Positions 1-64,000 of a stretch of 64,000 bases of DNA are shown here, piece by piece. How positions within the stretch are numbered: position 1 is the first letter of the stretch; every line of letters starts with the position of its first letter. The DNA is from Endomicrobiaceae bacterium. GTDB lineage: Bacteria; Elusimicrobiota; Endomicrobiia; Endomicrobiales; Endomicrobiaceae. The position numbers and the translations under genes were made by a program. The stretch is taken from positions 270-64,269 of the forward strand of contig JAQTSO010000003.1 in assembly GCA_028711215.1 (NCBI GenBank). The letters run 5' to 3'. Under the pieces are notes generated by a model. It had not been told where the DNA came from, made no database searches, and was given only the letters and a program-made list of their open reading frames with translations.

Positions 1-1791
1 ACCGACACTGCAAACTTTCATATGCTTTATGTTTGAATTACTTATAGATACTATAGCATTATATAATTTTTCTTTTTTAATGTGATTTGGTAACAAATTA
101 AGCTTATTATATTTTTGGAATATAGATACTGCCAAGCGCCAAATTTCTTTTGTCGCAATATCTCCGCCGAGTAAATCAAAATATTCAAAATGTGATAATC
201 TTTTTATTGTATTGTTTTTAAACAAAATGCATTCACTGCCCCAGATATTATTATCATATCCGAAACCTGTTCCGTCAAAGGCAAATCCGATAACGTTATT
301 TTTTATATTATTTTCGGCAATAACGGATGCTATATGTGCATAATGATGTTGTACGTGAGTTACATTTTTAAATCTTTTTTTTGCAAAAATTGTTGTGTTA
401 TATTGTGGATGCAAATCACAAACTATTTTGTTTGATTTTACATCTAAAAAATCTGTCATTTTGTTCATAGTTTGTTCTAAAAAATTGATATTGTCATAAT
501 AAATCATATCACCGCAGTATGGTGATAAATATGCAGAGTTTTGTCTTGTTAAACAAAAAGAATTTTTTAAGTCAGATCCAATAGCCAAAATGTTTTTTTC
601 TATTTCCATATTGATTGGATTTGGAACAAAACCTCTGCTTCTTCTGATAATAATTTTTTTATCTTTATCAAAAAATAAAACAATAGAATCATCTACCGGA
701 TTATGAATGGCCCTATCATTACTTAAAATACCTTCAATTGTTTTTGAAAATTCTTTTAATATTTTATTTTCAGTATAGATTATAGGTTCATCATTTTTGT
801 TGGCGGAAGTCATTATTAAAACATCGGTTTTGAGCAGATCAAATAAAATATAATGGATGGGGGTGTATGGCAACATTATTCCTAAATAATTATTATTTTT
901 AGCAATATATTCATTGAAAATAGGATTTATATTTTGATTCTTTCTTAAAAGGATTATCGGTGCAATTGATGATGTTAATTCTTTTTCTTCCCATTTAGTT
1001 ATATTGACAAGTTTTCTTGCAGTATTTATGTCTTTTGCCATTAAAGCAAAAGGTTTTTTGTCTCTGTTTTTTAATTTTCTTAAGTTTAGTATAGTTTTTG
1101 TATTATAAGCATCACAAGCAAGATGATAACCGCCTATACTTTTAATTGCAACTATTTTGCCTGTATCTAACATTTGAGCTGTTTTTTGCAATGATTTGTC
1201 TGTATAGTAAGTTTTATTATTTTTTGTAGCTAAAAGTTTTACTTTAGGTCCGCATCTTTCACAGGCATTCGGCTGTGCATGAAATCTTCTGTCTGAAATA
1301 TTTGTATATTCATCCGAACATTTGGGGCACATTTTAAAATTGTTCATAACTGTGTTTTTTCTGTCATAAGGTAATTTTTTTACTATAGAATAGCGAGGAC
1401 CGCATTGGGTACAATTGATGAAAGGATAATAATGTCTTCTGTCTTGAGATGATAGCAGTTCTTTTTTGCATTCACTGCATAATGCAATATCTGCCGGAAA
1501 ATCAGATATAATATTTTTGTTTTTTAAACTTTTTTTTATTAAAAACTTTTTATATTTTTTTGGTAAAACAGATACAATCTCAAATCTATCTATATTTTGT
1601 TTCTTTAATTGGAAAATAAATCGTTTAATATTTTGGTTTAATCCTTCAATTGTAATTTCAACACCATAAGATGTATTTAGAACAAAACCGGTTAATTCAT
1701 GCTTTTTTGCAAGATTATATATTTTAGGTCTGAATCCTACACCCTGTACCGTTCCATATATTTTTAATAGAAATGCGATTTTTTTATTCAC
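1..1791 (-). CDS. hypF: [NiFe]-hydrogenase maturation carbamoyltransferase HypF (C-terminus runs off the left edge)
   Basis: My own minus-strand translation from GTG at 1791-1789 stays open to base 1 (597 codons). It is absent from the supplied track because no stop is reached. Acylphosphatase-like start (YGTVQGVGFRP), two zinc-finger pairs (CSECKKE...CTQCGPRYS; CPKCSDEY...CERCGPK), YrdC-like IKSIGGYHLACDA and Kae1-like HHYAHIAS. Confidence 0.9.
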   Translation of the reverse strand, partial: MNKKIAFLLKIYGTVQGVGFRPKIYNLAKKHELTGFVLNTSYGVEITIEGLNQNIKRFIFQLKKQNIDRFEIVSVLPKKYKKFLIKKSLKNKNIISDFPADIALCSECKKELLSSQDRRHYYPFINCTQCGPRYSIVKKLPYDRKNTVMNNFKMCPKCSDEYTNISDRRFHAQPNACERCGPKVKLLATKNNKTYYTDKSLQKTAQMLDTGKIVAIKSIGGYHLACDAYNTKTILNLRKLKNRDKKPFALMAKDINTARKLVNITKWEEKELTSSIAPIILLRKNQNINPIFNEYIAKNNNYLGIMLPYTPIHYILFDLLKTDVLIMTSANKNDEPIIYTENKILKEFSKTIEGILSNDRAIHNPVDDSIVLFFDKDKKIIIRRSRGFVPNPINMEIEKNILAIGSDLKNSFCLTRQNSAYLSPYCGDMIYYDNINFLEQTMNKMTDFLDVKSNKIVCDLHPQYNTTIFAKKRFKNVTHVQHHYAHIASVIAENNIKNNVIGFAFDGTGFGYDNNIWGSECILFKNNTIKRLSHFEYFDLLGGDIATKEIWRLAVSIFQKYNKLNLLPNHIKKEKLYNAIVSISNSNIKHMKVCSVG

Positions 1792-2131
1792 CTTCAATAC
1801 TCTTTACAAATACATCATTGCCGGATATTATTGATATATCACCGGAATTGCATTTTGGACAAAATATTGTTTCCATTTTATGAATTTCAATTTTTTCTTT
1901 ACAGTTATTACATTGTGCCGTTAAATTTTCATCAGTAAATTCAAGTTCACAACCGGTTGCAATAGTTTGAGGAATGATATGATCTTTCATTGTATGGACC
2001 AGTAACTCTTTCTCAATTCCGCTGGCTTTTCCTATAACAATGCTGATTTTGGTAATTTTAGTTAAATTATTTTGTTTGGCCTGTTCTTCAATTACTGCCC
2101 ATAATTCTCTGCCGATTCCGTGTTCATGCAT
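1784..2131 (-). CDS. hypA: hydrogenase nickel insertion protein HypA
   Basis: 115 aa. N-terminal MHE nickel-site start and zinc site CNNC-x14-CPKC. The stop overlaps the GTG start of hypF (GGTGAATAA). Confidence 0.9.
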   Translation of the reverse strand: MHEHGIGRELWAVIEEQAKQNNLTKITKISIVIGKASGIEKELLVHTMKDHIIPQTIATGCELEFTDENLTAQCNNCKEKIEIHKMETIFCPKCNSGDISIISGNDVFVKSIEGE

Positions 2132-2216
2132 ATCGTTTTCTCCTGAACTATTTGAAATATATAAATTATTCTATCAAAAAAATTAAAATTACAAAAAATA
2201 TATAACGGCAAATACA

Positions 2217-4241
2217 TTATTTTCTTTTTTTGTTCTTTGTTGCTTTCATAGATTTTATTTCGATAATTTTGTCACGTAACAGTGTGGCAGTTTCAAAATC
2301 TAAATTTTCGGCTGATTCTTTCATTTGTTTTTCTAGGGATTTAAGGACATCTTCAATTTTATTATGTGATATATAATCTTCGCTAAGTTCTGCGGTATAT
2401 AATGTCAAGCTGTCATTTTTGGCCTTACTTTGAAATTCTTCTAATTGTGTAACAGCTTTGATAATAGTTTTAGGGGTTATATGGTGCTCTTTGTTATAAG
2501 CAATTTGTTTTTTTCTTCTTCTTTCCATTTCGTTAATGGCTCTATTCATGGAATTTGTCATTTTGTCTGCATAAAAAATAACTCTGCCGTCAACATTTCT
2601 GGCTGTTCTTCCGCAAGTTTGGATAAGGGTTTGTTCGGATCTTAAAAATCCTTCTTTATCTGCATCTAAAATTACAACCAAAGCAACTTCAGGTAAATCC
2701 AGCCCTTCTCTGAGCAAATTTATACCGACCAAAACATCAAATTTACCTAATCTTAAATCTCTGATAATTTCTATTCTTCTCAATGAATCAATTTCAGAAT
2801 GCATATATTCAACTTTAAATCCTTTTTCCTTGAGGTATGTTGTTAAATCTTCTGACATTCTTTTCGTTAATGTTGTAATAAGCACCCTGTATTTTTTTGC
2901 TGTAGTTTTTTCTATTTCTTTCATCATGTCCTGAATTTGTCCGTCAATAGGTTTGATTATAATTTCCGGGTCAATAAGTCCTGTCGGTCTTATAACAAGT
3001 TCTACTATATCGTTTTTTGATTTTTCCAATTCGTATTTGCCGGGAGTTGCCGAAACCATTACAGACTGCTTTATAATTGATTCAAATTCCGTAAATTTAA
3101 GAGGTCTGTTATCAAGTGCCGACGGTAATCTGAATCCGAAATCAACCAATGTCTGTTTTCTGCTTTTATCACCTTCATACATTCCTCTTATTTGAGGCAG
3201 TGTAATATGAGATTCATCGGCTATCAAAAGAAAATCTTTTGTTTTTTCGTTTGATAAAAAATAATCTATAAGAGTTGTCGGTCTTGATCCGACAGGTCTT
3301 TGGGATAAATGTCTTGAATAATTTTCAACACCGCTGCAAAAACCCGTTTCTTTCAACATTTCCATGTCATATTTTGTTCTTTGTAATAATCTCTGTGCTT
3401 CAAGTAATTTGCCCTCTGATTTTAATGATTGAACCTGCTGAGTTAATTCAGATTCTATTGATTTTAATGCACCTTCTAATTTATCTCCTGTTGTAACAAA
3501 ATGTTTTGCAGGATAGATAAAACACTTTTCTTTTTTATGGTAGACTTCGCCGGTCAAAGGATTAAATTCTTTTATACTGTCAACTTCATTGCCGAAAAAA
3601 TTTATTCTTATTGCTGTTTCAAGATAAGCAGGAAATATTTCAATAGTATCACCTTTTACTCTGAATCTGCCTCGTAAAAATTCTATTTCATTTCTTTCGT
3701 AATGTATAGCCACTAAACTTTTTGTAAGTTTTTCTCTGCTTATTTTTTCGCCGACTTTAAAACTCACACACATGTTTTGATATTCATCGGGAGAGCCAAG
3801 ATTATAGATGCTTGATACAGATGCAACGACTATCACATCATTCCTTTCAAGTATAGAGGTTGTTGCTTTTAATCGTAATCTGTCTATGTGATCATTAATT
3901 GAAGAATCTTTTTCAATATAAGTGTCGGTTGACGGTATATATGCTTCAGGTTGATAATAATCATAATAGGAAATAAAATACTCGACGGCATTGTTAGGAA
4001 AAAAAGATTTAAATTCAGAATATAATTGGGCAGCCAATATTTTATTAGGTGATATTATGAGTGCCGGTCTTTGCAATTTTGTTATTAAATTTGCCATAAC
4101 AAAAGTTTTTCCTGAACCGGTAACACCAAGTAATACCTGTGATTTTTTGCCGTCTGTGATATTTTTATATAACTGTTCAATAGCCTGAGGTTGTTCTCCG
4201 GACGGTTTGAAGTCTGATATTAATTCAAATTTATTTTCCAA
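2217..4241 (-). CDS. uvrB: excinuclease ABC subunit B
   Basis: 674 aa. Walker A GVTGSGKT, DESH box (IADESHITLPQ), helicase C region and C-terminal UVR motif (ATLLRDKIIEIK). Confidence 0.97.
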   Translation of the reverse strand: MENKFELISDFKPSGEQPQAIEQLYKNITDGKKSQVLLGVTGSGKTFVMANLITKLQRPALIISPNKILAAQLYSEFKSFFPNNAVEYFISYYDYYQPEAYIPSTDTYIEKDSSINDHIDRLRLKATTSILERNDVIVVASVSSIYNLGSPDEYQNMCVSFKVGEKISREKLTKSLVAIHYERNEIEFLRGRFRVKGDTIEIFPAYLETAIRINFFGNEVDSIKEFNPLTGEVYHKKEKCFIYPAKHFVTTGDKLEGALKSIESELTQQVQSLKSEGKLLEAQRLLQRTKYDMEMLKETGFCSGVENYSRHLSQRPVGSRPTTLIDYFLSNEKTKDFLLIADESHITLPQIRGMYEGDKSRKQTLVDFGFRLPSALDNRPLKFTEFESIIKQSVMVSATPGKYELEKSKNDIVELVIRPTGLIDPEIIIKPIDGQIQDMMKEIEKTTAKKYRVLITTLTKRMSEDLTTYLKEKGFKVEYMHSEIDSLRRIEIIRDLRLGKFDVLVGINLLREGLDLPEVALVVILDADKEGFLRSEQTLIQTCGRTARNVDGRVIFYADKMTNSMNRAINEMERRRKKQIAYNKEHHITPKTIIKAVTQLEEFQSKAKNDSLTLYTAELSEDYISHNKIEDVLKSLEKQMKESAENLDFETATLLRDKIIEIKSMKATKNKKRK

Positions 4242-4977
4242 AGGAAGTTTCCAAATATTTATATTTTTTTATATGTATATGATGTGTCTGATCCAGCAGC
4301 AAAGGGGTAATTGCAACAAAGCCTTTTTCAACAACTTCTATGTCTGTACCTTTGTTCTTTTTTCCTGAAATGAATCTGCCGGCAAGTTTATAATAAGTTT
4401 TTTTGCCGACTTTTTTAGATTCTATATTTTCATCATAGGATCTTATACCTAAAGAGACAATTTTTATTCCCTTAGCGTTTGGCGGTATATTTATATTCAA
4501 ACACATTGCAGGTCTGCTTTTTTCTGCTTTTTTAACAAATTGTTTTGCTATTTGTAGTACAATTTCGGCGGACTTTTTAAAACATGGATTTTTTTCATTA
4601 ACTACTGATACTGCCATGGAGGGGATCCCAAGATATGCACCTTCTCTTGCACAAGCGACAGTACCTGAATAAACAACATCCTGCCCTAAATTAGGATGTG
4701 TATTTATACCGGAGATAACTAAATCTATTTTGTTTTTTAAAAATGAATATAATCCGAATTTAACGCAATCTGTAGGGGTGCCGTCAATAAGACTGTAAAT
4801 ATTGTTTCCGTAATCTTTGATCTGTCTGTAATTATCTAATGTTATTGACTGACTCATGCCGGACATTTCATGTTCAGGTACGATAACGTATACTTTGCCG
4901 AGTTTAGATATTTCTTTTATAAGCGGTTTAAGTCCCTTGCCTTTGATACCATCGTCATTAGAAATTAAAATATTCAT
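4231..4977 (-). CDS. surE: 5'/3'-nucleotidase SurE
   Basis: 248 aa. N-terminal ILISNDDGI motif and SGINTHPNLG segment typical of SurE. The 3' end overlaps the uvrB start by 11 nt. Confidence 0.9.
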   Translation of the reverse strand: MNILISNDDGIKGKGLKPLIKEISKLGKVYVIVPEHEMSGMSQSITLDNYRQIKDYGNNIYSLIDGTPTDCVKFGLYSFLKNKIDLVISGINTHPNLGQDVVYSGTVACAREGAYLGIPSMAVSVVNEKNPCFKKSAEIVLQIAKQFVKKAEKSRPAMCLNINIPPNAKGIKIVSLGIRSYDENIESKKVGKKTYYKLAGRFISGKKNKGTDIEVVEKGFVAITPLLLDQTHHIHIKKYKYLETSFGK

Positions 4978-5022
4978 ATGTTTCCTATAAGTAAATTTTA
5001 AAAATATTTAAAATTTATTTTT

Positions 5023-6105
5023 TTATTTTATAAGTTTTAAAACTTCATTCAGAAGTTGTTTCTGTGGAAAAATTCTTGGACTTATAAGTCTGTCTTCATC
5101 AATTTGATTATTCATGTTTTTTTCTATGATTTCAATTAATTGTTCTTCTTTTAGGTTTTTTTCTTCAATAACATCAATGAAGTCGTTTTTCTCAATATTT
5201 TTTGCATTAAAATACTGGTGATTGTCTGTGGCAAAAGGGAAAGGGATAAAAATTGCTTTTATGCCGTACATTTCTACTTCTTTTACCGTTCCTGCGCCGG
5301 CTCTGCATATTACTAAGTCAGAACACGCATAAGCGTTTCCTATATCGTGCATATAAGGTACTATATATTTTTTATACGGCAGAACATCATATTTATTTTT
5401 TATTTCTTCAAAATATTTGATTCCGGTTATATGAATAAACTGGATTTTATCTTGATATTTATCGTAAAGCTGTTTTGCAATATTAAAAACAATATTATTC
5501 AGTTTAACTGCTCCGAGACTTCCGCCAAAAATAAAAACAGTAAAAACTCCGTTGCTTATATTAAGTTTTTTACACGCTTCTTTCCGAGGTATATCAAAAA
5601 TATCTTTTCTTACGGGATTTGAAGTGTAGACTGTTTTTAAAGGGCAGAAATATTTTAATGAATTTTTGAAACTTACCGCAATTTTATCGACAAATTTAGA
5701 TAACAATTTATTTGCAATTCCCGGTATGGAATTTTGTTCATGTATCATTGTCGGTATTTTTTTAAATTTGGCGACAATTAATACCGGCACTGATAAATAT
5801 GCCCCCATTCCGATTACGGCTTTAGGATTTATTTTATTGATTATTGCATTTGCCTTAAATATGCTTTTTATAAAGTTAAACGGACACAAAAATAACTTTA
5901 TTGATATTTTTCTGGGAGGTGCATAAAAATTTAAAAGTTTGTAATCATATCCGGAATTTCTTACTATGTTTAAAGATACGGAATTTGCAACATCGTTGAC
6001 GACAAAAACAGGATTATAACCGGAATCTTTTAACTCGTATGCAAGTGCAATTCCGGGATATACGTGCCCGCCGGTACCGCTAGCTATTATTAAAATATTG
6101 TCCAT
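5023..6105 (-). CDS. murG: UDP-GlcNAc:lipid I N-acetylglucosaminyltransferase MurG
   Basis: 360 aa. N-terminal G-loop ASGTGGHVYPGIALA and C-terminal RAGAGTVKE nucleotide-sugar motif. Sits in dcw cluster context. Confidence 0.93.
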   Translation of the reverse strand: MDNILIIASGTGGHVYPGIALAYELKDSGYNPVFVVNDVANSVSLNIVRNSGYDYKLLNFYAPPRKISIKLFLCPFNFIKSIFKANAIINKINPKAVIGMGAYLSVPVLIVAKFKKIPTMIHEQNSIPGIANKLLSKFVDKIAVSFKNSLKYFCPLKTVYTSNPVRKDIFDIPRKEACKKLNISNGVFTVFIFGGSLGAVKLNNIVFNIAKQLYDKYQDKIQFIHITGIKYFEEIKNKYDVLPYKKYIVPYMHDIGNAYACSDLVICRAGAGTVKEVEMYGIKAIFIPFPFATDNHQYFNAKNIEKNDFIDVIEEKNLKEEQLIEIIEKNMNNQIDEDRLISPRIFPQKQLLNEVLKLIK

Positions 6106-6107
6106 AT

Positions 6108-7247
6108 TTATTTTTTCCTTGATATATTGAATAATATACCAATTGTTATCAAACTATACAACATAGATGATCCTCCGTAAGATATAAACGGTAAGGGCAT
6201 ACCTTTTGTTGGCAAAACCCCTATGGACATTCCCATGTTTATGATAGCTTGAAGTGCAAACATAACTCCTATCGTAAAAGCTAAATTTTTACCAAAATCA
6301 TCATCACATTTTTCACTTATTTTAAAAGCTTTTAGTACTATAAATATAAATGATAAAATTACAAGAGATACTACGAAAAATCCGCCTTCTTCACCTATTA
6401 TCGGAAAAATAAAATCTGTATGTGCCTCGGGTAGATGTAAAAGTTTCATTTCACTTTGACCGGGTCCTTTGCCGAAAAATCCGCCTGATCCTAAAGCTAT
6501 GATAGCACTTTTAACATTTGATGAAGATTTTGTCCAATCAGAAAGAGAATAAAAATAATCCGTGATTCTGGTTGTTCTATATGCTTCTATGTATACAAAC
6601 AGTATTGCACAAATTGCAAACACAATATCTGTAATAATAATACGTTTCCATGTGGCACCGGTAATAATGAGTATTGCTGTAAATGTTAATCCGAGAAGAA
6701 CAACAGTTCCCAAATCTTTTTGCAGTACTATTAATACTGTAAATATCGCAAAACAACCTATTGTTATCCAAAACTTTTTACTGAAATTGTCTTCAAATTT
6801 TTGTTTTTTAGATAAAATTTTAGTCGCTATTATAGCAAAAGCTATTTTTGCAAGTTCTGACGGTTGCATTTTTATAATGCCTAAATCTAACCATCTTGTT
6901 GCGCCTTTGGTTTCTTTACCTAATACCAATACCGCAACAAGCAGAGCAATTAATATAATAAATATAAACAAAGTTATTTTTTTTTCTTTATACAACTTAT
7001 AGTCAAAAACAAACGCAGTAAATAAAAAACATATTATACCTAAGCACATGGTTATTATATGTTTAAAAAAAAGATGAAGGGAAATATCCTCCAATCGGAC
7101 AGGTGTAATCGATATGCTTTCTACAATGCCTACAAACAGAAGAAAAAAGATAAAGATAAGTAAAGACCAATTATATCTGTTAATTGTGGAAAATTCATAT
7201 AACGGATTTTTAATATATTTTTTAATAGTTTTAAAGAAATTATTCAT
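6108..7247 (-). CDS. ftsW: SEDS-family peptidoglycan glycosyltransferase FtsW
   Basis: 379 aa polytopic membrane protein. GATRWLDLG...QPSELAKIA and HTDFIFPIIGEEGG motifs of the FtsW/RodA family. Lies between murD and murG. Confidence 0.9.
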   Translation of the reverse strand: MNNFFKTIKKYIKNPLYEFSTINRYNWSLLIFIFFLLFVGIVESISITPVRLEDISLHLFFKHIITMCLGIICFLFTAFVFDYKLYKEKKITLFIFIILIALLVAVLVLGKETKGATRWLDLGIIKMQPSELAKIAFAIIATKILSKKQKFEDNFSKKFWITIGCFAIFTVLIVLQKDLGTVVLLGLTFTAILIITGATWKRIIITDIVFAICAILFVYIEAYRTTRITDYFYSLSDWTKSSSNVKSAIIALGSGGFFGKGPGQSEMKLLHLPEAHTDFIFPIIGEEGGFFVVSLVILSFIFIVLKAFKISEKCDDDFGKNLAFTIGVMFALQAIINMGMSIGVLPTKGMPLPFISYGGSSMLYSLITIGILFNISRKK

Positions 7248-7248
7248 A

Positions 7249-8571
7249 TTATTTTATAGACAAAATTATTTTTTTGAATTCATGTCCTCTATGCTCAAAA
7301 TTTTCAAATTGATCAAATGAGGCACAAGCGGGAGAGAACAATACAATATCTTTTTCTTTTACAATAGATTGGAGTTGTTTTATTGCATTTTCTAATGTGA
7401 CTGTTTTATATATTTTTGCAGAATCTTTCAGCTCTTTTTCTATTATTGGTGTTGCCTCGCCTATTAACATAATAGTTTTAACTTTAGCTTTAATAAGTTT
7501 ATAAATCGGTTTATAAGAACTTCCTTTATCTTGACCGCCAAGTATAAGATGAATGTTTTTATCAAATGATTCCAACGCCACTTTTGTTGAGTCTACATTT
7601 GTGGACTTTGAATCATTGTAGTATTTTACACCTCTGATATTTCTGACAAACTCTATTCTGTGTTCCACGCCTTTAAAAGACGAAACCATTTTTTTAATAT
7701 CATCAATTTTTATTCCCAGAAGATAAGCACTGGCAATTGATGCAAGAATATTGTCAATATTATGTCTGCCGGGAATTTTTACAAATATTTCAAAGTCAAT
7801 TTTTTTCTTTTTATATTGAATATGAAATTTATTCTCTTTATAGTAAATACAATTTTGTCCGGATTTTGACAGATTAAATGGGAACCGGGAGTTGTTATTT
7901 AAAGCGATAAGTTTTTTTAAATACTTATCCTTATAATTAAATATTGTAAAATCATTGCCAGTTTGATTTTTAAATATATTTGATTTTGCTTTTATATAAT
8001 TTTTCATTGTTTTATGATGTTTTATGTGGTCGGGCGTTATATTTAATAAAACACTGATATTCGGTTTAAACTTGGGAAAATCTTCCAGCTGATAAGAGGA
8101 CAATTCCAGTACTAAAATTGTATTTTTATTTATTTTATTTGCCACAGATGATAATGGATATCCGATATTTCCTGCCACAACAGTATTTTTATAAGCGTAT
8201 TTTATGATTTTATAAGTTAACGTAGTTGTGGTAGTTTTGCCGTTTGTCCCCGTTATTGCAATAACTTTTTTAGGTTTTACAAAACTTAAAGCAAAATCAA
8301 TTTCGCTTATAACAGGTATTTTTTTTCTTACAGCATCTGTTAAAATTGGTAAATCCGACGATAATCCAGGACTTTTTATTATTAAATCACAGTCCAATAC
8401 TTTATTTGAATGTTTATTAAATTCAATTTTAACTTTTTTATTGAGTTTCATCTGCAAATGTGTTTTTGGTTTGCCACAGTCACTTGCAAAAACTTTAAAT
8501 CCTTTATTACAGGCTAAATTGGCACAGGCAATTCCGGATTTTCCAAGTCCTAAAACTGATATTTTTTTCAT
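7249..8571 (-). CDS. murD: UDP-N-acetylmuramoylalanine--D-glutamate ligase MurD
   Basis: 440 aa. N-terminal GLGKSG Rossmann loop and Mur ligase P-loop GTNGKTTTT. Canonical dcw position. Confidence 0.93.
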   Translation of the reverse strand: MKKISVLGLGKSGIACANLACNKGFKVFASDCGKPKTHLQMKLNKKVKIEFNKHSNKVLDCDLIIKSPGLSSDLPILTDAVRKKIPVISEIDFALSFVKPKKVIAITGTNGKTTTTTLTYKIIKYAYKNTVVAGNIGYPLSSVANKINKNTILVLELSSYQLEDFPKFKPNISVLLNITPDHIKHHKTMKNYIKAKSNIFKNQTGNDFTIFNYKDKYLKKLIALNNNSRFPFNLSKSGQNCIYYKENKFHIQYKKKKIDFEIFVKIPGRHNIDNILASIASAYLLGIKIDDIKKMVSSFKGVEHRIEFVRNIRGVKYYNDSKSTNVDSTKVALESFDKNIHLILGGQDKGSSYKPIYKLIKAKVKTIMLIGEATPIIEKELKDSAKIYKTVTLENAIKQLQSIVKEKDIVLFSPACASFDQFENFEHRGHEFKKIILSIK

Positions 8572-8669
8572 AGTATATTCCGTAAAATTAATTTTATATT
8601 TGAATTGTTAAAAAAACTAACAATTTCTGTTGCCAATCTTAAAAAGTTTTCTTTGAAAAATATTTTTAA

Positions 8670-9755
8670 CTATCTGATTTTTAATGAAGCAATTGCTATA
8701 ATCGCAAGAATAATACCGATAATCCAAAATCTTATTGTGACTTTAGTTTCCCGCAGGCCGCCAAGTTCAAAATGATGGTGAATAGGAGCCATTTTAAATA
8801 CACGTTTTTTTGTTCTTTTAAAAACTGCCACCTGTATCAAAACAGATAATGCTTCTACGACAAATATTCCGCCGACCAGAAACAAGATCAATTCCTGTTT
8901 TATAAAAACAGCAATCAGTCCGAGAACTCCGCCGAGACATAAGCTTCCTGTGTCACCCATAAAAATTTCCGCAGGATGCGCATTGTACCATAAAAATCCC
9001 AAACTCGCTCCGAACATTGCCATTAAAAATACGGATATTTCTCCCGCACCGCTTACGTGTATGATTTTTAAATAAGATGATATGTTAAAATTTCCTATAA
9101 GATAAGCAAAGAGCGCCAGAGTAAGAGTAACAACAATGATATTTCCTATTGCCAAACCGTCTAATCCGTCGGTAAGATTGACTGCATTCGAACTGCCGAC
9201 GATAACAAATAATATTAAAACAAAATATAAATAAGACAAAGGCAGAAAACAATTTTTTGCAAAAGGAATATCCAAAGATGTTGCAAACTGGGCATTTGTC
9301 GGATGAAAGAAAAGATAGGCTATAACGGCAAGTGAAAATATTGTCTGCCAAAACAATTTTTTTCTGCCTGACAATCCTTTCGGGTTTTTTTTTGTAAGTT
9401 TTAAATAATCATCTGCAAAACCGATAGTGCCAAAAAATAATGTGGCAGCAGATAGCCATAAAATATAAACATTATCAAGCCTTGCCCATAAAAGCACAGA
9501 CAACAACAATGAAATTATTATTATTATTCCGCCCATTGTAGGAGTACCTGATTTGCATTGATGGTTAGACGGGGCACAATCACGGACTGTTTGTCCGACT
9601 TTAAGTTCTTTAAGTTTTCTTATAATATAAGGACCTATGAGAAATGATATCATTAAACTTGTTAAAACAGCACCGCCTGCTCTGAAAGTTATATATTGAA
9701 AAATATTAAAAGGGGAAAATAAATCACTTAAGGGATACAAAATATGATATAGCAT
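8670..9755 (-). CDS. mraY: phospho-N-acetylmuramoyl-pentapeptide transferase MraY
   Basis: 361 aa. Motifs FADDYLK, NAVNLTDGLDGLA and APIHHHFE. Ten-TM-like hydrophobic pattern. Confidence 0.96.
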   Translation of the reverse strand: MLYHILYPLSDLFSPFNIFQYITFRAGGAVLTSLMISFLIGPYIIRKLKELKVGQTVRDCAPSNHQCKSGTPTMGGIIIIISLLLSVLLWARLDNVYILWLSAATLFFGTIGFADDYLKLTKKNPKGLSGRKKLFWQTIFSLAVIAYLFFHPTNAQFATSLDIPFAKNCFLPLSYLYFVLILFVIVGSSNAVNLTDGLDGLAIGNIIVVTLTLALFAYLIGNFNISSYLKIIHVSGAGEISVFLMAMFGASLGFLWYNAHPAEIFMGDTGSLCLGGVLGLIAVFIKQELILFLVGGIFVVEALSVLIQVAVFKRTKKRVFKMAPIHHHFELGGLRETKVTIRFWIIGIILAIIAIASLKIR

Positions 9756-11141
9756 TTAAATCTCCCGGGATATAAGTTTGTCATATATTATATCAAGTTT
9801 TATGCCTCTTGAAGCTTTAAAAAGCACAAGAGAATTTTCTTTTAAATCTTTTTTTAAATCTTGCAGAAGTAAATCTCTGTTATCAAAATATTTGGTTCGC
9901 TTATTTAAAATCCTGTCTTTCATATATTTCGATTTATCTCCGAATAAATAAACTGTATTAACTGAGGGGAGTGTATTAATAAATTCTCCGATTTCTATGT
10001 GATATTGATCAGAATTGTCTCCCAGCTCCAACATATCTCCCAAAACCAATATAATATCTTTATTTGGATAGGATTGTTCTAAACTGGAAATAGATTCTTT
10101 CATTGATGAAGGATTAGCATTGTAAGCATCATTTATAACAATAGCTCCGTTATCAAGTTTAACAGACTGCATTCTCATTTTCGGCGGGAAAAATGTTTTT
10201 AAACCTTCACTAATTTCGCTGATTGAAAACCCCATGTCATTTGCAACGGCGATTGTTCCCAAAGCATTAAGAATATTAAACTTTCCCTTTAAGGGAATTT
10301 CAAAAGTTTCAAAGATTCCATTCACAAAAACATCAAAAGTCGGATTATCTATATCCAGTTTTATATTTTTTGCATATATATTTGCATTCGGATTGAAACC
10401 AAAAGTTACAACTTTTTTAGATATAGTATTAACTATGGATTTTAAATATGGATTATCTATATTTAATGCTATTACACCGTTATCATTTAAACCATCAATG
10501 ATTTGTATTTTTTCTCTTAGGACATTTTCCTGATTTTTAAAAAATTCAAGGTGTGATGATCCGATATTGGTTATAATTGCATAATCTGGAGTGACAATAT
10601 CTGTCAAAGTTTTTATTTCCCCGAATTCAGATGTCCCTAACTCAAAAACGGCGTATTTCGTATCATAAGTTAAATTGAAAACTGTCAGGGGAACACCTAT
10701 TCTGTTATTGAAATTTCCTTGATTGTTTAATGTCTTTGCTTTTTGTTTTAAAATTGATGCCAGCATTTCTTTTGTTGTTGTTTTTCCGTTGGATCCTGTT
10801 ATTGCAATGGTTTTTAAATCTGTAAATTTGTTCTTATACATTTTTGCAACCTTTTCCAATGCAATCGAAGTGTTTTGAACTTTTACAAATATAGGCTGAT
10901 AAGGGGAGTAATTTATTTGAATATTATCATCGGAATATATTATTGCCGATACTTTTTTTCCAACAACATCTTTTATAAAGTCATGTCCGTCAAGATTTTT
11001 TCCTTTTATTGCAAAAAACAGCGAATCTTTTTCTACTGTCCTGGAATCAATTCCGATTTTATTTATTGATATATCAGGATTGCCACCGGTAAATTTGCCG
11101 TTTATAGATTTTATTATTTCAGTTAAATTTATATTTTCCAT
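9756..11141 (-). CDS. murF: UDP-MurNAc-tripeptide--D-Ala-D-Ala ligase MurF
   Basis: 461 aa. Mur ligase P-loop GSNGKTTTKEM and NDAYNANPSSM motif. Position between murE and mraY. Confidence 0.93.
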   Translation of the reverse strand: MENINLTEIIKSINGKFTGGNPDISINKIGIDSRTVEKDSLFFAIKGKNLDGHDFIKDVVGKKVSAIIYSDDNIQINYSPYQPIFVKVQNTSIALEKVAKMYKNKFTDLKTIAITGSNGKTTTKEMLASILKQKAKTLNNQGNFNNRIGVPLTVFNLTYDTKYAVFELGTSEFGEIKTLTDIVTPDYAIITNIGSSHLEFFKNQENVLREKIQIIDGLNDNGVIALNIDNPYLKSIVNTISKKVVTFGFNPNANIYAKNIKLDIDNPTFDVFVNGIFETFEIPLKGKFNILNALGTIAVANDMGFSISEISEGLKTFFPPKMRMQSVKLDNGAIVINDAYNANPSSMKESISSLEQSYPNKDIILVLGDMLELGDNSDQYHIEIGEFINTLPSVNTVYLFGDKSKYMKDRILNKRTKYFDNRDLLLQDLKKDLKENSLVLFKASRGIKLDIIYDKLISREI

Positions 11142-11151
11142 TTTATTATTT

Positions 11152-12615
11152 TTATATTAATTTCAGAACTTCTTCTTTATCATCAAAATGAAACTTTGTA
11201 GTTCCTATTATTTGATAAGTTTCATGCCCCTTACCGGCAAGTAATACTATATCATTTTTACCGGCAGATTTAATAGCTTCCCTAATTGCTTCTCGTCTGT
11301 CTATAATTACCTTATAATTTGTTTTATTTATTTTTTTAGCACCGCTTTCTACTTCTTCAACTATCAGAACCGGATCCTCTTCTCTGGGATTATCTGAAGT
11401 TATAAACACAAAATCACTCAGAGAACATGCAGTTTGTGCCATAAGAGGTCTTTTTGTTTTATCCCTATTGCCACCGCATCCAAATATGGTAATAATTTTA
11501 TTATGATTTAAATTTTTTATAGCAGATAATACATTTTGCAATGCATCATTTGTATGAGCATAATCAACAATTACTGTAAAACCGTTTTTTGAAATTATTT
11601 TTTCAAATCTTCCGGGAGCCGGCAAAGTATTTTCCAGTCTGTTTATTATATCATGAAATTTGAAACCACTTGCCATGCATATGGCAAAAACAGCTAATAT
11701 ATTATAAACATTATGTAATCCTATATGTTGTATTGTTATATTTTTATCGCCAAATACAGATGTTAGTTGAAATGAAGAACTGTCATTGTTTAGTTGTATG
11801 TCGGATGCATTAATTTGCGCCGTTTTGTCTTTGACCGAATATGAAATTTTTTGAACTTTTAAATTTTTTTCAAAAAGTTTTTTTCCGTAAACATCGTCTA
11901 TGTTAATTATTTCATATTTTCTATTTTGTTTTGTATTATTCTGTAGTGATGAAAACAATAAGGATTTAGCTTCAAAATATGTATCCATATTCTTATGAAA
12001 ATCGAGATGATCCGGCGTTAAATTTGTCCAAACAGCAATATCAAATTCTATGCCTTTGACTCTGCCTAATACTAATGAATGAGAAGAAACTTCCATAATA
12101 AGATATTTTATGTTATGAGCCAGCATCTCACTCATCATTTTATATAGATCTAAAGAATGCGGAGTTGTGTTGGAAGCATCAATCTTTTTATCTGCGTATC
12201 TGTGATTTATAGTTCCTATTACACCGATTTCAACTCCGAGAGATTTAAATAATGATTCTGTCATGTAAGTTATAGATGTTTTTCCGTTGGTACCGGTAAC
12301 ACCGATTACCGTCATCTTTTTGTCGGGATAATCATAAAATTTGGCACTTATCTTTGCCATTGCGTCAATTACATCAGACACGATAATATTTACACAGGAT
12401 AATCCGTCAATTTTTTCTTCGGAAACTACACATAATGCACCTTTTAAAACAGCTTCTTCTGCAAATTTAATCCCGTTGGTATGTACCCCTTTTAATGCAA
12501 AAAACATATAACTATCAGATATTTTTCTGGAATCGTATGATAAACCCAGAATATCAATTTCACTGTTACCTATAATTTGATTTTCAATTTCTGATATTAA
12601 ATCTTTCAAAAACAT
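11152..12615 (-). CDS. murE: UDP-MurNAc-L-Ala-D-Glu--2,6-diaminopimelate ligase MurE
   Basis: 487 aa. P-loop GTNGKTS. DNPR motif (TSDNPREEDP), which in characterised MurE enzymes marks meso-DAP specificity. Confidence 0.93.
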   Translation of the reverse strand: MFLKDLISEIENQIIGNSEIDILGLSYDSRKISDSYMFFALKGVHTNGIKFAEEAVLKGALCVVSEEKIDGLSCVNIIVSDVIDAMAKISAKFYDYPDKKMTVIGVTGTNGKTSITYMTESLFKSLGVEIGVIGTINHRYADKKIDASNTTPHSLDLYKMMSEMLAHNIKYLIMEVSSHSLVLGRVKGIEFDIAVWTNLTPDHLDFHKNMDTYFEAKSLLFSSLQNNTKQNRKYEIINIDDVYGKKLFEKNLKVQKISYSVKDKTAQINASDIQLNNDSSSFQLTSVFGDKNITIQHIGLHNVYNILAVFAICMASGFKFHDIINRLENTLPAPGRFEKIISKNGFTVIVDYAHTNDALQNVLSAIKNLNHNKIITIFGCGGNRDKTKRPLMAQTACSLSDFVFITSDNPREEDPVLIVEEVESGAKKINKTNYKVIIDRREAIREAIKSAGKNDIVLLAGKGHETYQIIGTTKFHFDDKEEVLKLI

Positions 12616-12624
12616 AAAAAATTC

Positions 12625-14364
12625 CTATTTTTTTATTTTAGCAATATCATCTTTCGGAATATTCAGATATTGCATGGTTCTCCGTGCTATTTTAGCAAAA
12701 ACAGGGGCAGCAACAGAAGAAGCATAATAGTCACCCTGTGGTTCATCAAATAAGACGAGTATAACTAATTTTGGTTTCATTGCAGGAATCATCCCGCAAA
12801 ATGATGATACATAATATTTTTTTGAATATTTTCCTATTGTTTTATCTATTTTTTGGGCAGTACCTGTTTTGCCGCCTACCGTATAACCTTCAATTTTTGC
12901 TCCTTTCCCGGTTCCGTTATCAACAACTCCTTTTAAAATTTTACGAATTTGTGTGGCGGTATCTTCCGAAATTACCCTGCGAACTATAAACGATTGTGTC
13001 GATTGTTGAACAGAATTTATAGATTTTATAATTTGAGGTTTTACTAACAAACCGTTATTGGCAACAGCGGAAAAACTATTTATTGTTTGCAAAGGTGTTG
13101 TTAATATTTCTTGACCAAACGATATTGTATGTAAACTTCTTCCGCTCCAGGCATTTGTCGTTTTTAAAGTTCCGTTTTCTTCGCCGTTTAATTCAATTCC
13201 TGTTTTGCTGTCAAAACCGAATAATTTAATATATTTGTAAAATTTATCCTTCCCCAGAGCCAGTGCGATTTTAGCTGTTCCTATATTTGAAGAATATTCT
13301 ATAACCTGAGTCAGAGTAATAACCCCTTGTTTTTCATGATCACTGATTATAACATTTTTATAAATTTCCATTTTTCCGTTTTGGCAGTCTATTTTATCGG
13401 TTGGTTTTAATAATTTTTCTTCCAGTACACCGGCAAGAGCAACGATTTTAAAAGTAGACCCCGGTTCATTTGTTCCGCTAATGGCATAATTTCGCAATAC
13501 GGACAGATCTTTAATTTTTTCACTGAGGGCGTAATTAGGTAATGAAACCATGGCAAGAATATCACCTGAATATGGATCCTGAACAATTGCAACGGCATGT
13601 TTTGCTTTGGTTTGTTTGAAAGCTTCCCTCAATTCCTGTTCAACAATAAATTGTATTTTCTTATCTGTTGTTAAACAGACTGATTTTCCATAGTATAAAT
13701 TTTCATTGGGAGTTGTGGTATAAATACTCTTTCTTTTTACTCCGCCGATTTCTTTTGTTGCTATTTTTAAATAATCTCCGCTTAAATGATTGTTACAGGT
13801 ATTTTCAATCCCTTCAATGCCTATTCCGGAGGCATTTACTCTACCTAAAACATGAGACAGCATTTTTGTTTCGGGATATTGACGTATATACCTATAAGTG
13901 AATTTACACTCATAACCGACAAGCAATTGTTTATTGTTTTTCATCTGTTCTATAATATTTTCATCTAAGTCATCTATTATTTTTATATTTCTTTTTTTTT
14001 GATTTACTTGTTGGATTTGTTGAGGTGAGAGTTTTATGTTAAATTCAGTCAATATTTTTATTATTTTATCAATGTCTTTGATGTTTTTACCGTCTAAAAA
14101 CAGCGTGTATTTTTTTACACTCATAGCTAAAACATTGCCGTTTCTGTCTAAAATATCGCCACGTCTGGGTTTTTCTGTGATTTCTTTATTAACCGTGAAA
14201 TCAACACGTTTATCAGTATCGCTAAATTTAAAAATCTGGAAATAAAAGGCTCTTGTAGTAATTATTAAAAACATAAACAATATAAGGAGAAGTATAAATG
14301 TTTTTCTTTTTTTAATGTTAACTTGTTGATTTTTTTGAAATATAAATATGTTTTTTTTAATCAT
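12625..14364 (-). CDS. ftsI: class B penicillin-binding protein (FtsI-type transpeptidase)
   Basis: 579 aa. N-terminal TM anchor and the transpeptidase triad STFK (GSTFKIV), SSN (YSSNIG) and KTGT (GGKTGTAQ). Confidence 0.93.
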   Translation of the reverse strand: MIKKNIFIFQKNQQVNIKKRKTFILLLILFMFLIITTRAFYFQIFKFSDTDKRVDFTVNKEITEKPRRGDILDRNGNVLAMSVKKYTLFLDGKNIKDIDKIIKILTEFNIKLSPQQIQQVNQKKRNIKIIDDLDENIIEQMKNNKQLLVGYECKFTYRYIRQYPETKMLSHVLGRVNASGIGIEGIENTCNNHLSGDYLKIATKEIGGVKRKSIYTTTPNENLYYGKSVCLTTDKKIQFIVEQELREAFKQTKAKHAVAIVQDPYSGDILAMVSLPNYALSEKIKDLSVLRNYAISGTNEPGSTFKIVALAGVLEEKLLKPTDKIDCQNGKMEIYKNVIISDHEKQGVITLTQVIEYSSNIGTAKIALALGKDKFYKYIKLFGFDSKTGIELNGEENGTLKTTNAWSGRSLHTISFGQEILTTPLQTINSFSAVANNGLLVKPQIIKSINSVQQSTQSFIVRRVISEDTATQIRKILKGVVDNGTGKGAKIEGYTVGGKTGTAQKIDKTIGKYSKKYYVSSFCGMIPAMKPKLVILVLFDEPQGDYYASSVAAPVFAKIARRTMQYLNIPKDDIAKIKK

Positions 14365-14645
14365 TCTTTTATAGTAACAATTTCATTCTCAGTGGGAGCA
14401 GCAAATTTTTTTTCTTTGGCAATTTTATCTAATTTTTCCAGGGACAGTATGGCATTAATCTTATACTTTGTTTCATCCGTATCAGTTTTCAATCTGTCAT
14501 ATTCTACTTTTAAACGTGAATTTTCAGATTCAAATTTTAATAACAAGTTAGGCAGGTATGTGTAAATTACAATTGTTCCCAAGATTATTAAAACAATCCA
14601 TATAAAAACAACAATTTTAAATAGTTTAGGTTTATTTTTATACAT
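14361..14645 (-). CDS. ftsL: cell division protein FtsL-like (single TM plus coiled coil)
   Basis: Small bitopic protein between rsmH and ftsI. I prefer the ATG at 14645 (MYKNKPKLF...), which overlaps the rsmH stop by 8 nt, over the longest ORF (to 14675). Stop overlaps the ftsI start by 4 nt. Confidence 0.7.
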   Translation of the reverse strand: MYKNKPKLFKIVVFIWIVLIILGTIVIYTYLPNLLLKFESENSRLKVEYDRLKTDTDETKYKINAILSLEKLDKIAKEKKFAAPTENEIVTIKE

Positions 14646-15531
14646 TACAATTCTCCAATACACGCATCTTTGCACTTCTGCTTCTGGGATTATTTTCTAT
14701 TTCGGTTTCATTTGCTATTATAACTTTTTTATTAATAATTTTTAATCCATAACTTTGAAAATTCTTAAAGCTTTGTTTAACGATTCTGTCTTCTAAAGAA
14801 TGATAAGTTAGTATTACGGCTCTTGCATTTAGCGATAAAACCTGAGGTAAACTGCTTAACATTTCCTGTAAACTTCCAAGTTCATCATTTACATAGATTC
14901 TAAGTGCCTGAAATATTTTTGTTGACGGATTAATTTTATCTTTTTTCCATTTTACACTGCAAACAATATCGCTTAGTTGTCTGCAGGTTTTAATTTTTCC
15001 TTTAATTCTGCTTTCTATAATTTTTTTTGCTATTTGTCTGGAAAAAGATTCTTCTCCGTATTGAAAAAAAATTCGCTCCAATTCCTCTTGATTATAAGAA
15101 TTTATAATATCATAAGCAGATAATGTTTGATTTTGGTCCATTCTCATATCTAGGGGGTCATTAGAATTAAATGAGAATCCTCTGGCCATATCATCCAGTT
15201 GTTTAGATGATACACCCAAATCGGCAAATAAACCATTTACCTTCTCAATGTTTTTTTCTTTTAATTGATTTAATACGTGTCTGAAATTTGATTTGCAAAA
15301 TATTATTCTGTCTTTAAATTTTATTATGTTATCATTGCTTAAAAAACGGTTATAAGAATCAATGTCCTGATCAAACGCAATTATTTTTATATTGTCAAAC
15401 TGTTCCAAAAAATATAGGGAATGTCCCCCTCCGCCAAAAGTGCAATCTATATAATAACCATCGTTTTTAGTAATTAGATATTGAGTTACTTCATCTGACA
15501 TAACGGGTTTATGGTAAAAGGCATCACTCAT
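14638..15531 (-). CDS. rsmH: 16S rRNA (cytosine1402-N4)-methyltransferase RsmH
   Basis: 297 aa. HKPVM start, SAM motif DCTFGGGGHS and SLEDRIVK motif. First gene of the dcw cluster. Confidence 0.95.
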   Translation of the reverse strand: MSDAFYHKPVMSDEVTQYLITKNDGYYIDCTFGGGGHSLYFLEQFDNIKIIAFDQDIDSYNRFLSNDNIIKFKDRIIFCKSNFRHVLNQLKEKNIEKVNGLFADLGVSSKQLDDMARGFSFNSNDPLDMRMDQNQTLSAYDIINSYNQEELERIFFQYGEESFSRQIAKKIIESRIKGKIKTCRQLSDIVCSVKWKKDKINPSTKIFQALRIYVNDELGSLQEMLSSLPQVLSLNARAVILTYHSLEDRIVKQSFKNFQSYGLKIINKKVIIANETEIENNPRSRSAKMRVLENCNV

Positions 15532-15540
15532 TATGTTTTC

Positions 15541-15903
15541 CTATTTTGAGAAAAACATTCTCACGGCAACAATGAGCATAATAATTGAGAATATTTTCCT
15601 TAATATATTTGCAGGTAATACTGTCGCAAATTTTGCGCCAAAATAACCGCCTATAATAAATCCGCAACAAATAATAAGAGCAACCGGGATATTTACATTT
15701 CCTGCTTTGTAGTAAATCCAAATTGTAAGGATGCTTGCAGGTAAAACAGCCAAAGCAGTACCTTGAGCGGAATGTTGGGTCATCCCAAAAAACAATACAA
15801 GCAGTGGCACCATGACAACGCCGCCGCCGATGCCGGCAAGTCCGCTTAATGAACCTGCCAACAAACCTATAAGTATGCAATAAATAACTGAAATTATATC
15901 CAT
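15541..15903 (-). CDS. half-size TSUP (TauE/SafE, DUF81) family membrane protein
   Basis: 120 aa with about four predicted TM segments and the glycine-rich GLAGIGGGVVMVPLL motif of TSUP transporters. Canonical members are about twice this length. Confidence 0.7.
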   Translation of the reverse strand: MDIISVIYCILIGLLAGSLSGLAGIGGGVVMVPLLVLFFGMTQHSAQGTALAVLPASILTIWIYYKAGNVNIPVALIICCGFIIGGYFGAKFATVLPANILRKIFSIIMLIVAVRMFFSK

Positions 15904-15926
15904 AAATACACCGCTTACAAAGAAAA

Positions 15927-16260
15927 TGTAGATACCTATACACCGAATTCTGTATGTTTGTTTCCAAACATTACGGTCATTTCTCTGCTACGCAAATTGC
16001 TCTGCATAGTCAAGCGATAGATATTCTATCTTGCTTTCCAGTAAGGATTTAGCCGTTTCACTCTTGTTTTTGTTAAACTTATCACAAGATTCTCCCTTAA
16101 AAAAGGGAGCTTTCTACTTTTCAGTAAAAAGCGTCACTGTTCGCACCTCTATCCTTGCGGACGATGGGAATTACCCACTACCGTTTTCTCATTTAAGAGA
16201 ATAAAGTTCGGACTTTCCTCTTTGTAAAATTAATTACAAAGCGACCGTACAGTATCTACA
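15927..16260 (-). ncRNA. rnpB: RNase P RNA (bacterial, type A-like)
   Basis: Minus strand reads 5'-TGTAGATAC...P3 hairpin TTTGTAATTAATTTTACAAA-GAGGAAAGTCCGAAC (P4 5' strand)...ACAGAATTCGG (P4 3' strand)...GTATCTACA-3'. The terminal 9-mers are perfectly complementary (P1). Total length 334 nt. Confidence 0.9.
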
Positions 16261-16264
16261 TAAT

Positions 16265-16984
16265 CTATATGTGTTTTTTATTAAACAAAATTCTTGAACA
16301 ATTATCACAATAGACAAGTTCCTGACATTTTGTAGCCTGATTTATTAATTGAGGTCTTAGCACCATATTACAAGCAGTGCAACTGTCTCCATCAAGTAAA
16401 GCAAGCCCTTGACCATTTCTGTTTTCTCTTATTCTTTCATATTGTGACAAAATATTTGTGTTTATTTTTTTTGCAAACTCGTTTCTTTCTTTTTTTAAAA
16501 TAATGATATCGTCCATATATTTTTTTATATTTTGTTCTATCAACGAAATTGTATTGGTTGCCTCTGCTTCTGTTTTTTTTAAAGTTTCTTCATATTGTTT
16601 TAAATTAATAAGTTCTTGATCAATACTGTCCATTAACATTAAAATTTCATCTTCAATATTGCTTTTATCTGCTTTTGCTTTTTCTATTTCCAAAAGACAC
16701 GTTTTATAAACATCGTTTGATTTAACAGAATTTAAATCAGAAGTATGTTTCGCAATAACTGTTTCTTTTGTTGACAACAAAGATTCTTTTTCTTTTTTTA
16801 GAGAACTTAGTCTGACATATTCGATTTTTTCGCTTTCAAATTTAGCCTTTAAATTTATAATTTCTTGTTTTTTTTCTTCAATTTCCTTTGGTAAATTTAA
16901 AGACTGTTGTTCTAAATTTACAATACGAGTATCCAATTCTTGTAAATCAGACAGCAATAATAACATTTCTTTCAAATTTTCCAT
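16265..16984 (-). CDS. coiled-coil protein with C-terminal C4 zinc ribbon (COG1579/DUF164-like)
   Basis: 239 aa. Long heptad-like Glu/Lys-rich region followed by CTAC-x17-CDNC. Architecture matches the zinc-ribbon coiled-coil family. Confidence 0.75.
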   Translation of the reverse strand: MENLKEMLLLLSDLQELDTRIVNLEQQSLNLPKEIEEKKQEIINLKAKFESEKIEYVRLSSLKKEKESLLSTKETVIAKHTSDLNSVKSNDVYKTCLLEIEKAKADKSNIEDEILMLMDSIDQELINLKQYEETLKKTEAEATNTISLIEQNIKKYMDDIIILKKERNEFAKKINTNILSQYERIRENRNGQGLALLDGDSCTACNMVLRPQLINQATKCQELVYCDNCSRILFNKKHI

Positions 16985-17103
16985 TATATCTCCACATAAG
17001 TAAAAATAACCTTAACAATTTTAAATTATAGCAAGTTTGAATATATTAGGCAATATTTAAAAATGTGATTTAATTTTAGATTTATTTAAAATAATCATGT
17101 TGA

Positions 17104-17754
17104 TTAAAAATTACTTTTCGGATTTGTTTTGATGTAAAACCTGCATAGATGTTTGATTGGGCAAATTATATGATTAGGTTTTCTTGCTTTACAAATTCTG
17201 CGTCCCAAAGTTTGTATTAAAAATGAAATTTTTATCCAATGTTTTTTCGGAATAATTTTTATTAAATCTTGTTCTATTTTTTTAGGGTCTGAGTTTTTTG
17301 ATAAACCGATTAAATTTGACAGTCTTATAACATGTGTGTCAACGGCAATTCCTGCTGTAATTCCGTACCCGCTTCCGAGAACTATGTTTGCCGTTTTTCT
17401 TGCTACTCCGTCTAATTTGATAAGTTCTTCCATCGTTTTTGGCACAATCCCGTTATGATTTTTTAATATTTTATTTGCCGTTGAAATTATATTTTTCGCC
17501 TTATTTCTGTAAAACCCTATGGATTTTATATCATTTTGGAATTCAATAATATCTGCTTTTGCATAATCAGTGACAGTTTTATATTTTTTAAATAAACAGG
17601 ATGTAACTATATTAACTCTTTTATCTGTGCATTGAGCAGAAAGTATAGTGGCAACTAATAATTCAAATACATTGGAAAAATTTAAAGCGATATCGATATC
17701 TTTGTATTCTTTATTTAGGATTTTAATGATTTTATCAATATTTTTATTCATCAT
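17104..17754 (-). CDS. nth: endonuclease III (DNA glycosylase/AP lyase)
   Basis: 216 aa. HhH-GPD region LDGVARKTANIVL with catalytic Lys, and VDTHV with catalytic Asp. C-terminal Fe-S loop reads C188-x6-H195-x2-C198-x5-C204 (His where Cys is expected). Confidence 0.9.
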   Translation of the reverse strand: MMNKNIDKIIKILNKEYKDIDIALNFSNVFELLVATILSAQCTDKRVNIVTSCLFKKYKTVTDYAKADIIEFQNDIKSIGFYRNKAKNIISTANKILKNHNGIVPKTMEELIKLDGVARKTANIVLGSGYGITAGIAVDTHVIRLSNLIGLSKNSDPKKIEQDLIKIIPKKHWIKISFLIQTLGRRICKARKPNHIICPIKHLCRFYIKTNPKSNF

Positions 17755-18535
17755 ATTTAATATTGAGTATTTTTATAATTTGAGGATGTAGTAACTTATT
17801 TGAAGCAACCATAGTTTGCCCAAATAAAAAATTATCTTTATTATCAAAATCTGAGATTTTTCCACCGGCTTCTGCAACCATTAAGATGCCGGCAGCCACA
17901 TCCCACGGCTTAAGCCCTTCTTCCCAAAAAAAATCAAATCTGCCACAGGCCACATATGCCAGATCTATTGCCGCAGAACCGAACCTTCTAAGTCCTTGAG
18001 TTTTTAACATTATGTTTGTGAAATTTTTTAAAACTCTTTTATGATTTTGATGAGTATAATAAGGAAAACCAGTTACAGGCAGAGCCCTTATCATTTTGTT
18101 TATATTAGAAACTTTAATTTTTTTATTGTTTAAAAAACTACCCTTGCCTTTTTCTGCCACAAATAATTCTTTCAATGCAGGTGCATAAACTACTGCGGAT
18201 ATGATTTCATTTTTATATAGTAATCCTATTGAAATACAAAATGTCGGAACACCGTGTACAAAATTAACTGTCCCGTCCAGAGGATCTATAATCCAGCAAT
18301 AATCACTTTTATTTTTTTCAAAATTATCTTTTTCTTCTGCAATGATATTATGATTTGGAAAATATTTTTTAATAGTGGAAACTATTATCTGTTGGGATTG
18401 TCTGTCGGCAATTGTTACGGGGTCAACTTTACCTTTATATTCAATATCTTTCAGATTATTGAAATATTTTAAAAGGATTTCAGATCCGGCATTTGCGCTT
18501 TCAATTGCCACATTAGTATATTTGTTGAATCTCAT
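17744..18535 (-). CDS. inositol monophosphatase family protein (SuhB-like)
   Basis: IMPase motifs WIIDPLDGT and WDVAAG. I place the start at ATG 18535 (MRFNKY...). The longest ORF starts at a TTG (18556) inside the tRNA-Asp terminator stem. Confidence 0.88.
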   Translation of the reverse strand: MRFNKYTNVAIESANAGSEILLKYFNNLKDIEYKGKVDPVTIADRQSQQIIVSTIKKYFPNHNIIAEEKDNFEKNKSDYCWIIDPLDGTVNFVHGVPTFCISIGLLYKNEIISAVVYAPALKELFVAEKGKGSFLNNKKIKVSNINKMIRALPVTGFPYYTHQNHKRVLKNFTNIMLKTQGLRRFGSAAIDLAYVACGRFDFFWEEGLKPWDVAAGILMVAEAGGKISDFDNKDNFLFGQTMVASNKLLHPQIIKILNIKYDE

Positions 18536-18543
18536 AATTAAAC

Positions 18544-18573
18544 AAAAAAAGTCCAATCTTTTAAAATTGGACT
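18544..18573 (-). terminator. intrinsic terminator downstream of tRNA-Asp
   Basis: Minus strand: AGTCCAAT-TTTAAAAG-ATTGGACT (8-bp perfect stem) followed directly by TTTTTTT. Confidence 0.75.
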
Positions 18574-18586
18574 TGTTATTAATTTT

Positions 18587-18665
18587 TGGCGGGGACGACG
18601 GGATTTGAACCCGCGGTCTCTGCCTTGACAGGGCAGTGTGTTAAACCAGGCTACACCACATCCCC
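18587..18665 (-). tRNA. tRNA-Asp (anticodon GUC), CCA encoded
   Basis: Reverse complement GGGGATGTGGTGTAGCCTGG...CTGCC-CTGTCAA-GGCAG...GGGTTCAAATCCC...CCCCGCCA. Cloverleaf arms pair, anticodon loop CUGUCAA gives GUC, and T-loop GTTCAAATC is present. Confidence 0.93.
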
Positions 18666-18792
18666 AAAAGTTAACACGAACGGAATTGTACCAGAATAGA
18701 TTTTATTTGTCAAACATATTTTTGCTTTACAGAAAGGCTTGAAAATACTAAAATATGCAACTAGTGGGATTAAAGAAAATGAGGAGAGTATC

Positions 18793-19671
18793 GTGATAGG
18801 CTCAAATGATATTGAAGAGGCAAAGTTATTTCATCAAGGCAAAGTAAGAGATGTTTTCTATTATGGTAAAGATTTTTTGATAGTTGCCACAGACAGACTT
18901 TCTGCATTTGATTATGTTTTGGGTTCGGTTATACCGGATAAAGGCAGAATTCTTCATAAATTATCAATGTTTTGGTTTGATTATGTTCAAAATATAGTCC
19001 CGAATCATATCATTACAGGTGATTTTAACAGTTTTCCTGAAGAATTAAAAAAATATGTTTTTTTAAGAGACAGGTCAATGATTGTAAAAAAAGCAAAAAG
19101 AATAGACATAGAATGTATTGTAAGAGGCTATCTTGCAGGTTCGGGCTGGAAGGAATATCAAAAATCTCAAACTGTATGTGGAATAAAATTGCCTGCCGGA
19201 CTAAAAGAATCATCAAAATTGCCGAACCCTATTTTTACGCCTTCAAGTAAAGAAGAAGGCGGGAAACATGATGAGAATATTTCATTTGAAGAAACTGCCG
19301 GAAGAATAGGTGATGACTTGGCAGCACAAATCAGTGAAATTTCAATTACACTTTATAAAAAAGTCAGTGAATTTTGTTTGACAAGAGGAATCATTCTTGC
19401 AGATACAAAACTTGAATTTGGTATTTATGAAGGCAAATTAATATTAATTGATGAAATTTTTACTCCGGACTCTTCAAGATTTTGGGAAAAAGAAAAATAT
19501 CAGGAAGGCATCAGCCAGGACAGTTTGGATAAACAATATGTCAGAGATTATCTTGAAAAGATTAAATGGGATAAACAACCGCCGGTTCCGTCATTACCGG
19601 AAGATGTGATTGAACAAACAAGAGCAAAATATATTGAAGCTTATGAAAAAATAACAGGTAGGAATTTTTAA
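18793..19671 (+). CDS. purC: SAICAR synthetase PurC
   Basis: Motifs GKVRDVF and TDRLSAFD. I prefer the GTG at 18793, preceded by GAGGAG at 7-nt spacing. The longest ORF starts at a TTG at 18739. Confidence 0.9.
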   Translation: MIGSNDIEEAKLFHQGKVRDVFYYGKDFLIVATDRLSAFDYVLGSVIPDKGRILHKLSMFWFDYVQNIVPNHIITGDFNSFPEELKKYVFLRDRSMIVKKAKRIDIECIVRGYLAGSGWKEYQKSQTVCGIKLPAGLKESSKLPNPIFTPSSKEEGGKHDENISFEETAGRIGDDLAAQISEISITLYKKVSEFCLTRGIILADTKLEFGIYEGKLILIDEIFTPDSSRFWEKEKYQEGISQDSLDKQYVRDYLEKIKWDKQPPVPSLPEDVIEQTRAKYIEAYEKITGRNF

Positions 19672-20135
19672 TGATATTTGAAATTGCGATTAAAATGAAA
19701 AAAGGATTTTCAAATCCGCACACAACGCACTTGGTCGGTGATATTGAAGGAATAGGAGTAAAAGGAATAAAGTCAGTCGAATATATGCCGGTTTACAGAC
19801 TAGACTCCGACATAACAGAAAAACAGTCCGAAAAAATAGCATCTGAATTATTAAGCGATAAAATAACAGAGGAATTTGGTATAAATAAGTACAATTCTTT
19901 AAATGATAAAAAAATAGAAAAAAATTCTATTGAAGTTTGGTTTAAATCAGGTGTTACCGATACAGTCTCGGAAAGTGTTGTCAAAGCAATAAAAGATTTA
20001 GGCATATTAAATACCGTAGCCGTAAAAACGGGACATAAATATTTGTTAAACGGCGAGATTGATGATAAAAAATTAACAAAAATTGCAACGGGACTGCTTG
20101 CAAATACTCTAATTCAGGAATATAAAATAAAATGA
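19671..20135 (+). CDS. purS: FGAM synthase subunit PurS, tandem-duplicated (two PurS repeats in one chain)
   Basis: 154 aa versus about 80 aa for canonical PurS. The C-terminal half ends LLANTLIQEYKIK (PurS hallmark). The N-terminal half shows the same pattern (ELLSDKITEEFGI). Stop overlaps the purL start (ATGA). Confidence 0.8.
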   Translation: MIFEIAIKMKKGFSNPHTTHLVGDIEGIGVKGIKSVEYMPVYRLDSDITEKQSEKIASELLSDKITEEFGINKYNSLNDKKIEKNSIEVWFKSGVTDTVSESVVKAIKDLGILNTVAVKTGHKYLLNGEIDDKKLTKIATGLLANTLIQEYKIK

Positions 20136-22534
20136 ATCCAAATGTAAACACTGTTGAAGTAATTAATCTAAGCGACAAACAATTAATAGAACTCAGTAAA
20201 AAAAATACGCTTTCTTTATCTCTTGTTGAAATGAAAGAAGTGCAAAAATATTTCAAGTCCGTTAAAAGAAATCCGACTGACGTCGAGCTTGAAACAATTG
20301 CCCAGACATGGAGCGAACATTGTAAGCATAAAACTTTAACGGGAAACATTGAATATGTTGAAGAAACTTCAAAGGGAAGGAAGGTAAAAAAGTATTCTAA
20401 TTTACTTAAAGAAACAATTTTCAGAGCAACGGTTGAATTAAATAAAAAATGGTGTATTTCGGTATTTAAAGATAATGCAGGCGTTATAGATTTTGATAAT
20501 AAAAACGGAGTTGCTTTTAAAGTTGAAACACATAACCATCCTTCTGCCCTTGAACCTTACGGCGGAGCAGCAACAGGAATCGGCGGTGTTATAAGAGATA
20601 TTTTAGGAGTCGGTCTTGGTGCAAAACCGTTGGCAAATACAGACGTTTTTTGTTTCGGACTGCCCGATACGAAATATTCTGAAGTGCCTGAAGGAATGCA
20701 TCATCCTAAAAGAATTGCAAAAGGCGTTGTTTCCGGAGTCAGAGATTACGGAAACAGAATGGGTATTCCTACCGTAAACGGCTCTGTGTTTTTTGATAAA
20801 GGGTATATGGCAAATCCGTTGGTTTATTGCGGAACAATGGGAATAATACCGAAGAGCAAAGTAGTTAAAGAAGTTAAACCGGGAGATTTGGTTTTAGTTG
20901 TCGGCGGAAGAACCGGAAGAGACGGAATACACGGAGCAACATTTTCGTCTGTTGAACTTGATAAAGAATCAGATGTAAGCGCTGTTCAAATAGGAAATCC
21001 GATAGTTGAAAAAAAAGTTTTAGATACGATGCTTAAAGCAAGAGATTTGAATCTGTACCGCGGAGTAACTGATTGCGGAGCGGGCGGACTTTCAAGCGCC
21101 GTAGGAGAACTCGGAGAAAAAACAGGTGTTGTTGTTGAACTCGAGAAAGTTCCTCTGAAATATAAAGGGCTTAAACCGTGGGAAATATGGATTTCCGAAG
21201 CACAGGAAAGAATGGTTTTTGCAGTACAGCCGAAGAATAAAAATAAAATTTTAGAATTATTTAAAAAAGAAAATGTTGAAGCTGTTTTTATAGGGAAATT
21301 CACAAATAATAAAAAACTTCTTCTGACTTATAACGGAGAGACAGTCGCAGATATGGGGATGGATTTTCTGCACGACGGTGTGCCAAAACCTACAAGACCT
21401 GCGGTCTGGAAAGAAAATAAAATTATAAAACAAAAACCGCTAAAAACTACTTCAAAATCTTTATTACAGGATATTAAAAAAGTTTTGGGTGATATAAATG
21501 TCTGTTCAAGAGAATGGATTATAAGACAGTATGACCATGAAGTTCAGGGACAGACCGTTGTTAAACCTTTACAGGGTAATTCCGTTCATAACTTCGGCCC
21601 TTCCGATGCATCGGTTATTTGGCCGTATGCGGTTGTTAAAAATACAAAGAAAGCAATTGTTTTATCAAACGGGCTGAATCCTGAATACGGTAAAATTGAT
21701 ACATATAAGATGACGACATCTGCAATAGAAGAAGCAGTAAGAAATGCAGTCTGTGTCGGGGCAGATCCTGAAAAATTATCTGTATTAGATAATTTTTGTT
21801 GGGGTAATCCGAATAAACCTGAAATTTTGGGTAGTTTAGTCAGAGCATCTCAGGCATGTTACGATATGTCAAAAGGTTTTGAAATACCGTTTATATCTGG
21901 CAAAGACAGTTTATATAACGAATACACAATAGAGGGCAAAACTTATTCCATCCCTCCTGCACTTTTAATTTCGGCTATGGGTGTTATTGAAGATGTAAAT
22001 AAAACTATAACAATGAACTTAAAATCAGCAGGTAGCAGTATATATTTGGTAGGTTTAACAAAAAATGAATTAGGCGGTTCAATATATTCAAAGATAAAAG
22101 GGTTTAAGGCAATAGTGCCTGACGTTGAAATAAAGACTTCTAAAAAATTAATGAAAGCCATGTATAATGCAATTTCAGGCGGGCTTGTTGAAGCCTGTCA
22201 TGATTGTTCTGAAGGCGGATTTATAACCTCAATTTCAGAAATGGCTTTTGCCGGTGAACTTGGCGTAAATATTAACGCTGATTTAATAAAAACAGATGAT
22301 ACAAAAATGACATTGGCTGAAAAATTATTTTCAGAATCAAATACAAGATTTGTTGTTGAAGTAAGTGATAGCATTAAAGAAAAATTTGAAAAAGCATTAA
22401 AAGGTTTTGAATTTGCAAAAGTAGGTTATGTCACAGATAAACAATATTTGGAGTTAGAATCAAAAAAATCAAAAATTGTTGTAAAAGAAAATATAAGAAA
22501 TTTACAAAAAGCCTGGCAGAAACAGTTGTTTTAA
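20132..22534 (+). CDS. purL: FGAM synthase II, PurL (small-type)
   Basis: 800 aa. WSEHCKHKT motif, duplicated AIR-synthase-like domains (ETHNHPSALEPYGGAATG; GKDSL). Confidence 0.95.
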   Translation: MNPNVNTVEVINLSDKQLIELSKKNTLSLSLVEMKEVQKYFKSVKRNPTDVELETIAQTWSEHCKHKTLTGNIEYVEETSKGRKVKKYSNLLKETIFRATVELNKKWCISVFKDNAGVIDFDNKNGVAFKVETHNHPSALEPYGGAATGIGGVIRDILGVGLGAKPLANTDVFCFGLPDTKYSEVPEGMHHPKRIAKGVVSGVRDYGNRMGIPTVNGSVFFDKGYMANPLVYCGTMGIIPKSKVVKEVKPGDLVLVVGGRTGRDGIHGATFSSVELDKESDVSAVQIGNPIVEKKVLDTMLKARDLNLYRGVTDCGAGGLSSAVGELGEKTGVVVELEKVPLKYKGLKPWEIWISEAQERMVFAVQPKNKNKILELFKKENVEAVFIGKFTNNKKLLLTYNGETVADMGMDFLHDGVPKPTRPAVWKENKIIKQKPLKTTSKSLLQDIKKVLGDINVCSREWIIRQYDHEVQGQTVVKPLQGNSVHNFGPSDASVIWPYAVVKNTKKAIVLSNGLNPEYGKIDTYKMTTSAIEEAVRNAVCVGADPEKLSVLDNFCWGNPNKPEILGSLVRASQACYDMSKGFEIPFISGKDSLYNEYTIEGKTYSIPPALLISAMGVIEDVNKTITMNLKSAGSSIYLVGLTKNELGGSIYSKIKGFKAIVPDVEIKTSKKLMKAMYNAISGGLVEACHDCSEGGFITSISEMAFAGELGVNINADLIKTDDTKMTLAEKLFSESNTRFVVEVSDSIKEKFEKALKGFEFAKVGYVTDKQYLELESKKSKIVVKENIRNLQKAWQKQLF

Positions 22535-22595
22535 TGATTTTAAGTTTTAAATATTTGCAAAATACAATAAACAAAAAGGCAACAAGGATTTTTAA

Positions 22596-23375
22596 ATGAA
22601 AAAAATAAAAGCGATAATTGTAAGAACAGCAGGAACAAATTGTGATTATGAATTACAATCTGCATTTGAAATGTGCGGGGCTGAAGCAGAAAGAGTACAT
22701 ATCAATGAATTAATAAGTAATAAAAATAAAATATTATCATATGATATTTTGGCAGTTCCGGGCGGATTCTCATACGGCGATGATATCGCTTCCGGTAAAA
22801 TTTTATCAAATGAATTAAAAAATAAATTAGGCGACAATATTAAAAAGTTTGCACTTTCGGGTAAACCTATAATCGGTATTTGTAACGGATTTCAGGTATT
22901 GGTAAAAATGGGATTACTTCCTAAACCGGAAAAGTTTGAACAGATATCAACATTGTCTTACAATGATTCAAATAAATTTGAATGCAGGTGGGTTTATTTA
23001 AAAACTCAGAAGAAAAACAATGATACAAAATGTATCTGGACAAAGAATTTACCTGATGTTATTTCGTTGCCGGTTGCTCATGGAGAAGGTAAATTTATAG
23101 CAGATGAAAAAGTTTTAAAACAGATAGAAGAAAATTCTCAGGTTGTTTTCAGATATTGTGATAGGAAAGGATTTAAAGCACAGTATCCGCAGGATCCTAA
23201 CGGGTCTATGAATGAAATAGCCGGAATTTGTAACGAAAAAGGTAATATTTTCGGACTTATGCCACATCCGGAAAGATATGTTTATGCTTTGCAACATCCT
23301 GCAAGAGAAGGGTTTGACGGTGTTTACGGATGGGGGAAGCAAATATTCCAGAATGCAATAGATTTTTTAAAATAA
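22596..23375 (+). CDS. purQ: FGAM synthase glutaminase subunit PurQ
   Basis: 259 aa. Triad-type amidotransferase with nucleophile GICNGFQ and MPHPER His/Glu segment. Confidence 0.93.
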   Translation: MKKIKAIIVRTAGTNCDYELQSAFEMCGAEAERVHINELISNKNKILSYDILAVPGGFSYGDDIASGKILSNELKNKLGDNIKKFALSGKPIIGICNGFQVLVKMGLLPKPEKFEQISTLSYNDSNKFECRWVYLKTQKKNNDTKCIWTKNLPDVISLPVAHGEGKFIADEKVLKQIEENSQVVFRYCDRKGFKAQYPQDPNGSMNEIAGICNEKGNIFGLMPHPERYVYALQHPAREGFDGVYGWGKQIFQNAIDFLK

Positions 23376-23392
23376 TTCAAAGGGTGGTAAAA

Positions 23393-23695
23393 ATGAAAAA
23401 CTGTATTAATTGTTTTTTTCAAGGTGACAATAATGTTGATGAAAACGGAGATGGTAGAGTTTTTTGTATGGTAAATTGTAAATGGAAAAAAGAACAGGAT
23501 ACATGTCTGCAATTTATCGAATATGCTGATTTAAGTAAAGATTTGAGAGCTCATTATGCAATGAAAGTAAAGGGCAATGACAGTCGTATGTCATACATTA
23601 TTAAGTCGAATTGGTATATAATGATAGCCACATTCATTATGGCATTTTTAACATTTCTGGTTGTTGTAAAGTTTTTTGATAAATATATTTTTTAA
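23393..23695 (+). CDS. hypothetical Cys-rich, C-terminally membrane-anchored small protein
   Basis: 100 aa from the ATG at 23393, which has an AGGGTGG Shine-Dalgarno-like box upstream. CINC...C-x3-C...C pattern and a single C-terminal TM (WYIMIATFIMAFLTFLVVV). The track ORF start (23330) would overlap purQ. Confidence 0.5.
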   Translation: MKNCINCFFQGDNNVDENGDGRVFCMVNCKWKKEQDTCLQFIEYADLSKDLRAHYAMKVKGNDSRMSYIIKSNWYIMIATFIMAFLTFLVVVKFFDKYIF

Positions 23696-23706
23696 TGAGG
23701 TTGTAG

Positions 23707-24987
23707 ATGAAAGTTTTAGTTATAGGTAACGGCGGAAGAGAACATGCTATTGTTTGGAAGTTGGCACAAAGCCCGAAAATTAATAAATTGTATTGTACAA
23801 TAGGCAATTCAGGTATAGAAAATTTAGCAGAAATAGTTAATATAAAAGCAGATGATTTGGTATCACTTGCTGATTTTGTTGTAAAAGAAAAGATTGACTA
23901 TGCTTTCGTCGGTCCTGAAATCCCTCTTGCTTTGGGTATAGTTGATTATTTTAATAAAAGAAATTTAAAAATATTTGGTCCCTCAAAAAAAGGCGCATTG
24001 CTTGAAGCAAGTAAAACATTTTCAAAAGATTTTATGAAAAAATATGCTATTCCTACGGCAGATTATTATAGTTTTAATGATTTTAAGTCAGCAAAAGATT
24101 TTTTAGATAATCAATGGGAAGACAATAAAAAAGTTGTTGTAAAGGCAGACGGACTTGCAGCCGGTAAAGGCGTTGTTATGTGCCAAAACAGAAAAGAGGC
24201 ACAACTTGCAATAGAACAAATGATGTTGTCAAAAGTATTCGGAGATTCCGGCAGTAAAATAGTATTTGAAGAATGGTTGGAAGGCGAAGAAGTTTCAGTG
24301 CTTCTTTTTACAGACGGCAAATCGTTTGAAATAATGCCACCGGCACAGGATCATAAAAGAATAGGGGAAAAAGATACAGGGTTAAATACAGGCGGGATGG
24401 GTGCTTACGCTCCTGCTCCTATTGCTACAGAAAAATTATTGAAAGAGATTAAAGAAAATATAACCCCGAAAATATTAGAAGGATTGCAAAAAGAAAAAAT
24501 AGAATATAAGGGTGTTTTATATGTAGGTTTTATGATTGTTAAAAATCAGCCTTATGTTTTAGAATTTAATTGCAGGTTTGGAGATCCGGAAACCCAAGTG
24601 ATACTTCCGCTTTTAAAAACAGATTTATTTGATATAATGGAACAAACCATAGATTGTAAACTCGGTGATTTAAAAGTAGAGTGGTTTAATAAGTCAGCGG
24701 TAACGGTTGTTATTGCTTCGGGCGGTTATCCTGAAAAACATATTAACGGATATCAAATATCAGGATTGGATTTGGTAAAACCTGAGGATGCAATAGTTTT
24801 TCATGCAGGAACTAAAACAGAAAATGGTAAAATAGTCACATCAGGCGGAAGAGTATTAGCCGTGTCCGCAATAGCAGATGATATAAAATCAACAGTCGAT
24901 AAAGTTTATAAGTCAGTTGAAAAAATTAAATTTGAAAAAAGTTATTATAGAAAAGATATTGCCTGGAGGGTATTGAAAAATGGATAA
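23707..24987 (+). CDS. purD: phosphoribosylamine--glycine ligase PurD
   Basis: 426 aa. MKVLVIGNGGREHAI start, ATP-grasp core and NCRFGDPE motif. Confidence 0.95.
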   Translation: MKVLVIGNGGREHAIVWKLAQSPKINKLYCTIGNSGIENLAEIVNIKADDLVSLADFVVKEKIDYAFVGPEIPLALGIVDYFNKRNLKIFGPSKKGALLEASKTFSKDFMKKYAIPTADYYSFNDFKSAKDFLDNQWEDNKKVVVKADGLAAGKGVVMCQNRKEAQLAIEQMMLSKVFGDSGSKIVFEEWLEGEEVSVLLFTDGKSFEIMPPAQDHKRIGEKDTGLNTGGMGAYAPAPIATEKLLKEIKENITPKILEGLQKEKIEYKGVLYVGFMIVKNQPYVLEFNCRFGDPETQVILPLLKTDLFDIMEQTIDCKLGDLKVEWFNKSAVTVVIASGGYPEKHINGYQISGLDLVKPEDAIVFHAGTKTENGKIVTSGGRVLAVSAIADDIKSTVDKVYKSVEKIKFEKSYYRKDIAWRVLKNG

Positions 24988-25513
24988 AATAATAGATGTA
25001 GCAGTTATTATGGGTTCAGATTCCGATCTTCCGACAATGGCAGAATGTTTGAAAATATTTGATAAATTCGGTATATCATATTCAGTTAATGTTGGTTCTG
25101 CTCACAGGACTCCTGAACATGTTAAAAAATGTGTTCAAAAATCAATTGCAACCGGAGCTAAAGTTTTCATAGCAGTGGCCGGTATGTCGGCAGCACTTCC
25201 CGGAGTTGTTGCTTCAGAAACAACATTTCCTGTCATAGGTGTTCCTATGGACGGTAAATATTTAGCAAGTATGGATGCTTTGTTTTCTGTATCTCAAATG
25301 CCGCCGTTTATGCCGGTAGCTTGTGTTTCAATAGGAAAAGCGGGAGCAATAAATTCAGCAATACTTGCAATACAAATACTTGCAATAAATGATGCAAAAC
25401 TTGCAGATAAGTTTAAAGTATACAGACAGGACATGGCAAAATCAATAGTTGCAAAAGATGAAAAGTTAAATAAAACAGGATATGTAAAATATATAGAAGA
25501 GATGAAAAAATAA
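24980..25513 (+). CDS. purE: PurE (N5-CAIR mutase / AIR carboxylase family)
   Basis: 177 aa. MGSDSD and GSAHRTPE motifs and AGMSAALPGV loop. No purK in the window, so the class cannot be settled here. Confidence 0.9.
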   Translation: MDKIIDVAVIMGSDSDLPTMAECLKIFDKFGISYSVNVGSAHRTPEHVKKCVQKSIATGAKVFIAVAGMSAALPGVVASETTFPVIGVPMDGKYLASMDALFSVSQMPPFMPVACVSIGKAGAINSAILAIQILAINDAKLADKFKVYRQDMAKSIVAKDEKLNKTGYVKYIEEMKK

Positions 25514-25514
25514 A

Positions 25515-26051
25515 ATGGTACAAAAAAATATTTTAACACAAGAAGATATAAAAAAGATAATAACAAAATTGGCAAAAGCAGTGCTCAAAAAAAATGCTGA
25601 TTTATCCGAGATTGCCGTTGTCGGCATTCAGACAGGCGGAGTTCATCTGGCAAAAAGACTGTTAAATGAAATAGTAAAAATAAAAAAAATCAAACAGGAA
25701 ATTCCGTTTGGAGTTTTGGATATAACTCTTTACAGGGATGATCTTGGAGACAATGCTGATATCCCGACCATAAAAGATACAAATTTGCCGTTCGATATAA
25801 ACGGTAAAAATATAATTTTAGTTGATGATGTTTTATTCACGGGAAGAACAATCAGGTCAGCATTGGATGTATTAAAAGATTACGGCAGACCAAAATCAAT
25901 TCAGTTGGTTGTTTTAATAGACAGAGGTTATAGGGAACTTCCGATACAGGCAGATTTTGTCGGTTTATCTTATCATACAAAAGATGAAATTTGTGTTGAG
26001 TTTATTGAAATTGAAGGTAAAGATATGGTATACTTAAACAGTTCAAATTAG
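25515..26051 (+). CDS. pyrR: PyrR bifunctional regulator / uracil phosphoribosyltransferase
   Basis: 178 aa. PRPP-binding loop ILVDDVLFTGRTIRSA and PyrR-like length and N-terminus. Starts 1 nt after the purE stop. Confidence 0.88.
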   Translation: MVQKNILTQEDIKKIITKLAKAVLKKNADLSEIAVVGIQTGGVHLAKRLLNEIVKIKKIKQEIPFGVLDITLYRDDLGDNADIPTIKDTNLPFDINGKNIILVDDVLFTGRTIRSALDVLKDYGRPKSIQLVVLIDRGYRELPIQADFVGLSYHTKDEICVEFIEIEGKDMVYLNSSN

Positions 26052-26061
26052 AGGGAGAGAT

Positions 26062-27015
26062 ATGTCTTTTAACAGAAAGGATCTGTTGGGATTGGAGTAC
26101 CTGGAAAAACAAGAAATTCAAACAATTATTGAAACAGCAAAGCCGTTCAAAAGTTTATTCACCCGTTCAATCAAAAAAGCACCCGCACTCGTCGGAAAAA
26201 CAGTCGTAAATCTATTTTATGAACCATCTACAAGAACAAGAACTTCATTTGAATTTGCCGCAAAAAGACTTTCGGCAGATGTCGTCAGTATTGCGACAGC
26301 TACTTCAAGTGTAGTAAAAGGTGAAAGCTTAATAGATACGGGTAAAACTTTTGAGGCAATGAAGGCTGATATTATAATCATCAGGCACTCACTTGCCGGA
26401 GCTCCGGAGATTTTAGCAAAGAATCTAAATGCCTCAATTATAAATGCAGGTGACGGTTTTCATGAGCATCCCACACAGGGTTTGTTAGATCTTTTTACCA
26501 TTCTTGACAAAAAGAAAAAGGTTGAAGGTCTTAAAATTTTGTTAGTTGGAGATATACTTCACAGCAGAGTTGCAAAATCAAATATATGGGCACTCACAAA
26601 AATGGGTGCAAAAGTTAGAGTTGCAGGTCCGCCGACACTTATTCCCAAACACATTACAGATTTAGGTGTTGAAGTTTTTTATGATTTAGATAAAGCAATA
26701 AAAAATGTTGATGTTGTGAACATTTTAAGAATACAAATGGAAAGGCAACAAGAAAATTTATTTCCTTCAGTTCATGAGTATGTTGAGTTATATCAAGTTA
26801 CGGAAGATCGATTGGCAACTGCAAAACCGGATGTTTTGGTTATGCATCCCGGTCCGATGAACAGGGGCATAGAAATATCTTCACAGGTTGCAGACAGTTC
26901 TAATGCTGTTATAAACGAACAAGTCACAAACGGGATAGCCGTTAGAATGGCAGTATTGTATTTGCTGGTCGCAGCCAGAAATAAACAGGGGAAGAAAAAT
27001 GGCAATATTAATTAA
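26062..27015 (+). CDS. pyrB: aspartate carbamoyltransferase catalytic subunit PyrB
   Basis: 317 aa. Motifs STRTRTSFE, HEHPTQ and HPGP. Confidence 0.95.
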   Translation: MSFNRKDLLGLEYLEKQEIQTIIETAKPFKSLFTRSIKKAPALVGKTVVNLFYEPSTRTRTSFEFAAKRLSADVVSIATATSSVVKGESLIDTGKTFEAMKADIIIIRHSLAGAPEILAKNLNASIINAGDGFHEHPTQGLLDLFTILDKKKKVEGLKILLVGDILHSRVAKSNIWALTKMGAKVRVAGPPTLIPKHITDLGVEVFYDLDKAIKNVDVVNILRIQMERQQENLFPSVHEYVELYQVTEDRLATAKPDVLVMHPGPMNRGIEISSQVADSSNAVINEQVTNGIAVRMAVLYLLVAARNKQGKKNGNIN

Positions 27016-28285
27016 AAATATAAGAGTTATTGATCCGTCAACGAAAACAAATAAAGTAAAAGATGTTTTTGTCGAGGGGAATAAAATAGTTTCTAAGTTA
27101 TCTAAAAAACCGGATCTAGTTATTGACGGAAAAAACAAAATAGCAGTTCCGGGTTTAATAGATGTTCATTCCCACTTAAGAGAACCGGGACAGGAAGAAA
27201 AAGAAACAATCAAAACGGGAACCCGTTCTGCATGTAAAGGCGGAATAACTACGGTTTTTTGTATGCCTAATACAAAGCCTGTTACTGATAATGCACCGTC
27301 CGTGGAATACATTTTATTAAAAGCTCAGAAAGAAGGAAAGGTAAATGTCCTGCCTATAGGTTGTATAACAAAAGGTTCGCAAGGAGTTGAACTTGCAGAA
27401 ATAGGGATTCTTAAAAAAGCCGGTATCGTTGCGGTTTCTGACGATGGGAGTCCTGTTACTAATTCTCAAATTATGAGAAGAGCGTTGGAATATACAAAAA
27501 TGTTTAATTTACCGGTTATATCTCATTGTGAAGATAAAGAATTAAGCAAAAATGGTGTGATGAATGAAGGTAAAAACTCTATGCAGTTAGGTTTAAGAGG
27601 TATTCCGACTCAAAGTGAAGAAGTTATGGTTGCAAGAGACATAATGTTAGCTGAATTAGCAGATGGTTATTTGCATATAGCTCATGTTTCAACAGAGGGT
27701 TCGGTTGAACTTGTCAGACAGGCAAAGAAGAAAGGGCTGAAAGTAACAGCAGAAACCTGTCCTCACTATTTTACGTTAACGGATGACAGTTTAAAAACAT
27801 TCAGCACAAATTATAAAATGAATCCTCCCCTTAGAACTTCAAAAGATATTCAAGCAATTAAAAAAGGATTAAAAGACGGCACAATAGATTGCATTTGTAC
27901 AGATCACGCTCCACATACAGATGAAGAAAAAAATAAAGAATTTGATTTGGCGCCTTTCGGGATTATCGGTTTTGAAACAATGGTCTCTCTTGTGCTCAAT
28001 GAACTTGTTGATAAAAAAGTTTTATCATTACCTGAGGCAATAGCAAAAATGACGGTCAATCCTGCCAAGATATTTTTACTCCAAGGCAGAGGAACTCTTA
28101 AAGTCGGCTCATTTGCAGATATTACAATAATTGATACAAAGTATTCTTATGAATATAAAAAAGAAGATATTCTTTCAAAGAGCAAGAACTCACCTTTTAT
28201 AGGCAGAAAATTTAAAGGCGGAGCTGTTATGACGATCGTCAATGGTAAGATTGTGTGGTCATTGAAAGACGGAATAATCGAGTAA
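26999..28285 (+). CDS. pyrC: dihydroorotase PyrC
   Basis: 428 aa. Amidohydrolase metal ligands DVHSHLREPG and TDHAPH. Overlaps the pyrB end by 17 nt. Confidence 0.93.
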   Translation: MAILIKNIRVIDPSTKTNKVKDVFVEGNKIVSKLSKKPDLVIDGKNKIAVPGLIDVHSHLREPGQEEKETIKTGTRSACKGGITTVFCMPNTKPVTDNAPSVEYILLKAQKEGKVNVLPIGCITKGSQGVELAEIGILKKAGIVAVSDDGSPVTNSQIMRRALEYTKMFNLPVISHCEDKELSKNGVMNEGKNSMQLGLRGIPTQSEEVMVARDIMLAELADGYLHIAHVSTEGSVELVRQAKKKGLKVTAETCPHYFTLTDDSLKTFSTNYKMNPPLRTSKDIQAIKKGLKDGTIDCICTDHAPHTDEEKNKEFDLAPFGIIGFETMVSLVLNELVDKKVLSLPEAIAKMTVNPAKIFLLQGRGTLKVGSFADITIIDTKYSYEYKKEDILSKSKNSPFIGRKFKGGAVMTIVNGKIVWSLKDGIIE

Positions 28286-28345
28286 AAAAACTCACATCAG
28301 TTAAATTTTTAAGTATTTTCTTTTTAAAATAAAATATTAACATTG

Positions 28346-30052
28346 TCAATTGCGGAGTTTTTGTATTATTTGGTCTCTGGATAAAATCCCTTGTATCTGC
28401 CGGTTTCTGTTTATAACTATAATACTTTTGATGCCGTTTGAATGAAGTAGAAATAGTGCTTTGTATAGGTCATCTTCCTGTTTTATAAATAATGGGTCGG
28501 GATTCATTATTATTTCAATGCTTGCTTCAGTGGTGTTTCCCCTTACTATATAATCTTCAAGATCATCTCTGGTTATAATTCCGGCGAGTTTTTCTTTTTC
28601 ATCCGAAACAGGCAAAATATCATAATCACATCTTCTCATTGATTCAACTGCGTCTTTAACTTTTGTTTCAAGAGATATTGTGCATATTTTTGAGTCCATA
28701 GTATCAAAAGCCTGAATCTTAGTTAGAATTGTTTTTTCTTTTGAGGGAGCATCCTGTTTTAATATAAGAGTAGAATATATAGGAGCATGATTAAGTTTTT
28801 CTGCTACCAAATCTGCTATGGCAACACTGAACATTACGGGTAAAATATTATGATAATCGCCGGTCATTTCAAACACCATTACTACGGCTGTAATCGGTGT
28901 TCTTGCTACCGCTGCAAGAAAAGCTCCCATTCCGACTATTGAAATTGTTACCAGATTTACTTCCATTCCAAAATAGTTTGATATTATGCCTGTTGCATAT
29001 CCCAAAAAAGAACCGAGCATGAGCATCGGTAAAAAAATTCCTCCGGCTGCTCCGGATGAAAAACATAAAGGGGTAACAATAAATTTTACAATAAAAATCA
29101 GGGCAATAATACCTATCGTAAATTTATGTTGCAATAACTGGTCTATAGCTAAGTTGCCGCCCCCTAAAACGTAAGGCAAGCTAAGTCCGATAATACCTAG
29201 TATAAAACCTGCTATTGCCGGTTTTACCCAATTAGGGATATTATACATTTTGTCATATGTTTTAAGATTGAAAAATATCATTTTAGCGAATAAAACACCT
29301 AAAATACCTGCTAAAAATCCGAGTATTATGAAGACAACAAAGCTACCTGCGGCTATGTGTACCGCAATATCAGATGACGGAACCAGAAAGGATGGACTTT
29401 CACCTAGAAAATATCTGGAAACGCTTACGGCACTTACGGTTGCCACTAAAACGGAAAACAGTGTTGATGCGGAAAATTTTTGGGTAAGTTCTTCAAGGGC
29501 AAATATTGTTGCAGAAATCGGGGCATTAAAAGTTGCTCCTATAGCAGCGGCAGCTCCGCTTGCAATAAGATTGTGCTGAATTGTTCCTTTCAGTTTAAAT
29601 AATTTTGCAATTAAGGCACCCACACCTGCACCGATTTGTACGCTTGGTCCTTCACGTCCTAAAGAAAGTCCGGAGCCTATTCCTATTATACCTGCAAAAA
29701 ATTTAACAGTAATACTTCTGATTCTTGTTCTTTTTCCAAGTCTTGCCAGAGTGAGTTTAACATATGGAATTCCGCTCCCTTTCGTTTCGGGAGCAATCTT
29801 AAATACAAGAAGTCCGGCTATTAAGCCGGCAAGAGACAGAAATAAAGGGAAAATAATAATTCTTTGGATAACGGTAAAATTGGAAAAAAAGTTTTGAGTC
29901 AGTGTAAATAATTTATTTATGGCTGTGTTGAACAAAATCACAAACAAAGCGACTATTAATCCTACCAATACAGCCTGCAAGATTATTTCGCTTCGTGAAA
30001 TGTCCTGAAAAAATATTTTTGTTTTGTTTAATATAGAAGTTTTCATTGACAT
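28346..30052 (-). CDS. ClC-family chloride channel/antiporter with C-terminal CBS pair
   Basis: 568 aa. Selectivity motifs GSGIP, GREGPSVQ and GGIFLP. C-terminal tandem CBS-like segments. Confidence 0.9.
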   Translation of the reverse strand: MSMKTSILNKTKIFFQDISRSEIILQAVLVGLIVALFVILFNTAINKLFTLTQNFFSNFTVIQRIIIFPLFLSLAGLIAGLLVFKIAPETKGSGIPYVKLTLARLGKRTRIRSITVKFFAGIIGIGSGLSLGREGPSVQIGAGVGALIAKLFKLKGTIQHNLIASGAAAAIGATFNAPISATIFALEELTQKFSASTLFSVLVATVSAVSVSRYFLGESPSFLVPSSDIAVHIAAGSFVVFIILGFLAGILGVLFAKMIFFNLKTYDKMYNIPNWVKPAIAGFILGIIGLSLPYVLGGGNLAIDQLLQHKFTIGIIALIFIVKFIVTPLCFSSGAAGGIFLPMLMLGSFLGYATGIISNYFGMEVNLVTISIVGMGAFLAAVARTPITAVVMVFEMTGDYHNILPVMFSVAIADLVAEKLNHAPIYSTLILKQDAPSKEKTILTKIQAFDTMDSKICTISLETKVKDAVESMRRCDYDILPVSDEKEKLAGIITRDDLEDYIVRGNTTEASIEIIMNPDPLFIKQEDDLYKALFLLHSNGIKSIIVINRNRQIQGILSRDQIIQKLRN

Positions 30053-30264
30053 ATATTATATAACTTTTTGAGACGAATTAAATAAAAATTAAAAATTGCA
30101 AAAAAATAAACTACAAATAATATATAATAAACAAAATGTATGATTTAACATATTAATATGTTGGTTTATAAGGCAAGTGTCGGATAAATAAGTAAAAAAA
30201 CATTAAAAGTATAATTATACACGTGTGTAACATTTTGCATGTTGTTGATGTCTAACTAATCATT

Positions 30265-31527
30265 ATGAACAAAATATTCTCATTTATTTTTTTTATGTTT
30301 CTTGTAAGTTGTGCTTTTGCACAGGACACGAAAATCTTAACTTGGCAACAGTGTATTGATATGGCAAATCAATACAATCAAGACCTCATCATTGCAAAAA
30401 AAAATCTGGCTATTGCTGAATATGATTACTATATTTCATGGAACAATTATTATCCCTCGGTTAATTTTAAATACGGTTTTGACAGAAAAGGCAACGGAGT
30501 TACGGAAAACAACTGGGGGGCAAATTTAAGTGCTTCACAAACCCTATACGATTTTAAAAATAATGCAGAACTCAGTAGTAAAAAAGCTGCCGTAGATAAA
30601 ACTGTTGCACAATTAAAAAAATCTTATGCAGAAGTCTATTATTCTATCCGGGAAGCCTTTTTGAAAATGTGTTATGCACAAGAAAATATTAATCTTTTAG
30701 AAAATATATATACTTTAAGAAACCAAAGTTCAGAAATTGTCAGATTGCAATATGAAGGCGGGAAAGAAAGCAAAGGTAATATGTTAAGAGCTCAGGCACA
30801 AAAACATTCGGCATATACTGATGTTTTAAATGCCAAAAGAGATTTAAGTCTTGCCAGAAGAACACTTTGTGAAGTATTAGGGGTTGATATTAATCAAGAT
30901 TTTACAGTTAATGCGGAATTGTCACTTTTAGAAGACAATATAGAAATAGATGTAGATGCTAAAGCTTTGGAAGTTCCTGATGTTATTATTGCATCTTCAG
31001 ATGTACAGATAGCAGAATATAAGGTTTCTTATTCAAAAGGCAGTTTATATCCTAATTTATCAGCTTCAGCTTCAGTTGGTTTATCTGATGAAAGCAATCC
31101 AATACCTCCTGCCGACAGTAAGTCATGGAGTTTAGGCGTTGCATTAAATTATCCGTTGTTTTCAGGCGGAATAACAAGTGTTAAAAATACGATATTATCT
31201 TCAAAGACTGCGCTGGAACAAAGTCAGCAGGTATATAAAAAAACAGTATTAAATGCAAAGACAACTCTCCAGGATATACAGATGACAATAGAGAGAAGCA
31301 AAGATAATGTTATAACCTATCAGATGTTTTTAGAAGCATCAATACAGAGACAAAAAGAAGCTAATATAAAATATCTTGCCGGTAGTATGGAATTTCAAAC
31401 GTGGCAGGATATAGAGCAGGAATTAGTCAATAATCAAATATCACATTTATCAGCTTTGCATAATTATAATCTTGCATTAGCTAAAAGAGATCAAATGTTA
31501 GGCAATACAAATGGAGAAATTAAATGA
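30265..31527 (+). CDS. TolC-family outer membrane efflux protein, probable lipoprotein
   Basis: 420 aa. Signal peptide ending in lipobox LVSC. Two repeated alpha/beta halves typical of outer-membrane factors. Stop overlaps the next gene (ATGA). Confidence 0.85.
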   Translation: MNKIFSFIFFMFLVSCAFAQDTKILTWQQCIDMANQYNQDLIIAKKNLAIAEYDYYISWNNYYPSVNFKYGFDRKGNGVTENNWGANLSASQTLYDFKNNAELSSKKAAVDKTVAQLKKSYAEVYYSIREAFLKMCYAQENINLLENIYTLRNQSSEIVRLQYEGGKESKGNMLRAQAQKHSAYTDVLNAKRDLSLARRTLCEVLGVDINQDFTVNAELSLLEDNIEIDVDAKALEVPDVIIASSDVQIAEYKVSYSKGSLYPNLSASASVGLSDESNPIPPADSKSWSLGVALNYPLFSGGITSVKNTILSSKTALEQSQQVYKKTVLNAKTTLQDIQMTIERSKDNVITYQMFLEASIQRQKEANIKYLAGSMEFQTWQDIEQELVNNQISHLSALHNYNLALAKRDQMLGNTNGEIK

Positions 31528-32525
31528 AAAAGAAATTAATAATAGGTTTGGTCATATTGGCAATTTGTTTTGTCGGATACAAATATTTTTTTAAAAAAGA
31601 AAAAGTACAACAAGTTTCCTATACTCCGGTGGAAGTGGTACAATCAGATGTAAAAGAAATCATTGATACAACGGGAGAAGTTTCTGCGTTAAACCGAGTT
31701 GAAATTAAACCGAGTATTGCCGGCAGAGTTGATAAATTATTGGTGGGCGAAGGCGATATTGTCAAAAAAGGCCAGGTTTTGGGATATCTGAGTTCTTCCG
31801 ACAGAGTTGCCATTTTAGATGCAGTCAGAGCAAATGAAAAAGAAAAATTATCAGACTGGGAAAATACCTATAAAGCTACCCCGATTATCTCTCCGATGAA
31901 CGGAAAAATTATTTTAAGAAATGTTGTTGAAGGACAAACAATAGCCACAAGCGATGTATTATTTGCTTTAGCAGATGAATTAATAGTTATTGCAAGCGTT
32001 GATGAAACAGATATAGGTAAAATTAAGGTTGGTCAAAAAGCTGTAATAAGATTGGATGCATATAAAGATATTGATGTTGACGGTGATGTTTTTCAAATTT
32101 TGGAAGAAGGACAAAATGTAAGCAATGTTATTACATATTATGTAAAAATCAGACCGCATAACACTCCTAAATTTTTTAAATCTTTAATGACAGCAAATAT
32201 TGATATAACCGTAACCGACAAAAAGAATGTTACAGTTATTCCATGGGATAGTGCAAATGAAACAGAAGAAGGTAAAGCTTATGTATTGGTTGGTGATAAT
32301 CGTATGCAAAATAAGAAGGAAATAGTTACCGGTATTGTCGACGGAAATAAAATAGAAATAGTTTCAGGATTAAATCCCGGAGATGTTATTCTTCAAAAAA
32401 CAGATCAATATAAATTACAGAATAAAACGGAAGATTCAAAAGGTTTTCTTCAGATGGGACCCGGTAAGAGAAAAAGCAACAGCGAAATCTTAGCAGGTTC
32501 AGAAACCACAAAAACTAAGAAATAA
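31524..32525 (+). CDS. macA: periplasmic adaptor (HlyD/MacA-type membrane fusion protein)
   Basis: 333 aa. N-terminal TM, lipoyl/beta-barrel signatures (G.V..L.V.EGD.VKKGQVL). Lies between the OMF and the MacB-type pump. Confidence 0.8.
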   Translation: MKKKLIIGLVILAICFVGYKYFFKKEKVQQVSYTPVEVVQSDVKEIIDTTGEVSALNRVEIKPSIAGRVDKLLVGEGDIVKKGQVLGYLSSSDRVAILDAVRANEKEKLSDWENTYKATPIISPMNGKIILRNVVEGQTIATSDVLFALADELIVIASVDETDIGKIKVGQKAVIRLDAYKDIDVDGDVFQILEEGQNVSNVITYYVKIRPHNTPKFFKSLMTANIDITVTDKKNVTVIPWDSANETEEGKAYVLVGDNRMQNKKEIVTGIVDGNKIEIVSGLNPGDVILQKTDQYKLQNKTEDSKGFLQMGPGKRKSNSEILAGSETTKTKK

Positions 32526-32544
32526 AAAGTTTACGAGAGAATAA

Positions 32545-34503
32545 ATGTCAAAAGAAAATAAACCGTTGTTGGTAATTAAAAATATAACAAAAATTTATGA
32601 TATTGGTGATACCGAATTAGAAATTTTAAAAGGCATAAATCTTACAATAGAGGAAGGCGAATTCGTAGCTATTATGGGACATTCAGGTTCCGGTAAAAGC
32701 ACATTAATGCATATACTTGGTCTTTTAGACAGACCATCCGACGGGATTTATGAAATATACGGACAGAATGTTTTAAAGTTTGATGATAATCAGACAGCTT
32801 TTTTAAGGTCTAAAATTATAGGTTTTGTTTTTCAACAATATAATTTGTTGAATAAAATGACAGCCTGTGATAATGTGGCATTACCTCTTATTTATTCAGG
32901 CGGGAAAAATCGTTTAGAAAAAGCAAAGCAACTTTTAACGGATGTTGGGCTTGATGACAGATTGGAACATAAACCCAACCAATTATCCGGTGGACAACAG
33001 CAAAGGGTAGCTATTGCAAGAGCACTAGTTAATAGTCCTAAGATAATTTTTGCTGACGAACCAACCGGGAACCTTGCTTCAACCCAATCAAATGAAATAA
33101 TGCAAATATTAACAGACTTAAATAAAAAAGGTATAAGTGTTATTTTGGTAACACATGAGGCTGATATTGCACAATGGGCAAACAGGATAATAACAATCAA
33201 AGACGGTCAGATTATATCAGATACAAGAAAAAATGATTTTGTAAAAGCTACAAGTAGTCCTTTGAAAATAAAAAAAGATTCTTCACGTCTCAGTATGATG
33301 GAATTTTCAGAAAACTTTTTCTCGGCAATAAGAGCAATTTTAGCAAATAAAACACGTTCAATTTTAACAATGCTGGGTATCATTATAGGCGTTGCATCAA
33401 TTATATCAATGTTAGCTCTCGGTAACGGGGCACAGCAATCATTAGAAAAGCAAATTAAATCCATGGGAACAAATTTATTGTATCTTATGCCCGGCAGGAT
33501 TTCTGTTGGCGGTGTTTCAGGAGATGTTGTAAGAAGAATAACTTTAGAAGATGTTAATGCTTTGGCTGAAAATACGGAACTTGTAAAAAATATAGACCCG
33601 AATGTCAGCGGCAACGCACAGGTTGTTTACGGGAATAAAAATACATCCACAAACATAACCGGAGTAACTCCGGTATACCAGTATATGCAGAGTTCGGTTC
33701 CCGAATACGGAAGGTTTTTTACCAATACAGAAAATAATAATGCAGCAAAAGTATGCGTAATCGGCGCTACAGTTGTTAAAAATATTTTCGGCAATGAAAA
33801 TCCTATCGGAAAATATATAAAAATTAACAGAAAACAATTTCGCATTATCGGGATATTGCCGGTTAAAGGGGCACAGGGTCCCAGAGACGGTGATGATAAG
33901 ATAGTAGTTCCTTTAAATACAGCTATGAAAAGATTAATAGGTACAAAATATATATCCTCTGTTTCCGTGGAAGTTCAAGACGGTAAAATTGATGAAACAC
34001 AGGCATATTTACTTTCTACGATGTTGGCAAGGAATAAATTAAATGCAGATAAGGCAGATGCTTTCAGAATAAGAAATATGTCAGATATGATAAAGATGCT
34101 TTCTTCTACAACAAAGACAATGACAATGTTATTAGGTGCGGTTGCAGGTATTTCTTTAATTGTCGGTGGAATAGGTATTATGAATATAATGCTTGTCAGT
34201 GTAACTGAAAGGACAAGAGAGATAGGATTAAGAAAAGCTATAGGAGCAACAAAAATAGCGGTCTTATTGCAATTTTTAATAGAGTCTTCAGTTTTATCTC
34301 TGCTTGGCGGAATATTTGGTGTAATCCTAGGTGTTCTTATTTCTTTGGCTGTTTCAAAATTTGCAGGTTGGGCAGCATTTGTATCAGGTTCTTCAGTTGT
34401 CTTAGCAGTTACTTTTTCTGCAGGTGTCGGTATCGTATTTGGGTTATGGCCGGCAAAAAAAGCTTCAGAATTATCACCTATAGAAGCTCTCCGTTCTGAT
34501 TAA
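32545..34503 (+). CDS. macB: MacB-type ABC transporter (fused ATPase plus FtsX-like permease)
   Basis: 652 aa. Walker A GHSGSGKST, signature LSGGQQQRVAIARAL, Walker B IIFADEPTGNL, then a 4-TM permease with a large periplasmic loop. Confidence 0.9.
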   Translation: MSKENKPLLVIKNITKIYDIGDTELEILKGINLTIEEGEFVAIMGHSGSGKSTLMHILGLLDRPSDGIYEIYGQNVLKFDDNQTAFLRSKIIGFVFQQYNLLNKMTACDNVALPLIYSGGKNRLEKAKQLLTDVGLDDRLEHKPNQLSGGQQQRVAIARALVNSPKIIFADEPTGNLASTQSNEIMQILTDLNKKGISVILVTHEADIAQWANRIITIKDGQIISDTRKNDFVKATSSPLKIKKDSSRLSMMEFSENFFSAIRAILANKTRSILTMLGIIIGVASIISMLALGNGAQQSLEKQIKSMGTNLLYLMPGRISVGGVSGDVVRRITLEDVNALAENTELVKNIDPNVSGNAQVVYGNKNTSTNITGVTPVYQYMQSSVPEYGRFFTNTENNNAAKVCVIGATVVKNIFGNENPIGKYIKINRKQFRIIGILPVKGAQGPRDGDDKIVVPLNTAMKRLIGTKYISSVSVEVQDGKIDETQAYLLSTMLARNKLNADKADAFRIRNMSDMIKMLSSTTKTMTMLLGAVAGISLIVGGIGIMNIMLVSVTERTREIGLRKAIGATKIAVLLQFLIESSVLSLLGGIFGVILGVLISLAVSKFAGWAAFVSGSSVVLAVTFSAGVGIVFGLWPAKKASELSPIEALRSD

Positions 34504-34577
34504 TCATAAACATATGTTATATTTACAGGGTTTGTAAAGATATGATATACTTAGCCATATAAAATCAGAGGGAATAT

Positions 34578-35360
34578 ATGTCTAAAAGAAAAAATAATTT
34601 GACTGCCAAAAGATGGGATAATCAGTTAAAAATCAAGAGCAATAAGCATATATGTCTTAGTTTTTATGAGCTGATTATTGAGTCAAAAAATATGGCACCT
34701 ATTGCAGTGCCGGGTCAGTTTTGTATGGTATCAGTTCCGAATACTTATCTTAGAAGACCTTTAAGTATTTATAAAACCACAAAAACAACAGTATCTTTTT
34801 TATATAAAATTATCGGTAAAGGTACTGAAATTTTATCAACTATGAGACCGGGTGAAACAGTTAAGGTTTTGGGACCTCTCGGTACGGGCTATCCTATAAA
34901 TCAAAAATCTGTTGTTGGAGAACCAATACTTGTTGCAGGTGGAACGGGTATTGCATCGGTTCATTTTTTAGCATCAAAATTGAAAAAGAAAGGGATTTTG
35001 TTTTACGGTGCCAGAACAAAAAAAGAATTACTGTGTTTGTCTGAGTTTAAGAAAATAGGCTGGAAAGTTTTTGTAGCTACTGAAGACGGTTCAAAAGGAT
35101 TTAAAGGTTATGTTACGGATTTACTGAAACAAAATATTACAAAAAACAATATAGTATACACCTGCGGACCAACTCTGATGATGAAGAAAGTAATTTCAAT
35201 TGTTAAAGAATTAAATTTGAAAGGTTATGCTTCTCTTGAAGAAAAAATGGCATGTGGTATAGGCAATTGTCAGGGGTGTGCAGTTAAAGTTGGCGATGAA
35301 TACAAAATGGTTTGTAAAGATGGTCCGGTTTTTTCAATGTCAGAAAATCTAAATGTTTAA
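34578..35360 (+). CDS. pyrK: dihydroorotate dehydrogenase B electron-transfer subunit-like flavoprotein (PyrK family)
   Basis: 260 aa. FNR-like fold (RRPLSI, GPLGTGYP, VAGGTGIA) and C-terminal 2Fe-2S motif CGIGNCQGC-x12-C. No pyrD is adjacent. Confidence 0.8.
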   Translation: MSKRKNNLTAKRWDNQLKIKSNKHICLSFYELIIESKNMAPIAVPGQFCMVSVPNTYLRRPLSIYKTTKTTVSFLYKIIGKGTEILSTMRPGETVKVLGPLGTGYPINQKSVVGEPILVAGGTGIASVHFLASKLKKKGILFYGARTKKELLCLSEFKKIGWKVFVATEDGSKGFKGYVTDLLKQNITKNNIVYTCGPTLMMKKVISIVKELNLKGYASLEEKMACGIGNCQGCAVKVGDEYKMVCKDGPVFSMSENLNV

Positions 35361-36882
35361 ATTAAAATTTTTTTTAAATTCTACGTTTAATATTTTTAAA
35401 ACAGTTGTGTCAAATCCTTTCATTATTTTATTATTCTTCAGTTTTTTTTTAAATTTAATTTGTGTTCTTGGGAAAATTTCGTTTTTGGAACAAAAAATAA
35501 TTGTCGAATATATGTTTTTAGTTGCTGTTCTCATAGCAGGCATATCAGCGTTGTTTCTTAATTCCAAATTAAAATTAAACGATGTAAATATATGTATTTT
35601 ATTGGGTTCCTTATCTTTTTTATTCCATGTTACATATGTTTTGTGTACTTCTATTGAAGAGTATCAATATGATTTATATTTTGATAATAATGGCGGACAT
35701 GTCGGTTATATTTTCTATATATTAAATAAGTTAACATTGCCAAATTTTAATTTTTCGCCGGTTGAGAGGGGGATGTTTTATCATCCTCCGCTACATCATA
35801 TTATATCTGCAATATGGATCAGAATAAATATTTTTATGGGAGTATTAACAAAAAATCAAGCAATTGAAAATCTTCAATTTCTTACATTGTTTTATTCAGG
35901 ATGTATGATTGTAATATTTTATAAATTGTTTAGAGAATTAACGTTAAAAAAATTAGCACTTGTAATTCCTTTTGCTATTGTATGTTTTCACCCTCAGTTT
36001 ATTATGTTCTCAGGAAGTTTAAATAATGATATTTTGTTCCTTGCTTTATCTTTTGCAACAGTTTTATTTGTTATAAAATGGTATAAAAATCCAAACATTA
36101 AAAATATTATAAAAGTTGCGATACTTTTGGGATTAGCTTTTATAACTAAACTTTTGGCATTGATTTTAATTCCGGCTGTTTTTATTATTTTTTTAATTAA
36201 GTTTTTAAATAATAAAAATATTGAATTTAAAAAACAGATTCTAATTTTCTTGTTAATATTTATTCCGCTTGGGTTATGGTATTATATTTATAATTTTATA
36301 AGATGGGATGTCCCTTTTTACTATGTGGGAGGGTTAAATAGATTGAGTGGTTTAATAAATAATTATGTTTATGTGCCTCAAAAATTATTTCATATAGATT
36401 TTAATGTATTTAGAGATATTTTTTATAATCAAAATCTTAATGAAAATATTTTATCAGTCTTATTAAAAACATCTGTTTTTGGTTATAGCCACCACGGTAT
36501 TGCATCAGATGTTATTATGTCCGGTAATATATTATTGTATACAAATATTGTTTTTATAATAATTGCGATACTCTCTGGTGTTATCAGTATTTTAGATAAA
36601 ACAAAAAATTACTTATTAAAAATATTTTTATATACGATATTTGCAACGAATGTATTCTTATATTTTATGTTTTTTATTGCCGGACACAAAATTATCGAAT
36701 ATGAGTTTCGGTTTTTATCTTTTTCAATTTTTATAGGGGTTACTGCTATAGCATTTGTGTTGGATAAAATTCAACATAATGATAGTTTTTTCGTAAAATT
36801 CTATAAATTTTTTATAATTATTTTAACTTTAATTTTTTGTTTAAGTAGTATTGTTTTTTATTTATATATTATTCAATATTAG
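35353..36882 (+). CDS. GT-C fold membrane glycosyltransferase (PMT/ArnT, GT39/83-like)
   Basis: 509 aa with at least 10 hydrophobic segments. Early acidic loop (EEYQYDLYFD) and YHPPLHH motif typical of the PMT_2/ArnT-like family. Start overlaps the pyrK end by 8 nt. Confidence 0.65.
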   Translation: MFKLKFFLNSTFNIFKTVVSNPFIILLFFSFFLNLICVLGKISFLEQKIIVEYMFLVAVLIAGISALFLNSKLKLNDVNICILLGSLSFLFHVTYVLCTSIEEYQYDLYFDNNGGHVGYIFYILNKLTLPNFNFSPVERGMFYHPPLHHIISAIWIRINIFMGVLTKNQAIENLQFLTLFYSGCMIVIFYKLFRELTLKKLALVIPFAIVCFHPQFIMFSGSLNNDILFLALSFATVLFVIKWYKNPNIKNIIKVAILLGLAFITKLLALILIPAVFIIFLIKFLNNKNIEFKKQILIFLLIFIPLGLWYYIYNFIRWDVPFYYVGGLNRLSGLINNYVYVPQKLFHIDFNVFRDIFYNQNLNENILSVLLKTSVFGYSHHGIASDVIMSGNILLYTNIVFIIIAILSGVISILDKTKNYLLKIFLYTIFATNVFLYFMFFIAGHKIIEYEFRFLSFSIFIGVTAIAFVLDKIQHNDSFFVKFYKFFIIILTLIFCLSSIVFYLYIIQY

Positions 36883-38021
36883 TTTATAACAACATCAAAA
36901 ATGCCTTTCTGATGTCTAATATTTTTTATGGTTAAATAGTTATCCGTTAAAGCTTGGTTGCCTCGCAAAGCCACGGCTTTTCTAGTGTTTCCTATAAATT
37001 TTGAATAAAATTCGTTTCTTAAAATTTTATCCAATTCTAAAAGTTTTGATACTCTTTGGTTTATCTCTGATTGGTCTGTAATTTGTTTCATTTCATAGGC
37101 TTTTGTTCCCTTTCTGTTTGAATAAGGAAAAACATGCAGTCTTGAAAATTTATTTTCATTTAGGAATTTATAAGTGTCGTTAAAATCATTTTCTGTTTCA
37201 TTCGGAAATCCGCAAATAATATCAGTAGTTAATGCAATATCTTTAACATTGTTTTTCAGATTGTTCAAAGTTTTATGAAAATCATCAACAGTGTATTTTC
37301 TGTTCATTTGTTTTAAAACATTGTCAGAACCTGATTGTAGTGAAATATGAAGATGATTACATAATCTTAAAGGTTCATTTTTCATCAGTTCAATTAAATT
37401 GTTGTCAATTTCATTCATTTCAATTGATGATAATCGTATTCTGAAGTCTTTATTTATGACAGAAAATATTTGTTTTAATAAATTTGCAATCCCTGTTTCA
37501 TATTTGCCAAGATGAATACCGGTTAAAACAATTTCCGTATAACCGTTATCCAATAAAAAACTGATTTCATTTATTATATCCTGTATTGGTTTTGACCACA
37601 TAATATTTCTTGCATAGGGAACAATACAGTAAGAACAAAAACTGTTGCATCCGTCTTGTATTTTTATGAAAGCTCTCGAGTGATTATCAAATGACTTTAT
37701 AGTTTGAGTTATGTTTTTAAGCAAATCATTTTTTTGTATGACGGTTACAGAGGGGAACTCTTTTAATATTTTTTTATTTGAGATTTTGGCATAGCATCCG
37801 GTCAAAATAATCTTGATGTTTTTTGACAGCAATTTACTTATTAAAGAATTACATTGTCTGTCAGATTGATCTGTAACAGTGCAGGAATTTATTATAACCA
37901 AATCAGCCTCTTCAATAAAATTAACATAAGTATAACCGTTTTGTATAAATTGTTCTCGTATAAGCTGGGTTTCATATTGGTTGACTTTACAGCCGAAAGT
38001 ATAAATAAAGAAGTTTTTCAT
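36879..38021 (-). CDS. mtaB: MiaB-like tRNA methylthiotransferase (MtaB-type)
   Basis: 380 aa. N-terminal UPF0004 Cys triad (FGCKVNQ...), radical-SAM CNSFCSYC and a C-terminal TRAM-like tail. Confidence 0.85.
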   Translation of the reverse strand: MKNFFIYTFGCKVNQYETQLIREQFIQNGYTYVNFIEEADLVIINSCTVTDQSDRQCNSLISKLLSKNIKIILTGCYAKISNKKILKEFPSVTVIQKNDLLKNITQTIKSFDNHSRAFIKIQDGCNSFCSYCIVPYARNIMWSKPIQDIINEISFLLDNGYTEIVLTGIHLGKYETGIANLLKQIFSVINKDFRIRLSSIEMNEIDNNLIELMKNEPLRLCNHLHISLQSGSDNVLKQMNRKYTVDDFHKTLNNLKNNVKDIALTTDIICGFPNETENDFNDTYKFLNENKFSRLHVFPYSNRKGTKAYEMKQITDQSEINQRVSKLLELDKILRNEFYSKFIGNTRKAVALRGNQALTDNYLTIKNIRHQKGIFDVVIN

Positions 38022-38740
38022 AAATTGTTCATTACCAGAACCGAAGCGACTATTGAAGCTGTTTCAATTCTCAAAATGTTTTTGCCGAGAGTTACGGCGT
38101 GTAAATTATTTTTAAAAGCGTATTCTGTTTCCGTATTTTCAAAACCGCCTTCGGGACCTATAAAAATATTTATATTTTTTATGCCGGTAATATTCTTCAA
38201 AAGTGTATCAATAATGTTTGACTGCTCACATTCCCACGGTATAATATTAATTGTGCCGGCTTGTTTTGCAACAATATCTACGGCACTGATAAATTTAACG
38301 GGTTGTTCGATTGACATTAAATCTGCTCTTCCGCATTGAGAGCTTGCAGAAACAGATATTTTTCTGTATCTTTCAAATTTATTATCTGATATTTCCGTTA
38401 GGACACTTCTTGAAGTTATTAAGGGGATAATTTTGGATATGCCGATTTCGGCGGATTTTTCAATTAACCACTCAAATCTTTCACCTTTTGCAATTGCGGT
38501 ATATAACGAAACTTTAATTTTAGGCAAAACGAATGGTATTTTAGAAACTATTTGTCCGTTCAAAGAATTTTTACTAATGGCAGTTATTTTTGCCAAATAT
38601 GAATTTCCAAGACCATCAAAAATATTTATTTCATCGCCGACATTAAACCTTCTTACACCTGCTAAATAATGGAACTGTTCATCAGTTACGATGAATAGAT
38701 TGTTATTAATATCTTTTGGATTTATATAGAAATGTGGCAT
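38018..38740 (-). CDS. rsmE: 16S rRNA (uracil1498-N3)-methyltransferase RsmE
   Basis: 240 aa. PUA-like N-terminus (HYLAGVRRFNVGDEI) and SPOUT C-terminus (IGPEGGF). Stop overlaps the mtaB start (4 nt). Confidence 0.88.
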   Translation of the reverse strand: MPHFYINPKDINNNLFIVTDEQFHYLAGVRRFNVGDEINIFDGLGNSYLAKITAISKNSLNGQIVSKIPFVLPKIKVSLYTAIAKGERFEWLIEKSAEIGISKIIPLITSRSVLTEISDNKFERYRKISVSASSQCGRADLMSIEQPVKFISAVDIVAKQAGTINIIPWECEQSNIIDTLLKNITGIKNINIFIGPEGGFENTETEYAFKNNLHAVTLGKNILRIETASIVASVLVMNNL

Positions 38741-38754
38741 ATTATACCAAGAAT

Positions 38755-39600
38755 TTATTTTTGCACTTTAATTTTTAGTGAAATGTCCAGCGATGGTGCT
38801 GAATGAGTTAGCATTCCTATTGAAATTCTGTCAATGCCTAATTTTGCAAATTCTTTTATTGTCTTTAAATTAACACCGCCGGAAATTTCAATTTCAGGTT
38901 TGTATTTTTCTGTTGAGCTTTGTCTTATCAGTTTAATCATTTTTTTAACCTGTTCTTTTTTCATGTTATCAAGCATTATCAAATCAACTTTTGCACTAAG
39001 AGCATCCTGCACATGTTTTTTTGTTTCACATTCAACTTGTATAAGAATTCCTTTATGTTTTTTTCTTATATCCTGAACTTTTTTTAACAGGTTATTTATT
39101 AACTTTAAATGGTTGTCTTTAATAAGTACCATATCTGCCAAACACATTCTGTGATTTTTCCCGCCGCCGCATCTTACGGCATATTTTGATATATGTCTGA
39201 ATCCCGGAATAGTTTTTCTTGTATCATAGATATAGGTATTTGTGTTTTTAACTATATTTACAAATATATTTGTTGTAGTTGCTATTCCTGAAAGTGTTTG
39301 TATAAAATTTAAAGCAGTTCTTTCTCCGCACAAAAGATGATATGCCGGACCTTCCATTTTTAAAATAATATCACATTTTTTTACTTTTTGTCCGTCTTTT
39401 TTTAGTACATTAAAAGTAAAACTTTTGTTCAATTTTAAAAAAACTTTTTTAAAAACATCAATTCCGCATACAACACCTGAACATTTTGCAATTAAAACAG
39501 CAGTGGCTCTGGTATCTTTTGAAATAATATTTTTAGAAGTAATGTCATTAGATACAGAATCTTCTTCTAATGCCAATGATATAATTTTATCTAGGTTCAT
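38755..39600 (-). CDS. nadC: nicotinate-nucleotide pyrophosphorylase (carboxylating) NadC
   Basis: 281 aa. ALEEDSVSNDITS start, TRKT and KDNH motifs, and C-terminal SGG...SIG pattern. Confidence 0.92.
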   Translation of the reverse strand: MNLDKIISLALEEDSVSNDITSKNIISKDTRATAVLIAKCSGVVCGIDVFKKVFLKLNKSFTFNVLKKDGQKVKKCDIILKMEGPAYHLLCGERTALNFIQTLSGIATTTNIFVNIVKNTNTYIYDTRKTIPGFRHISKYAVRCGGGKNHRMCLADMVLIKDNHLKLINNLLKKVQDIRKKHKGILIQVECETKKHVQDALSAKVDLIMLDNMKKEQVKKMIKLIRQSSTEKYKPEIEISGGVNLKTIKEFAKLGIDRISIGMLTHSAPSLDISLKIKVQK

Positions 39601-39742
39601 AGTTTGGCATTATATAAAAAAACTAATCTCTTTACAATAAATTTATTGGGTTACAAATATGTTTGACTATTTGCTAATCTATTTATATAATAAATCAGAT
39701 TTTGGTCTATTCATTTTTGCAAAATATAATAAGGATGTCCTT

Positions 39743-40612
39743 ATGGAAAAATTAAGTTCAAAATTGGAAAGTGCAGATAAAGCTGTTAACAAAGCTGGTT
39801 TGCCGACGGATTATGGTGATACAAAAATTACCATTTTGCCGAGAGATCCTATATGTGTTTTTGCTTATTGGTCAATTTCCAAAGATTCAAAAGAAAAGAT
39901 TAAAAATCAATATGGTCAAAACATTTTCACAGATTCAAAATTAGTATTAAGAATTTATGATACCACGGATATAAATTTTGACGGAAACAATGCACACAGA
40001 TATTTTGATATTTTCATAACTCCAAATGCTGACAGTTGGTATATAAATGTTGGTGAGTACAATCGCAGTTGGTGTGCTGATATCGGTTTTTTAACAAATG
40101 ACGGTAAGTTTGTTTGTATAGCAAGATCAAATAAATTAAGTATGCCAAGATACGGTGTTTCAAATGTCACAGATGAACAATGGGCAATGTTGCAAATTGA
40201 GTTTGAAAAATTGCTTAAAATATCAGGTGTTAATCAAGTAGGAATGAGTTCTTTTGATATATCACGTCTTATGAGAGAAAGATGGGAAGAAATAGTTGCC
40301 ATCTCTTTGCCAAGTTCTCATACACAAACAAGTTCATTTAGAACACATCCTAAACATTTTGCAGAGACCCAACATGATAAACAAAAGAGTTTTTGGTTAA
40401 AAGCAGATACTGAAATAGTAATTTATGGGGCAACCGAAGCAGATGCAAAATTAACAATGAATGGGCAACCTGTAAAACTGTCTGCAGATGGTTCTTTTTC
40501 TGTAAGATTTTATTTGCCAAACGGGGATCATTCATATTCCATAGAAGCAACATCAAATGACGATTCTATGAAAAAAGCAATAACGTTTGAAGTTAAAAAG
40601 AATACAAAATAA
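39743..40612 (+). CDS. DUF4912 domain protein
   Basis: Start chosen at ATG 39743 (AAGGAT box 6-12 nt upstream). LPTDYGDTKITILPRDPICVFAYWSIS is the hallmark DUF4912 N-terminal block. C-terminal beta-rich segment (LTMNGQPVKLSADGSFSVRFYLPNGDHSY). Confidence 0.8.
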   Translation: MEKLSSKLESADKAVNKAGLPTDYGDTKITILPRDPICVFAYWSISKDSKEKIKNQYGQNIFTDSKLVLRIYDTTDINFDGNNAHRYFDIFITPNADSWYINVGEYNRSWCADIGFLTNDGKFVCIARSNKLSMPRYGVSNVTDEQWAMLQIEFEKLLKISGVNQVGMSSFDISRLMRERWEEIVAISLPSSHTQTSSFRTHPKHFAETQHDKQKSFWLKADTEIVIYGATEADAKLTMNGQPVKLSADGSFSVRFYLPNGDHSYSIEATSNDDSMKKAITFEVKKNTK

Positions 40613-40629
40613 AACTATTCGGATTTTTG

Positions 40630-42213
40630 ATGAAATATAAGGGTTACTGGTGTTTACAACTTCATGCGCATTTGCCTTTCGTCCGCCATCCAAGCTTTCC
40701 GGATTTTTTAGAAGAGGATTGGTTATACGAAGCAATAAGTGAAACTTATTTGCCTCTTCTTTCAGTATTTGAAAATTTTGTTAATGACGGGATTGATTTT
40801 CGTATTACGATGACAATTACGCCTTCGCTTGCCAACATGTTGGCAGACCCGCTTTTACAATCCAGATATTATGCAAAGTTAAATAAATTAATAGAACTCA
40901 CCGAAAAAGAAATACTCAGAACTAAATCTCAACCTGAATTTAATCAAGTTGCATTAATGTATGAAAAAAATTTAAAAAATTGTAGAAGAATATGGGAAAA
41001 ATACCACGGCAATATCCTTCATGGTTTTAAAAATTTACAGGATATGGGAAAAATTGAAATAATTACCTGTTGTGCAACACACGGATTTTTGCCTTTGATG
41101 GTTAATGAAAATGCGATAAGAGCTCAAATAAGAATAGCATGTCATGATTATCAAAGACATTTTGGAAGAAAACCGAGAGGTATATGGCTTTCTGAATGTG
41201 CCTATTCCTATGGAGTAGATAAAATATTGAAAGAAGAAGGTTTAAGATTTTTCTTTTTAGAAGCACACGGGATATTATATGCATCACCAAGACCGAAATA
41301 TGGCGTTTTTGCTCCTATATATTGTCCGAGTGGAGTTGCAGTATTCAGCAGGGATATGGAAACAGCTCATCAGGTTTGGAGTGCCGATTCAGGTTATCCT
41401 GGCGATCCTGATTACAGAGAATTTTACAGGGATTTAGCTTATGATTTGGATTACGATTATATTAAGCCCTATTTACATTCTGACGGTGTAAGAAGAAATA
41501 TAGGTATCAAATACCACAGAATAACAGGTAAAGTTCCATTACATGAAAAACAGGCTTATAATCCACAGCGGGCAGATAATAAAGCAAAGATGCATGCCGA
41601 AAATTTTGTTTTTAACAGATCCAATCAAATAGATTATTTATCCGGCATTTTAGGCAGAGATCCGATAGTAGTTTCAATGTACGATGCGGAACTTTTTGGT
41701 CATTGGTGGTTTGAAGGTCCGCAATTTATAAATTATTTATTCAGAGCGATAGATAAACAAAAGACATTTGCTCCGATTACTCCTGTAGAGTATCTTGAAA
41801 AATTTAAAACAAATCAGATTTCAACACCTTCTCCCTCATCATGGGGAGACAAAGGATATTATGAAGTTTGGTTAAATCCTAAGAATGATTGGATATATAA
41901 ACATTTGAACATAATTGCAGATAGAATGGTTGAAATAGCATCTGCAAATAGAACGGCAACAGGTTTAAAATTAAGACTTCTTAATCAGGCATCAAGAGAG
42001 TTATTGCTTGCTCAGTCATCAGATTGGGCATTTATTATGACAACAGGCACGATGGTAGAATATGCCGAAAAAAGAACAAAAGAGCATATATATAATTTTA
42101 ATACGTTATATGACCAGATAAAAAATGACAGTATTGACGAAGATTTCCTTTCAAATTTAGAATATACAAATAATATATTTCCAAACATAGACTATACAGT
42201 TTATATAAAATAA
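40630..42213 (+). CDS. GH57-family 1,4-alpha-glucan branching enzyme (DUF1957 C-terminal domain type)
   Basis: GH57 conserved regions LHAHLPFV, GIWLSECAY (nucleophile Glu), MYDAELFGHWW (acid/base Asp) and AQSSDWAF. The ATG at 40630 is preferred over the TTG at 40627. Confidence 0.88.
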   Translation: MKYKGYWCLQLHAHLPFVRHPSFPDFLEEDWLYEAISETYLPLLSVFENFVNDGIDFRITMTITPSLANMLADPLLQSRYYAKLNKLIELTEKEILRTKSQPEFNQVALMYEKNLKNCRRIWEKYHGNILHGFKNLQDMGKIEIITCCATHGFLPLMVNENAIRAQIRIACHDYQRHFGRKPRGIWLSECAYSYGVDKILKEEGLRFFFLEAHGILYASPRPKYGVFAPIYCPSGVAVFSRDMETAHQVWSADSGYPGDPDYREFYRDLAYDLDYDYIKPYLHSDGVRRNIGIKYHRITGKVPLHEKQAYNPQRADNKAKMHAENFVFNRSNQIDYLSGILGRDPIVVSMYDAELFGHWWFEGPQFINYLFRAIDKQKTFAPITPVEYLEKFKTNQISTPSPSSWGDKGYYEVWLNPKNDWIYKHLNIIADRMVEIASANRTATGLKLRLLNQASRELLLAQSSDWAFIMTTGTMVEYAEKRTKEHIYNFNTLYDQIKNDSIDEDFLSNLEYTNNIFPNIDYTVYIK

Positions 42214-42929
42214 TGAATAAAGGTATTTTATACATAGTACCAACACCTATCGGTAATCTTGAAGATATTACTTTAAGGGCTATCCGTATTTTAAAAGAAT
42301 CCGATTTAATTGTCTGCGAGGATACAAGGCAAACTCTTAAGTTATTATCGCATTTACAAATATCTAAAAAACTTATCAGTTTTTATACCCAAAACCAGTT
42401 AAGAAAAATTCCACAAATAATATCAATGTTGCAACAGGGAAAAAATATTTCGCTTGTTTCAGACTGCGGAACACCGGCAATATCTGATCCGGGATATTAT
42501 CTCGTCAAAGAAGTATTAAAAAATAATATCAATGTTATATCATTGCCGGGACCATGTGCCTTAACAACGGCACTTGTCGGTTCGGGACTTCCTACGGATT
42601 CTTTCGTATTCTTGGGTTTTTTAAGAAAAAAAACCGGTAAGATGAAAAAGGAACTGGAAGAGGCAAAATCTATAAATAAAACAATAATATTTTACGAATC
42701 TCCTCACAGAATCATAAAAACAATTGGAACTTGCCAAGAAGTTTTCGGTGCTGACTGTAATATTGTTTTAGGAAGAGAACTTACAAAAAAATTTGAAGAG
42801 TATATCAGAGGTACGATTTCAGAAGTTTTAGAAAACTTAAAAAACAGGGAAATACTTGGAGAATTTGTTATAATTATATCCTGTACAGAAGATAAAGAAA
42901 CAGATGATAAAATAACATCTGAGTTTTAG
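42213..42929 (+). CDS. rsmI: 16S rRNA (cytidine1402-2'-O)-methyltransferase RsmI
   Basis: 238 aa. LYIVPTPIGNLEDITLRA and CEDTR motifs. Start overlaps the upstream stop (TAATG). Confidence 0.93.
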   Translation: MNKGILYIVPTPIGNLEDITLRAIRILKESDLIVCEDTRQTLKLLSHLQISKKLISFYTQNQLRKIPQIISMLQQGKNISLVSDCGTPAISDPGYYLVKEVLKNNINVISLPGPCALTTALVGSGLPTDSFVFLGFLRKKTGKMKKELEEAKSINKTIIFYESPHRIIKTIGTCQEVFGADCNIVLGRELTKKFEEYIRGTISEVLENLKNREILGEFVIIISCTEDKETDDKITSEF

Positions 42930-42959
42930 TAATCTTGATTTTTCAAAAAGGAGATGTCG

Positions 42960-43739
42960 ATGAAGGTTATTATTCTTGCAGGCGGATTAGGAACAAGATT
43001 ATCAGAAGAAACAAGTTTAGTGCCAAAACCTATGGTTGAAATCGGCGGCAGACCGATTTTGTGGCATATAATGAAAATCTATTCACACTACGGATTTAAT
43101 GATTTCATTATTCTTACCGGTTATAAATCCCACATTATAAAAGATTACTTCATAAATTATTACAACAGATATTCTGATATTACTGTTGATATGGCTAGAA
43201 ATTCTGTTGAAATTCATAAAACCAGACATGAACCTTGGAAAGTAACAATGCTATATACCGGTCAGGATACAATGACCGGCGGAAGAATAAAAAAAGCTCA
43301 AAGTTATATAGGCAATGAACCATTTTTGTTAACTTACGGAGACGGTGTTGCGGATGTAAATATTAAAGATTTAATTCAGTCACATAAAAAATCAAAAAAG
43401 ATTATAACAATGACGGCAGTACAGCCTTCAGGAAGATTCGGGGCTTTAGTAATAAAAAACGACAATTTAATAACTTCTTTTATGGAAAAACCGAAGGGAA
43501 ACGAAACTTGGGTAAACGGCGGTTTTTTTGTCTGTGAACCTAAAGTATTTGACTATATCAAAAACAGCGATAAAACAATTTTTGAACGTCAACCTCTTGA
43601 AGATATTGCCAAAGTTAAACAATTAAATGCCTTTAAACATAACGGTTTTTGGAAACCGATGGATACTCTCAGAGAAAAAAATGAATTAACAGATTTGTGG
43701 TATAGCGGAAAAGCTCCTTGGAATGTGTGGGATAAATAA
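42960..43739 (+). CDS. rfbF: glucose-1-phosphate cytidylyltransferase
   Basis: ILAGGLGTRL nucleotidyltransferase loop and a length and C-terminus typical of RfbF/DdhA. The ATG at 42960 has better spacing to AAAGGAG than the ATG at 42954. Confidence 0.9.
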   Translation: MKVIILAGGLGTRLSEETSLVPKPMVEIGGRPILWHIMKIYSHYGFNDFIILTGYKSHIIKDYFINYYNRYSDITVDMARNSVEIHKTRHEPWKVTMLYTGQDTMTGGRIKKAQSYIGNEPFLLTYGDGVADVNIKDLIQSHKKSKKIITMTAVQPSGRFGALVIKNDNLITSFMEKPKGNETWVNGGFFVCEPKVFDYIKNSDKTIFERQPLEDIAKVKQLNAFKHNGFWKPMDTLREKNELTDLWYSGKAPWNVWDK

Positions 43740-43741
43740 TT

Positions 43742-44803
43742 ATGTTTGAAATATATAAGAATAAAACAATTCTTGTTACAGGGCATACCGGCTTTAAAGG
43801 TTCATGGTTATGTATTTGGCTGGAATCTCTTGGTGCTAAAGTTATAGGGTACTCAATAGATATTCCTACAAAACCGTCGCTGTTTGAACTTGCAAGGCCG
43901 AAATGTATTGATGTCAGAGGTGATATAAGAGATTTTAAAAAAATAAATAATGTCATAAAAAAATATAAACCTGAAATAATATTTCATCTTGCTGCCCAGC
44001 CTCTTGTCAGAAAATCTTATATTGATACCATTGAAACTTATCAAACAAATGTAATAGGTACGGCAAATCTTTTGGAAACAATTAAAAAAAATAAATTCGT
44101 TAAAGCAGTTGTAGCAATAACAACCGACAAAGTTTATTTAAATAATGAAACATGCAAAGCCTTTTGTGAATCGGATTCTCTCGGCGGATATGACCCCTAC
44201 AGTGCATCAAAAGCCTGTTGTGAAATAGTAATCTCTTCTTACAGAAATTCTTTTTTCAATATTAATGAATACGGTAAAAAACATAACACGTTAATTGCTT
44301 CTGCAAGAGCAGGAAATGTTATCGGTGGCGGTGATTTTGCCCAAGACAGACTGATTCCCGATTTTATAAAATCAATACTTGCAAAAAAAACTTTAATTAT
44401 CAGAAATCCTAATTCTATCAGACCGTGGCAACATGTATTGGAATCATTAAGCGGATATTTAATGCTTGGTAAAAAATTATTAGAGGGTAAAAAACAATTT
44501 GCACAATGCTGGAATTTCGGACCTGAACATAATGATATTAAAACCGTTGAGCAAATAGTAAGTAAAATGTGTCAAAATTTTGATAACAAAATAAAATATA
44601 AAAAAGATACAAAAAAACAACCTCATGAAGCCTGTTATCTTAAACTTGATATAACTAAATCAAAAACAATTCTTAAATGGATTCCTAAATGGCAGGTTAA
44701 TACCTCTCTGGATAAAATTACAGATTGGATAAAACAATATCAAAAAAAACAAAACATGAAAGATGTTTGTTTAAAACAAATAAAAGAGTATATAAATGGA
44801 TGA
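43742..44803 (+). CDS. rfbG: CDP-glucose 4,6-dehydratase
   Basis: 353 aa. VTGHTGFKGSWL Rossmann loop and YSASK catalytic YxxxK. Confidence 0.9.
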   Translation: MFEIYKNKTILVTGHTGFKGSWLCIWLESLGAKVIGYSIDIPTKPSLFELARPKCIDVRGDIRDFKKINNVIKKYKPEIIFHLAAQPLVRKSYIDTIETYQTNVIGTANLLETIKKNKFVKAVVAITTDKVYLNNETCKAFCESDSLGGYDPYSASKACCEIVISSYRNSFFNINEYGKKHNTLIASARAGNVIGGGDFAQDRLIPDFIKSILAKKTLIIRNPNSIRPWQHVLESLSGYLMLGKKLLEGKKQFAQCWNFGPEHNDIKTVEQIVSKMCQNFDNKIKYKKDTKKQPHEACYLKLDITKSKTILKWIPKWQVNTSLDKITDWIKQYQKKQNMKDVCLKQIKEYING

Positions 44804-46127
44804 AAAAGAATTAGTAAGACATGATATTTTAACTAAAGTTAAGGAATATTATACGTCTGCTTTCGGTGAGAAAAAACCGTTTAGAAAGGGCAGTAAAATT
44901 CCGTACGGCGGAAGAATATTTGATGAAAAAGAATTGGTAAATCTCGTTGACAGCGCTCTTGATTTTTGGCTGACTTCAGGTAGATATTGCAAACAGTTTG
45001 AAAGAGATTTCGCTAGATTTTTAGATATACAACATTGTTTGCTGGTAAATTCCGGGTCATCTGCAAATTTGCTTGCTTTTATGGCATTAACGTCTCCGTT
45101 GCTTAAAGAAAGAGCAATTCAAAGAGGAGATGAAGTTATAACCGTTGCATGTGGCTTTCCGACTACGGTTACTCCTATTATTCAATATGGGGCGGTTCCT
45201 GTTTTTGTTGATGTTACAATCCCTCAATATAATGCCGATATTGTTCAGATCAAAAAAGCATTAAGTCCGAAAACAAAAGCAGTTATGTTGGCACATACTT
45301 TGGGAAATCCTTTTGATTTAAAACAAATTAAAGATTTCTGTAATGAAAATAATCTGTGGCTGATAGAAGATAATTGTGATGCTTTAGGTTCAAAATATAT
45401 AATTGACGGTAAAGAAAAATATACAGGGACAATCGGCGATATAGGAACATCGAGTTTTTATCCTCCTCATCATATGACTATGGGAGAAGGCGGAGCAGTT
45501 TATACAGATAATCCGTTACTTCATAAAATACTTCTTTCTCTTAGAGACTGGGGACGTGATTGTATATGTCCTTCAGGTATGGATAATTACTGCGGTCACA
45601 GATTTGACGGACAGTATGGAGATTTGCCAAAAGGTTATGACCATAAATATGTTTATTCACATTTCGGCTATAATTTCAAAGCTACCGAAATGCAGGGAGC
45701 AATAGGGCTTGCACAACTTAAAAAACTGCCGAAATTTATTGAAGAAAGAAGAAAAAATTTTGATAAATTAAAACATGGGTTATCAGGTTTACAGGATAAA
45801 TTAATATTGCCTGAAGCATGTACAGATTCAATACCAAGTTGGTTTGGTTTTTTAATAACAGTTAAATACGGTGTTGATAGAAATTCGTTAGTTCAATATT
45901 TGGAAGAAAACGGAATTCAAACCAGAATGTTATTTGCGGGTAATTTATTGAAACATCCTTGTTTTGATGATATGAGAAAAATAAATCAGGGATTTAGAAC
46001 AGTATCCGAATTAAAAAATACCGATATTGTTATGAATAATACATTTTGGATTGGCGTATATCCGGGTATGACTGATGAAAAAATTGATTATATGATTAAT
46101 TCATTTAAGGAATTTTTTAATCAATGA
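44796..46127 (+). CDS. rfbH: CDP-6-deoxy-L-threo-D-glycero-4-hexulose-3-dehydrase (E1, RfbH/DdhC)
   Basis: 443 aa DegT-fold protein. SFYPPHHMTMGEGG has His in place of the aminotransferase Lys. Cys cluster NCD...RDWGRDCICPSGMDNYC (C-x-C-x7-C) matches the E1 2Fe-2S site. Confidence 0.88.
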   Translation: MDEKELVRHDILTKVKEYYTSAFGEKKPFRKGSKIPYGGRIFDEKELVNLVDSALDFWLTSGRYCKQFERDFARFLDIQHCLLVNSGSSANLLAFMALTSPLLKERAIQRGDEVITVACGFPTTVTPIIQYGAVPVFVDVTIPQYNADIVQIKKALSPKTKAVMLAHTLGNPFDLKQIKDFCNENNLWLIEDNCDALGSKYIIDGKEKYTGTIGDIGTSSFYPPHHMTMGEGGAVYTDNPLLHKILLSLRDWGRDCICPSGMDNYCGHRFDGQYGDLPKGYDHKYVYSHFGYNFKATEMQGAIGLAQLKKLPKFIEERRKNFDKLKHGLSGLQDKLILPEACTDSIPSWFGFLITVKYGVDRNSLVQYLEENGIQTRMLFAGNLLKHPCFDDMRKINQGFRTVSELKNTDIVMNNTFWIGVYPGMTDEKIDYMINSFKEFFNQ

Positions 46128-47011
46128 AAAAGAAAATTCTTCTTACGGGCGGAAGCGGGTTTATAGGAAGAAATATACTTGAGAGCTTTTTAATTGAAAA
46201 GTATGACATCTCTCATCCGTCCAGACAAGAATTGAATTTAACTGATTATGATTGCGTTAAAAGTTATTTTAAAGATAAAACTTTTGATGTGGTTTTGCAC
46301 TCGGCAACAAAACCGGGGCACAGAAATGCAAAAGATACAAAAGATTTATTTTCTTTAAATACGGGAATGTTTGAAAATCTTATAAATCATAAAGACAGAT
46401 ATGGAAAATTTATAAATTTCGGGTCCGGTGCAATTTACGATACATCAACAAATATTACAGATTTTAAAGAAGAGAATATATTTAAAAATATCTGTCAAGA
46501 CGAACATGGTTTTTGTAAATATGTTGTGGCTAAAAAAATTGAGCAACTTGAGAATTTTATTGATTTGAATATTTTTGGGATATTCGGCAAATATGAAGAT
46601 TGGCAGATAAGATTTATTTCTAATGCAGTTTGCAAAACTTTATATGATTTGCCGATAACTTTAAGGCAAAATCGCAGATTCAGTTATTTGTTTGTTGACG
46701 ATTTAATGCCTGTTTTGGAATTTTTTATAGAAAATGATGTTAAATACAAAAGTTATAATATTGTTCCTGATGAAAAAATTGAATTGTTGGAAATTGCTGA
46801 ACTTGTTAAAAAAATATCAAACAAAAATATTGAAATCAAAGTTGCAAAAGACGGATATGGTTTGGATTATACAGGCAATAACAGTAGATTAAAAACTGAA
46901 TTTACTGACGTTAATTTTACTGATGTTACAAAATCAATATCATCGTTATATGAATATTATAAAAACAATATCAGTAAAATAGACAGAAGCTTACTTTTGG
47001 AGGATAAATAA
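46124..47011 (+). CDS. NAD(P)-dependent sugar epimerase/reductase (extended SDR)
   Basis: 295 aa. LTGGSGFIGRN Rossmann loop and YVVAK (YxxxK). Start overlaps the rfbH stop (ATGA). It could be a 4-ketoreductase of paratose/abequose-synthase or YerF type, but this is not resolvable by eye. Confidence 0.75.
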   Translation: MKKKILLTGGSGFIGRNILESFLIEKYDISHPSRQELNLTDYDCVKSYFKDKTFDVVLHSATKPGHRNAKDTKDLFSLNTGMFENLINHKDRYGKFINFGSGAIYDTSTNITDFKEENIFKNICQDEHGFCKYVVAKKIEQLENFIDLNIFGIFGKYEDWQIRFISNAVCKTLYDLPITLRQNRRFSYLFVDDLMPVLEFFIENDVKYKSYNIVPDEKIELLEIAELVKKISNKNIEIKVAKDGYGLDYTGNNSRLKTEFTDVNFTDVTKSISSLYEYYKNNISKIDRSLLLEDK

Positions 47012-47829
47012 TGAATAATTTAGAAAAAAATATGGTTAAAACTTTAATTGATTTAAAGGAAAACCATAATGTTATAGGCGTTAAGGCTGAATTTGAAGCC
47101 GAAGGCACAAGAATGGAAGAAGCTCTGCGGTTAAAAGAAGTTGTAACCAGAGCAGGACTTGATTTAACAATAAAAATCGGCGGTTGTGAAGCATTAAAGG
47201 ATATGTATGATGCTAGGACTATTGGGGTTAGTACAATAGTTGCACCGATGATAGAATCTCCTTATGCTATGTCAAAATATATACAATCAACAAAACTTGC
47301 TTTTACTGAAGAAGAGAGAAATGAAATGAAATTTTTAATTAATATAGAGACATTTTTAGGCTTTAATAATTTAGAGTCAATTTTAGAAAATTCTTTTGCA
47401 AAAGATTTGTCTGGAATCGTTTTTGGCAGAACAGATATGACAGGTTCAATAGGGATGACTAAGGATGATATTAATCATGAGAAAATTTTTGAATATGCCT
47501 ATCAGATTGCTCAAAAAACTCTGATGCATAAAAAAGAACTTATAGTCGGTGGTGGGGTTTCAGCCCAATCATTGCCGTTTTTTAGAAAATTACCGAAAGG
47601 ATCTTTAACCAGATTTGAGACCAGGAAAATAATTTTTGATGCTCAAAAAGTATTGGCTTCTGAAAATCCTGAAAATGGTATTTTAAAAGCAGTTGGCTTT
47701 GAATTAATGTGGATTAAAAATAAACGCAATTTTTATGGGGTAATATATAGAGAAGATGAAAACAGAATTTCTGTTTTAGAGTCAAGATATAAAGATTCAA
47801 TATATAAAGCTGGAGGAAGTATTGAATAG
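47011..47829 (+). CDS. HpcH/HpaI-like (class II pyruvate aldolase / citrate-lyase beta fold) TIM-barrel protein
   Basis: 272 aa. Block pattern EAEG, IVAPMIESPYAMSKY and FLINIET...GIVFGRTDMTGSIG parallels the DGEH, LVPMV and VQIET...GVFIGPADLS blocks of HpaI-type aldolases. Confidence 0.55.
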   Translation: MNNLEKNMVKTLIDLKENHNVIGVKAEFEAEGTRMEEALRLKEVVTRAGLDLTIKIGGCEALKDMYDARTIGVSTIVAPMIESPYAMSKYIQSTKLAFTEEERNEMKFLINIETFLGFNNLESILENSFAKDLSGIVFGRTDMTGSIGMTKDDINHEKIFEYAYQIAQKTLMHKKELIVGGGVSAQSLPFFRKLPKGSLTRFETRKIIFDAQKVLASENPENGILKAVGFELMWIKNKRNFYGVIYREDENRISVLESRYKDSIYKAGGSIE

Positions 47830-48583
47830 TTTTTTAAATAATGTCAAGTGCGTTATTTTTGATTTAGACGGTACTATTTATTTCGGAACCGAATTGGCTG
47901 AAAAAGCCGACGAAGTCATAATGAAAGTCAGAAAAGAAGTTGAAAATATTTTTTTTGTAACAAATAATTCTGCGAAATCAAGATTCCAAATATATGAAAA
48001 ATTATTGAATCTGAATATTAATGTTAATTTTAATGAAGTTATAAATTCAGGATATTTAATAGCAAAATATCTTTATGAAAATAGCTATAAAGATGTATAT
48101 TGCTTGGGTACTGATAGTTTGTCAAAAGAAATAGAAGATATGGGAGTAAATTCAAAATCAAATAATCCGCAGGCAATAGTGCTTGGTTATGATATAAATT
48201 TTAAAATAACACAGTTAGAACATATCTTAAAAATATTTCAAAAAAACTGCAAAATTATTGTGGCTAATAAAGAAAGAGTGTATCCTAGACATAATGGTAT
48301 ACTTACGCCTGGAACCGGAGCGATTGCGGCTGCTTTAGAATATACATTAAATAAAAGTACAGATATAGTAATAGGAAAACCAAGTCCTTTAATGTTGGAT
48401 TTAATTGTAAAAAATATAAATATTTTACCAAATGAAATTATGATGATAGGAGATAGTTACGAAAGCGACGTTATAATGGCTGAAAAATTTGGGGCAAAAG
48501 CTGTTTTGATTTCGGAAAAAGAATTTAAAACAAATAATTTTAAAGTAATAAAAAAATTGAAAGATATATTGGAGTTATTTTAG
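47822..48583 (+). CDS. HAD-superfamily hydrolase, subfamily IIA (NagD-like)
   Basis: 253 aa. TTG start 5 nt after GGAGG. Motif I VIFDLDGTIY, TNNS motif II and GDSYESD motif IV. Confidence 0.8.
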   Translation: MNSFLNNVKCVIFDLDGTIYFGTELAEKADEVIMKVRKEVENIFFVTNNSAKSRFQIYEKLLNLNINVNFNEVINSGYLIAKYLYENSYKDVYCLGTDSLSKEIEDMGVNSKSNNPQAIVLGYDINFKITQLEHILKIFQKNCKIIVANKERVYPRHNGILTPGTGAIAAALEYTLNKSTDIVIGKPSPLMLDLIVKNINILPNEIMMIGDSYESDVIMAEKFGAKAVLISEKEFKTNNFKVIKKLKDILELF

Positions 48584-48715
48584 AAAATTTGAAAATTATA
48601 ATTTATGAATGGGAAAGATGATGCCAAATATTTTAATTAGAAAGAATACAAAATTGTTTAAAAATTAAAAAATCTTATATAGAAAATGATGCTAAAAATT
48701 TGCTGGAGGAATTGA

Positions 48716-49375
48716 ATGATTAAACAATTTTATTTTATGGATAATTATATTTTTGATTTAGATGGAACTTTAGTTGATTCGTCTTCAGAGATTTTACAAT
48801 GTCTTCAACAGGCACTGAACCAAAATTTTGTTGCGTATGACAAATCAAAGCTAAATACGGATATAATGGGCCCGTCATTAAGGGAAATTATCAAACTTGT
48901 TGTGCCGGAATTAAATGATGAAAAGATTATAAATAGTGTTGTTGCAAGATACAGGTTTTTATATGATTATAATAACAAGGATTCATCCAAATTATATGCC
49001 GGTATATTTGATTGGCTTGAATGTTTGATAAAAGAAAATAAAAAAATATTTATAGCTACAAATAAGCCTAAAGTGCCAACAATGAGATTGGTTAGTAGTT
49101 TAAATATAAATTTCTTTAATGATATTCTTACGCCTGATAAATATTCACAAGACAAGAGATTAAATAAACAAGAGATGATTGAAGATATAATAATAAAACA
49201 CAAACTTTGCAAAGAAAAAACAGTTATGATTGGAGATGTTTTAAGTGATATTAATTCGGCACATAGTGCAGGTATAAAAGTAGTAGGGGCTCTTTGGGGT
49301 TACGCCAAAGATATTAATTCGCTAAAAGAAACTGCAGATTTCGTATTAGATAAACCGACAGGAATAATACAATGA
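48716..49375 (+). CDS. HAD-superfamily hydrolase, subfamily IA (phosphoglycolate-phosphatase-like)
   Basis: 219 aa. GGAGGA box upstream. Motif I IFDLDGTLVDS, motif II ATNK and motif IV IGDVLSD. Confidence 0.8.
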   Translation: MIKQFYFMDNYIFDLDGTLVDSSSEILQCLQQALNQNFVAYDKSKLNTDIMGPSLREIIKLVVPELNDEKIINSVVARYRFLYDYNNKDSSKLYAGIFDWLECLIKENKKIFIATNKPKVPTMRLVSSLNINFFNDILTPDKYSQDKRLNKQEMIEDIIIKHKLCKEKTVMIGDVLSDINSAHSAGIKVVGALWGYAKDINSLKETADFVLDKPTGIIQ

Positions 49376-51153
49376 TTAAGATTTCTGATTATATTGCCAA
49401 AAGGCTTAAAGAAGTTTATAAAATTAAACATTTTTTTATTGTTTCAGGTGGCGGAGCTATGCACCTTAATGATAGTTTGGGTAAATATATATCTTATATT
49501 TGTAATCATAATGAACAAGCTAGTGCTATTGCTGCGGAAGGATATGCCAGATTTAACCAACAATTGGCAGTTGTAAATGTTACGACTGGTCCCGGCGGGC
49601 TTAATTGTTTAAACGGTGTATTCGGACAGTGGACAGACTCTGTCCCTGTATTGTATATCTCAGGTCAGGTAAAATATTCAACAACGATTGCTTCATGTAA
49701 AAATATTGCCTTAAGACAATTAGGTGATCAGGAAGTTGATATTATCAGTGTTGTAAAACCATTAACAAAATATGCTGTTATGATAACAAATCCAAACGAG
49801 ATAAAATATCATTTGGATAAGGCAATATATAAAGCAATGCATGGTAGATTTGGACCAGTTTGGATTGATATTCCTATGAATGTTCAATCTGCAATGATTG
49901 ATGAATCTAAACTTAAGAAATATGATTTTAAAGAAGATAAATTAGAGTTACCGAATATAGATAAACAAATTAATAAATTGAAAAATCTTTTTAAAAAATC
50001 TAAATATCCTTTAATTATTGCAGGTCATGGAATCAGACTTTCAAATGCGAAAAATGATTTTTTAAACTTAGTAAACAAATTGAATATACCTGTGCTAACA
50101 ACTGTTAACGGTTTTGATATAATCCCTAAAGATAATTCTAATTTTATGGCTAGAATAGGAACAGTTGGTAACAGAGCCGGTAACTTTATACTTCAAAATT
50201 CTGATTTAATTATTTCAATAGGTTCAAGGAATAATATCAGGCAGATAAGTTATAATTGGGAAAATTTCGCTAAAAATGCAAAGTTAATAATAGTTGATAT
50301 AGATAAAAATGAACTTCAAAAACCAACACTCAAACCGTATTTGAAAATTCATGCGGACGCTAAAGATTTTATCAAAAAATTTACAAATAAAGTAAACAAG
50401 AAAGATTTTTCAAGCTGGAATAATTTTTGTAATGCCATGAAAAACAAATACTTTCCGATGTCTGAAACAAAAATATTAAAACATAAACCTATAGAGCCGT
50501 ATTATTTTATTAACGAAATGACAAAATGTTTTAAAGATGATGAAATTGTCATAGGAGGCAATGGGTCGGCTTTTTTGTTGCCTTTTCAAGTGGGAGAAGT
50601 TAAAAGGAATCAAAGATATATATGGAATTCAGGAAATGCTTCAATGGGATATGATTTGCCGGCTTCAATAGGAGCATGTATAGCCAATAAGAAAAAAAGA
50701 GTTGTTTGTTTGGCTGGAGACGGTTCTATTATGATGAATTTGCAGGAACTGCAAACTATAAAAAGTTACAATATGCCGGTTAAAATATTTGTATTGAATA
50801 ATAACGGATATATTTCCATACAACAAACACAAAATAATTTTTTTAACGGAAGATTAACAGCATGTTCAATAAAAAGCGGAGTGACGTTGCCTGACTTTAT
50901 AAAAATAGGCAAAGCTTTTAATTTAAAAACAGTACGAATAAATACAGTTAAACGCATGAAAGAACAAATCAAACGTGTGTTAGAATATAACGGACCTATT
51001 TTATGTGAAGTGTTTTTAAACCACGACTATATATTTACTCCTAAATTATCTGCAAAAAAACTTCCTGACGGAACAATGATTTCGCCAAGTTTGGAAGATA
51101 TGTTTCCGTTTTTAGACAGGAAAGAATTTGAGGAAAATATAATAAAACGATGA
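49372..51153 (+). CDS. thiamine-diphosphate-dependent enzyme of the acetolactate synthase/YerE family
   Basis: 593 aa, three-domain ALS-like length. Catalytic Glu context HNEQASAIAAEGYAR and ThDP/Mg motif GDG-x24-NN (GDGSIMMNLQ...VLNNNG). Embedded in the sugar operon. Confidence 0.85.
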   Translation: MIKISDYIAKRLKEVYKIKHFFIVSGGGAMHLNDSLGKYISYICNHNEQASAIAAEGYARFNQQLAVVNVTTGPGGLNCLNGVFGQWTDSVPVLYISGQVKYSTTIASCKNIALRQLGDQEVDIISVVKPLTKYAVMITNPNEIKYHLDKAIYKAMHGRFGPVWIDIPMNVQSAMIDESKLKKYDFKEDKLELPNIDKQINKLKNLFKKSKYPLIIAGHGIRLSNAKNDFLNLVNKLNIPVLTTVNGFDIIPKDNSNFMARIGTVGNRAGNFILQNSDLIISIGSRNNIRQISYNWENFAKNAKLIIVDIDKNELQKPTLKPYLKIHADAKDFIKKFTNKVNKKDFSSWNNFCNAMKNKYFPMSETKILKHKPIEPYYFINEMTKCFKDDEIVIGGNGSAFLLPFQVGEVKRNQRYIWNSGNASMGYDLPASIGACIANKKKRVVCLAGDGSIMMNLQELQTIKSYNMPVKIFVLNNNGYISIQQTQNNFFNGRLTACSIKSGVTLPDFIKIGKAFNLKTVRINTVKRMKEQIKRVLEYNGPILCEVFLNHDYIFTPKLSAKKLPDGTMISPSLEDMFPFLDRKEFEENIIKR

Positions 51154-52016
51154 GCGGATGTATTATTTGTGATCATAAATATTTAACGAAGATAAAAGCT
51201 TATTTTGTTCCTTTTTTAGTTGAGAGGATGTTTGATGGACAAAATTTTTCAACAGATCTAGTTCATTGTAAATGTTGTGGAGTCTATTACTCAAGTTATA
51301 GACCTACATTAGAACAAATGGAAAAACTATATATTGGATATAGAAATGATGTTTATCAACAACAAAGATTTAAATTTGAAAAAGAGTATACAGAAGAATT
51401 TAATTATTTCTTGGGACATAATATAAATGAATTGAATATGCGGAAACATAATTTGTTTGATATTTTTAAAAACAATATTGATATTTCAAAAATTAGGAGT
51501 GTGCTTGATTTTGGAGGTGATAGAGGACAATTTATTCCAGACCAATTAACTAATATAAATAAATATGTTTATGAAATTTCTGATGTTAATACAGTTAATG
51601 GTGTTAAAAAAATTTCAAAAGAGGCGGAGTTGTTAAAATATAAATATGATTTGATCATGTGTTGTCATGTATTGGAACACGTTTCATATCCGATGGAAAT
51701 AATAAACAAATTAATAAACTTGATGAAAAAAGGAAATTATTTATATATAGAAGTTCCATATGAAGATTATTGGTTACCAAAAACAATAAAAATTTGGATA
51801 AAAGAACAAATAAAAAAACAATTAATATTTTTGGGATTAAATTATCCTTTGCAACCAATTCCGATTCACGAACATATGAATATGTTTAGAAAACAAACTT
51901 TTAAAAAAATATTTAAAAGTAAAAAGTTTAATATTATTTATCTGCAATTAAATGAAGATAAAAATATTTCTGGAGTAAAAAAAACTATAAGATGTTTAGT
52001 CCAAAAATTGTTTTGA
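51150..52016 (+). CDS. class I SAM-dependent methyltransferase with N-terminal Cys4 zinc-ribbon-like segment
   Basis: 288 aa. CIIC...CKCC pairs, SAM motif I VLDFGGDRG, and a post-I/II pattern (LIMCCHVLEHV...LMKKGNYLYIEVP). Confidence 0.8.
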   Translation: MSGCIICDHKYLTKIKAYFVPFLVERMFDGQNFSTDLVHCKCCGVYYSSYRPTLEQMEKLYIGYRNDVYQQQRFKFEKEYTEEFNYFLGHNINELNMRKHNLFDIFKNNIDISKIRSVLDFGGDRGQFIPDQLTNINKYVYEISDVNTVNGVKKISKEAELLKYKYDLIMCCHVLEHVSYPMEIINKLINLMKKGNYLYIEVPYEDYWLPKTIKIWIKEQIKKQLIFLGLNYPLQPIPIHEHMNMFRKQTFKKIFKSKKFNIIYLQLNEDKNISGVKKTIRCLVQKLF

Positions 52017-52102
52017 TTACATACGACGGTATCGTTTGAATGTAAATAAATGAAATTTTCTATAAAAACAGTGGTATTTATTAGGAGTAATGTATAAAAC
52101 CT

Positions 52103-53158
52103 ATGAATCTTATAAATAGTCTTCAAGTTTTCTTAATAACATATAACAGAAAAAAATATCTGCAAAGAACTTTTGACCAGATTTTTGCAGATAATTCTCC
52201 AATAAAAGAGTTAGATATAACAATTCTTAATAATAAATCTGATGACGGGACATCTGAACTTATTGAACAATACAGACAAAAATTCCCAAATATAAAACAT
52301 ATAATTCATAATCATAATATAGGCGGCAATGCAAATATTGTCAGAGCTTTTGAGTACGCAATTAAAGAATATGTATGGGTATTATGTGATGATGATATCT
52401 ATGATTGGACTAATTGGAAAGAAGTTGAAAGTGCAATTTATAGGCAAGAAGACATTATTTGTGTTTCAAAGTATGCTATTGATGATGATGTAAGTATAGA
52501 ATCTCAAATTTTACAATTAACTTTTGTACCGGCCGGTATATTTAAAACATCAACACTAAACAAAGGTATAATTAGAAGCATGTATGATCAGATTTATGCT
52601 TTTTTTCCACACTTGGTGCCGACCATTTTTACAATAAATAATAAAAATAGAATTTGTGTGTTGGATAGGGCAGTAGTTTATAACGGGATGGAATTAAAAA
52701 ATACTGATTGTAGTTATACAAGAGGCTCAAATTTAGAATGTTTGTCAGACAGAACAAAAGCAATGTCGTGGATAGTTGCATATGCAAATTTATGTTCAAT
52801 GATAAAAGATATAAAGCTGAAACATAAGGCTATATATAAAGCAATAAAATATATACACGGAAATTTTCGGCAATTTAGCAAAGATATGGTATATTTGTAT
52901 TTAGACGAGCAGAATTGGATGCATTTTTGGGATATATATTGGCAATTAGATACAAAAAACAGATTTAAATTATTAACTTTTTTTATTTTTAAAATGCTTT
53001 TTAGTATGCATGCGGCACATAATAATTTTTTTATTATAAGAATTTTTGGCATTAAAGTTAAATTTAAAAAAAATGAAGATGACAATTTTAAGATAATAAA
53101 TTGTTTCGGCATAAAAATAAAGAAAAATAAAAAAAGTGGTAAAATTTTTTTACAATAG
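52103..53158 (+). CDS. glycosyltransferase family 2
   Basis: 351 aa. LITYNRKKYL start, NNKSDDGT and DxD-type LCDDD motifs. Confidence 0.8.
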   Translation: MNLINSLQVFLITYNRKKYLQRTFDQIFADNSPIKELDITILNNKSDDGTSELIEQYRQKFPNIKHIIHNHNIGGNANIVRAFEYAIKEYVWVLCDDDIYDWTNWKEVESAIYRQEDIICVSKYAIDDDVSIESQILQLTFVPAGIFKTSTLNKGIIRSMYDQIYAFFPHLVPTIFTINNKNRICVLDRAVVYNGMELKNTDCSYTRGSNLECLSDRTKAMSWIVAYANLCSMIKDIKLKHKAIYKAIKYIHGNFRQFSKDMVYLYLDEQNWMHFWDIYWQLDTKNRFKLLTFFIFKMLFSMHAAHNNFFIIRIFGIKVKFKKNEDDNFKIINCFGIKIKKNKKSGKIFLQ

Positions 53159-53162
53159 GAAA

Positions 53163-54194
53163 ATGATGAATATGCCCTTATTATCAATTTGTATACCAAC
53201 TTACAATAGATCTGAGAGCCTGCTTCAAACTGTGGAATCGATTATTAATAGTGATGGATTTGATGAGAAAGTTGAAATTGTAATATCAGATAATTGTTCA
53301 ACTGATGATACGGAACAAATATGCAGAGATTATACGAATAAATATAATAATGTAAAATATTACAGGCAATTAAAACCTACGAATATAGCAGATGAAAATT
53401 TTATAGATGCCTTATCTTTTGCTACTGGAAAATATATAAAACTTAATAATGACACAGCTCCTTTTAAAGCTAATACACTTCAATTTTTTTTGAACAAAAT
53501 TCAAGAGTCTTTAGCAGACGGACGGCAATTGCTGTTTATTGCTGATATTCATCATAAGAAATTTATTAGCAGGGAAAAATTTTACAATAAAAAAATTAAA
53601 GCATATCTGACTGAAAATCTTGATGATTTTATTGATATTGTTTCTACAAGTGTTACATGGATTACAAATTTTGGCTGTTGGAAAGAACAATTTACAGCTA
53701 TTGTCGATAAAAAAAGGTTTATAAAGGCTTCTTTTATGCAGGTTGATTGGACATTGAAATTAAGAACGGAAATAAATAGTACAAGTATTTATATAGATGA
53801 TTTTTATGATACCATAAATGTCAGAAAAACCAATAAGGTTGATTTTGTTAGAGTTCATTGTAATCGCTATCTTTCAATATATAAATTTTATCTTGAACAA
53901 AAATTGATAAAAAAAGAAACTTTTGAAAGAGAGAAGAAAAGAACTTTGTTTAATGTTATACTGCCGATAACGACAGCTGCTAAAGTTTCAAAGAACGATT
54001 TTTATTCGTTTGAAGGTTTCTTTTGCAGTTTAAAAGAGGAATATAGAGACAATTTATATTTTTATTATGCGATTTATGTGCTGCTCCCATGTTATATTGT
54101 ATATTGGACTTTAAGACGTGTTTTAAGAAAGATGATACAAAAAATTTCCTATGTGTTATACTTGAAGATAGCAAAAACTGTAAATGGAAAATAA
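53163..54194 (+). CDS. glycosyltransferase family 2
   Basis: Start at ATG 53163 (AGGA upstream) gives MMNMPLLSICIPTYNRSESL. SDNCSTDDT motif present. The longer track ORF (53136) would overlap the upstream gene. Confidence 0.8.
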   Translation: MMNMPLLSICIPTYNRSESLLQTVESIINSDGFDEKVEIVISDNCSTDDTEQICRDYTNKYNNVKYYRQLKPTNIADENFIDALSFATGKYIKLNNDTAPFKANTLQFFLNKIQESLADGRQLLFIADIHHKKFISREKFYNKKIKAYLTENLDDFIDIVSTSVTWITNFGCWKEQFTAIVDKKRFIKASFMQVDWTLKLRTEINSTSIYIDDFYDTINVRKTNKVDFVRVHCNRYLSIYKFYLEQKLIKKETFEREKKRTLFNVILPITTAAKVSKNDFYSFEGFFCSLKEEYRDNLYFYYAIYVLLPCYIVYWTLRRVLRKMIQKISYVLYLKIAKTVNGK

Positions 54195-55170
54195 AATGCA
54201 AGTTTCAATAATAATAGTCAATTATAAAACGAAAGAGTTAGCAAAAGATGCGATACAATCTGTGTTTGATAAGACAGAAGGTATTAATTATGAAATTATT
54301 GTAATAGATAATAATTCAAAAGACGGTTCTGTTGAATATTTAAAAAATCAATTCAAAGATAAAATAGAAGTTATAGATGCCGGTAAGAATCTTGGTTTTG
54401 GAGGAGGAAATAATATCGGAATCAGAAAAGCAAAAGGCAAATATATATTTTTATTAAATCCTGATACAAAACTGATAAACAATGCAATTAAAATACTTTA
54501 TGATTATATGGAACAAAATGAAGATGTTGGAGCATGTTGTGGAAATTTGTATGATGAAAATATGAATCCTGTTTTATCTTTTTCAATGAGAAAGTCAACG
54601 ATCTTTTCGTATTTATATACAAAATATTCACACATTATTTCCAAAATTGGAACTTTAAATAAAAACAAACTTTATAATTACTTTAATTACGGAGATAAGA
54701 TAAAAGATGTTGGATATGTTTCCGGTGCTGATATGTTTATAAGGAAATCGGTTCTTGACAAGTCGGGTTTATTTGACGAAGACATATTTATGTACGGAGA
54801 TGACATTGATTTAAGTTACAGAATTAGTAAATCAGGTTTTAAACTGAAATCAATCCCACAGGCAAAAATTATACATTTAGAGAGTAAATCAACAAAAAAT
54901 TTTCAGGAAAAATTTAAAAAAAGTTTGAACGGCGAATACAGATTTTATTTTAATGCGTATGGATATAAAACAATAGTTTTTTTTATTGAAATGCAGTTGT
55001 TTAATATAATAAAATTAGTTGTGTGCTGTGTTTTACCAAAAAAAATATTAAAAAAAATATTTCATAATGCTTATACATTTAATGATTACATAGAAATGAT
55101 TAAAAATAATTCTGATGAATATGCTAATGCAAAAAAACAATATATGCAAAATTTGAAAAATAAAAAATGA
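54184..55170 (+). CDS. glycosyltransferase family 2 (rhamnosyltransferase-like)
   Basis: 328 aa. VSIIIVNYKT, IDNNSKDGS, NLGFGGGNN and SGADMFIRK motifs. An alternative start at 54196 is equally possible. Confidence 0.82.
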   Translation: MENKMQVSIIIVNYKTKELAKDAIQSVFDKTEGINYEIIVIDNNSKDGSVEYLKNQFKDKIEVIDAGKNLGFGGGNNIGIRKAKGKYIFLLNPDTKLINNAIKILYDYMEQNEDVGACCGNLYDENMNPVLSFSMRKSTIFSYLYTKYSHIISKIGTLNKNKLYNYFNYGDKIKDVGYVSGADMFIRKSVLDKSGLFDEDIFMYGDDIDLSYRISKSGFKLKSIPQAKIIHLESKSTKNFQEKFKKSLNGEYRFYFNAYGYKTIVFFIEMQLFNIIKLVVCCVLPKKILKKIFHNAYTFNDYIEMIKNNSDEYANAKKQYMQNLKNKK

Positions 55171-56105
55171 AAATTTCAATAGCTTTATGCACCTATAACG
55201 GAGCAGAATATCTTGCGGAACAGCTAAAAAGTTTAACAGAACAAACTTTAAAGGCTGATGAAGTTATTATTTGCGATGATAATTCTTCAGATAATACAGT
55301 TAATATTATTAATGAATACAAAGATAAACTCAATATAAAACTGAATATAAACGAAGCAAATCTCGGAGTGACAAAAAATTTTGAACAGGCAATATCTTTA
55401 TGTAGCGGAGATATCATATTTTTATGTGATCAGGATGATGGATGGCATAAAGACAAAATCAAAATAATGGCAGAGAAAATGCAGGATGAAAAAATAGGTT
55501 TGTGTTATTGCAACGGGATAGTTGCGGATGTAAATCTTAAACAAATAGAGGATTATACTTTATGGAATACATCAGGTCTTTCAAAAGTCAATTTAAATGA
55601 ATTCAATTCTTATAATCTTGTAAATAATTGTTATTTTACCGGTATGGCATTATGTTTTAGAAAAAACTTAAAAAAATATTTTTTGCCTCTAAGCAAAAAT
55701 GCGGTTCATGATGAATGGATTGCTTTTATAATTTCCTATATATCAAAAATTGCCTTTGTGGAAGAGAATCTTGTCATTTACAGACAACATTCAAAACAGC
55801 ATATAGGTATTAATTCAATAAAATCCTCAAAAGATATATGGAGATTTTTGCGTGCTTGTAAAATATCAAACATAGAAAAAGAAGTCGGCAGATTTACAGA
55901 TTTAACCGCTAAAATGAAAGAACTTAACGCCGAAAAAGAACTGATAACAAAACTTGAAAAAAAATTAAAACATTTAAAATGCCGTGCTTCAAGAAGTGTA
56001 TTCAGATTTGCAATTTTAATTTCGGAGTTGGTTTGCGGTAAATATAAAAAACATTCAAACGGCGGATATAAAGCCTTTGTAAAAGATTTATTTGCCGGGA
56101 AGTAA
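55167..56105 (+). CDS. glycosyltransferase family 2
   Basis: 312 aa. ISIALCTYNGAEYL, CDDNSSDNT and CDQDD motifs. Start overlaps the upstream stop (ATGA). Confidence 0.82.
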   Translation: MKISIALCTYNGAEYLAEQLKSLTEQTLKADEVIICDDNSSDNTVNIINEYKDKLNIKLNINEANLGVTKNFEQAISLCSGDIIFLCDQDDGWHKDKIKIMAEKMQDEKIGLCYCNGIVADVNLKQIEDYTLWNTSGLSKVNLNEFNSYNLVNNCYFTGMALCFRKNLKKYFLPLSKNAVHDEWIAFIISYISKIAFVEENLVIYRQHSKQHIGINSIKSSKDIWRFLRACKISNIEKEVGRFTDLTAKMKELNAEKELITKLEKKLKHLKCRASRSVFRFAILISELVCGKYKKHSNGGYKAFVKDLFAGK

Positions 56106-56163
56106 GATATTATATTCTAATTTTGTATAATAAAGTATAAATTTATTTCTCAGGTGTTCAAAA

Positions 56164-57888
56164 ATGTTAGATATCTTAAAAAAACTAAACGCACTTTTTA
56201 ATACGAAACAAAAGATAAAATTTTCAATTTTATTTATAGGTATTTTTGTTGCGTCAATTTTGGAGTTAATAGGCGTTTCGTTGGTTTTGCCTCTTATCGG
56301 CGTTGTTATGGATAACTCAATAATAGAAAGGAACACGGTCTTAAAACATATATATGACTTTTTACATATCGGGTCTACCAGTCATTTTTTGATATTGATA
56401 TCGTTGTCTTTAATCGGCGTATACGTTCTGAAAAATCTTTACATGACGATTTTATACTATTTCCAGTACAGAATGGTTTTTAATGCCCAGAAACAAATGT
56501 CATTAAAATTGATGACATTTTATTTAAAACAGCCGTATGCTTATCATCTTAGTACAAATACTTCTGTAATAATCAGAAATGTAACCGGTGATGTTGCATA
56601 TTGTTTTACATTTTTAAATAATCTTTTCTTTTTCGTGTCGGAATTTTCGGTTGTTTGTCTTTTAATAGCATTTTTGTTTTTTGTAAATAAACTGATAACG
56701 CTTTCATTAATAGCACTTTTTCTGTTAAGTTTTTTATTCCTGTTTAAAAAATTAAAAATTAAAATGTCTAAAGTCGGCGGAGATAATCAGCTTTATGCCG
56801 GTCTTATGATAAAATGGATAAACCAGGCTTTTGGTGCTGTCAAAGATATAAAAACACTTTCAAAAGAACAGTTTTTTCTTGATGAATATTATAAGAATTT
56901 AATCAAGTTTACTTCAGCTCAAAAATATTTCAATTTTTTACAGCAACTTCCGAGAATTTTTATAGAAACTTTGGTTATTTCGGTTGTTTTGCTTATGATA
57001 GTATATTTTTTATTAAAGGGAACCAATATCGTTTCAATTTTTACACAAATATCAGTATTTGCAATGGCATCTTTCAGAATGATGCCGTCGGTTAGTAGAA
57101 TTCAAAATGCCATGAATGCTATGATTTTTTACAAACCTTCCGTCAACATTTTATATAAGGATTTAGAAAGAACCCAATCCGTGGAATCAGTAGTGGAAGA
57201 TGAAAATAAAGAAATAAATCTCAAAAATGGAATATTGGCAACAAATATCAGTTATAGGTATCCTAATACGGACAAATTAATTTTTAAAAATTCTGAATTT
57301 AATATAAAATACGGGCAATCTGTGGCTTTTGTCGGAAAAACCGGTTCAGGAAAAACAACAATTGTTGATATAATACTCGGATTGTTAAAACCTGTAACGG
57401 GAAATGTTTTAGTCGGTGATATTGACATTTATAAAAATAAAAAAAGTTGGTCTAAAAAAGTAGGATATGTTCCGCAGTTTATATATTTAACAGATGATAC
57501 GATAAAAAACAATATTGTTTTTTACAATCAGGCAGATGTGGATGATAAAAAGCTTGACCAGGCAATTGAAAAAGCCCAGCTTAAGGAATTTATTGATAAT
57601 CTGCCTAATAGATTGGATACATTTGTCGGAGAAAGAGGAATTAGGCTTTCAGGCGGACAACGCCAAAGAATCGGTATTGCAAGAGCTTTATATAATGAGC
57701 CTGAAATTTTGGTGTTGGATGAGGCAACATCTTCACTTGACACTGATACTGAAAAAGCTGTTATGGATGCCATTGAAAATTTATATGGTAAGATAACTAT
57801 GATAATTGTTGCACACAGATTGACTACAATAGAAAAATGTGATGTTATATATAAAGTAGAAGATGGCAAGATTTCAAGAGAAAAATAA
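56164..57888 (+). CDS. half-size type I ABC exporter (TMD-NBD), PglK/Wzk/MsbA-like
   Basis: 574 aa. Six N-terminal TM segments, Walker A GKTGSGKTT, signature LSGGQRQRIGIARAL and Walker B ILVLDEATSSLD. Last gene of the glycan operon. Confidence 0.85.
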   Translation: MLDILKKLNALFNTKQKIKFSILFIGIFVASILELIGVSLVLPLIGVVMDNSIIERNTVLKHIYDFLHIGSTSHFLILISLSLIGVYVLKNLYMTILYYFQYRMVFNAQKQMSLKLMTFYLKQPYAYHLSTNTSVIIRNVTGDVAYCFTFLNNLFFFVSEFSVVCLLIAFLFFVNKLITLSLIALFLLSFLFLFKKLKIKMSKVGGDNQLYAGLMIKWINQAFGAVKDIKTLSKEQFFLDEYYKNLIKFTSAQKYFNFLQQLPRIFIETLVISVVLLMIVYFLLKGTNIVSIFTQISVFAMASFRMMPSVSRIQNAMNAMIFYKPSVNILYKDLERTQSVESVVEDENKEINLKNGILATNISYRYPNTDKLIFKNSEFNIKYGQSVAFVGKTGSGKTTIVDIILGLLKPVTGNVLVGDIDIYKNKKSWSKKVGYVPQFIYLTDDTIKNNIVFYNQADVDDKKLDQAIEKAQLKEFIDNLPNRLDTFVGERGIRLSGGQRQRIGIARALYNEPEILVLDEATSSLDTDTEKAVMDAIENLYGKITMIIVAHRLTTIEKCDVIYKVEDGKISREK

Positions 57889-57926
57889 AATATAAATTTT
57901 TGTTAATCAGAACATATTTAAAAAAC

Positions 57927-59216
57927 TTATTTTGTTGTAACTTCTTTAAGCACTTTAAAAATATCAGTATTATCAATAATCTGCGAGTTTTTGTGAGTCA
58001 ATCCGATATATTTGTTAAATAATTCAGATCCGGCTCCTATTGCGTACAAACCAACAAGTTCATTTGTATGATTTTTGCTTTTGTATTTTACTGTTCTGTC
58101 AATTTTTAATAAATTTTTGCCTGCAAATATCATTTTATGTGGCAGTTGACCTTTCGCAAGATTTTCATTAAATCTTAACATTCCGGTAGCATGATCTGCT
58201 GTAACTATTACAAGCGTATTTTGCCAATTCATATCAGTTTGATTTGATTGAATCAATTTTATTAATGAATTAACGGCATCATGAAGTTCATAAACGGAAC
58301 CTACCATTGAATGATAATCATTATCATGATTTGCAGAATCGATATCAGATTGTTCAATAACAGCCAAAAATGGTTTCTTTTTTTCTAATAATTTTATTGT
58401 TGCAAATGTTACAATATCACTGAAAGATAAAGCATTATCTTTGTATGAAAAACCCGGATTGTTTTTCATTTTTTTAGGTTGAGGTACAGAATAATTGCTC
58501 AAGGTGACAAATATTTTTTTATCTGTCGTATAAAAAGGCAGAGTATTTTTTATATCTATGGAATCTGCAATATAATATCCATTTTGTTTTACAAAATCAT
58601 TAAGATAAAAATATTCGTTACATCCGATAATTATTTCAGGTTTAGTTACTGATAATATTTCCTCGGCAATTTCTTTGTAATTATTTCTTGAAATATTGTG
58701 GCTTGAAAAAGAAGCAGGAGTTGCACTATAAAACAGAGTAGTTGTAATTAAACATGTGTTATAGATGTTCTTTTTGTTTAAGATATCAAAAATATTTTGC
58801 AGAGATTTTCCGTTATTGTCTATGCATACTACGCCATTTTGAATTTTATATCCTGTAGACATTGCAGTTGCAGAAGCAGAAGAATCTGTCGGTGGTGTAT
58901 TTTTAAAGTAGTTATCTGCCAACTCTGTCGAATAATACGGATAGGGCAATAAACCTGCCGAAGATGTATCATAACCGTCAGGATTTGATTTGTTTATTGA
59001 TGTTAAACTCCATGTTGTTGAAAAAAATTTAACAGGAAAAGAGTTCCAAATTAATTTTTTATCAGTTCCGTACAAGTATAGACTTGTTGCAAATTCGCCG
59101 GATATTGACATTCCGTCACCTATAAACAAAAAAACATACTTTGTGCTGATATCGCCTATAAGGTTTGAAGCTGTAAACAGAAGGATAAATAAACAAAATA
59201 TCTTTAAAAATTTCAT
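57927..59216 (-). CDS. secreted alkaline phosphatase (PhoA family)
   Basis: 429 aa. Signal peptide, metal/nucleophile motifs GDGMS and TDSSASATAMSTGYK, and later DSANH and ADHATG. Confidence 0.85.
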   Translation of the reverse strand: MKFLKIFCLFILLFTASNLIGDISTKYVFLFIGDGMSISGEFATSLYLYGTDKKLIWNSFPVKFFSTTWSLTSINKSNPDGYDTSSAGLLPYPYYSTELADNYFKNTPPTDSSASATAMSTGYKIQNGVVCIDNNGKSLQNIFDILNKKNIYNTCLITTTLFYSATPASFSSHNISRNNYKEIAEEILSVTKPEIIIGCNEYFYLNDFVKQNGYYIADSIDIKNTLPFYTTDKKIFVTLSNYSVPQPKKMKNNPGFSYKDNALSFSDIVTFATIKLLEKKKPFLAVIEQSDIDSANHDNDYHSMVGSVYELHDAVNSLIKLIQSNQTDMNWQNTLVIVTADHATGMLRFNENLAKGQLPHKMIFAGKNLLKIDRTVKYKSKNHTNELVGLYAIGAGSELFNKYIGLTHKNSQIIDNTDIFKVLKEVTTK

Positions 59217-59307
59217 TTTCTATGACAGTATTATAACACATATTAAATGTTTTTTATTGTATATTTTTAATTGCTTTTTAGAATAGGCTATGGTATAATT
59301 CACAAAT

Positions 59308-59952
59308 ATGATAGATTTGCATACACATACACTATTCTCAGATGGTGTTTTACTGCCGAGTGAACTTGTTTACAGAGCAAAGTTTAAAGGTTATACGGCA
59401 ATTGCATTAACTGACCATGTTGACTATTCAAATTATGAATTTAATATCCCAAAAATAGTGGAAGTTGCTAGAGTTTTGCAGGAAAATTATGACATTAAAG
59501 TTTTGCCCGGAGTTGAAATAACATATGTTCCTCCAAAGTTGATAGCTGATATTGTTGAAAAATGTAGAAAGTTGGGTGCAAAAATTATAGTGGTACACGG
59601 TGAAACGGTTGCCGAAACGGTTCCCGCTGAAACAAATCATTATGCATTAAAAGCAGGCATTGACATTTTGGCACATCCGGGGCATATAACAAAAGAAGAT
59701 GTATTACTTGCAAAAGAAAATAATGTTTGTTTAGAGATTACAACGCGTAAAGGGCATAACGTTACAAATAAGGAAGTTGCAACTTTAGCTATGCAATGCG
59801 GAACAAACTTAGTACTTAATACAGATTCACACACACCGGATGATTTAATGGATTTGAAAAAAATAGAAAAAACATTACTTGAAGCAGGTCTTTATTTGAA
59901 ATATTTTGAAACAATGCAAAAAAATTCACAAAATATAATTGATAAAAAATAA
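59308..59952 (+). CDS. PHP-domain metal-dependent phosphoesterase
   Basis: 214 aa. MIDLHTHTLFSDG start, LTDHVD and later VHGE, AHPG and DSH metal-ligand pattern of the PHP fold. Confidence 0.8.
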   Translation: MIDLHTHTLFSDGVLLPSELVYRAKFKGYTAIALTDHVDYSNYEFNIPKIVEVARVLQENYDIKVLPGVEITYVPPKLIADIVEKCRKLGAKIIVVHGETVAETVPAETNHYALKAGIDILAHPGHITKEDVLLAKENNVCLEITTRKGHNVTNKEVATLAMQCGTNLVLNTDSHTPDDLMDLKKIEKTLLEAGLYLKYFETMQKNSQNIIDKK

Positions 59953-59962
59953 GAGGATAAAA

Positions 59963-60583
59963 ATGAAAAAACATCATGAAGATAAGATGGTAAAAATAAT
60001 AAATAAAATCAAAAAAAACAAAGCAACTTTTTTGACAATAATTGCTTTCATTGTAGGTATTACATTATTTACAATATTTGTTTATTATAGGTTACAGATT
60101 GTCAAAGATACAGCTTCTACGAAATTGGCAATTGCAGTAAGTTATGTATCTTCCGGAAATACGGAGCAAGGTTTGAATCTAATAGATGAAGTTATAAATA
60201 AATATTCAAATACTCCGTCTGCTTACAGAGCAATGTTAATGAAGTCAAACTATTTTATTTCACAAAGTAAATATGACGAAGCAGAACAGTTATTGAAAAA
60301 TATTATTAACAATGCCAAGCCTGATACGACCAAACCTTTAGCTTACCCTACATTGATATTAATTTATGATAATACAAATAAGATTGATTTAGCTATAGAA
60401 ACATCAAAGGAATTTCTGTTAAAATACAAAACAAACTATTTGTCTGCAAGTGTAATGGAAAACATGGCAAGATTATATGAATTATCCGGCAATGAACAGG
60501 AAGCACAAAATACATATAAAAAAATAATGGATATTTACCCTAATACTGATTATTCTGAACGAGCAAAAATTAAAGTAAAATAA
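59963..60583 (+). CDS. membrane-anchored TPR-like protein (YfgM-like architecture)
   Basis: Start at ATG 59963 (AAGAGGA upstream). One N-terminal TM (FLTIIAFIVGITLFTIFVYY) followed by TPR-like helical repeats. Confidence 0.6.
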   Translation: MKKHHEDKMVKIINKIKKNKATFLTIIAFIVGITLFTIFVYYRLQIVKDTASTKLAIAVSYVSSGNTEQGLNLIDEVINKYSNTPSAYRAMLMKSNYFISQSKYDEAEQLLKNIINNAKPDTTKPLAYPTLILIYDNTNKIDLAIETSKEFLLKYKTNYLSASVMENMARLYELSGNEQEAQNTYKKIMDIYPNTDYSERAKIKVK

Positions 60584-60607
60584 TTTGTTTTATGGGATAT
60601 TTATAAA

Positions 60608-62797
60608 ATGAAAAAAGTATACTTGGCATTTTTATGGCATCAACATCAACCTATATATAAAAATCCGCTGAATGATATATATGAATTACCATGGGTAAGA
60701 TTACATGCAACCAAAGATTACTATGATATGGTTGCAATCTTGGATGATTACCCTAAAATTAAATCAAATATAAATCTGGTTCCATCACTGCTTGTTCAGC
60801 TTGATGAGTATGCAAAAGGTATTGCAAAAGATAAATTTTTAGATTTAACTTTAAAACCCGCATTAGAACTTTCGGAAGAAGATAAAATATTTATACTTAT
60901 GAATTTTTTTATGGCAAATTGGGAAACTATGGTGTTTCCAAACAACAGATACCACCAACTGCTTGAAAAGAGGGGAAAGCAGACAAGTGAAACAGATATT
61001 AAAAGAATATTAAACTATTTCAAAGATAATGACATGAGAGATTTGCAGGTATGGTTTAATCTTTCATGGTTTGACCCGTATTGGCGAAAAAATGATGAAT
61101 TTGTAAATGAACTTTACATTAAGGGCAGAGACTTTACGGAACTTGAAAAAGCTAAACTTATAGAAAAACAATTGCAAATTTGCGGGATGATAGTAACAAA
61201 ACATAAAGAACTACAAGATAGAGAACAAATTGAAGTTTCGGTTACACCGTTTTACCATCCGATTTTACCTCTTTTATGTGATACAAACAGTGCTCTTGAT
61301 GCGACTCCAAATATGACATTGCCTGAAAAAAGATTTGCTCATAAAGATGATGCCCAGTGGCATATAAATAATGCGGTAACTTATTACGAAAACCTTTTTG
61401 GTAAAAGACCGGTTGGTATGTGGCCATCCGAAGGATCTGTTTCCAATGATGTTGTTTCGCTAGCTGTTAACAATGGGATCAAGTGGCTTGCAACTGACGA
61501 AGCAATTCTTTTGGGCAGTTATAAACCGACTTCAGAGAACAGACAATATTTATTCAGACCGTATGCTGTTAATATAAAAGGCAGTGTCGTAAATATGATA
61601 TTCAGAGATCACGGTTTATCTGATTCTATAGGTTTTGTTTATTCAAAATGGAATCCGGATGATGCTGTCAGAGATTTTATTGATAAAGTAAAGAATATAG
61701 GTAATTATGTCGGGGATTCTTATGAATATCCTCTTGTCTCTGTTATACTTGACGGAGAAAATTGTTGGGAGTATTATAAAAATGACGGATGGGATTTTTT
61801 ATCAAAACTATATAGCGAATTATCAAAAGAAGAAAATATTGAAACAGTCAGAATTAGTGATTATTTAAACAAATTTCCGCCTAAAGACACTATAAATAAT
61901 TTGATGTCCGGTTCATGGATAAACGGTAATTTCGGTATTTGGATTGGACACAAAGAGGATAATACCGCATGGGATTACTTAGGAAAAACAAGGGATTTTT
62001 TATTGGATTATTCACAGAAAAATTCAAATTTTAAAGATAGTGAATTGGGAAAAAAAGTTTGGCGGATATTATATGCTGCGGAAGGTTCTGACTGGAACTG
62101 GTGGTACGGAGAGGAGCATTCTTCCGGTAATGATGAAATATTTGATAAACTCTTCAGAAATCATTTAATGGCCATATATGAGTTATTAGACCAAAAAACT
62201 CCTGATTATTTATATAAATCTATAAAAGTTCTAAGGCAATCATCCTCAAAATTCACAATGACAAATCCTAAAGATTTGCTTACACCTAAAATTGACGGAG
62301 AAATTTCAAGTTTTTTTGAATGGAAGAACAGCGGATTATATTCTGTTGGTTATACAGGCGGGTCAATGCATCAGGTTTCGACAGTTATTAAACATTTTAT
62401 GTTTGGATTTGATTTAAATAATATTTATATCGGTATTTTAACCAATATACCGTTAAATTCGAAGGATATAGAAAATTTGCATTTTAATATTAATTTTTTG
62501 GTTCCTATAGTAAAAAAAATATCTTTAAGTTTTGATTTAAATAATAACATTGTTGAATTTGTTATTGTAAGTAATGGCAATAAAATTTCTATACCGTTAG
62601 AAAATATTGCTATAAGAACAATTGTAGAAATGTCTATACCTTTAAGTTTATTGGAACTGCCGGATAATTATAAAAATATTGAATTTACAATCAGTGTTGA
62701 TAAAGATTATATGGAAATTGAAAGATGGCCTTATCAATCTTCCGTTATAATTCCAAAGCCAAGTGAAAATTTTAACGATACATCGTGGACGGTTTAA
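60608..62797 (+). CDS. GH57-family glycoside hydrolase (alpha-amylase / amylopullulanase-like)
   Basis: 729 aa. GH57 regions WHQHQPIY, GMWPSEGSVS (nucleophile Glu), ILDGENCWEY (acid/base Asp) and AEGSDWNWWYG. Confidence 0.88.
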   Translation: MKKVYLAFLWHQHQPIYKNPLNDIYELPWVRLHATKDYYDMVAILDDYPKIKSNINLVPSLLVQLDEYAKGIAKDKFLDLTLKPALELSEEDKIFILMNFFMANWETMVFPNNRYHQLLEKRGKQTSETDIKRILNYFKDNDMRDLQVWFNLSWFDPYWRKNDEFVNELYIKGRDFTELEKAKLIEKQLQICGMIVTKHKELQDREQIEVSVTPFYHPILPLLCDTNSALDATPNMTLPEKRFAHKDDAQWHINNAVTYYENLFGKRPVGMWPSEGSVSNDVVSLAVNNGIKWLATDEAILLGSYKPTSENRQYLFRPYAVNIKGSVVNMIFRDHGLSDSIGFVYSKWNPDDAVRDFIDKVKNIGNYVGDSYEYPLVSVILDGENCWEYYKNDGWDFLSKLYSELSKEENIETVRISDYLNKFPPKDTINNLMSGSWINGNFGIWIGHKEDNTAWDYLGKTRDFLLDYSQKNSNFKDSELGKKVWRILYAAEGSDWNWWYGEEHSSGNDEIFDKLFRNHLMAIYELLDQKTPDYLYKSIKVLRQSSSKFTMTNPKDLLTPKIDGEISSFFEWKNSGLYSVGYTGGSMHQVSTVIKHFMFGFDLNNIYIGILTNIPLNSKDIENLHFNINFLVPIVKKISLSFDLNNNIVEFVIVSNGNKISIPLENIAIRTIVEMSIPLSLLELPDNYKNIEFTISVDKDYMEIERWPYQSSVIIPKPSENFNDTSWTV

Positions 62798-62802
62798 AAT
62801 AT

Positions 62803-63096
62803 ATGATAACAAAAGATATTATAGTCAATAAAACTGTATTTAAAGCTATAGAACTTGATTTATGTGACAACAGCAAATTGTTGATGATTACAGGGGCAAG
62901 AGGTTATATTATGTGCGGTTATCTTAATATTAATACTGCACAAAAAAGAGGAGATGTCGCTTGTATAGTTACCGGCGTAAAAACTATTGAAGATGTAATC
63001 AATTCAAATATAGTAGCATTAACCGCAGAAGCTCAAAAACTTGGTGTTACAATGGGAATGTCGGTCAAAGAAGTTCTGCAAAAATTTTCATATTAA
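62803..63096 (+). CDS. DUF1805 (YunC-like) protein
   Basis: About 97 aa from ATG 62803. LLMITGARGYIMCGYLN and VTGVKTIEDV blocks are characteristic of DUF1805. The track start 62785 would overlap the GH57 gene. Confidence 0.75.
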   Translation: MITKDIIVNKTVFKAIELDLCDNSKLLMITGARGYIMCGYLNINTAQKRGDVACIVTGVKTIEDVINSNIVALTAEAQKLGVTMGMSVKEVLQKFSY

Positions 63097-64000
63097 CTTT
63101 TTAACTGCTTTAATAAATCAAGAGCTATTTTGTTGGCAGGTTCTATTTTTAAAATTTTCCTTGCATATTTGATGGCATTAGTACTGTCATTTAAATCTTG
63201 ATATAATAATGCCAAGTTTTCCAGATATTCCATATTGTTTTTATCACTTTTTAATAAATTTGAAAGTATGCCGATGGCTTTTTCATATTCTCCGGTTACG
63301 GCATAAATTTTTGAAAACATTTTAAATGAATTTGTATTATAAGGTGCTGAATGTAATGATTTTTCTGCGAAATCAACAGCTTTTTTAAAATCCATTTTGT
63401 GCAGGTATATGTTGCTCAGATTTAAGTAATATTGATGTTCAATATAATTTTCATGATTGGTTTTTAGTGCTTCTAAAAATATTGTTTCAGCCTCATCATA
63501 TTTTTTTTCCATAAATAAAATATTACACAGGGTAGAAATATAACTATAATATTTAAATTTCATTGCTTCATAAATTAATTCTTTTGCCTGTTTATACTTA
63601 CATTGTGTCATTAAAATTTTTGCAAGTCCGTGCAAATTTTCAGGATAATTAGGAGCATCCATGTATGCATTTGTCCAAAATGATTCGGCATTTTTGTACC
63701 TGTTTGAATAAATATTGGAAGTTAAAGAAAAAACAACAAACAACGGAATAAATAAAAAAAATAAATATTTTTTTGCAAAAGGATACTTTGTTATTATTTT
63801 ACCGGTTAATCCGGATAAAAGTATAACTACGGCAACGGCAGGAATAATAAATCTGTGAAATAATAATAAATAATCGGGTATAAAAAATGTAGGCAGTAAA
63901 GATAATACAAACCAGGTTAATGAAAATAATATAACTTTTCTATTAATAAACCGGGTAAACCAAACAATAATCATTAGAAGTAACAGAATAATATTAACTG
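63093..64000 (-). CDS. TPR-repeat membrane protein, N-terminus beyond the right edge (possible GT-C/PMT_2-TPR type)
   Basis: The minus-strand frame remains open upstream of the listed ATG (63974) to base 64000 (...VNIILLLLMIIVW...). Hydrophobic segments are followed by several TPR-like repeats (e.g. YDEAETIFLEALK, FKKAVDFAEKSL, YEKAIGILSNLLK). Confidence 0.6.
   Translation of the reverse strand, partial: VNIILLLLMIIVWFTRFINRKVILFSLTWFVLSLLPTFFIPDYLLLFHRFIIPAVAVVILLSGLTGKIITKYPFAKKYLFFLFIPLFVVFSLTSNIYSNRYKNAESFWTNAYMDAPNYPENLHGLAKILMTQCKYKQAKELIYEAMKFKYYSYISTLCNILFMEKKYDEAETIFLEALKTNHENYIEHQYYLNLSNIYLHKMDFKKAVDFAEKSLHSAPYNTNSFKMFSKIYAVTGEYEKAIGILSNLLKSDKNNMEYLENLALLYQDLNDSTNAIKYARKILKIEPANKIALDLLKQLKS

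Follow-up and report, generated by a model that had tools for sequence, protein, structure and literature searches.

What sugar is made by nine consecutive genes that join the enzymes of a CDP-dideoxyhexose route to a ThDP enzyme, an aldolase-type protein, two phosphatases and a methyltransferase? The genes occupy positions 42954-52016 of the window, the whole 64,000-nucleotide stretch of DNA analysed here. A YerE-type branched dideoxyhexose, as the sequence-only reading had proposed, is still the best reading, on the strength of the YerE-type ThDP protein and its linkage to rfb genes. Their probable product is a CDP-activated 3,6-dideoxyhexose that carries a long hydroxyalkyl chain on C4, built through a published scheme of aldolase, YerE-like ligase and reductase.

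Layout and extent of the operon

All nine open reading frames lie on the + strand, and the coordinates, overlaps and motifs first read from the letters are confirmed by ORF positions, profile matches and motif alignments. Neighbours overlap by 8 nt (rfbG/rfbH), 4 nt (rfbH/SDR), 1 nt (SDR/HpcH), 8 nt (HpcH/HAD-IIA), 4 nt (HAD-IA/ThDP) and 4 nt (ThDP/methyltransferase); the sole real intergenic gap spans 132 nt at 48584-48715. The co-directional cluster runs past 52016 through four GT2 genes (52103-53158, 53136-54194, 54184-55170 and 55167-56105, +; PF00535) and ends at 57888 with a fused ABC exporter resembling PglK, which may flip a lipid-linked oligosaccharide (56164-57888, +; NCBIfam). From 42954 to 57888 the genes most likely form one operon for glycan biosynthesis, in which core and accessory genes are distinguished by synteny with the related loci L086, L092, L087 and L088.

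The CDP-keto sugar and its ThDP enzyme

The first three genes encode a complete RfbF/G/H set. RfbF/DdhA (42954-43739), the glucose-1-phosphate cytidylyltransferase that makes CDP-glucose, scores 398 bits against TIGR02623 (cut-off 300). RfbG/DdhB (43742-44803), the CDP-glucose 4,6-dehydratase, has the GxxGxxG and YSASK motifs and scores 490 bits against TIGR02622 (cut-off 278). RfbH/DdhC/AscC (44796-46127), the PMP- and [2Fe-2S]-dependent CDP-4-keto-6-deoxyglucose 3-dehydrase (E1), reaches 708 bits against NF011936 (cut-off 423), with the Fe-S signature Cys194-x61-Cys256-x-Cys258-x7-Cys266 and a histidine (His224/225) where aminotransferases carry Lys. The diagnostic motifs attributed to these proteins are upheld, all three lying above NCBIfam equivalog cut-offs and RfbH having the E1 signature. 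Together they would turn glucose-1-phosphate into CDP-4-keto-3,6-dideoxyglucose. No E3 (AscD/RfbI) gene was found in the window or at any of the loci surveyed, so RfbH must draw its electrons from a reductase or ferredoxin whose gene lies elsewhere.

The 593-aa protein at 49372-51153 (+) contains the three ThDP domains, with an FAD domain, and carries HNEQASAIAAEGYAR and GDG-x24-NN in alignment. Ranked by E-value, TIGR00118 (AHAS large subunit, 360 bits) heads its NCBIfam matches, and its identity to E. coli IlvB (30%) is close to that to PpYerE (29%), which would suit an acetolactate synthase, biosynthetic or catabolic, or some other ThDP enzyme outside sugar metabolism, lying beside rfbFGH. 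This explanation, already disfavoured, is very improbable: 360 bits falls short of the TIGR00118 cut-off of 538, every AHAS cut-off is missed, and ilvN, ilvC and alsD are not found near the gene, in keeping with the missing ilvN/ilvC partner noted from the sequence. Among PDB entries it matches JanthE best (381 bits over the full length), then PpYerE (240), with AHASs at 225 or less. In an NJ tree covering JanthE, PpYerE and AHASs, the protein forms a clade with JanthE in 200 of 200 bootstraps and PpYerE joins it in 194, while PpYerE falls with the AHASs in one; the protein is thereby parted from the AHASs in 194-200 of 200 and groups with neither acetolactate synthases nor another non-sugar clade. 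Judged by its sequence, it is YerE-like and not an AHAS, with an indirect kinship to sugar-pathway enzymes; cut-offs, PDB matches and tree all agree with the original YerE-type assignment. JanthE (Janthinobacterium sp. HH01; PDB 8rph), a ketone-accepting carboligase, is the nearest relative with both a structure and a characterisation; the alignment runs along the full length, C-terminal tail included, and JanthE is sister to the whole clade (200/200), but is about 35% identical and has a CDG motif in place of GDG. It takes pyruvate and longer donors alike (PMC12247030), and its physiological substrates are not identified (PMC12188165).

Genomic context points the same way. Of 56 related loci with at least 7 kb of upstream flank, 48 (86%) have rfbF, rfbG or rfbH no more than 10 kb from the ThDP gene, and 38 have all three genes in the flanks; in the other eight, no rfb gene was found within 10 kb. 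The coupling to rfbF/G/H spans phyla, which argues further against an acetolactate synthase, and the genes thus do not behave as a set that recurs apart from CDP-hexose genes. The cluster family is large and modular and is spread over many phyla, its hosts being mostly uncultured bacteria, often gut- or rumen-derived.

The extended SDR of 295 aa (46124-47011, +; PF01370) has GGSGFIG and YVVAK motifs and reaches no NCBIfam equivalog, the best being GDP-L-fucose synthase at 45 bits against a cut-off of 500. Its gene stands directly 3' of rfbH in most loci, and minimal clusters, L049 and L003 among them, hold no further SDR gene from rfbH to the ThDP gene. It may be a YerF-like reductase of the branch carbonyl, and could instead be a C4 ketoreductase or epimerase. 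If it were a CDP-4-keto-3,6-dideoxyhexose 4-reductase, the sugar would be of the paratose, abequose or ascarylose type, and the aldolase, HAD, ThDP and methyltransferase genes would form a separate pathway to a non-sugar substituent of the same glycan, derived from an acyloin or keto acid. The position of the SDR gene fits this, rfbS and rfbJ likewise adjoining rfbH; so do the eight loci lacking a nearby rfb gene, and the kinship of the SDR with YerF is putative. The reading is nevertheless quite unlikely. The ThDP-rfbFGH linkage is hard to explain without a common substrate, five-gene RfbFGH, SDR and ThDP clusters would have no rationale, the SDR is below all NCBIfam cut-offs, and the ThDP clade has no characterised relatives other than carboligases that accept ketones.

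The aldolase and the two phosphatases

Between the SDR and ThDP genes lies a divergent HpcH/HpaI-type class II (metal-dependent) pyruvate aldolase (47011-47829, +), so classed by PF03328 and fold. The PF03328 match is weak, yet above gathering (33.4 bits against 25). E113, D142 and the PMxE motif, which we take to mark the metal ligands, align through the family profile with the matching segment of HpaI, YfaU and GarL; for the catalytic Arg70, no counterpart was mapped. The AF2 model has a pLDDT of 93, and its best Foldseek matches are SbnG, HpaI, YfaU, SwHKA and GarL (probability 1.0, TM about 0.55). From this fold and these residues, the enzyme would build an extended donor by joining pyruvate and an aldehyde into a 4-hydroxy-2-keto acid.

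A simpler route is also conceivable, in which a C2 acetyl branch derived from pyruvate is added as for yersiniose and reduced by the SDR, the aldolase and HADs serving some other end, such as a separate substituent or metabolite salvage. Minimal RfbF-G-H-SDR-ThDP clusters without aldolase exist (L003, L049 and L058, with ThDP proteins 54-70% identical to that of the window), and pyruvate is among the donors of JanthE. This route is nonetheless unlikely: the aldolase gene is translationally coupled between the SDR and ThDP genes, 41 of 82 loci have an HpcH aldolase at this place beside the ThDP gene, and loci without one often carry other candidate donor-building genes, namely HMGL/BphI-type aldolases (ErwI type), found in sister loci such as those of Victivallaceae and Brachyspira, or NeuB-like synthases. 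ErwE, whose precedent cluster likewise has an aldolase, moreover does not accept pyruvate (PMC9306805).

The HAD-IIA protein (47822-48583, +, TTG start), of the NagD / pNPPase / phosphoglycolate-PLP phosphatase type, scores 123 bits against TIGR01460 (cut-off 100) and has DLDGT and GDSYESD motifs. The Gph-like HAD-IA protein (48716-49375, +) scores 105 bits against PF13419 and has DLDGT and GDVLSD. Both resemble small-metabolite phosphomonoesterases, HAD-IIA by its PDB neighbours. The HpcH-HAD-IIA-ThDP arrangement is kept in L086, L087, L088, L004, L007, L009, L010, L011, L019 and L045, and the same three genes are detected by tblastn in L014; HAD-IIA is a conserved core gene within this sub-family. 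HAD-IA is an accessory gene: blastn colinearity with L086 stops at 48594 and restarts at 49368, and the intervening 773-bp insertion (48595-49367, +) holds the HAD-IA gene with its ribosome-binding site (GGAGG, 6 nt 5' of the ATG at 48716) and nothing else. In L026, L028, L030, L034 and L057, HAD-IA replaces HAD-IIA in the HpcH-ThDP slot, and no surveyed locus besides that of the window has both. Since each takes that slot in a different set of loci and the two are found together nowhere else, they look like alternatives rather than a pair, and HAD-IA is probably an analogue of HAD-IIA. Depending on the locus, the HADs accompany HpcH, NeuB-like or HMGL-like enzymes. In 14 loci, the module tally finds an HpcH aldolase but neither a HAD nor any other gene of the donor module in the surveyed region, one of them (L008) having an aldolase 76% identical to that of the window; there, the phosphatase is either dispensable or supplied from elsewhere in the genome.

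HAD-IIA would dephosphorylate the aldehyde or keto-acid donor. Preferably, by analogy with KdsA/KdsC and with Neu5Ac-9-P synthase and its phosphatase, it would act on the phosphorylated aldol product of an aldehyde phosphate from central metabolism, such as glyceraldehyde-3-P or erythrose-4-P; alternatively, it may act on the aldehyde phosphate ahead of the aldol step. In the Kdo, Neu5Ac-9-P and KDN-9-P routes, the synthase forms a C-C bond on a phosphorylated aldehyde to yield a 3-deoxy-2-keto acid, and a HAD phosphatase devoted to the route (such as KdsC or NANP) takes off the terminal phosphate. Those synthases are PEP-dependent and the acid is activated as a CMP-sugar, whereas the window enzyme has a pyruvate aldolase fold and its acid is proposed to be consumed by a ThDP ligase.

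Proposed ligation, precedents and accessory genes

On clade membership and genomic linkage, the ThDP enzyme is expected to decarboxylate the 2-keto acid and add the acyl anion equivalent to the C4 ketone of the CDP-4-keto-3,6-dideoxyhexose, after which the SDR would reduce the branch carbonyl. This order has precedents. Steitz et al. 2022 (PMC9306805) describe a common logic for three sugars, erwiniose, caryophyllose and gastriose. Pyruvate and an aldehyde are first joined into an extended 4-hydroxy-2-keto acid by an aldolase (for caryophyllose MMAR_2331, of the aldolase/citrate-lyase family; ErwI or MygI elsewhere), a YerE-like ThDP enzyme ligates this acid to the CDP-keto sugar, and a reductase follows. 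MMAR_2331, MMAR_2332 (the ThDP enzyme) and MMAR_2333 are needed for caryophyllose incorporation, ErwE was shown experimentally to need the aldol product, and a putative R. palustris cluster includes a SAM methyltransferase (PMC9306805). A lack of known counterparts can therefore no longer be claimed for the HpcH-fold protein or the methyltransferase, an aldolase and a methyltransferase both being described in that work; for the two HADs the claim stands, the published scheme having no phosphatase. Likewise, the exact structure of the product is likely to be undescribed, but its pathway logic is not: what is new here is the two phosphatases and the exact sugar only.

By described gene logic, the closest likeness is to caryophyllose (Mycobacterium marinum) and the related putative cluster of R. 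palustris CGA009, which share the CDP-4-keto-3,6-dideoxyhexose module, an aldolase annotated to the aldolase/citrate-lyase (HpcH) family, a YerE-like ThDP enzyme and an NAD(P)H reductase, and in CGA009 the SAM methyltransferase; the window operon differs by its HADs, the lack of a clustered E3 and its Elusimicrobiota MAG host. Erwiniose (Pectobacterium atrosepticum; ErwI/ErwJ, ErwE, ErwF) follows the same order of aldolase, ThDP ligation and reduction, but ErwI is BphI/DmpG-type (HMGL-like) with an acetaldehyde dehydrogenase partner, in contrast to the HpcH-type enzyme and HAD phosphatases here. Yersiniose A (YerE/YerF, Yersinia pseudotuberculosis) presumably uses the same acceptor, RfbF, RfbG and RfbH being present, and has a ThDP enzyme with an FAD-type middle domain followed by a reductase; YerE adds a C2 branch from pyruvate, with no aldolase, phosphatase or methyltransferase.

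Compared with the syntenic L086, the window operon has HAD-IA, the methyltransferase and two GT2 genes in addition; HAD-IA is probably redundant. The class I SAM methyltransferase (51150-52016, +; 52 bits to PF13489) has an N-terminal Cys4 motif (CxxC...CxCC) and the SAM motif VLDFGGDRG, and may methylate the sugar or the glycan. It is an accessory gene, absent from L086, present in L092 with the same overlap to the ThDP gene, and found within the HpcH/ThDP cluster of L094. The GT2 enzymes, the first and third of which L086 lacks, would assemble a lipid-linked oligosaccharide that the PglK-like protein may flip. The exporter matches PglK best in NCBIfam (380 bits, below the cut-off of 1000; MsbA 264) and is 87% identical to its L086 counterpart.

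Gene layout and the source of electrons for RfbH

The window is a 100% match to an uncultured Endomicrobiaceae MAG. The nine ORFs described in the sequence-only reading lie where it placed them, all on the + strand, with the overlaps it had listed and a sole gap of 132 nt at 48584-48715. The first three encode CDP-sugar enzymes: glucose-1-phosphate cytidylyltransferase (RfbF, 42954-43739; NCBIfam equivalog, 398 bits, cut-off 300), CDP-glucose 4,6-dehydratase (RfbG, 43742-44803; NCBIfam equivalog, 490 bits, cut-off 278) and the 3-dehydrase RfbH, or E1 (44796-46127; NF011936, 708 bits, cut-off 423). RfbH carries the E1 signature Cys194-x61-Cys256-x-Cys258-x7-Cys266, with His224/His225 in place of the Schiff-base lysine of aminotransferases. 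These genes are followed by an extended SDR (46124-47011), an HpcH_HpaI protein with a weak match to PF03328 that is yet above threshold (47011-47829; 33.4 bits, cut-off 25), a HAD-IIA hydrolase (47822-48583; TIGR01460, 123 bits, cut-off 100), a HAD-IA hydrolase (48716-49375), a three-domain ThDP enzyme (49372-51153; PF02776, PF00205 and PF02775) and a Methyltransf_23 protein (MT, 51150-52016). The keto-sugar genes, the candidate keto-acid-forming aldolase, the YerE-like ThDP enzyme and a putative NAD(P)H reductase lie together at 42954-51153, which covers the four functions of the acyl-branched-sugar scheme of Steitz et al. 2022. Judged by its position, the SDR would be a YerF-like reductase of the branch carbonyl.

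The cluster runs on past 52016: genes for four GT2 glycosyltransferases and for a PglK-like ABC exporter lie in the same direction up to 57888. The start of the cluster is set at 42954, because the upstream gene (42213-42929) encodes the housekeeping rRNA methyltransferase RsmI. A scan for promoters and terminators was uninformative, with counts equal to the shuffle expectation for this 30% GC DNA. The cluster is flanked, at 39659-42213 and 60608-62797, by genes for a DUF4912 protein, a GH57 branching enzyme and a second GH57 protein, of 729 aa. These flanks are kept in two relatives, L086 and L092, and are a conserved glycogen-metabolism neighbourhood outside the sugar pathway.

A dedicated reductase of the AscD/RfbI/DdhD type (E3), whose presence with E1 would make this an E1/E3 system, is not encoded here. 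A motif search over all window ORFs found no plant-type Fe-S/FNR protein, a Pfam scan of candidate window ORFs for E3 returned solely a PyrK-like FNR-type protein, and the accessory families of 82 related loci include no E3. In other loci, rfbH is followed by small conserved ORFs, and these encode GtrA and ParE rather than ferredoxins. Since E3 is missing from the window and from the vicinity of every surveyed related cluster, the electrons for RfbH must come from a general ferredoxin, flavodoxin or reductase, in hosts that are mostly anaerobic.

The PyrK-like FAD/NAD/[2Fe-2S] protein (34578-35360) scores 217 bits, with the cut-off at 219. Its gene overlaps the start of a PMT_2 (GT-C) glycosyltransferase gene (509 aa, 35353-36882), an unusual pairing; the GT-C enzyme could serve as a periplasmic-side transferase for the flipped glycan.

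The ThDP enzyme among carboligases

The protein encoded at 49372-51153 has a three-domain ThDP/FAD-type architecture, and alignment locates both an HNEQ motif with the cofactor-activating Glu and the Mg-ThDP motif GDG-x24-NN. Identity as an acetohydroxyacid synthase (AHAS) was rejected on the NCBIfam cut-offs together with a neighbour-joining tree. Every NCBIfam AHAS model falls under its cut-off (the nearest, TIGR00118, at 360 bits against 538), and no ilvN/ilvC or alsD partner genes occur around the ThDP gene in the window. The top PDB match is 8rph (381 bits, residues 2-590 aligned), followed by 5ahk at 240 bits and then by the true AHASs, at 225 bits or less. We take 5ahk to be the Pseudomonas protegens YerE (PpYerE) structure. 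The literature describes 8rph as JanthE, a YerE-like ketone-accepting carboligase, and confirms that a PpYerE structure exists.

The tree was built from 579 trimmed columns with 200 bootstraps and a PoxB root. It sets the window protein and 20 of its homologues, taken from related loci, beside E. coli IlvB and IlvI, Arabidopsis AHAS, Gcl and PoxB, with JanthE and PpYerE as the two YerE-like references. JanthE shares a clade with the window protein and the homologues in 200/200 bootstraps; PpYerE joins that clade in 194/200 and groups with the AHASs in 1/200. The tree shows no robust grouping with AHASs or a non-sugar clade, and with the AHAS cut-offs and the PDB ranking it bears out the earlier assignment to the YerE type. 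The combination of a PEP/pyruvate fold with a ThDP enzyme also brought a phosphonate pathway into consideration (PEP mutase and phosphonopyruvate decarboxylase). This was rejected on two grounds: the ThDP protein shows the complete AHAS/YerE architecture of three domains, and the fold matches of its neighbour are aldolases, not PEP mutase. By sequence, the enzyme is predicted to be a carboligase that adds a decarboxylated 2-keto acid to a ketone acceptor, and the YerE-type reading of the operon is well supported.

Aldolase, phosphatases and accessory genes

Searched alone against the PDB, the HpcH_HpaI sequence gives no meaningful match, and a profile from 25 family members matches HpaI, YfaU and GarL weakly and over a short segment only, which presumably contains the metal-binding residues. 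Two invariant residues of this segment, E113 and D142, fall on the 'vE' and 'GpaDL' positions of the three enzymes, presumed to hold the Glu and Asp ligands, and the PMxE motif is shared. We take the metal ligands of HpaI to be E149/D175 and its catalytic arginine to be R70. The N-terminal half is unalignable at the sequence level; the invariant K25, K55 and R140 are candidates for a residue of the HpaI-R70 type. An AlphaFold2 model has a mean pLDDT of 93.3, and Foldseek retrieves SbnG, HpaI, YfaU, SwHKA and GarL at a probability of 1.0, but with TM scores of 0.53-0.58. The marks of HpcH/HpaI class II are present, namely the Pfam score, the TIM-barrel fold of the PEP/pyruvate superfamily and the aligned putative Glu/Asp ligands. 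On the Pfam and profile alignments and these modest-TM fold matches, the protein is predicted to be a divergent class II pyruvate aldolase-like enzyme. Its family has more than 7,400 database matches, in which the only informative names are 'aldolase/citrate lyase family protein' and '4-hydroxy-2-oxoheptanedioate aldolase' (two matches).

Both HAD proteins carry DLDGT as motif I, with GDSYESD as motif IV in HAD-IIA and GDVLSD in HAD-IA, and the nearest relatives of both are small-metabolite phosphomonoesterases. Comparison with L086, a locus on a 1.8-Mb contig, separates core from accessory genes. Its ThDP protein is 78% identical to that of the window, synteny extends on both sides, and its cluster reads RfbF-G-H-SDR-HpcH-HAD-IIA-ThDP, followed by three GT2 genes and the ABC exporter. 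The two DNAs are colinear to 48594 and realign across the ThDP gene; between these points the window holds a 773-bp insertion (48595-49367) that contains only HAD-IA and its own RBS. The DNA alignment likewise finds no L086 counterpart for MT, GT2a (52103-53158) or GT2c (54184-55170).

Two HADs acting in sequence were considered, and analogues are favoured: HAD-IIA and HAD-IA fill the same slot between aldolase and ThDP enzyme, they never occur together in the loci examined outside the window, and HAD-IA is a clean insertion relative to L086. The window is read as a mosaic carrying both. Across loci, HADs occur with HpcH, NeuB-like and HMGL-like enzymes, and many loci with the window-type aldolase have no clustered HAD.

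The position after the ThDP gene is also variable. In two further loci, L087 and L088 (79% identical), this core is followed by two SDRs in place of MT, L092 repeats both the ThDP-MT overlap and the downstream synteny of the window, and L094 carries an MT homologue within an HpcH-FabG-DHQS-HAD-acyltransferase-ThDP cluster. A search of MT against the PDB gave no matches; its sequence cluster has 34 members. The L094 arrangement (L094:1-9179) is widespread and combines HpcH, FabG-like, DHQS-like, HAD, acyltransferase_3 and ThDP genes with a CTP_transf_3 cytidylyltransferase and the MT family. CTP_transf_3 is, we assume, the Pfam family of CMP-Kdo/CMP-NeuAc synthetases, and the cytidylyltransferase is a hint that direct activation of a keto acid may also occur in some variants. 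In another locus (L093:8001-11116), a 57%-identical MT homologue is directly followed by a GT8/GT2 fusion and then a Stealth-domain protein, on a contig that looks phage-like, being packed with small ORFs that lack annotation; this may be a phage-borne glycan-modification module.

Cluster family, published precedent and proposed route

Relatives 65-79% identical to the ThDP protein fill more than 120 clusters of the database, with named sources among Endomicrobiaceae, Gastranaerophilales, Elusimicrobiaceae and Alphaproteobacteria MAGs. In species-representative genomes, at least 577 stretches encode a relative. The best 80 of these, at 45-73% identity and from many phyla, were retrieved, and the cultured carriers among them include Brachyspira intermedia DD9 (L054), Pararobbsia (L066 and L072; P. 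alpina or P. silviterrae), Rhodoblastus acidophilus (L074) and the Puniceicoccaceae isolate Marseille-Q1082 (L049). Recurrence apart from CDP-hexose genes, which would point to a separate pathway beside rfbFGH, is not what the linkage shows: 56 loci extend 7 kb or more upstream from the ThDP gene, and of these, 48 carry one or more of rfbF, rfbG and rfbH in the flanks, and 38 carry all three.

ORFs around the ThDP gene were clustered across 82 loci and representatives scanned against Pfam. Next to the ThDP gene, the HpcH aldolase occurs in 41 of these loci, a FabG-like SDR in 21 (mostly paired with a DHQS-like enzyme), a NeuB-like synthase and a DHQS-like enzyme in 20 each, an FGGY kinase in 6 and an HMGL/BphI-type aldolase, the ErwI type, in 5. 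Minimal loci consist of RfbFGH-SDR-ThDP only, and the variable tailoring genes include acyltransferase_3, radical SAM/SPASM, FkbM and class I methyltransferases, pyruvyl transferases and GtrA. Between the window and loci L006-L059, the ThDP protein is 54-79% identical across Elusimicrobiota, Gastranaerophilales (Cyanobacteriota), Alphaproteobacteria, Spirochaetes and Verrucomicrobia, and the aldolase is similarly conserved. This conservation across phyla suggests that the cluster has moved horizontally, for the most part between bacteria associated with gut, rumen and termites.

One common scheme for sugars with acyl branches was put forward, and in part demonstrated, by Steitz et al. 2022 (PMC9306805). 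An aldolase joins pyruvate and an aldehyde into a functionalised 2-keto acid, a YerE-like ThDP enzyme (ErwE, MMAR_2332, MyGE) ligates this acid to CDP-4-keto-3,6-dideoxyglucose, and a YerF-like reductase follows. In that work ErwE rejects pyruvate, caryophyllose incorporation is lost in mutants of MMAR_2331 (aldolase/citrate-lyase family), MMAR_2332 or MMAR_2333, and a putative R. palustris cluster also holds a SAM methyltransferase (PMC9306805). The aldolase and the methyltransferase of the window, which the sequence-only reading had regarded as lacking counterparts in the yersiniose route, are therefore both matched there. The phosphatases are not: the relevant searchable literature makes no mention of a phosphatase in an acyl-branched-sugar context. 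The expectation of an undescribed product in the sequence-only reading stands for the phosphatase step and the exact sugar, but the pathway logic is already published, and the advance from this window is for that reason incremental. Sugars with long acyl branches, among them caryophyllose, erwiniose and gastriose, are rare. Surface glycolipids and lipopolysaccharides bearing such sugars influence the interaction with the host (PMC9306805). The sugars are also very hard to detect chemically, and sequence-based prediction has been argued for (PMC9306805).

Enzyme families, clade membership, linkage and the division into core and accessory genes were observed directly, and on them the following route is proposed. 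Supplied with electrons by a donor encoded outside the cluster, RfbF, RfbG and RfbH would produce CDP-4-keto-3,6-dideoxyglucose, while the aldolase would condense pyruvate and an aldehyde to a 4-hydroxy-2-keto acid. A HAD would take off a phosphate. The favoured substrate, on the model of KdsA/KdsC and of Neu5Ac-9-P synthase with its phosphatase, is a phosphorylated aldol product that stems from an aldehyde phosphate; alternatively, the aldehyde phosphate itself would be the substrate, ahead of the aldol step. The YerE-like enzyme would then place the decarboxylated acid on C4, the SDR would reduce the branch carbonyl, MT would methylate a hydroxyl, and the GT2 enzymes and the PglK-like exporter would build and flip a lipid-linked glycan. 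The order with the aldolase first is favoured because class II pyruvate aldolases need an alpha-keto-carboxylate for metal binding, and ErwE provides an experimental precedent.

It is quite possible, if slightly short of probable, that the HpcH-HAD-ThDP core converts an aldehyde phosphate of central metabolism (glyceraldehyde-3-P, erythrose-4-P) into a polyhydroxylated keto acid and hence into an undescribed higher-carbon 4-C-branched 3,6-dideoxyhexose, O-methylated here, on the Endomicrobiaceae surface. In the same tentative reading, the locus belongs to a large unrecognised family of branched-sugar clusters, horizontally spread over at least 10 phyla, for the most part in uncultured bacteria that often live in association with gut, rumen or termites, with at least four interchangeable donor modules (HpcH, HMGL, NeuB-like and DHQS/FabG/FGGY), the last two outside the published scheme.

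The breadth and modularity of the cluster family in uncultured bacteria are the most interesting by-product of the analysis. The window cluster and its relatives point to a common occurrence of acyl-branching chemistry in such bacteria, a large number of them sampled from gut, rumen or termites, with carriers in Elusimicrobiota, Gastranaerophilales, Alphaproteobacteria, Victivallaceae, Brachyspira and Verrucomicrobia. For biocatalysis, the clade would offer many new candidate ketone-accepting ThDP carboligases and donor-making aldolases. The range of donor chemistry seems wider than so far described and takes in additional phosphatases, NeuB-like synthases and DHQS-like enzymes. In about 20 loci (including L018, L021, L024, L029, L031-L033, L041, L047, L050, L073, L074, L078, L080 and L084), a NeuB-like synthase, presumably PEP-dependent, and/or a DHQS-like and FabG-like pair adjoin the ThDP gene, sometimes with an FGGY kinase. 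These modules replace the HpcH aldolase or sit beside it, and may be other routes to the donor, outside the published scheme.
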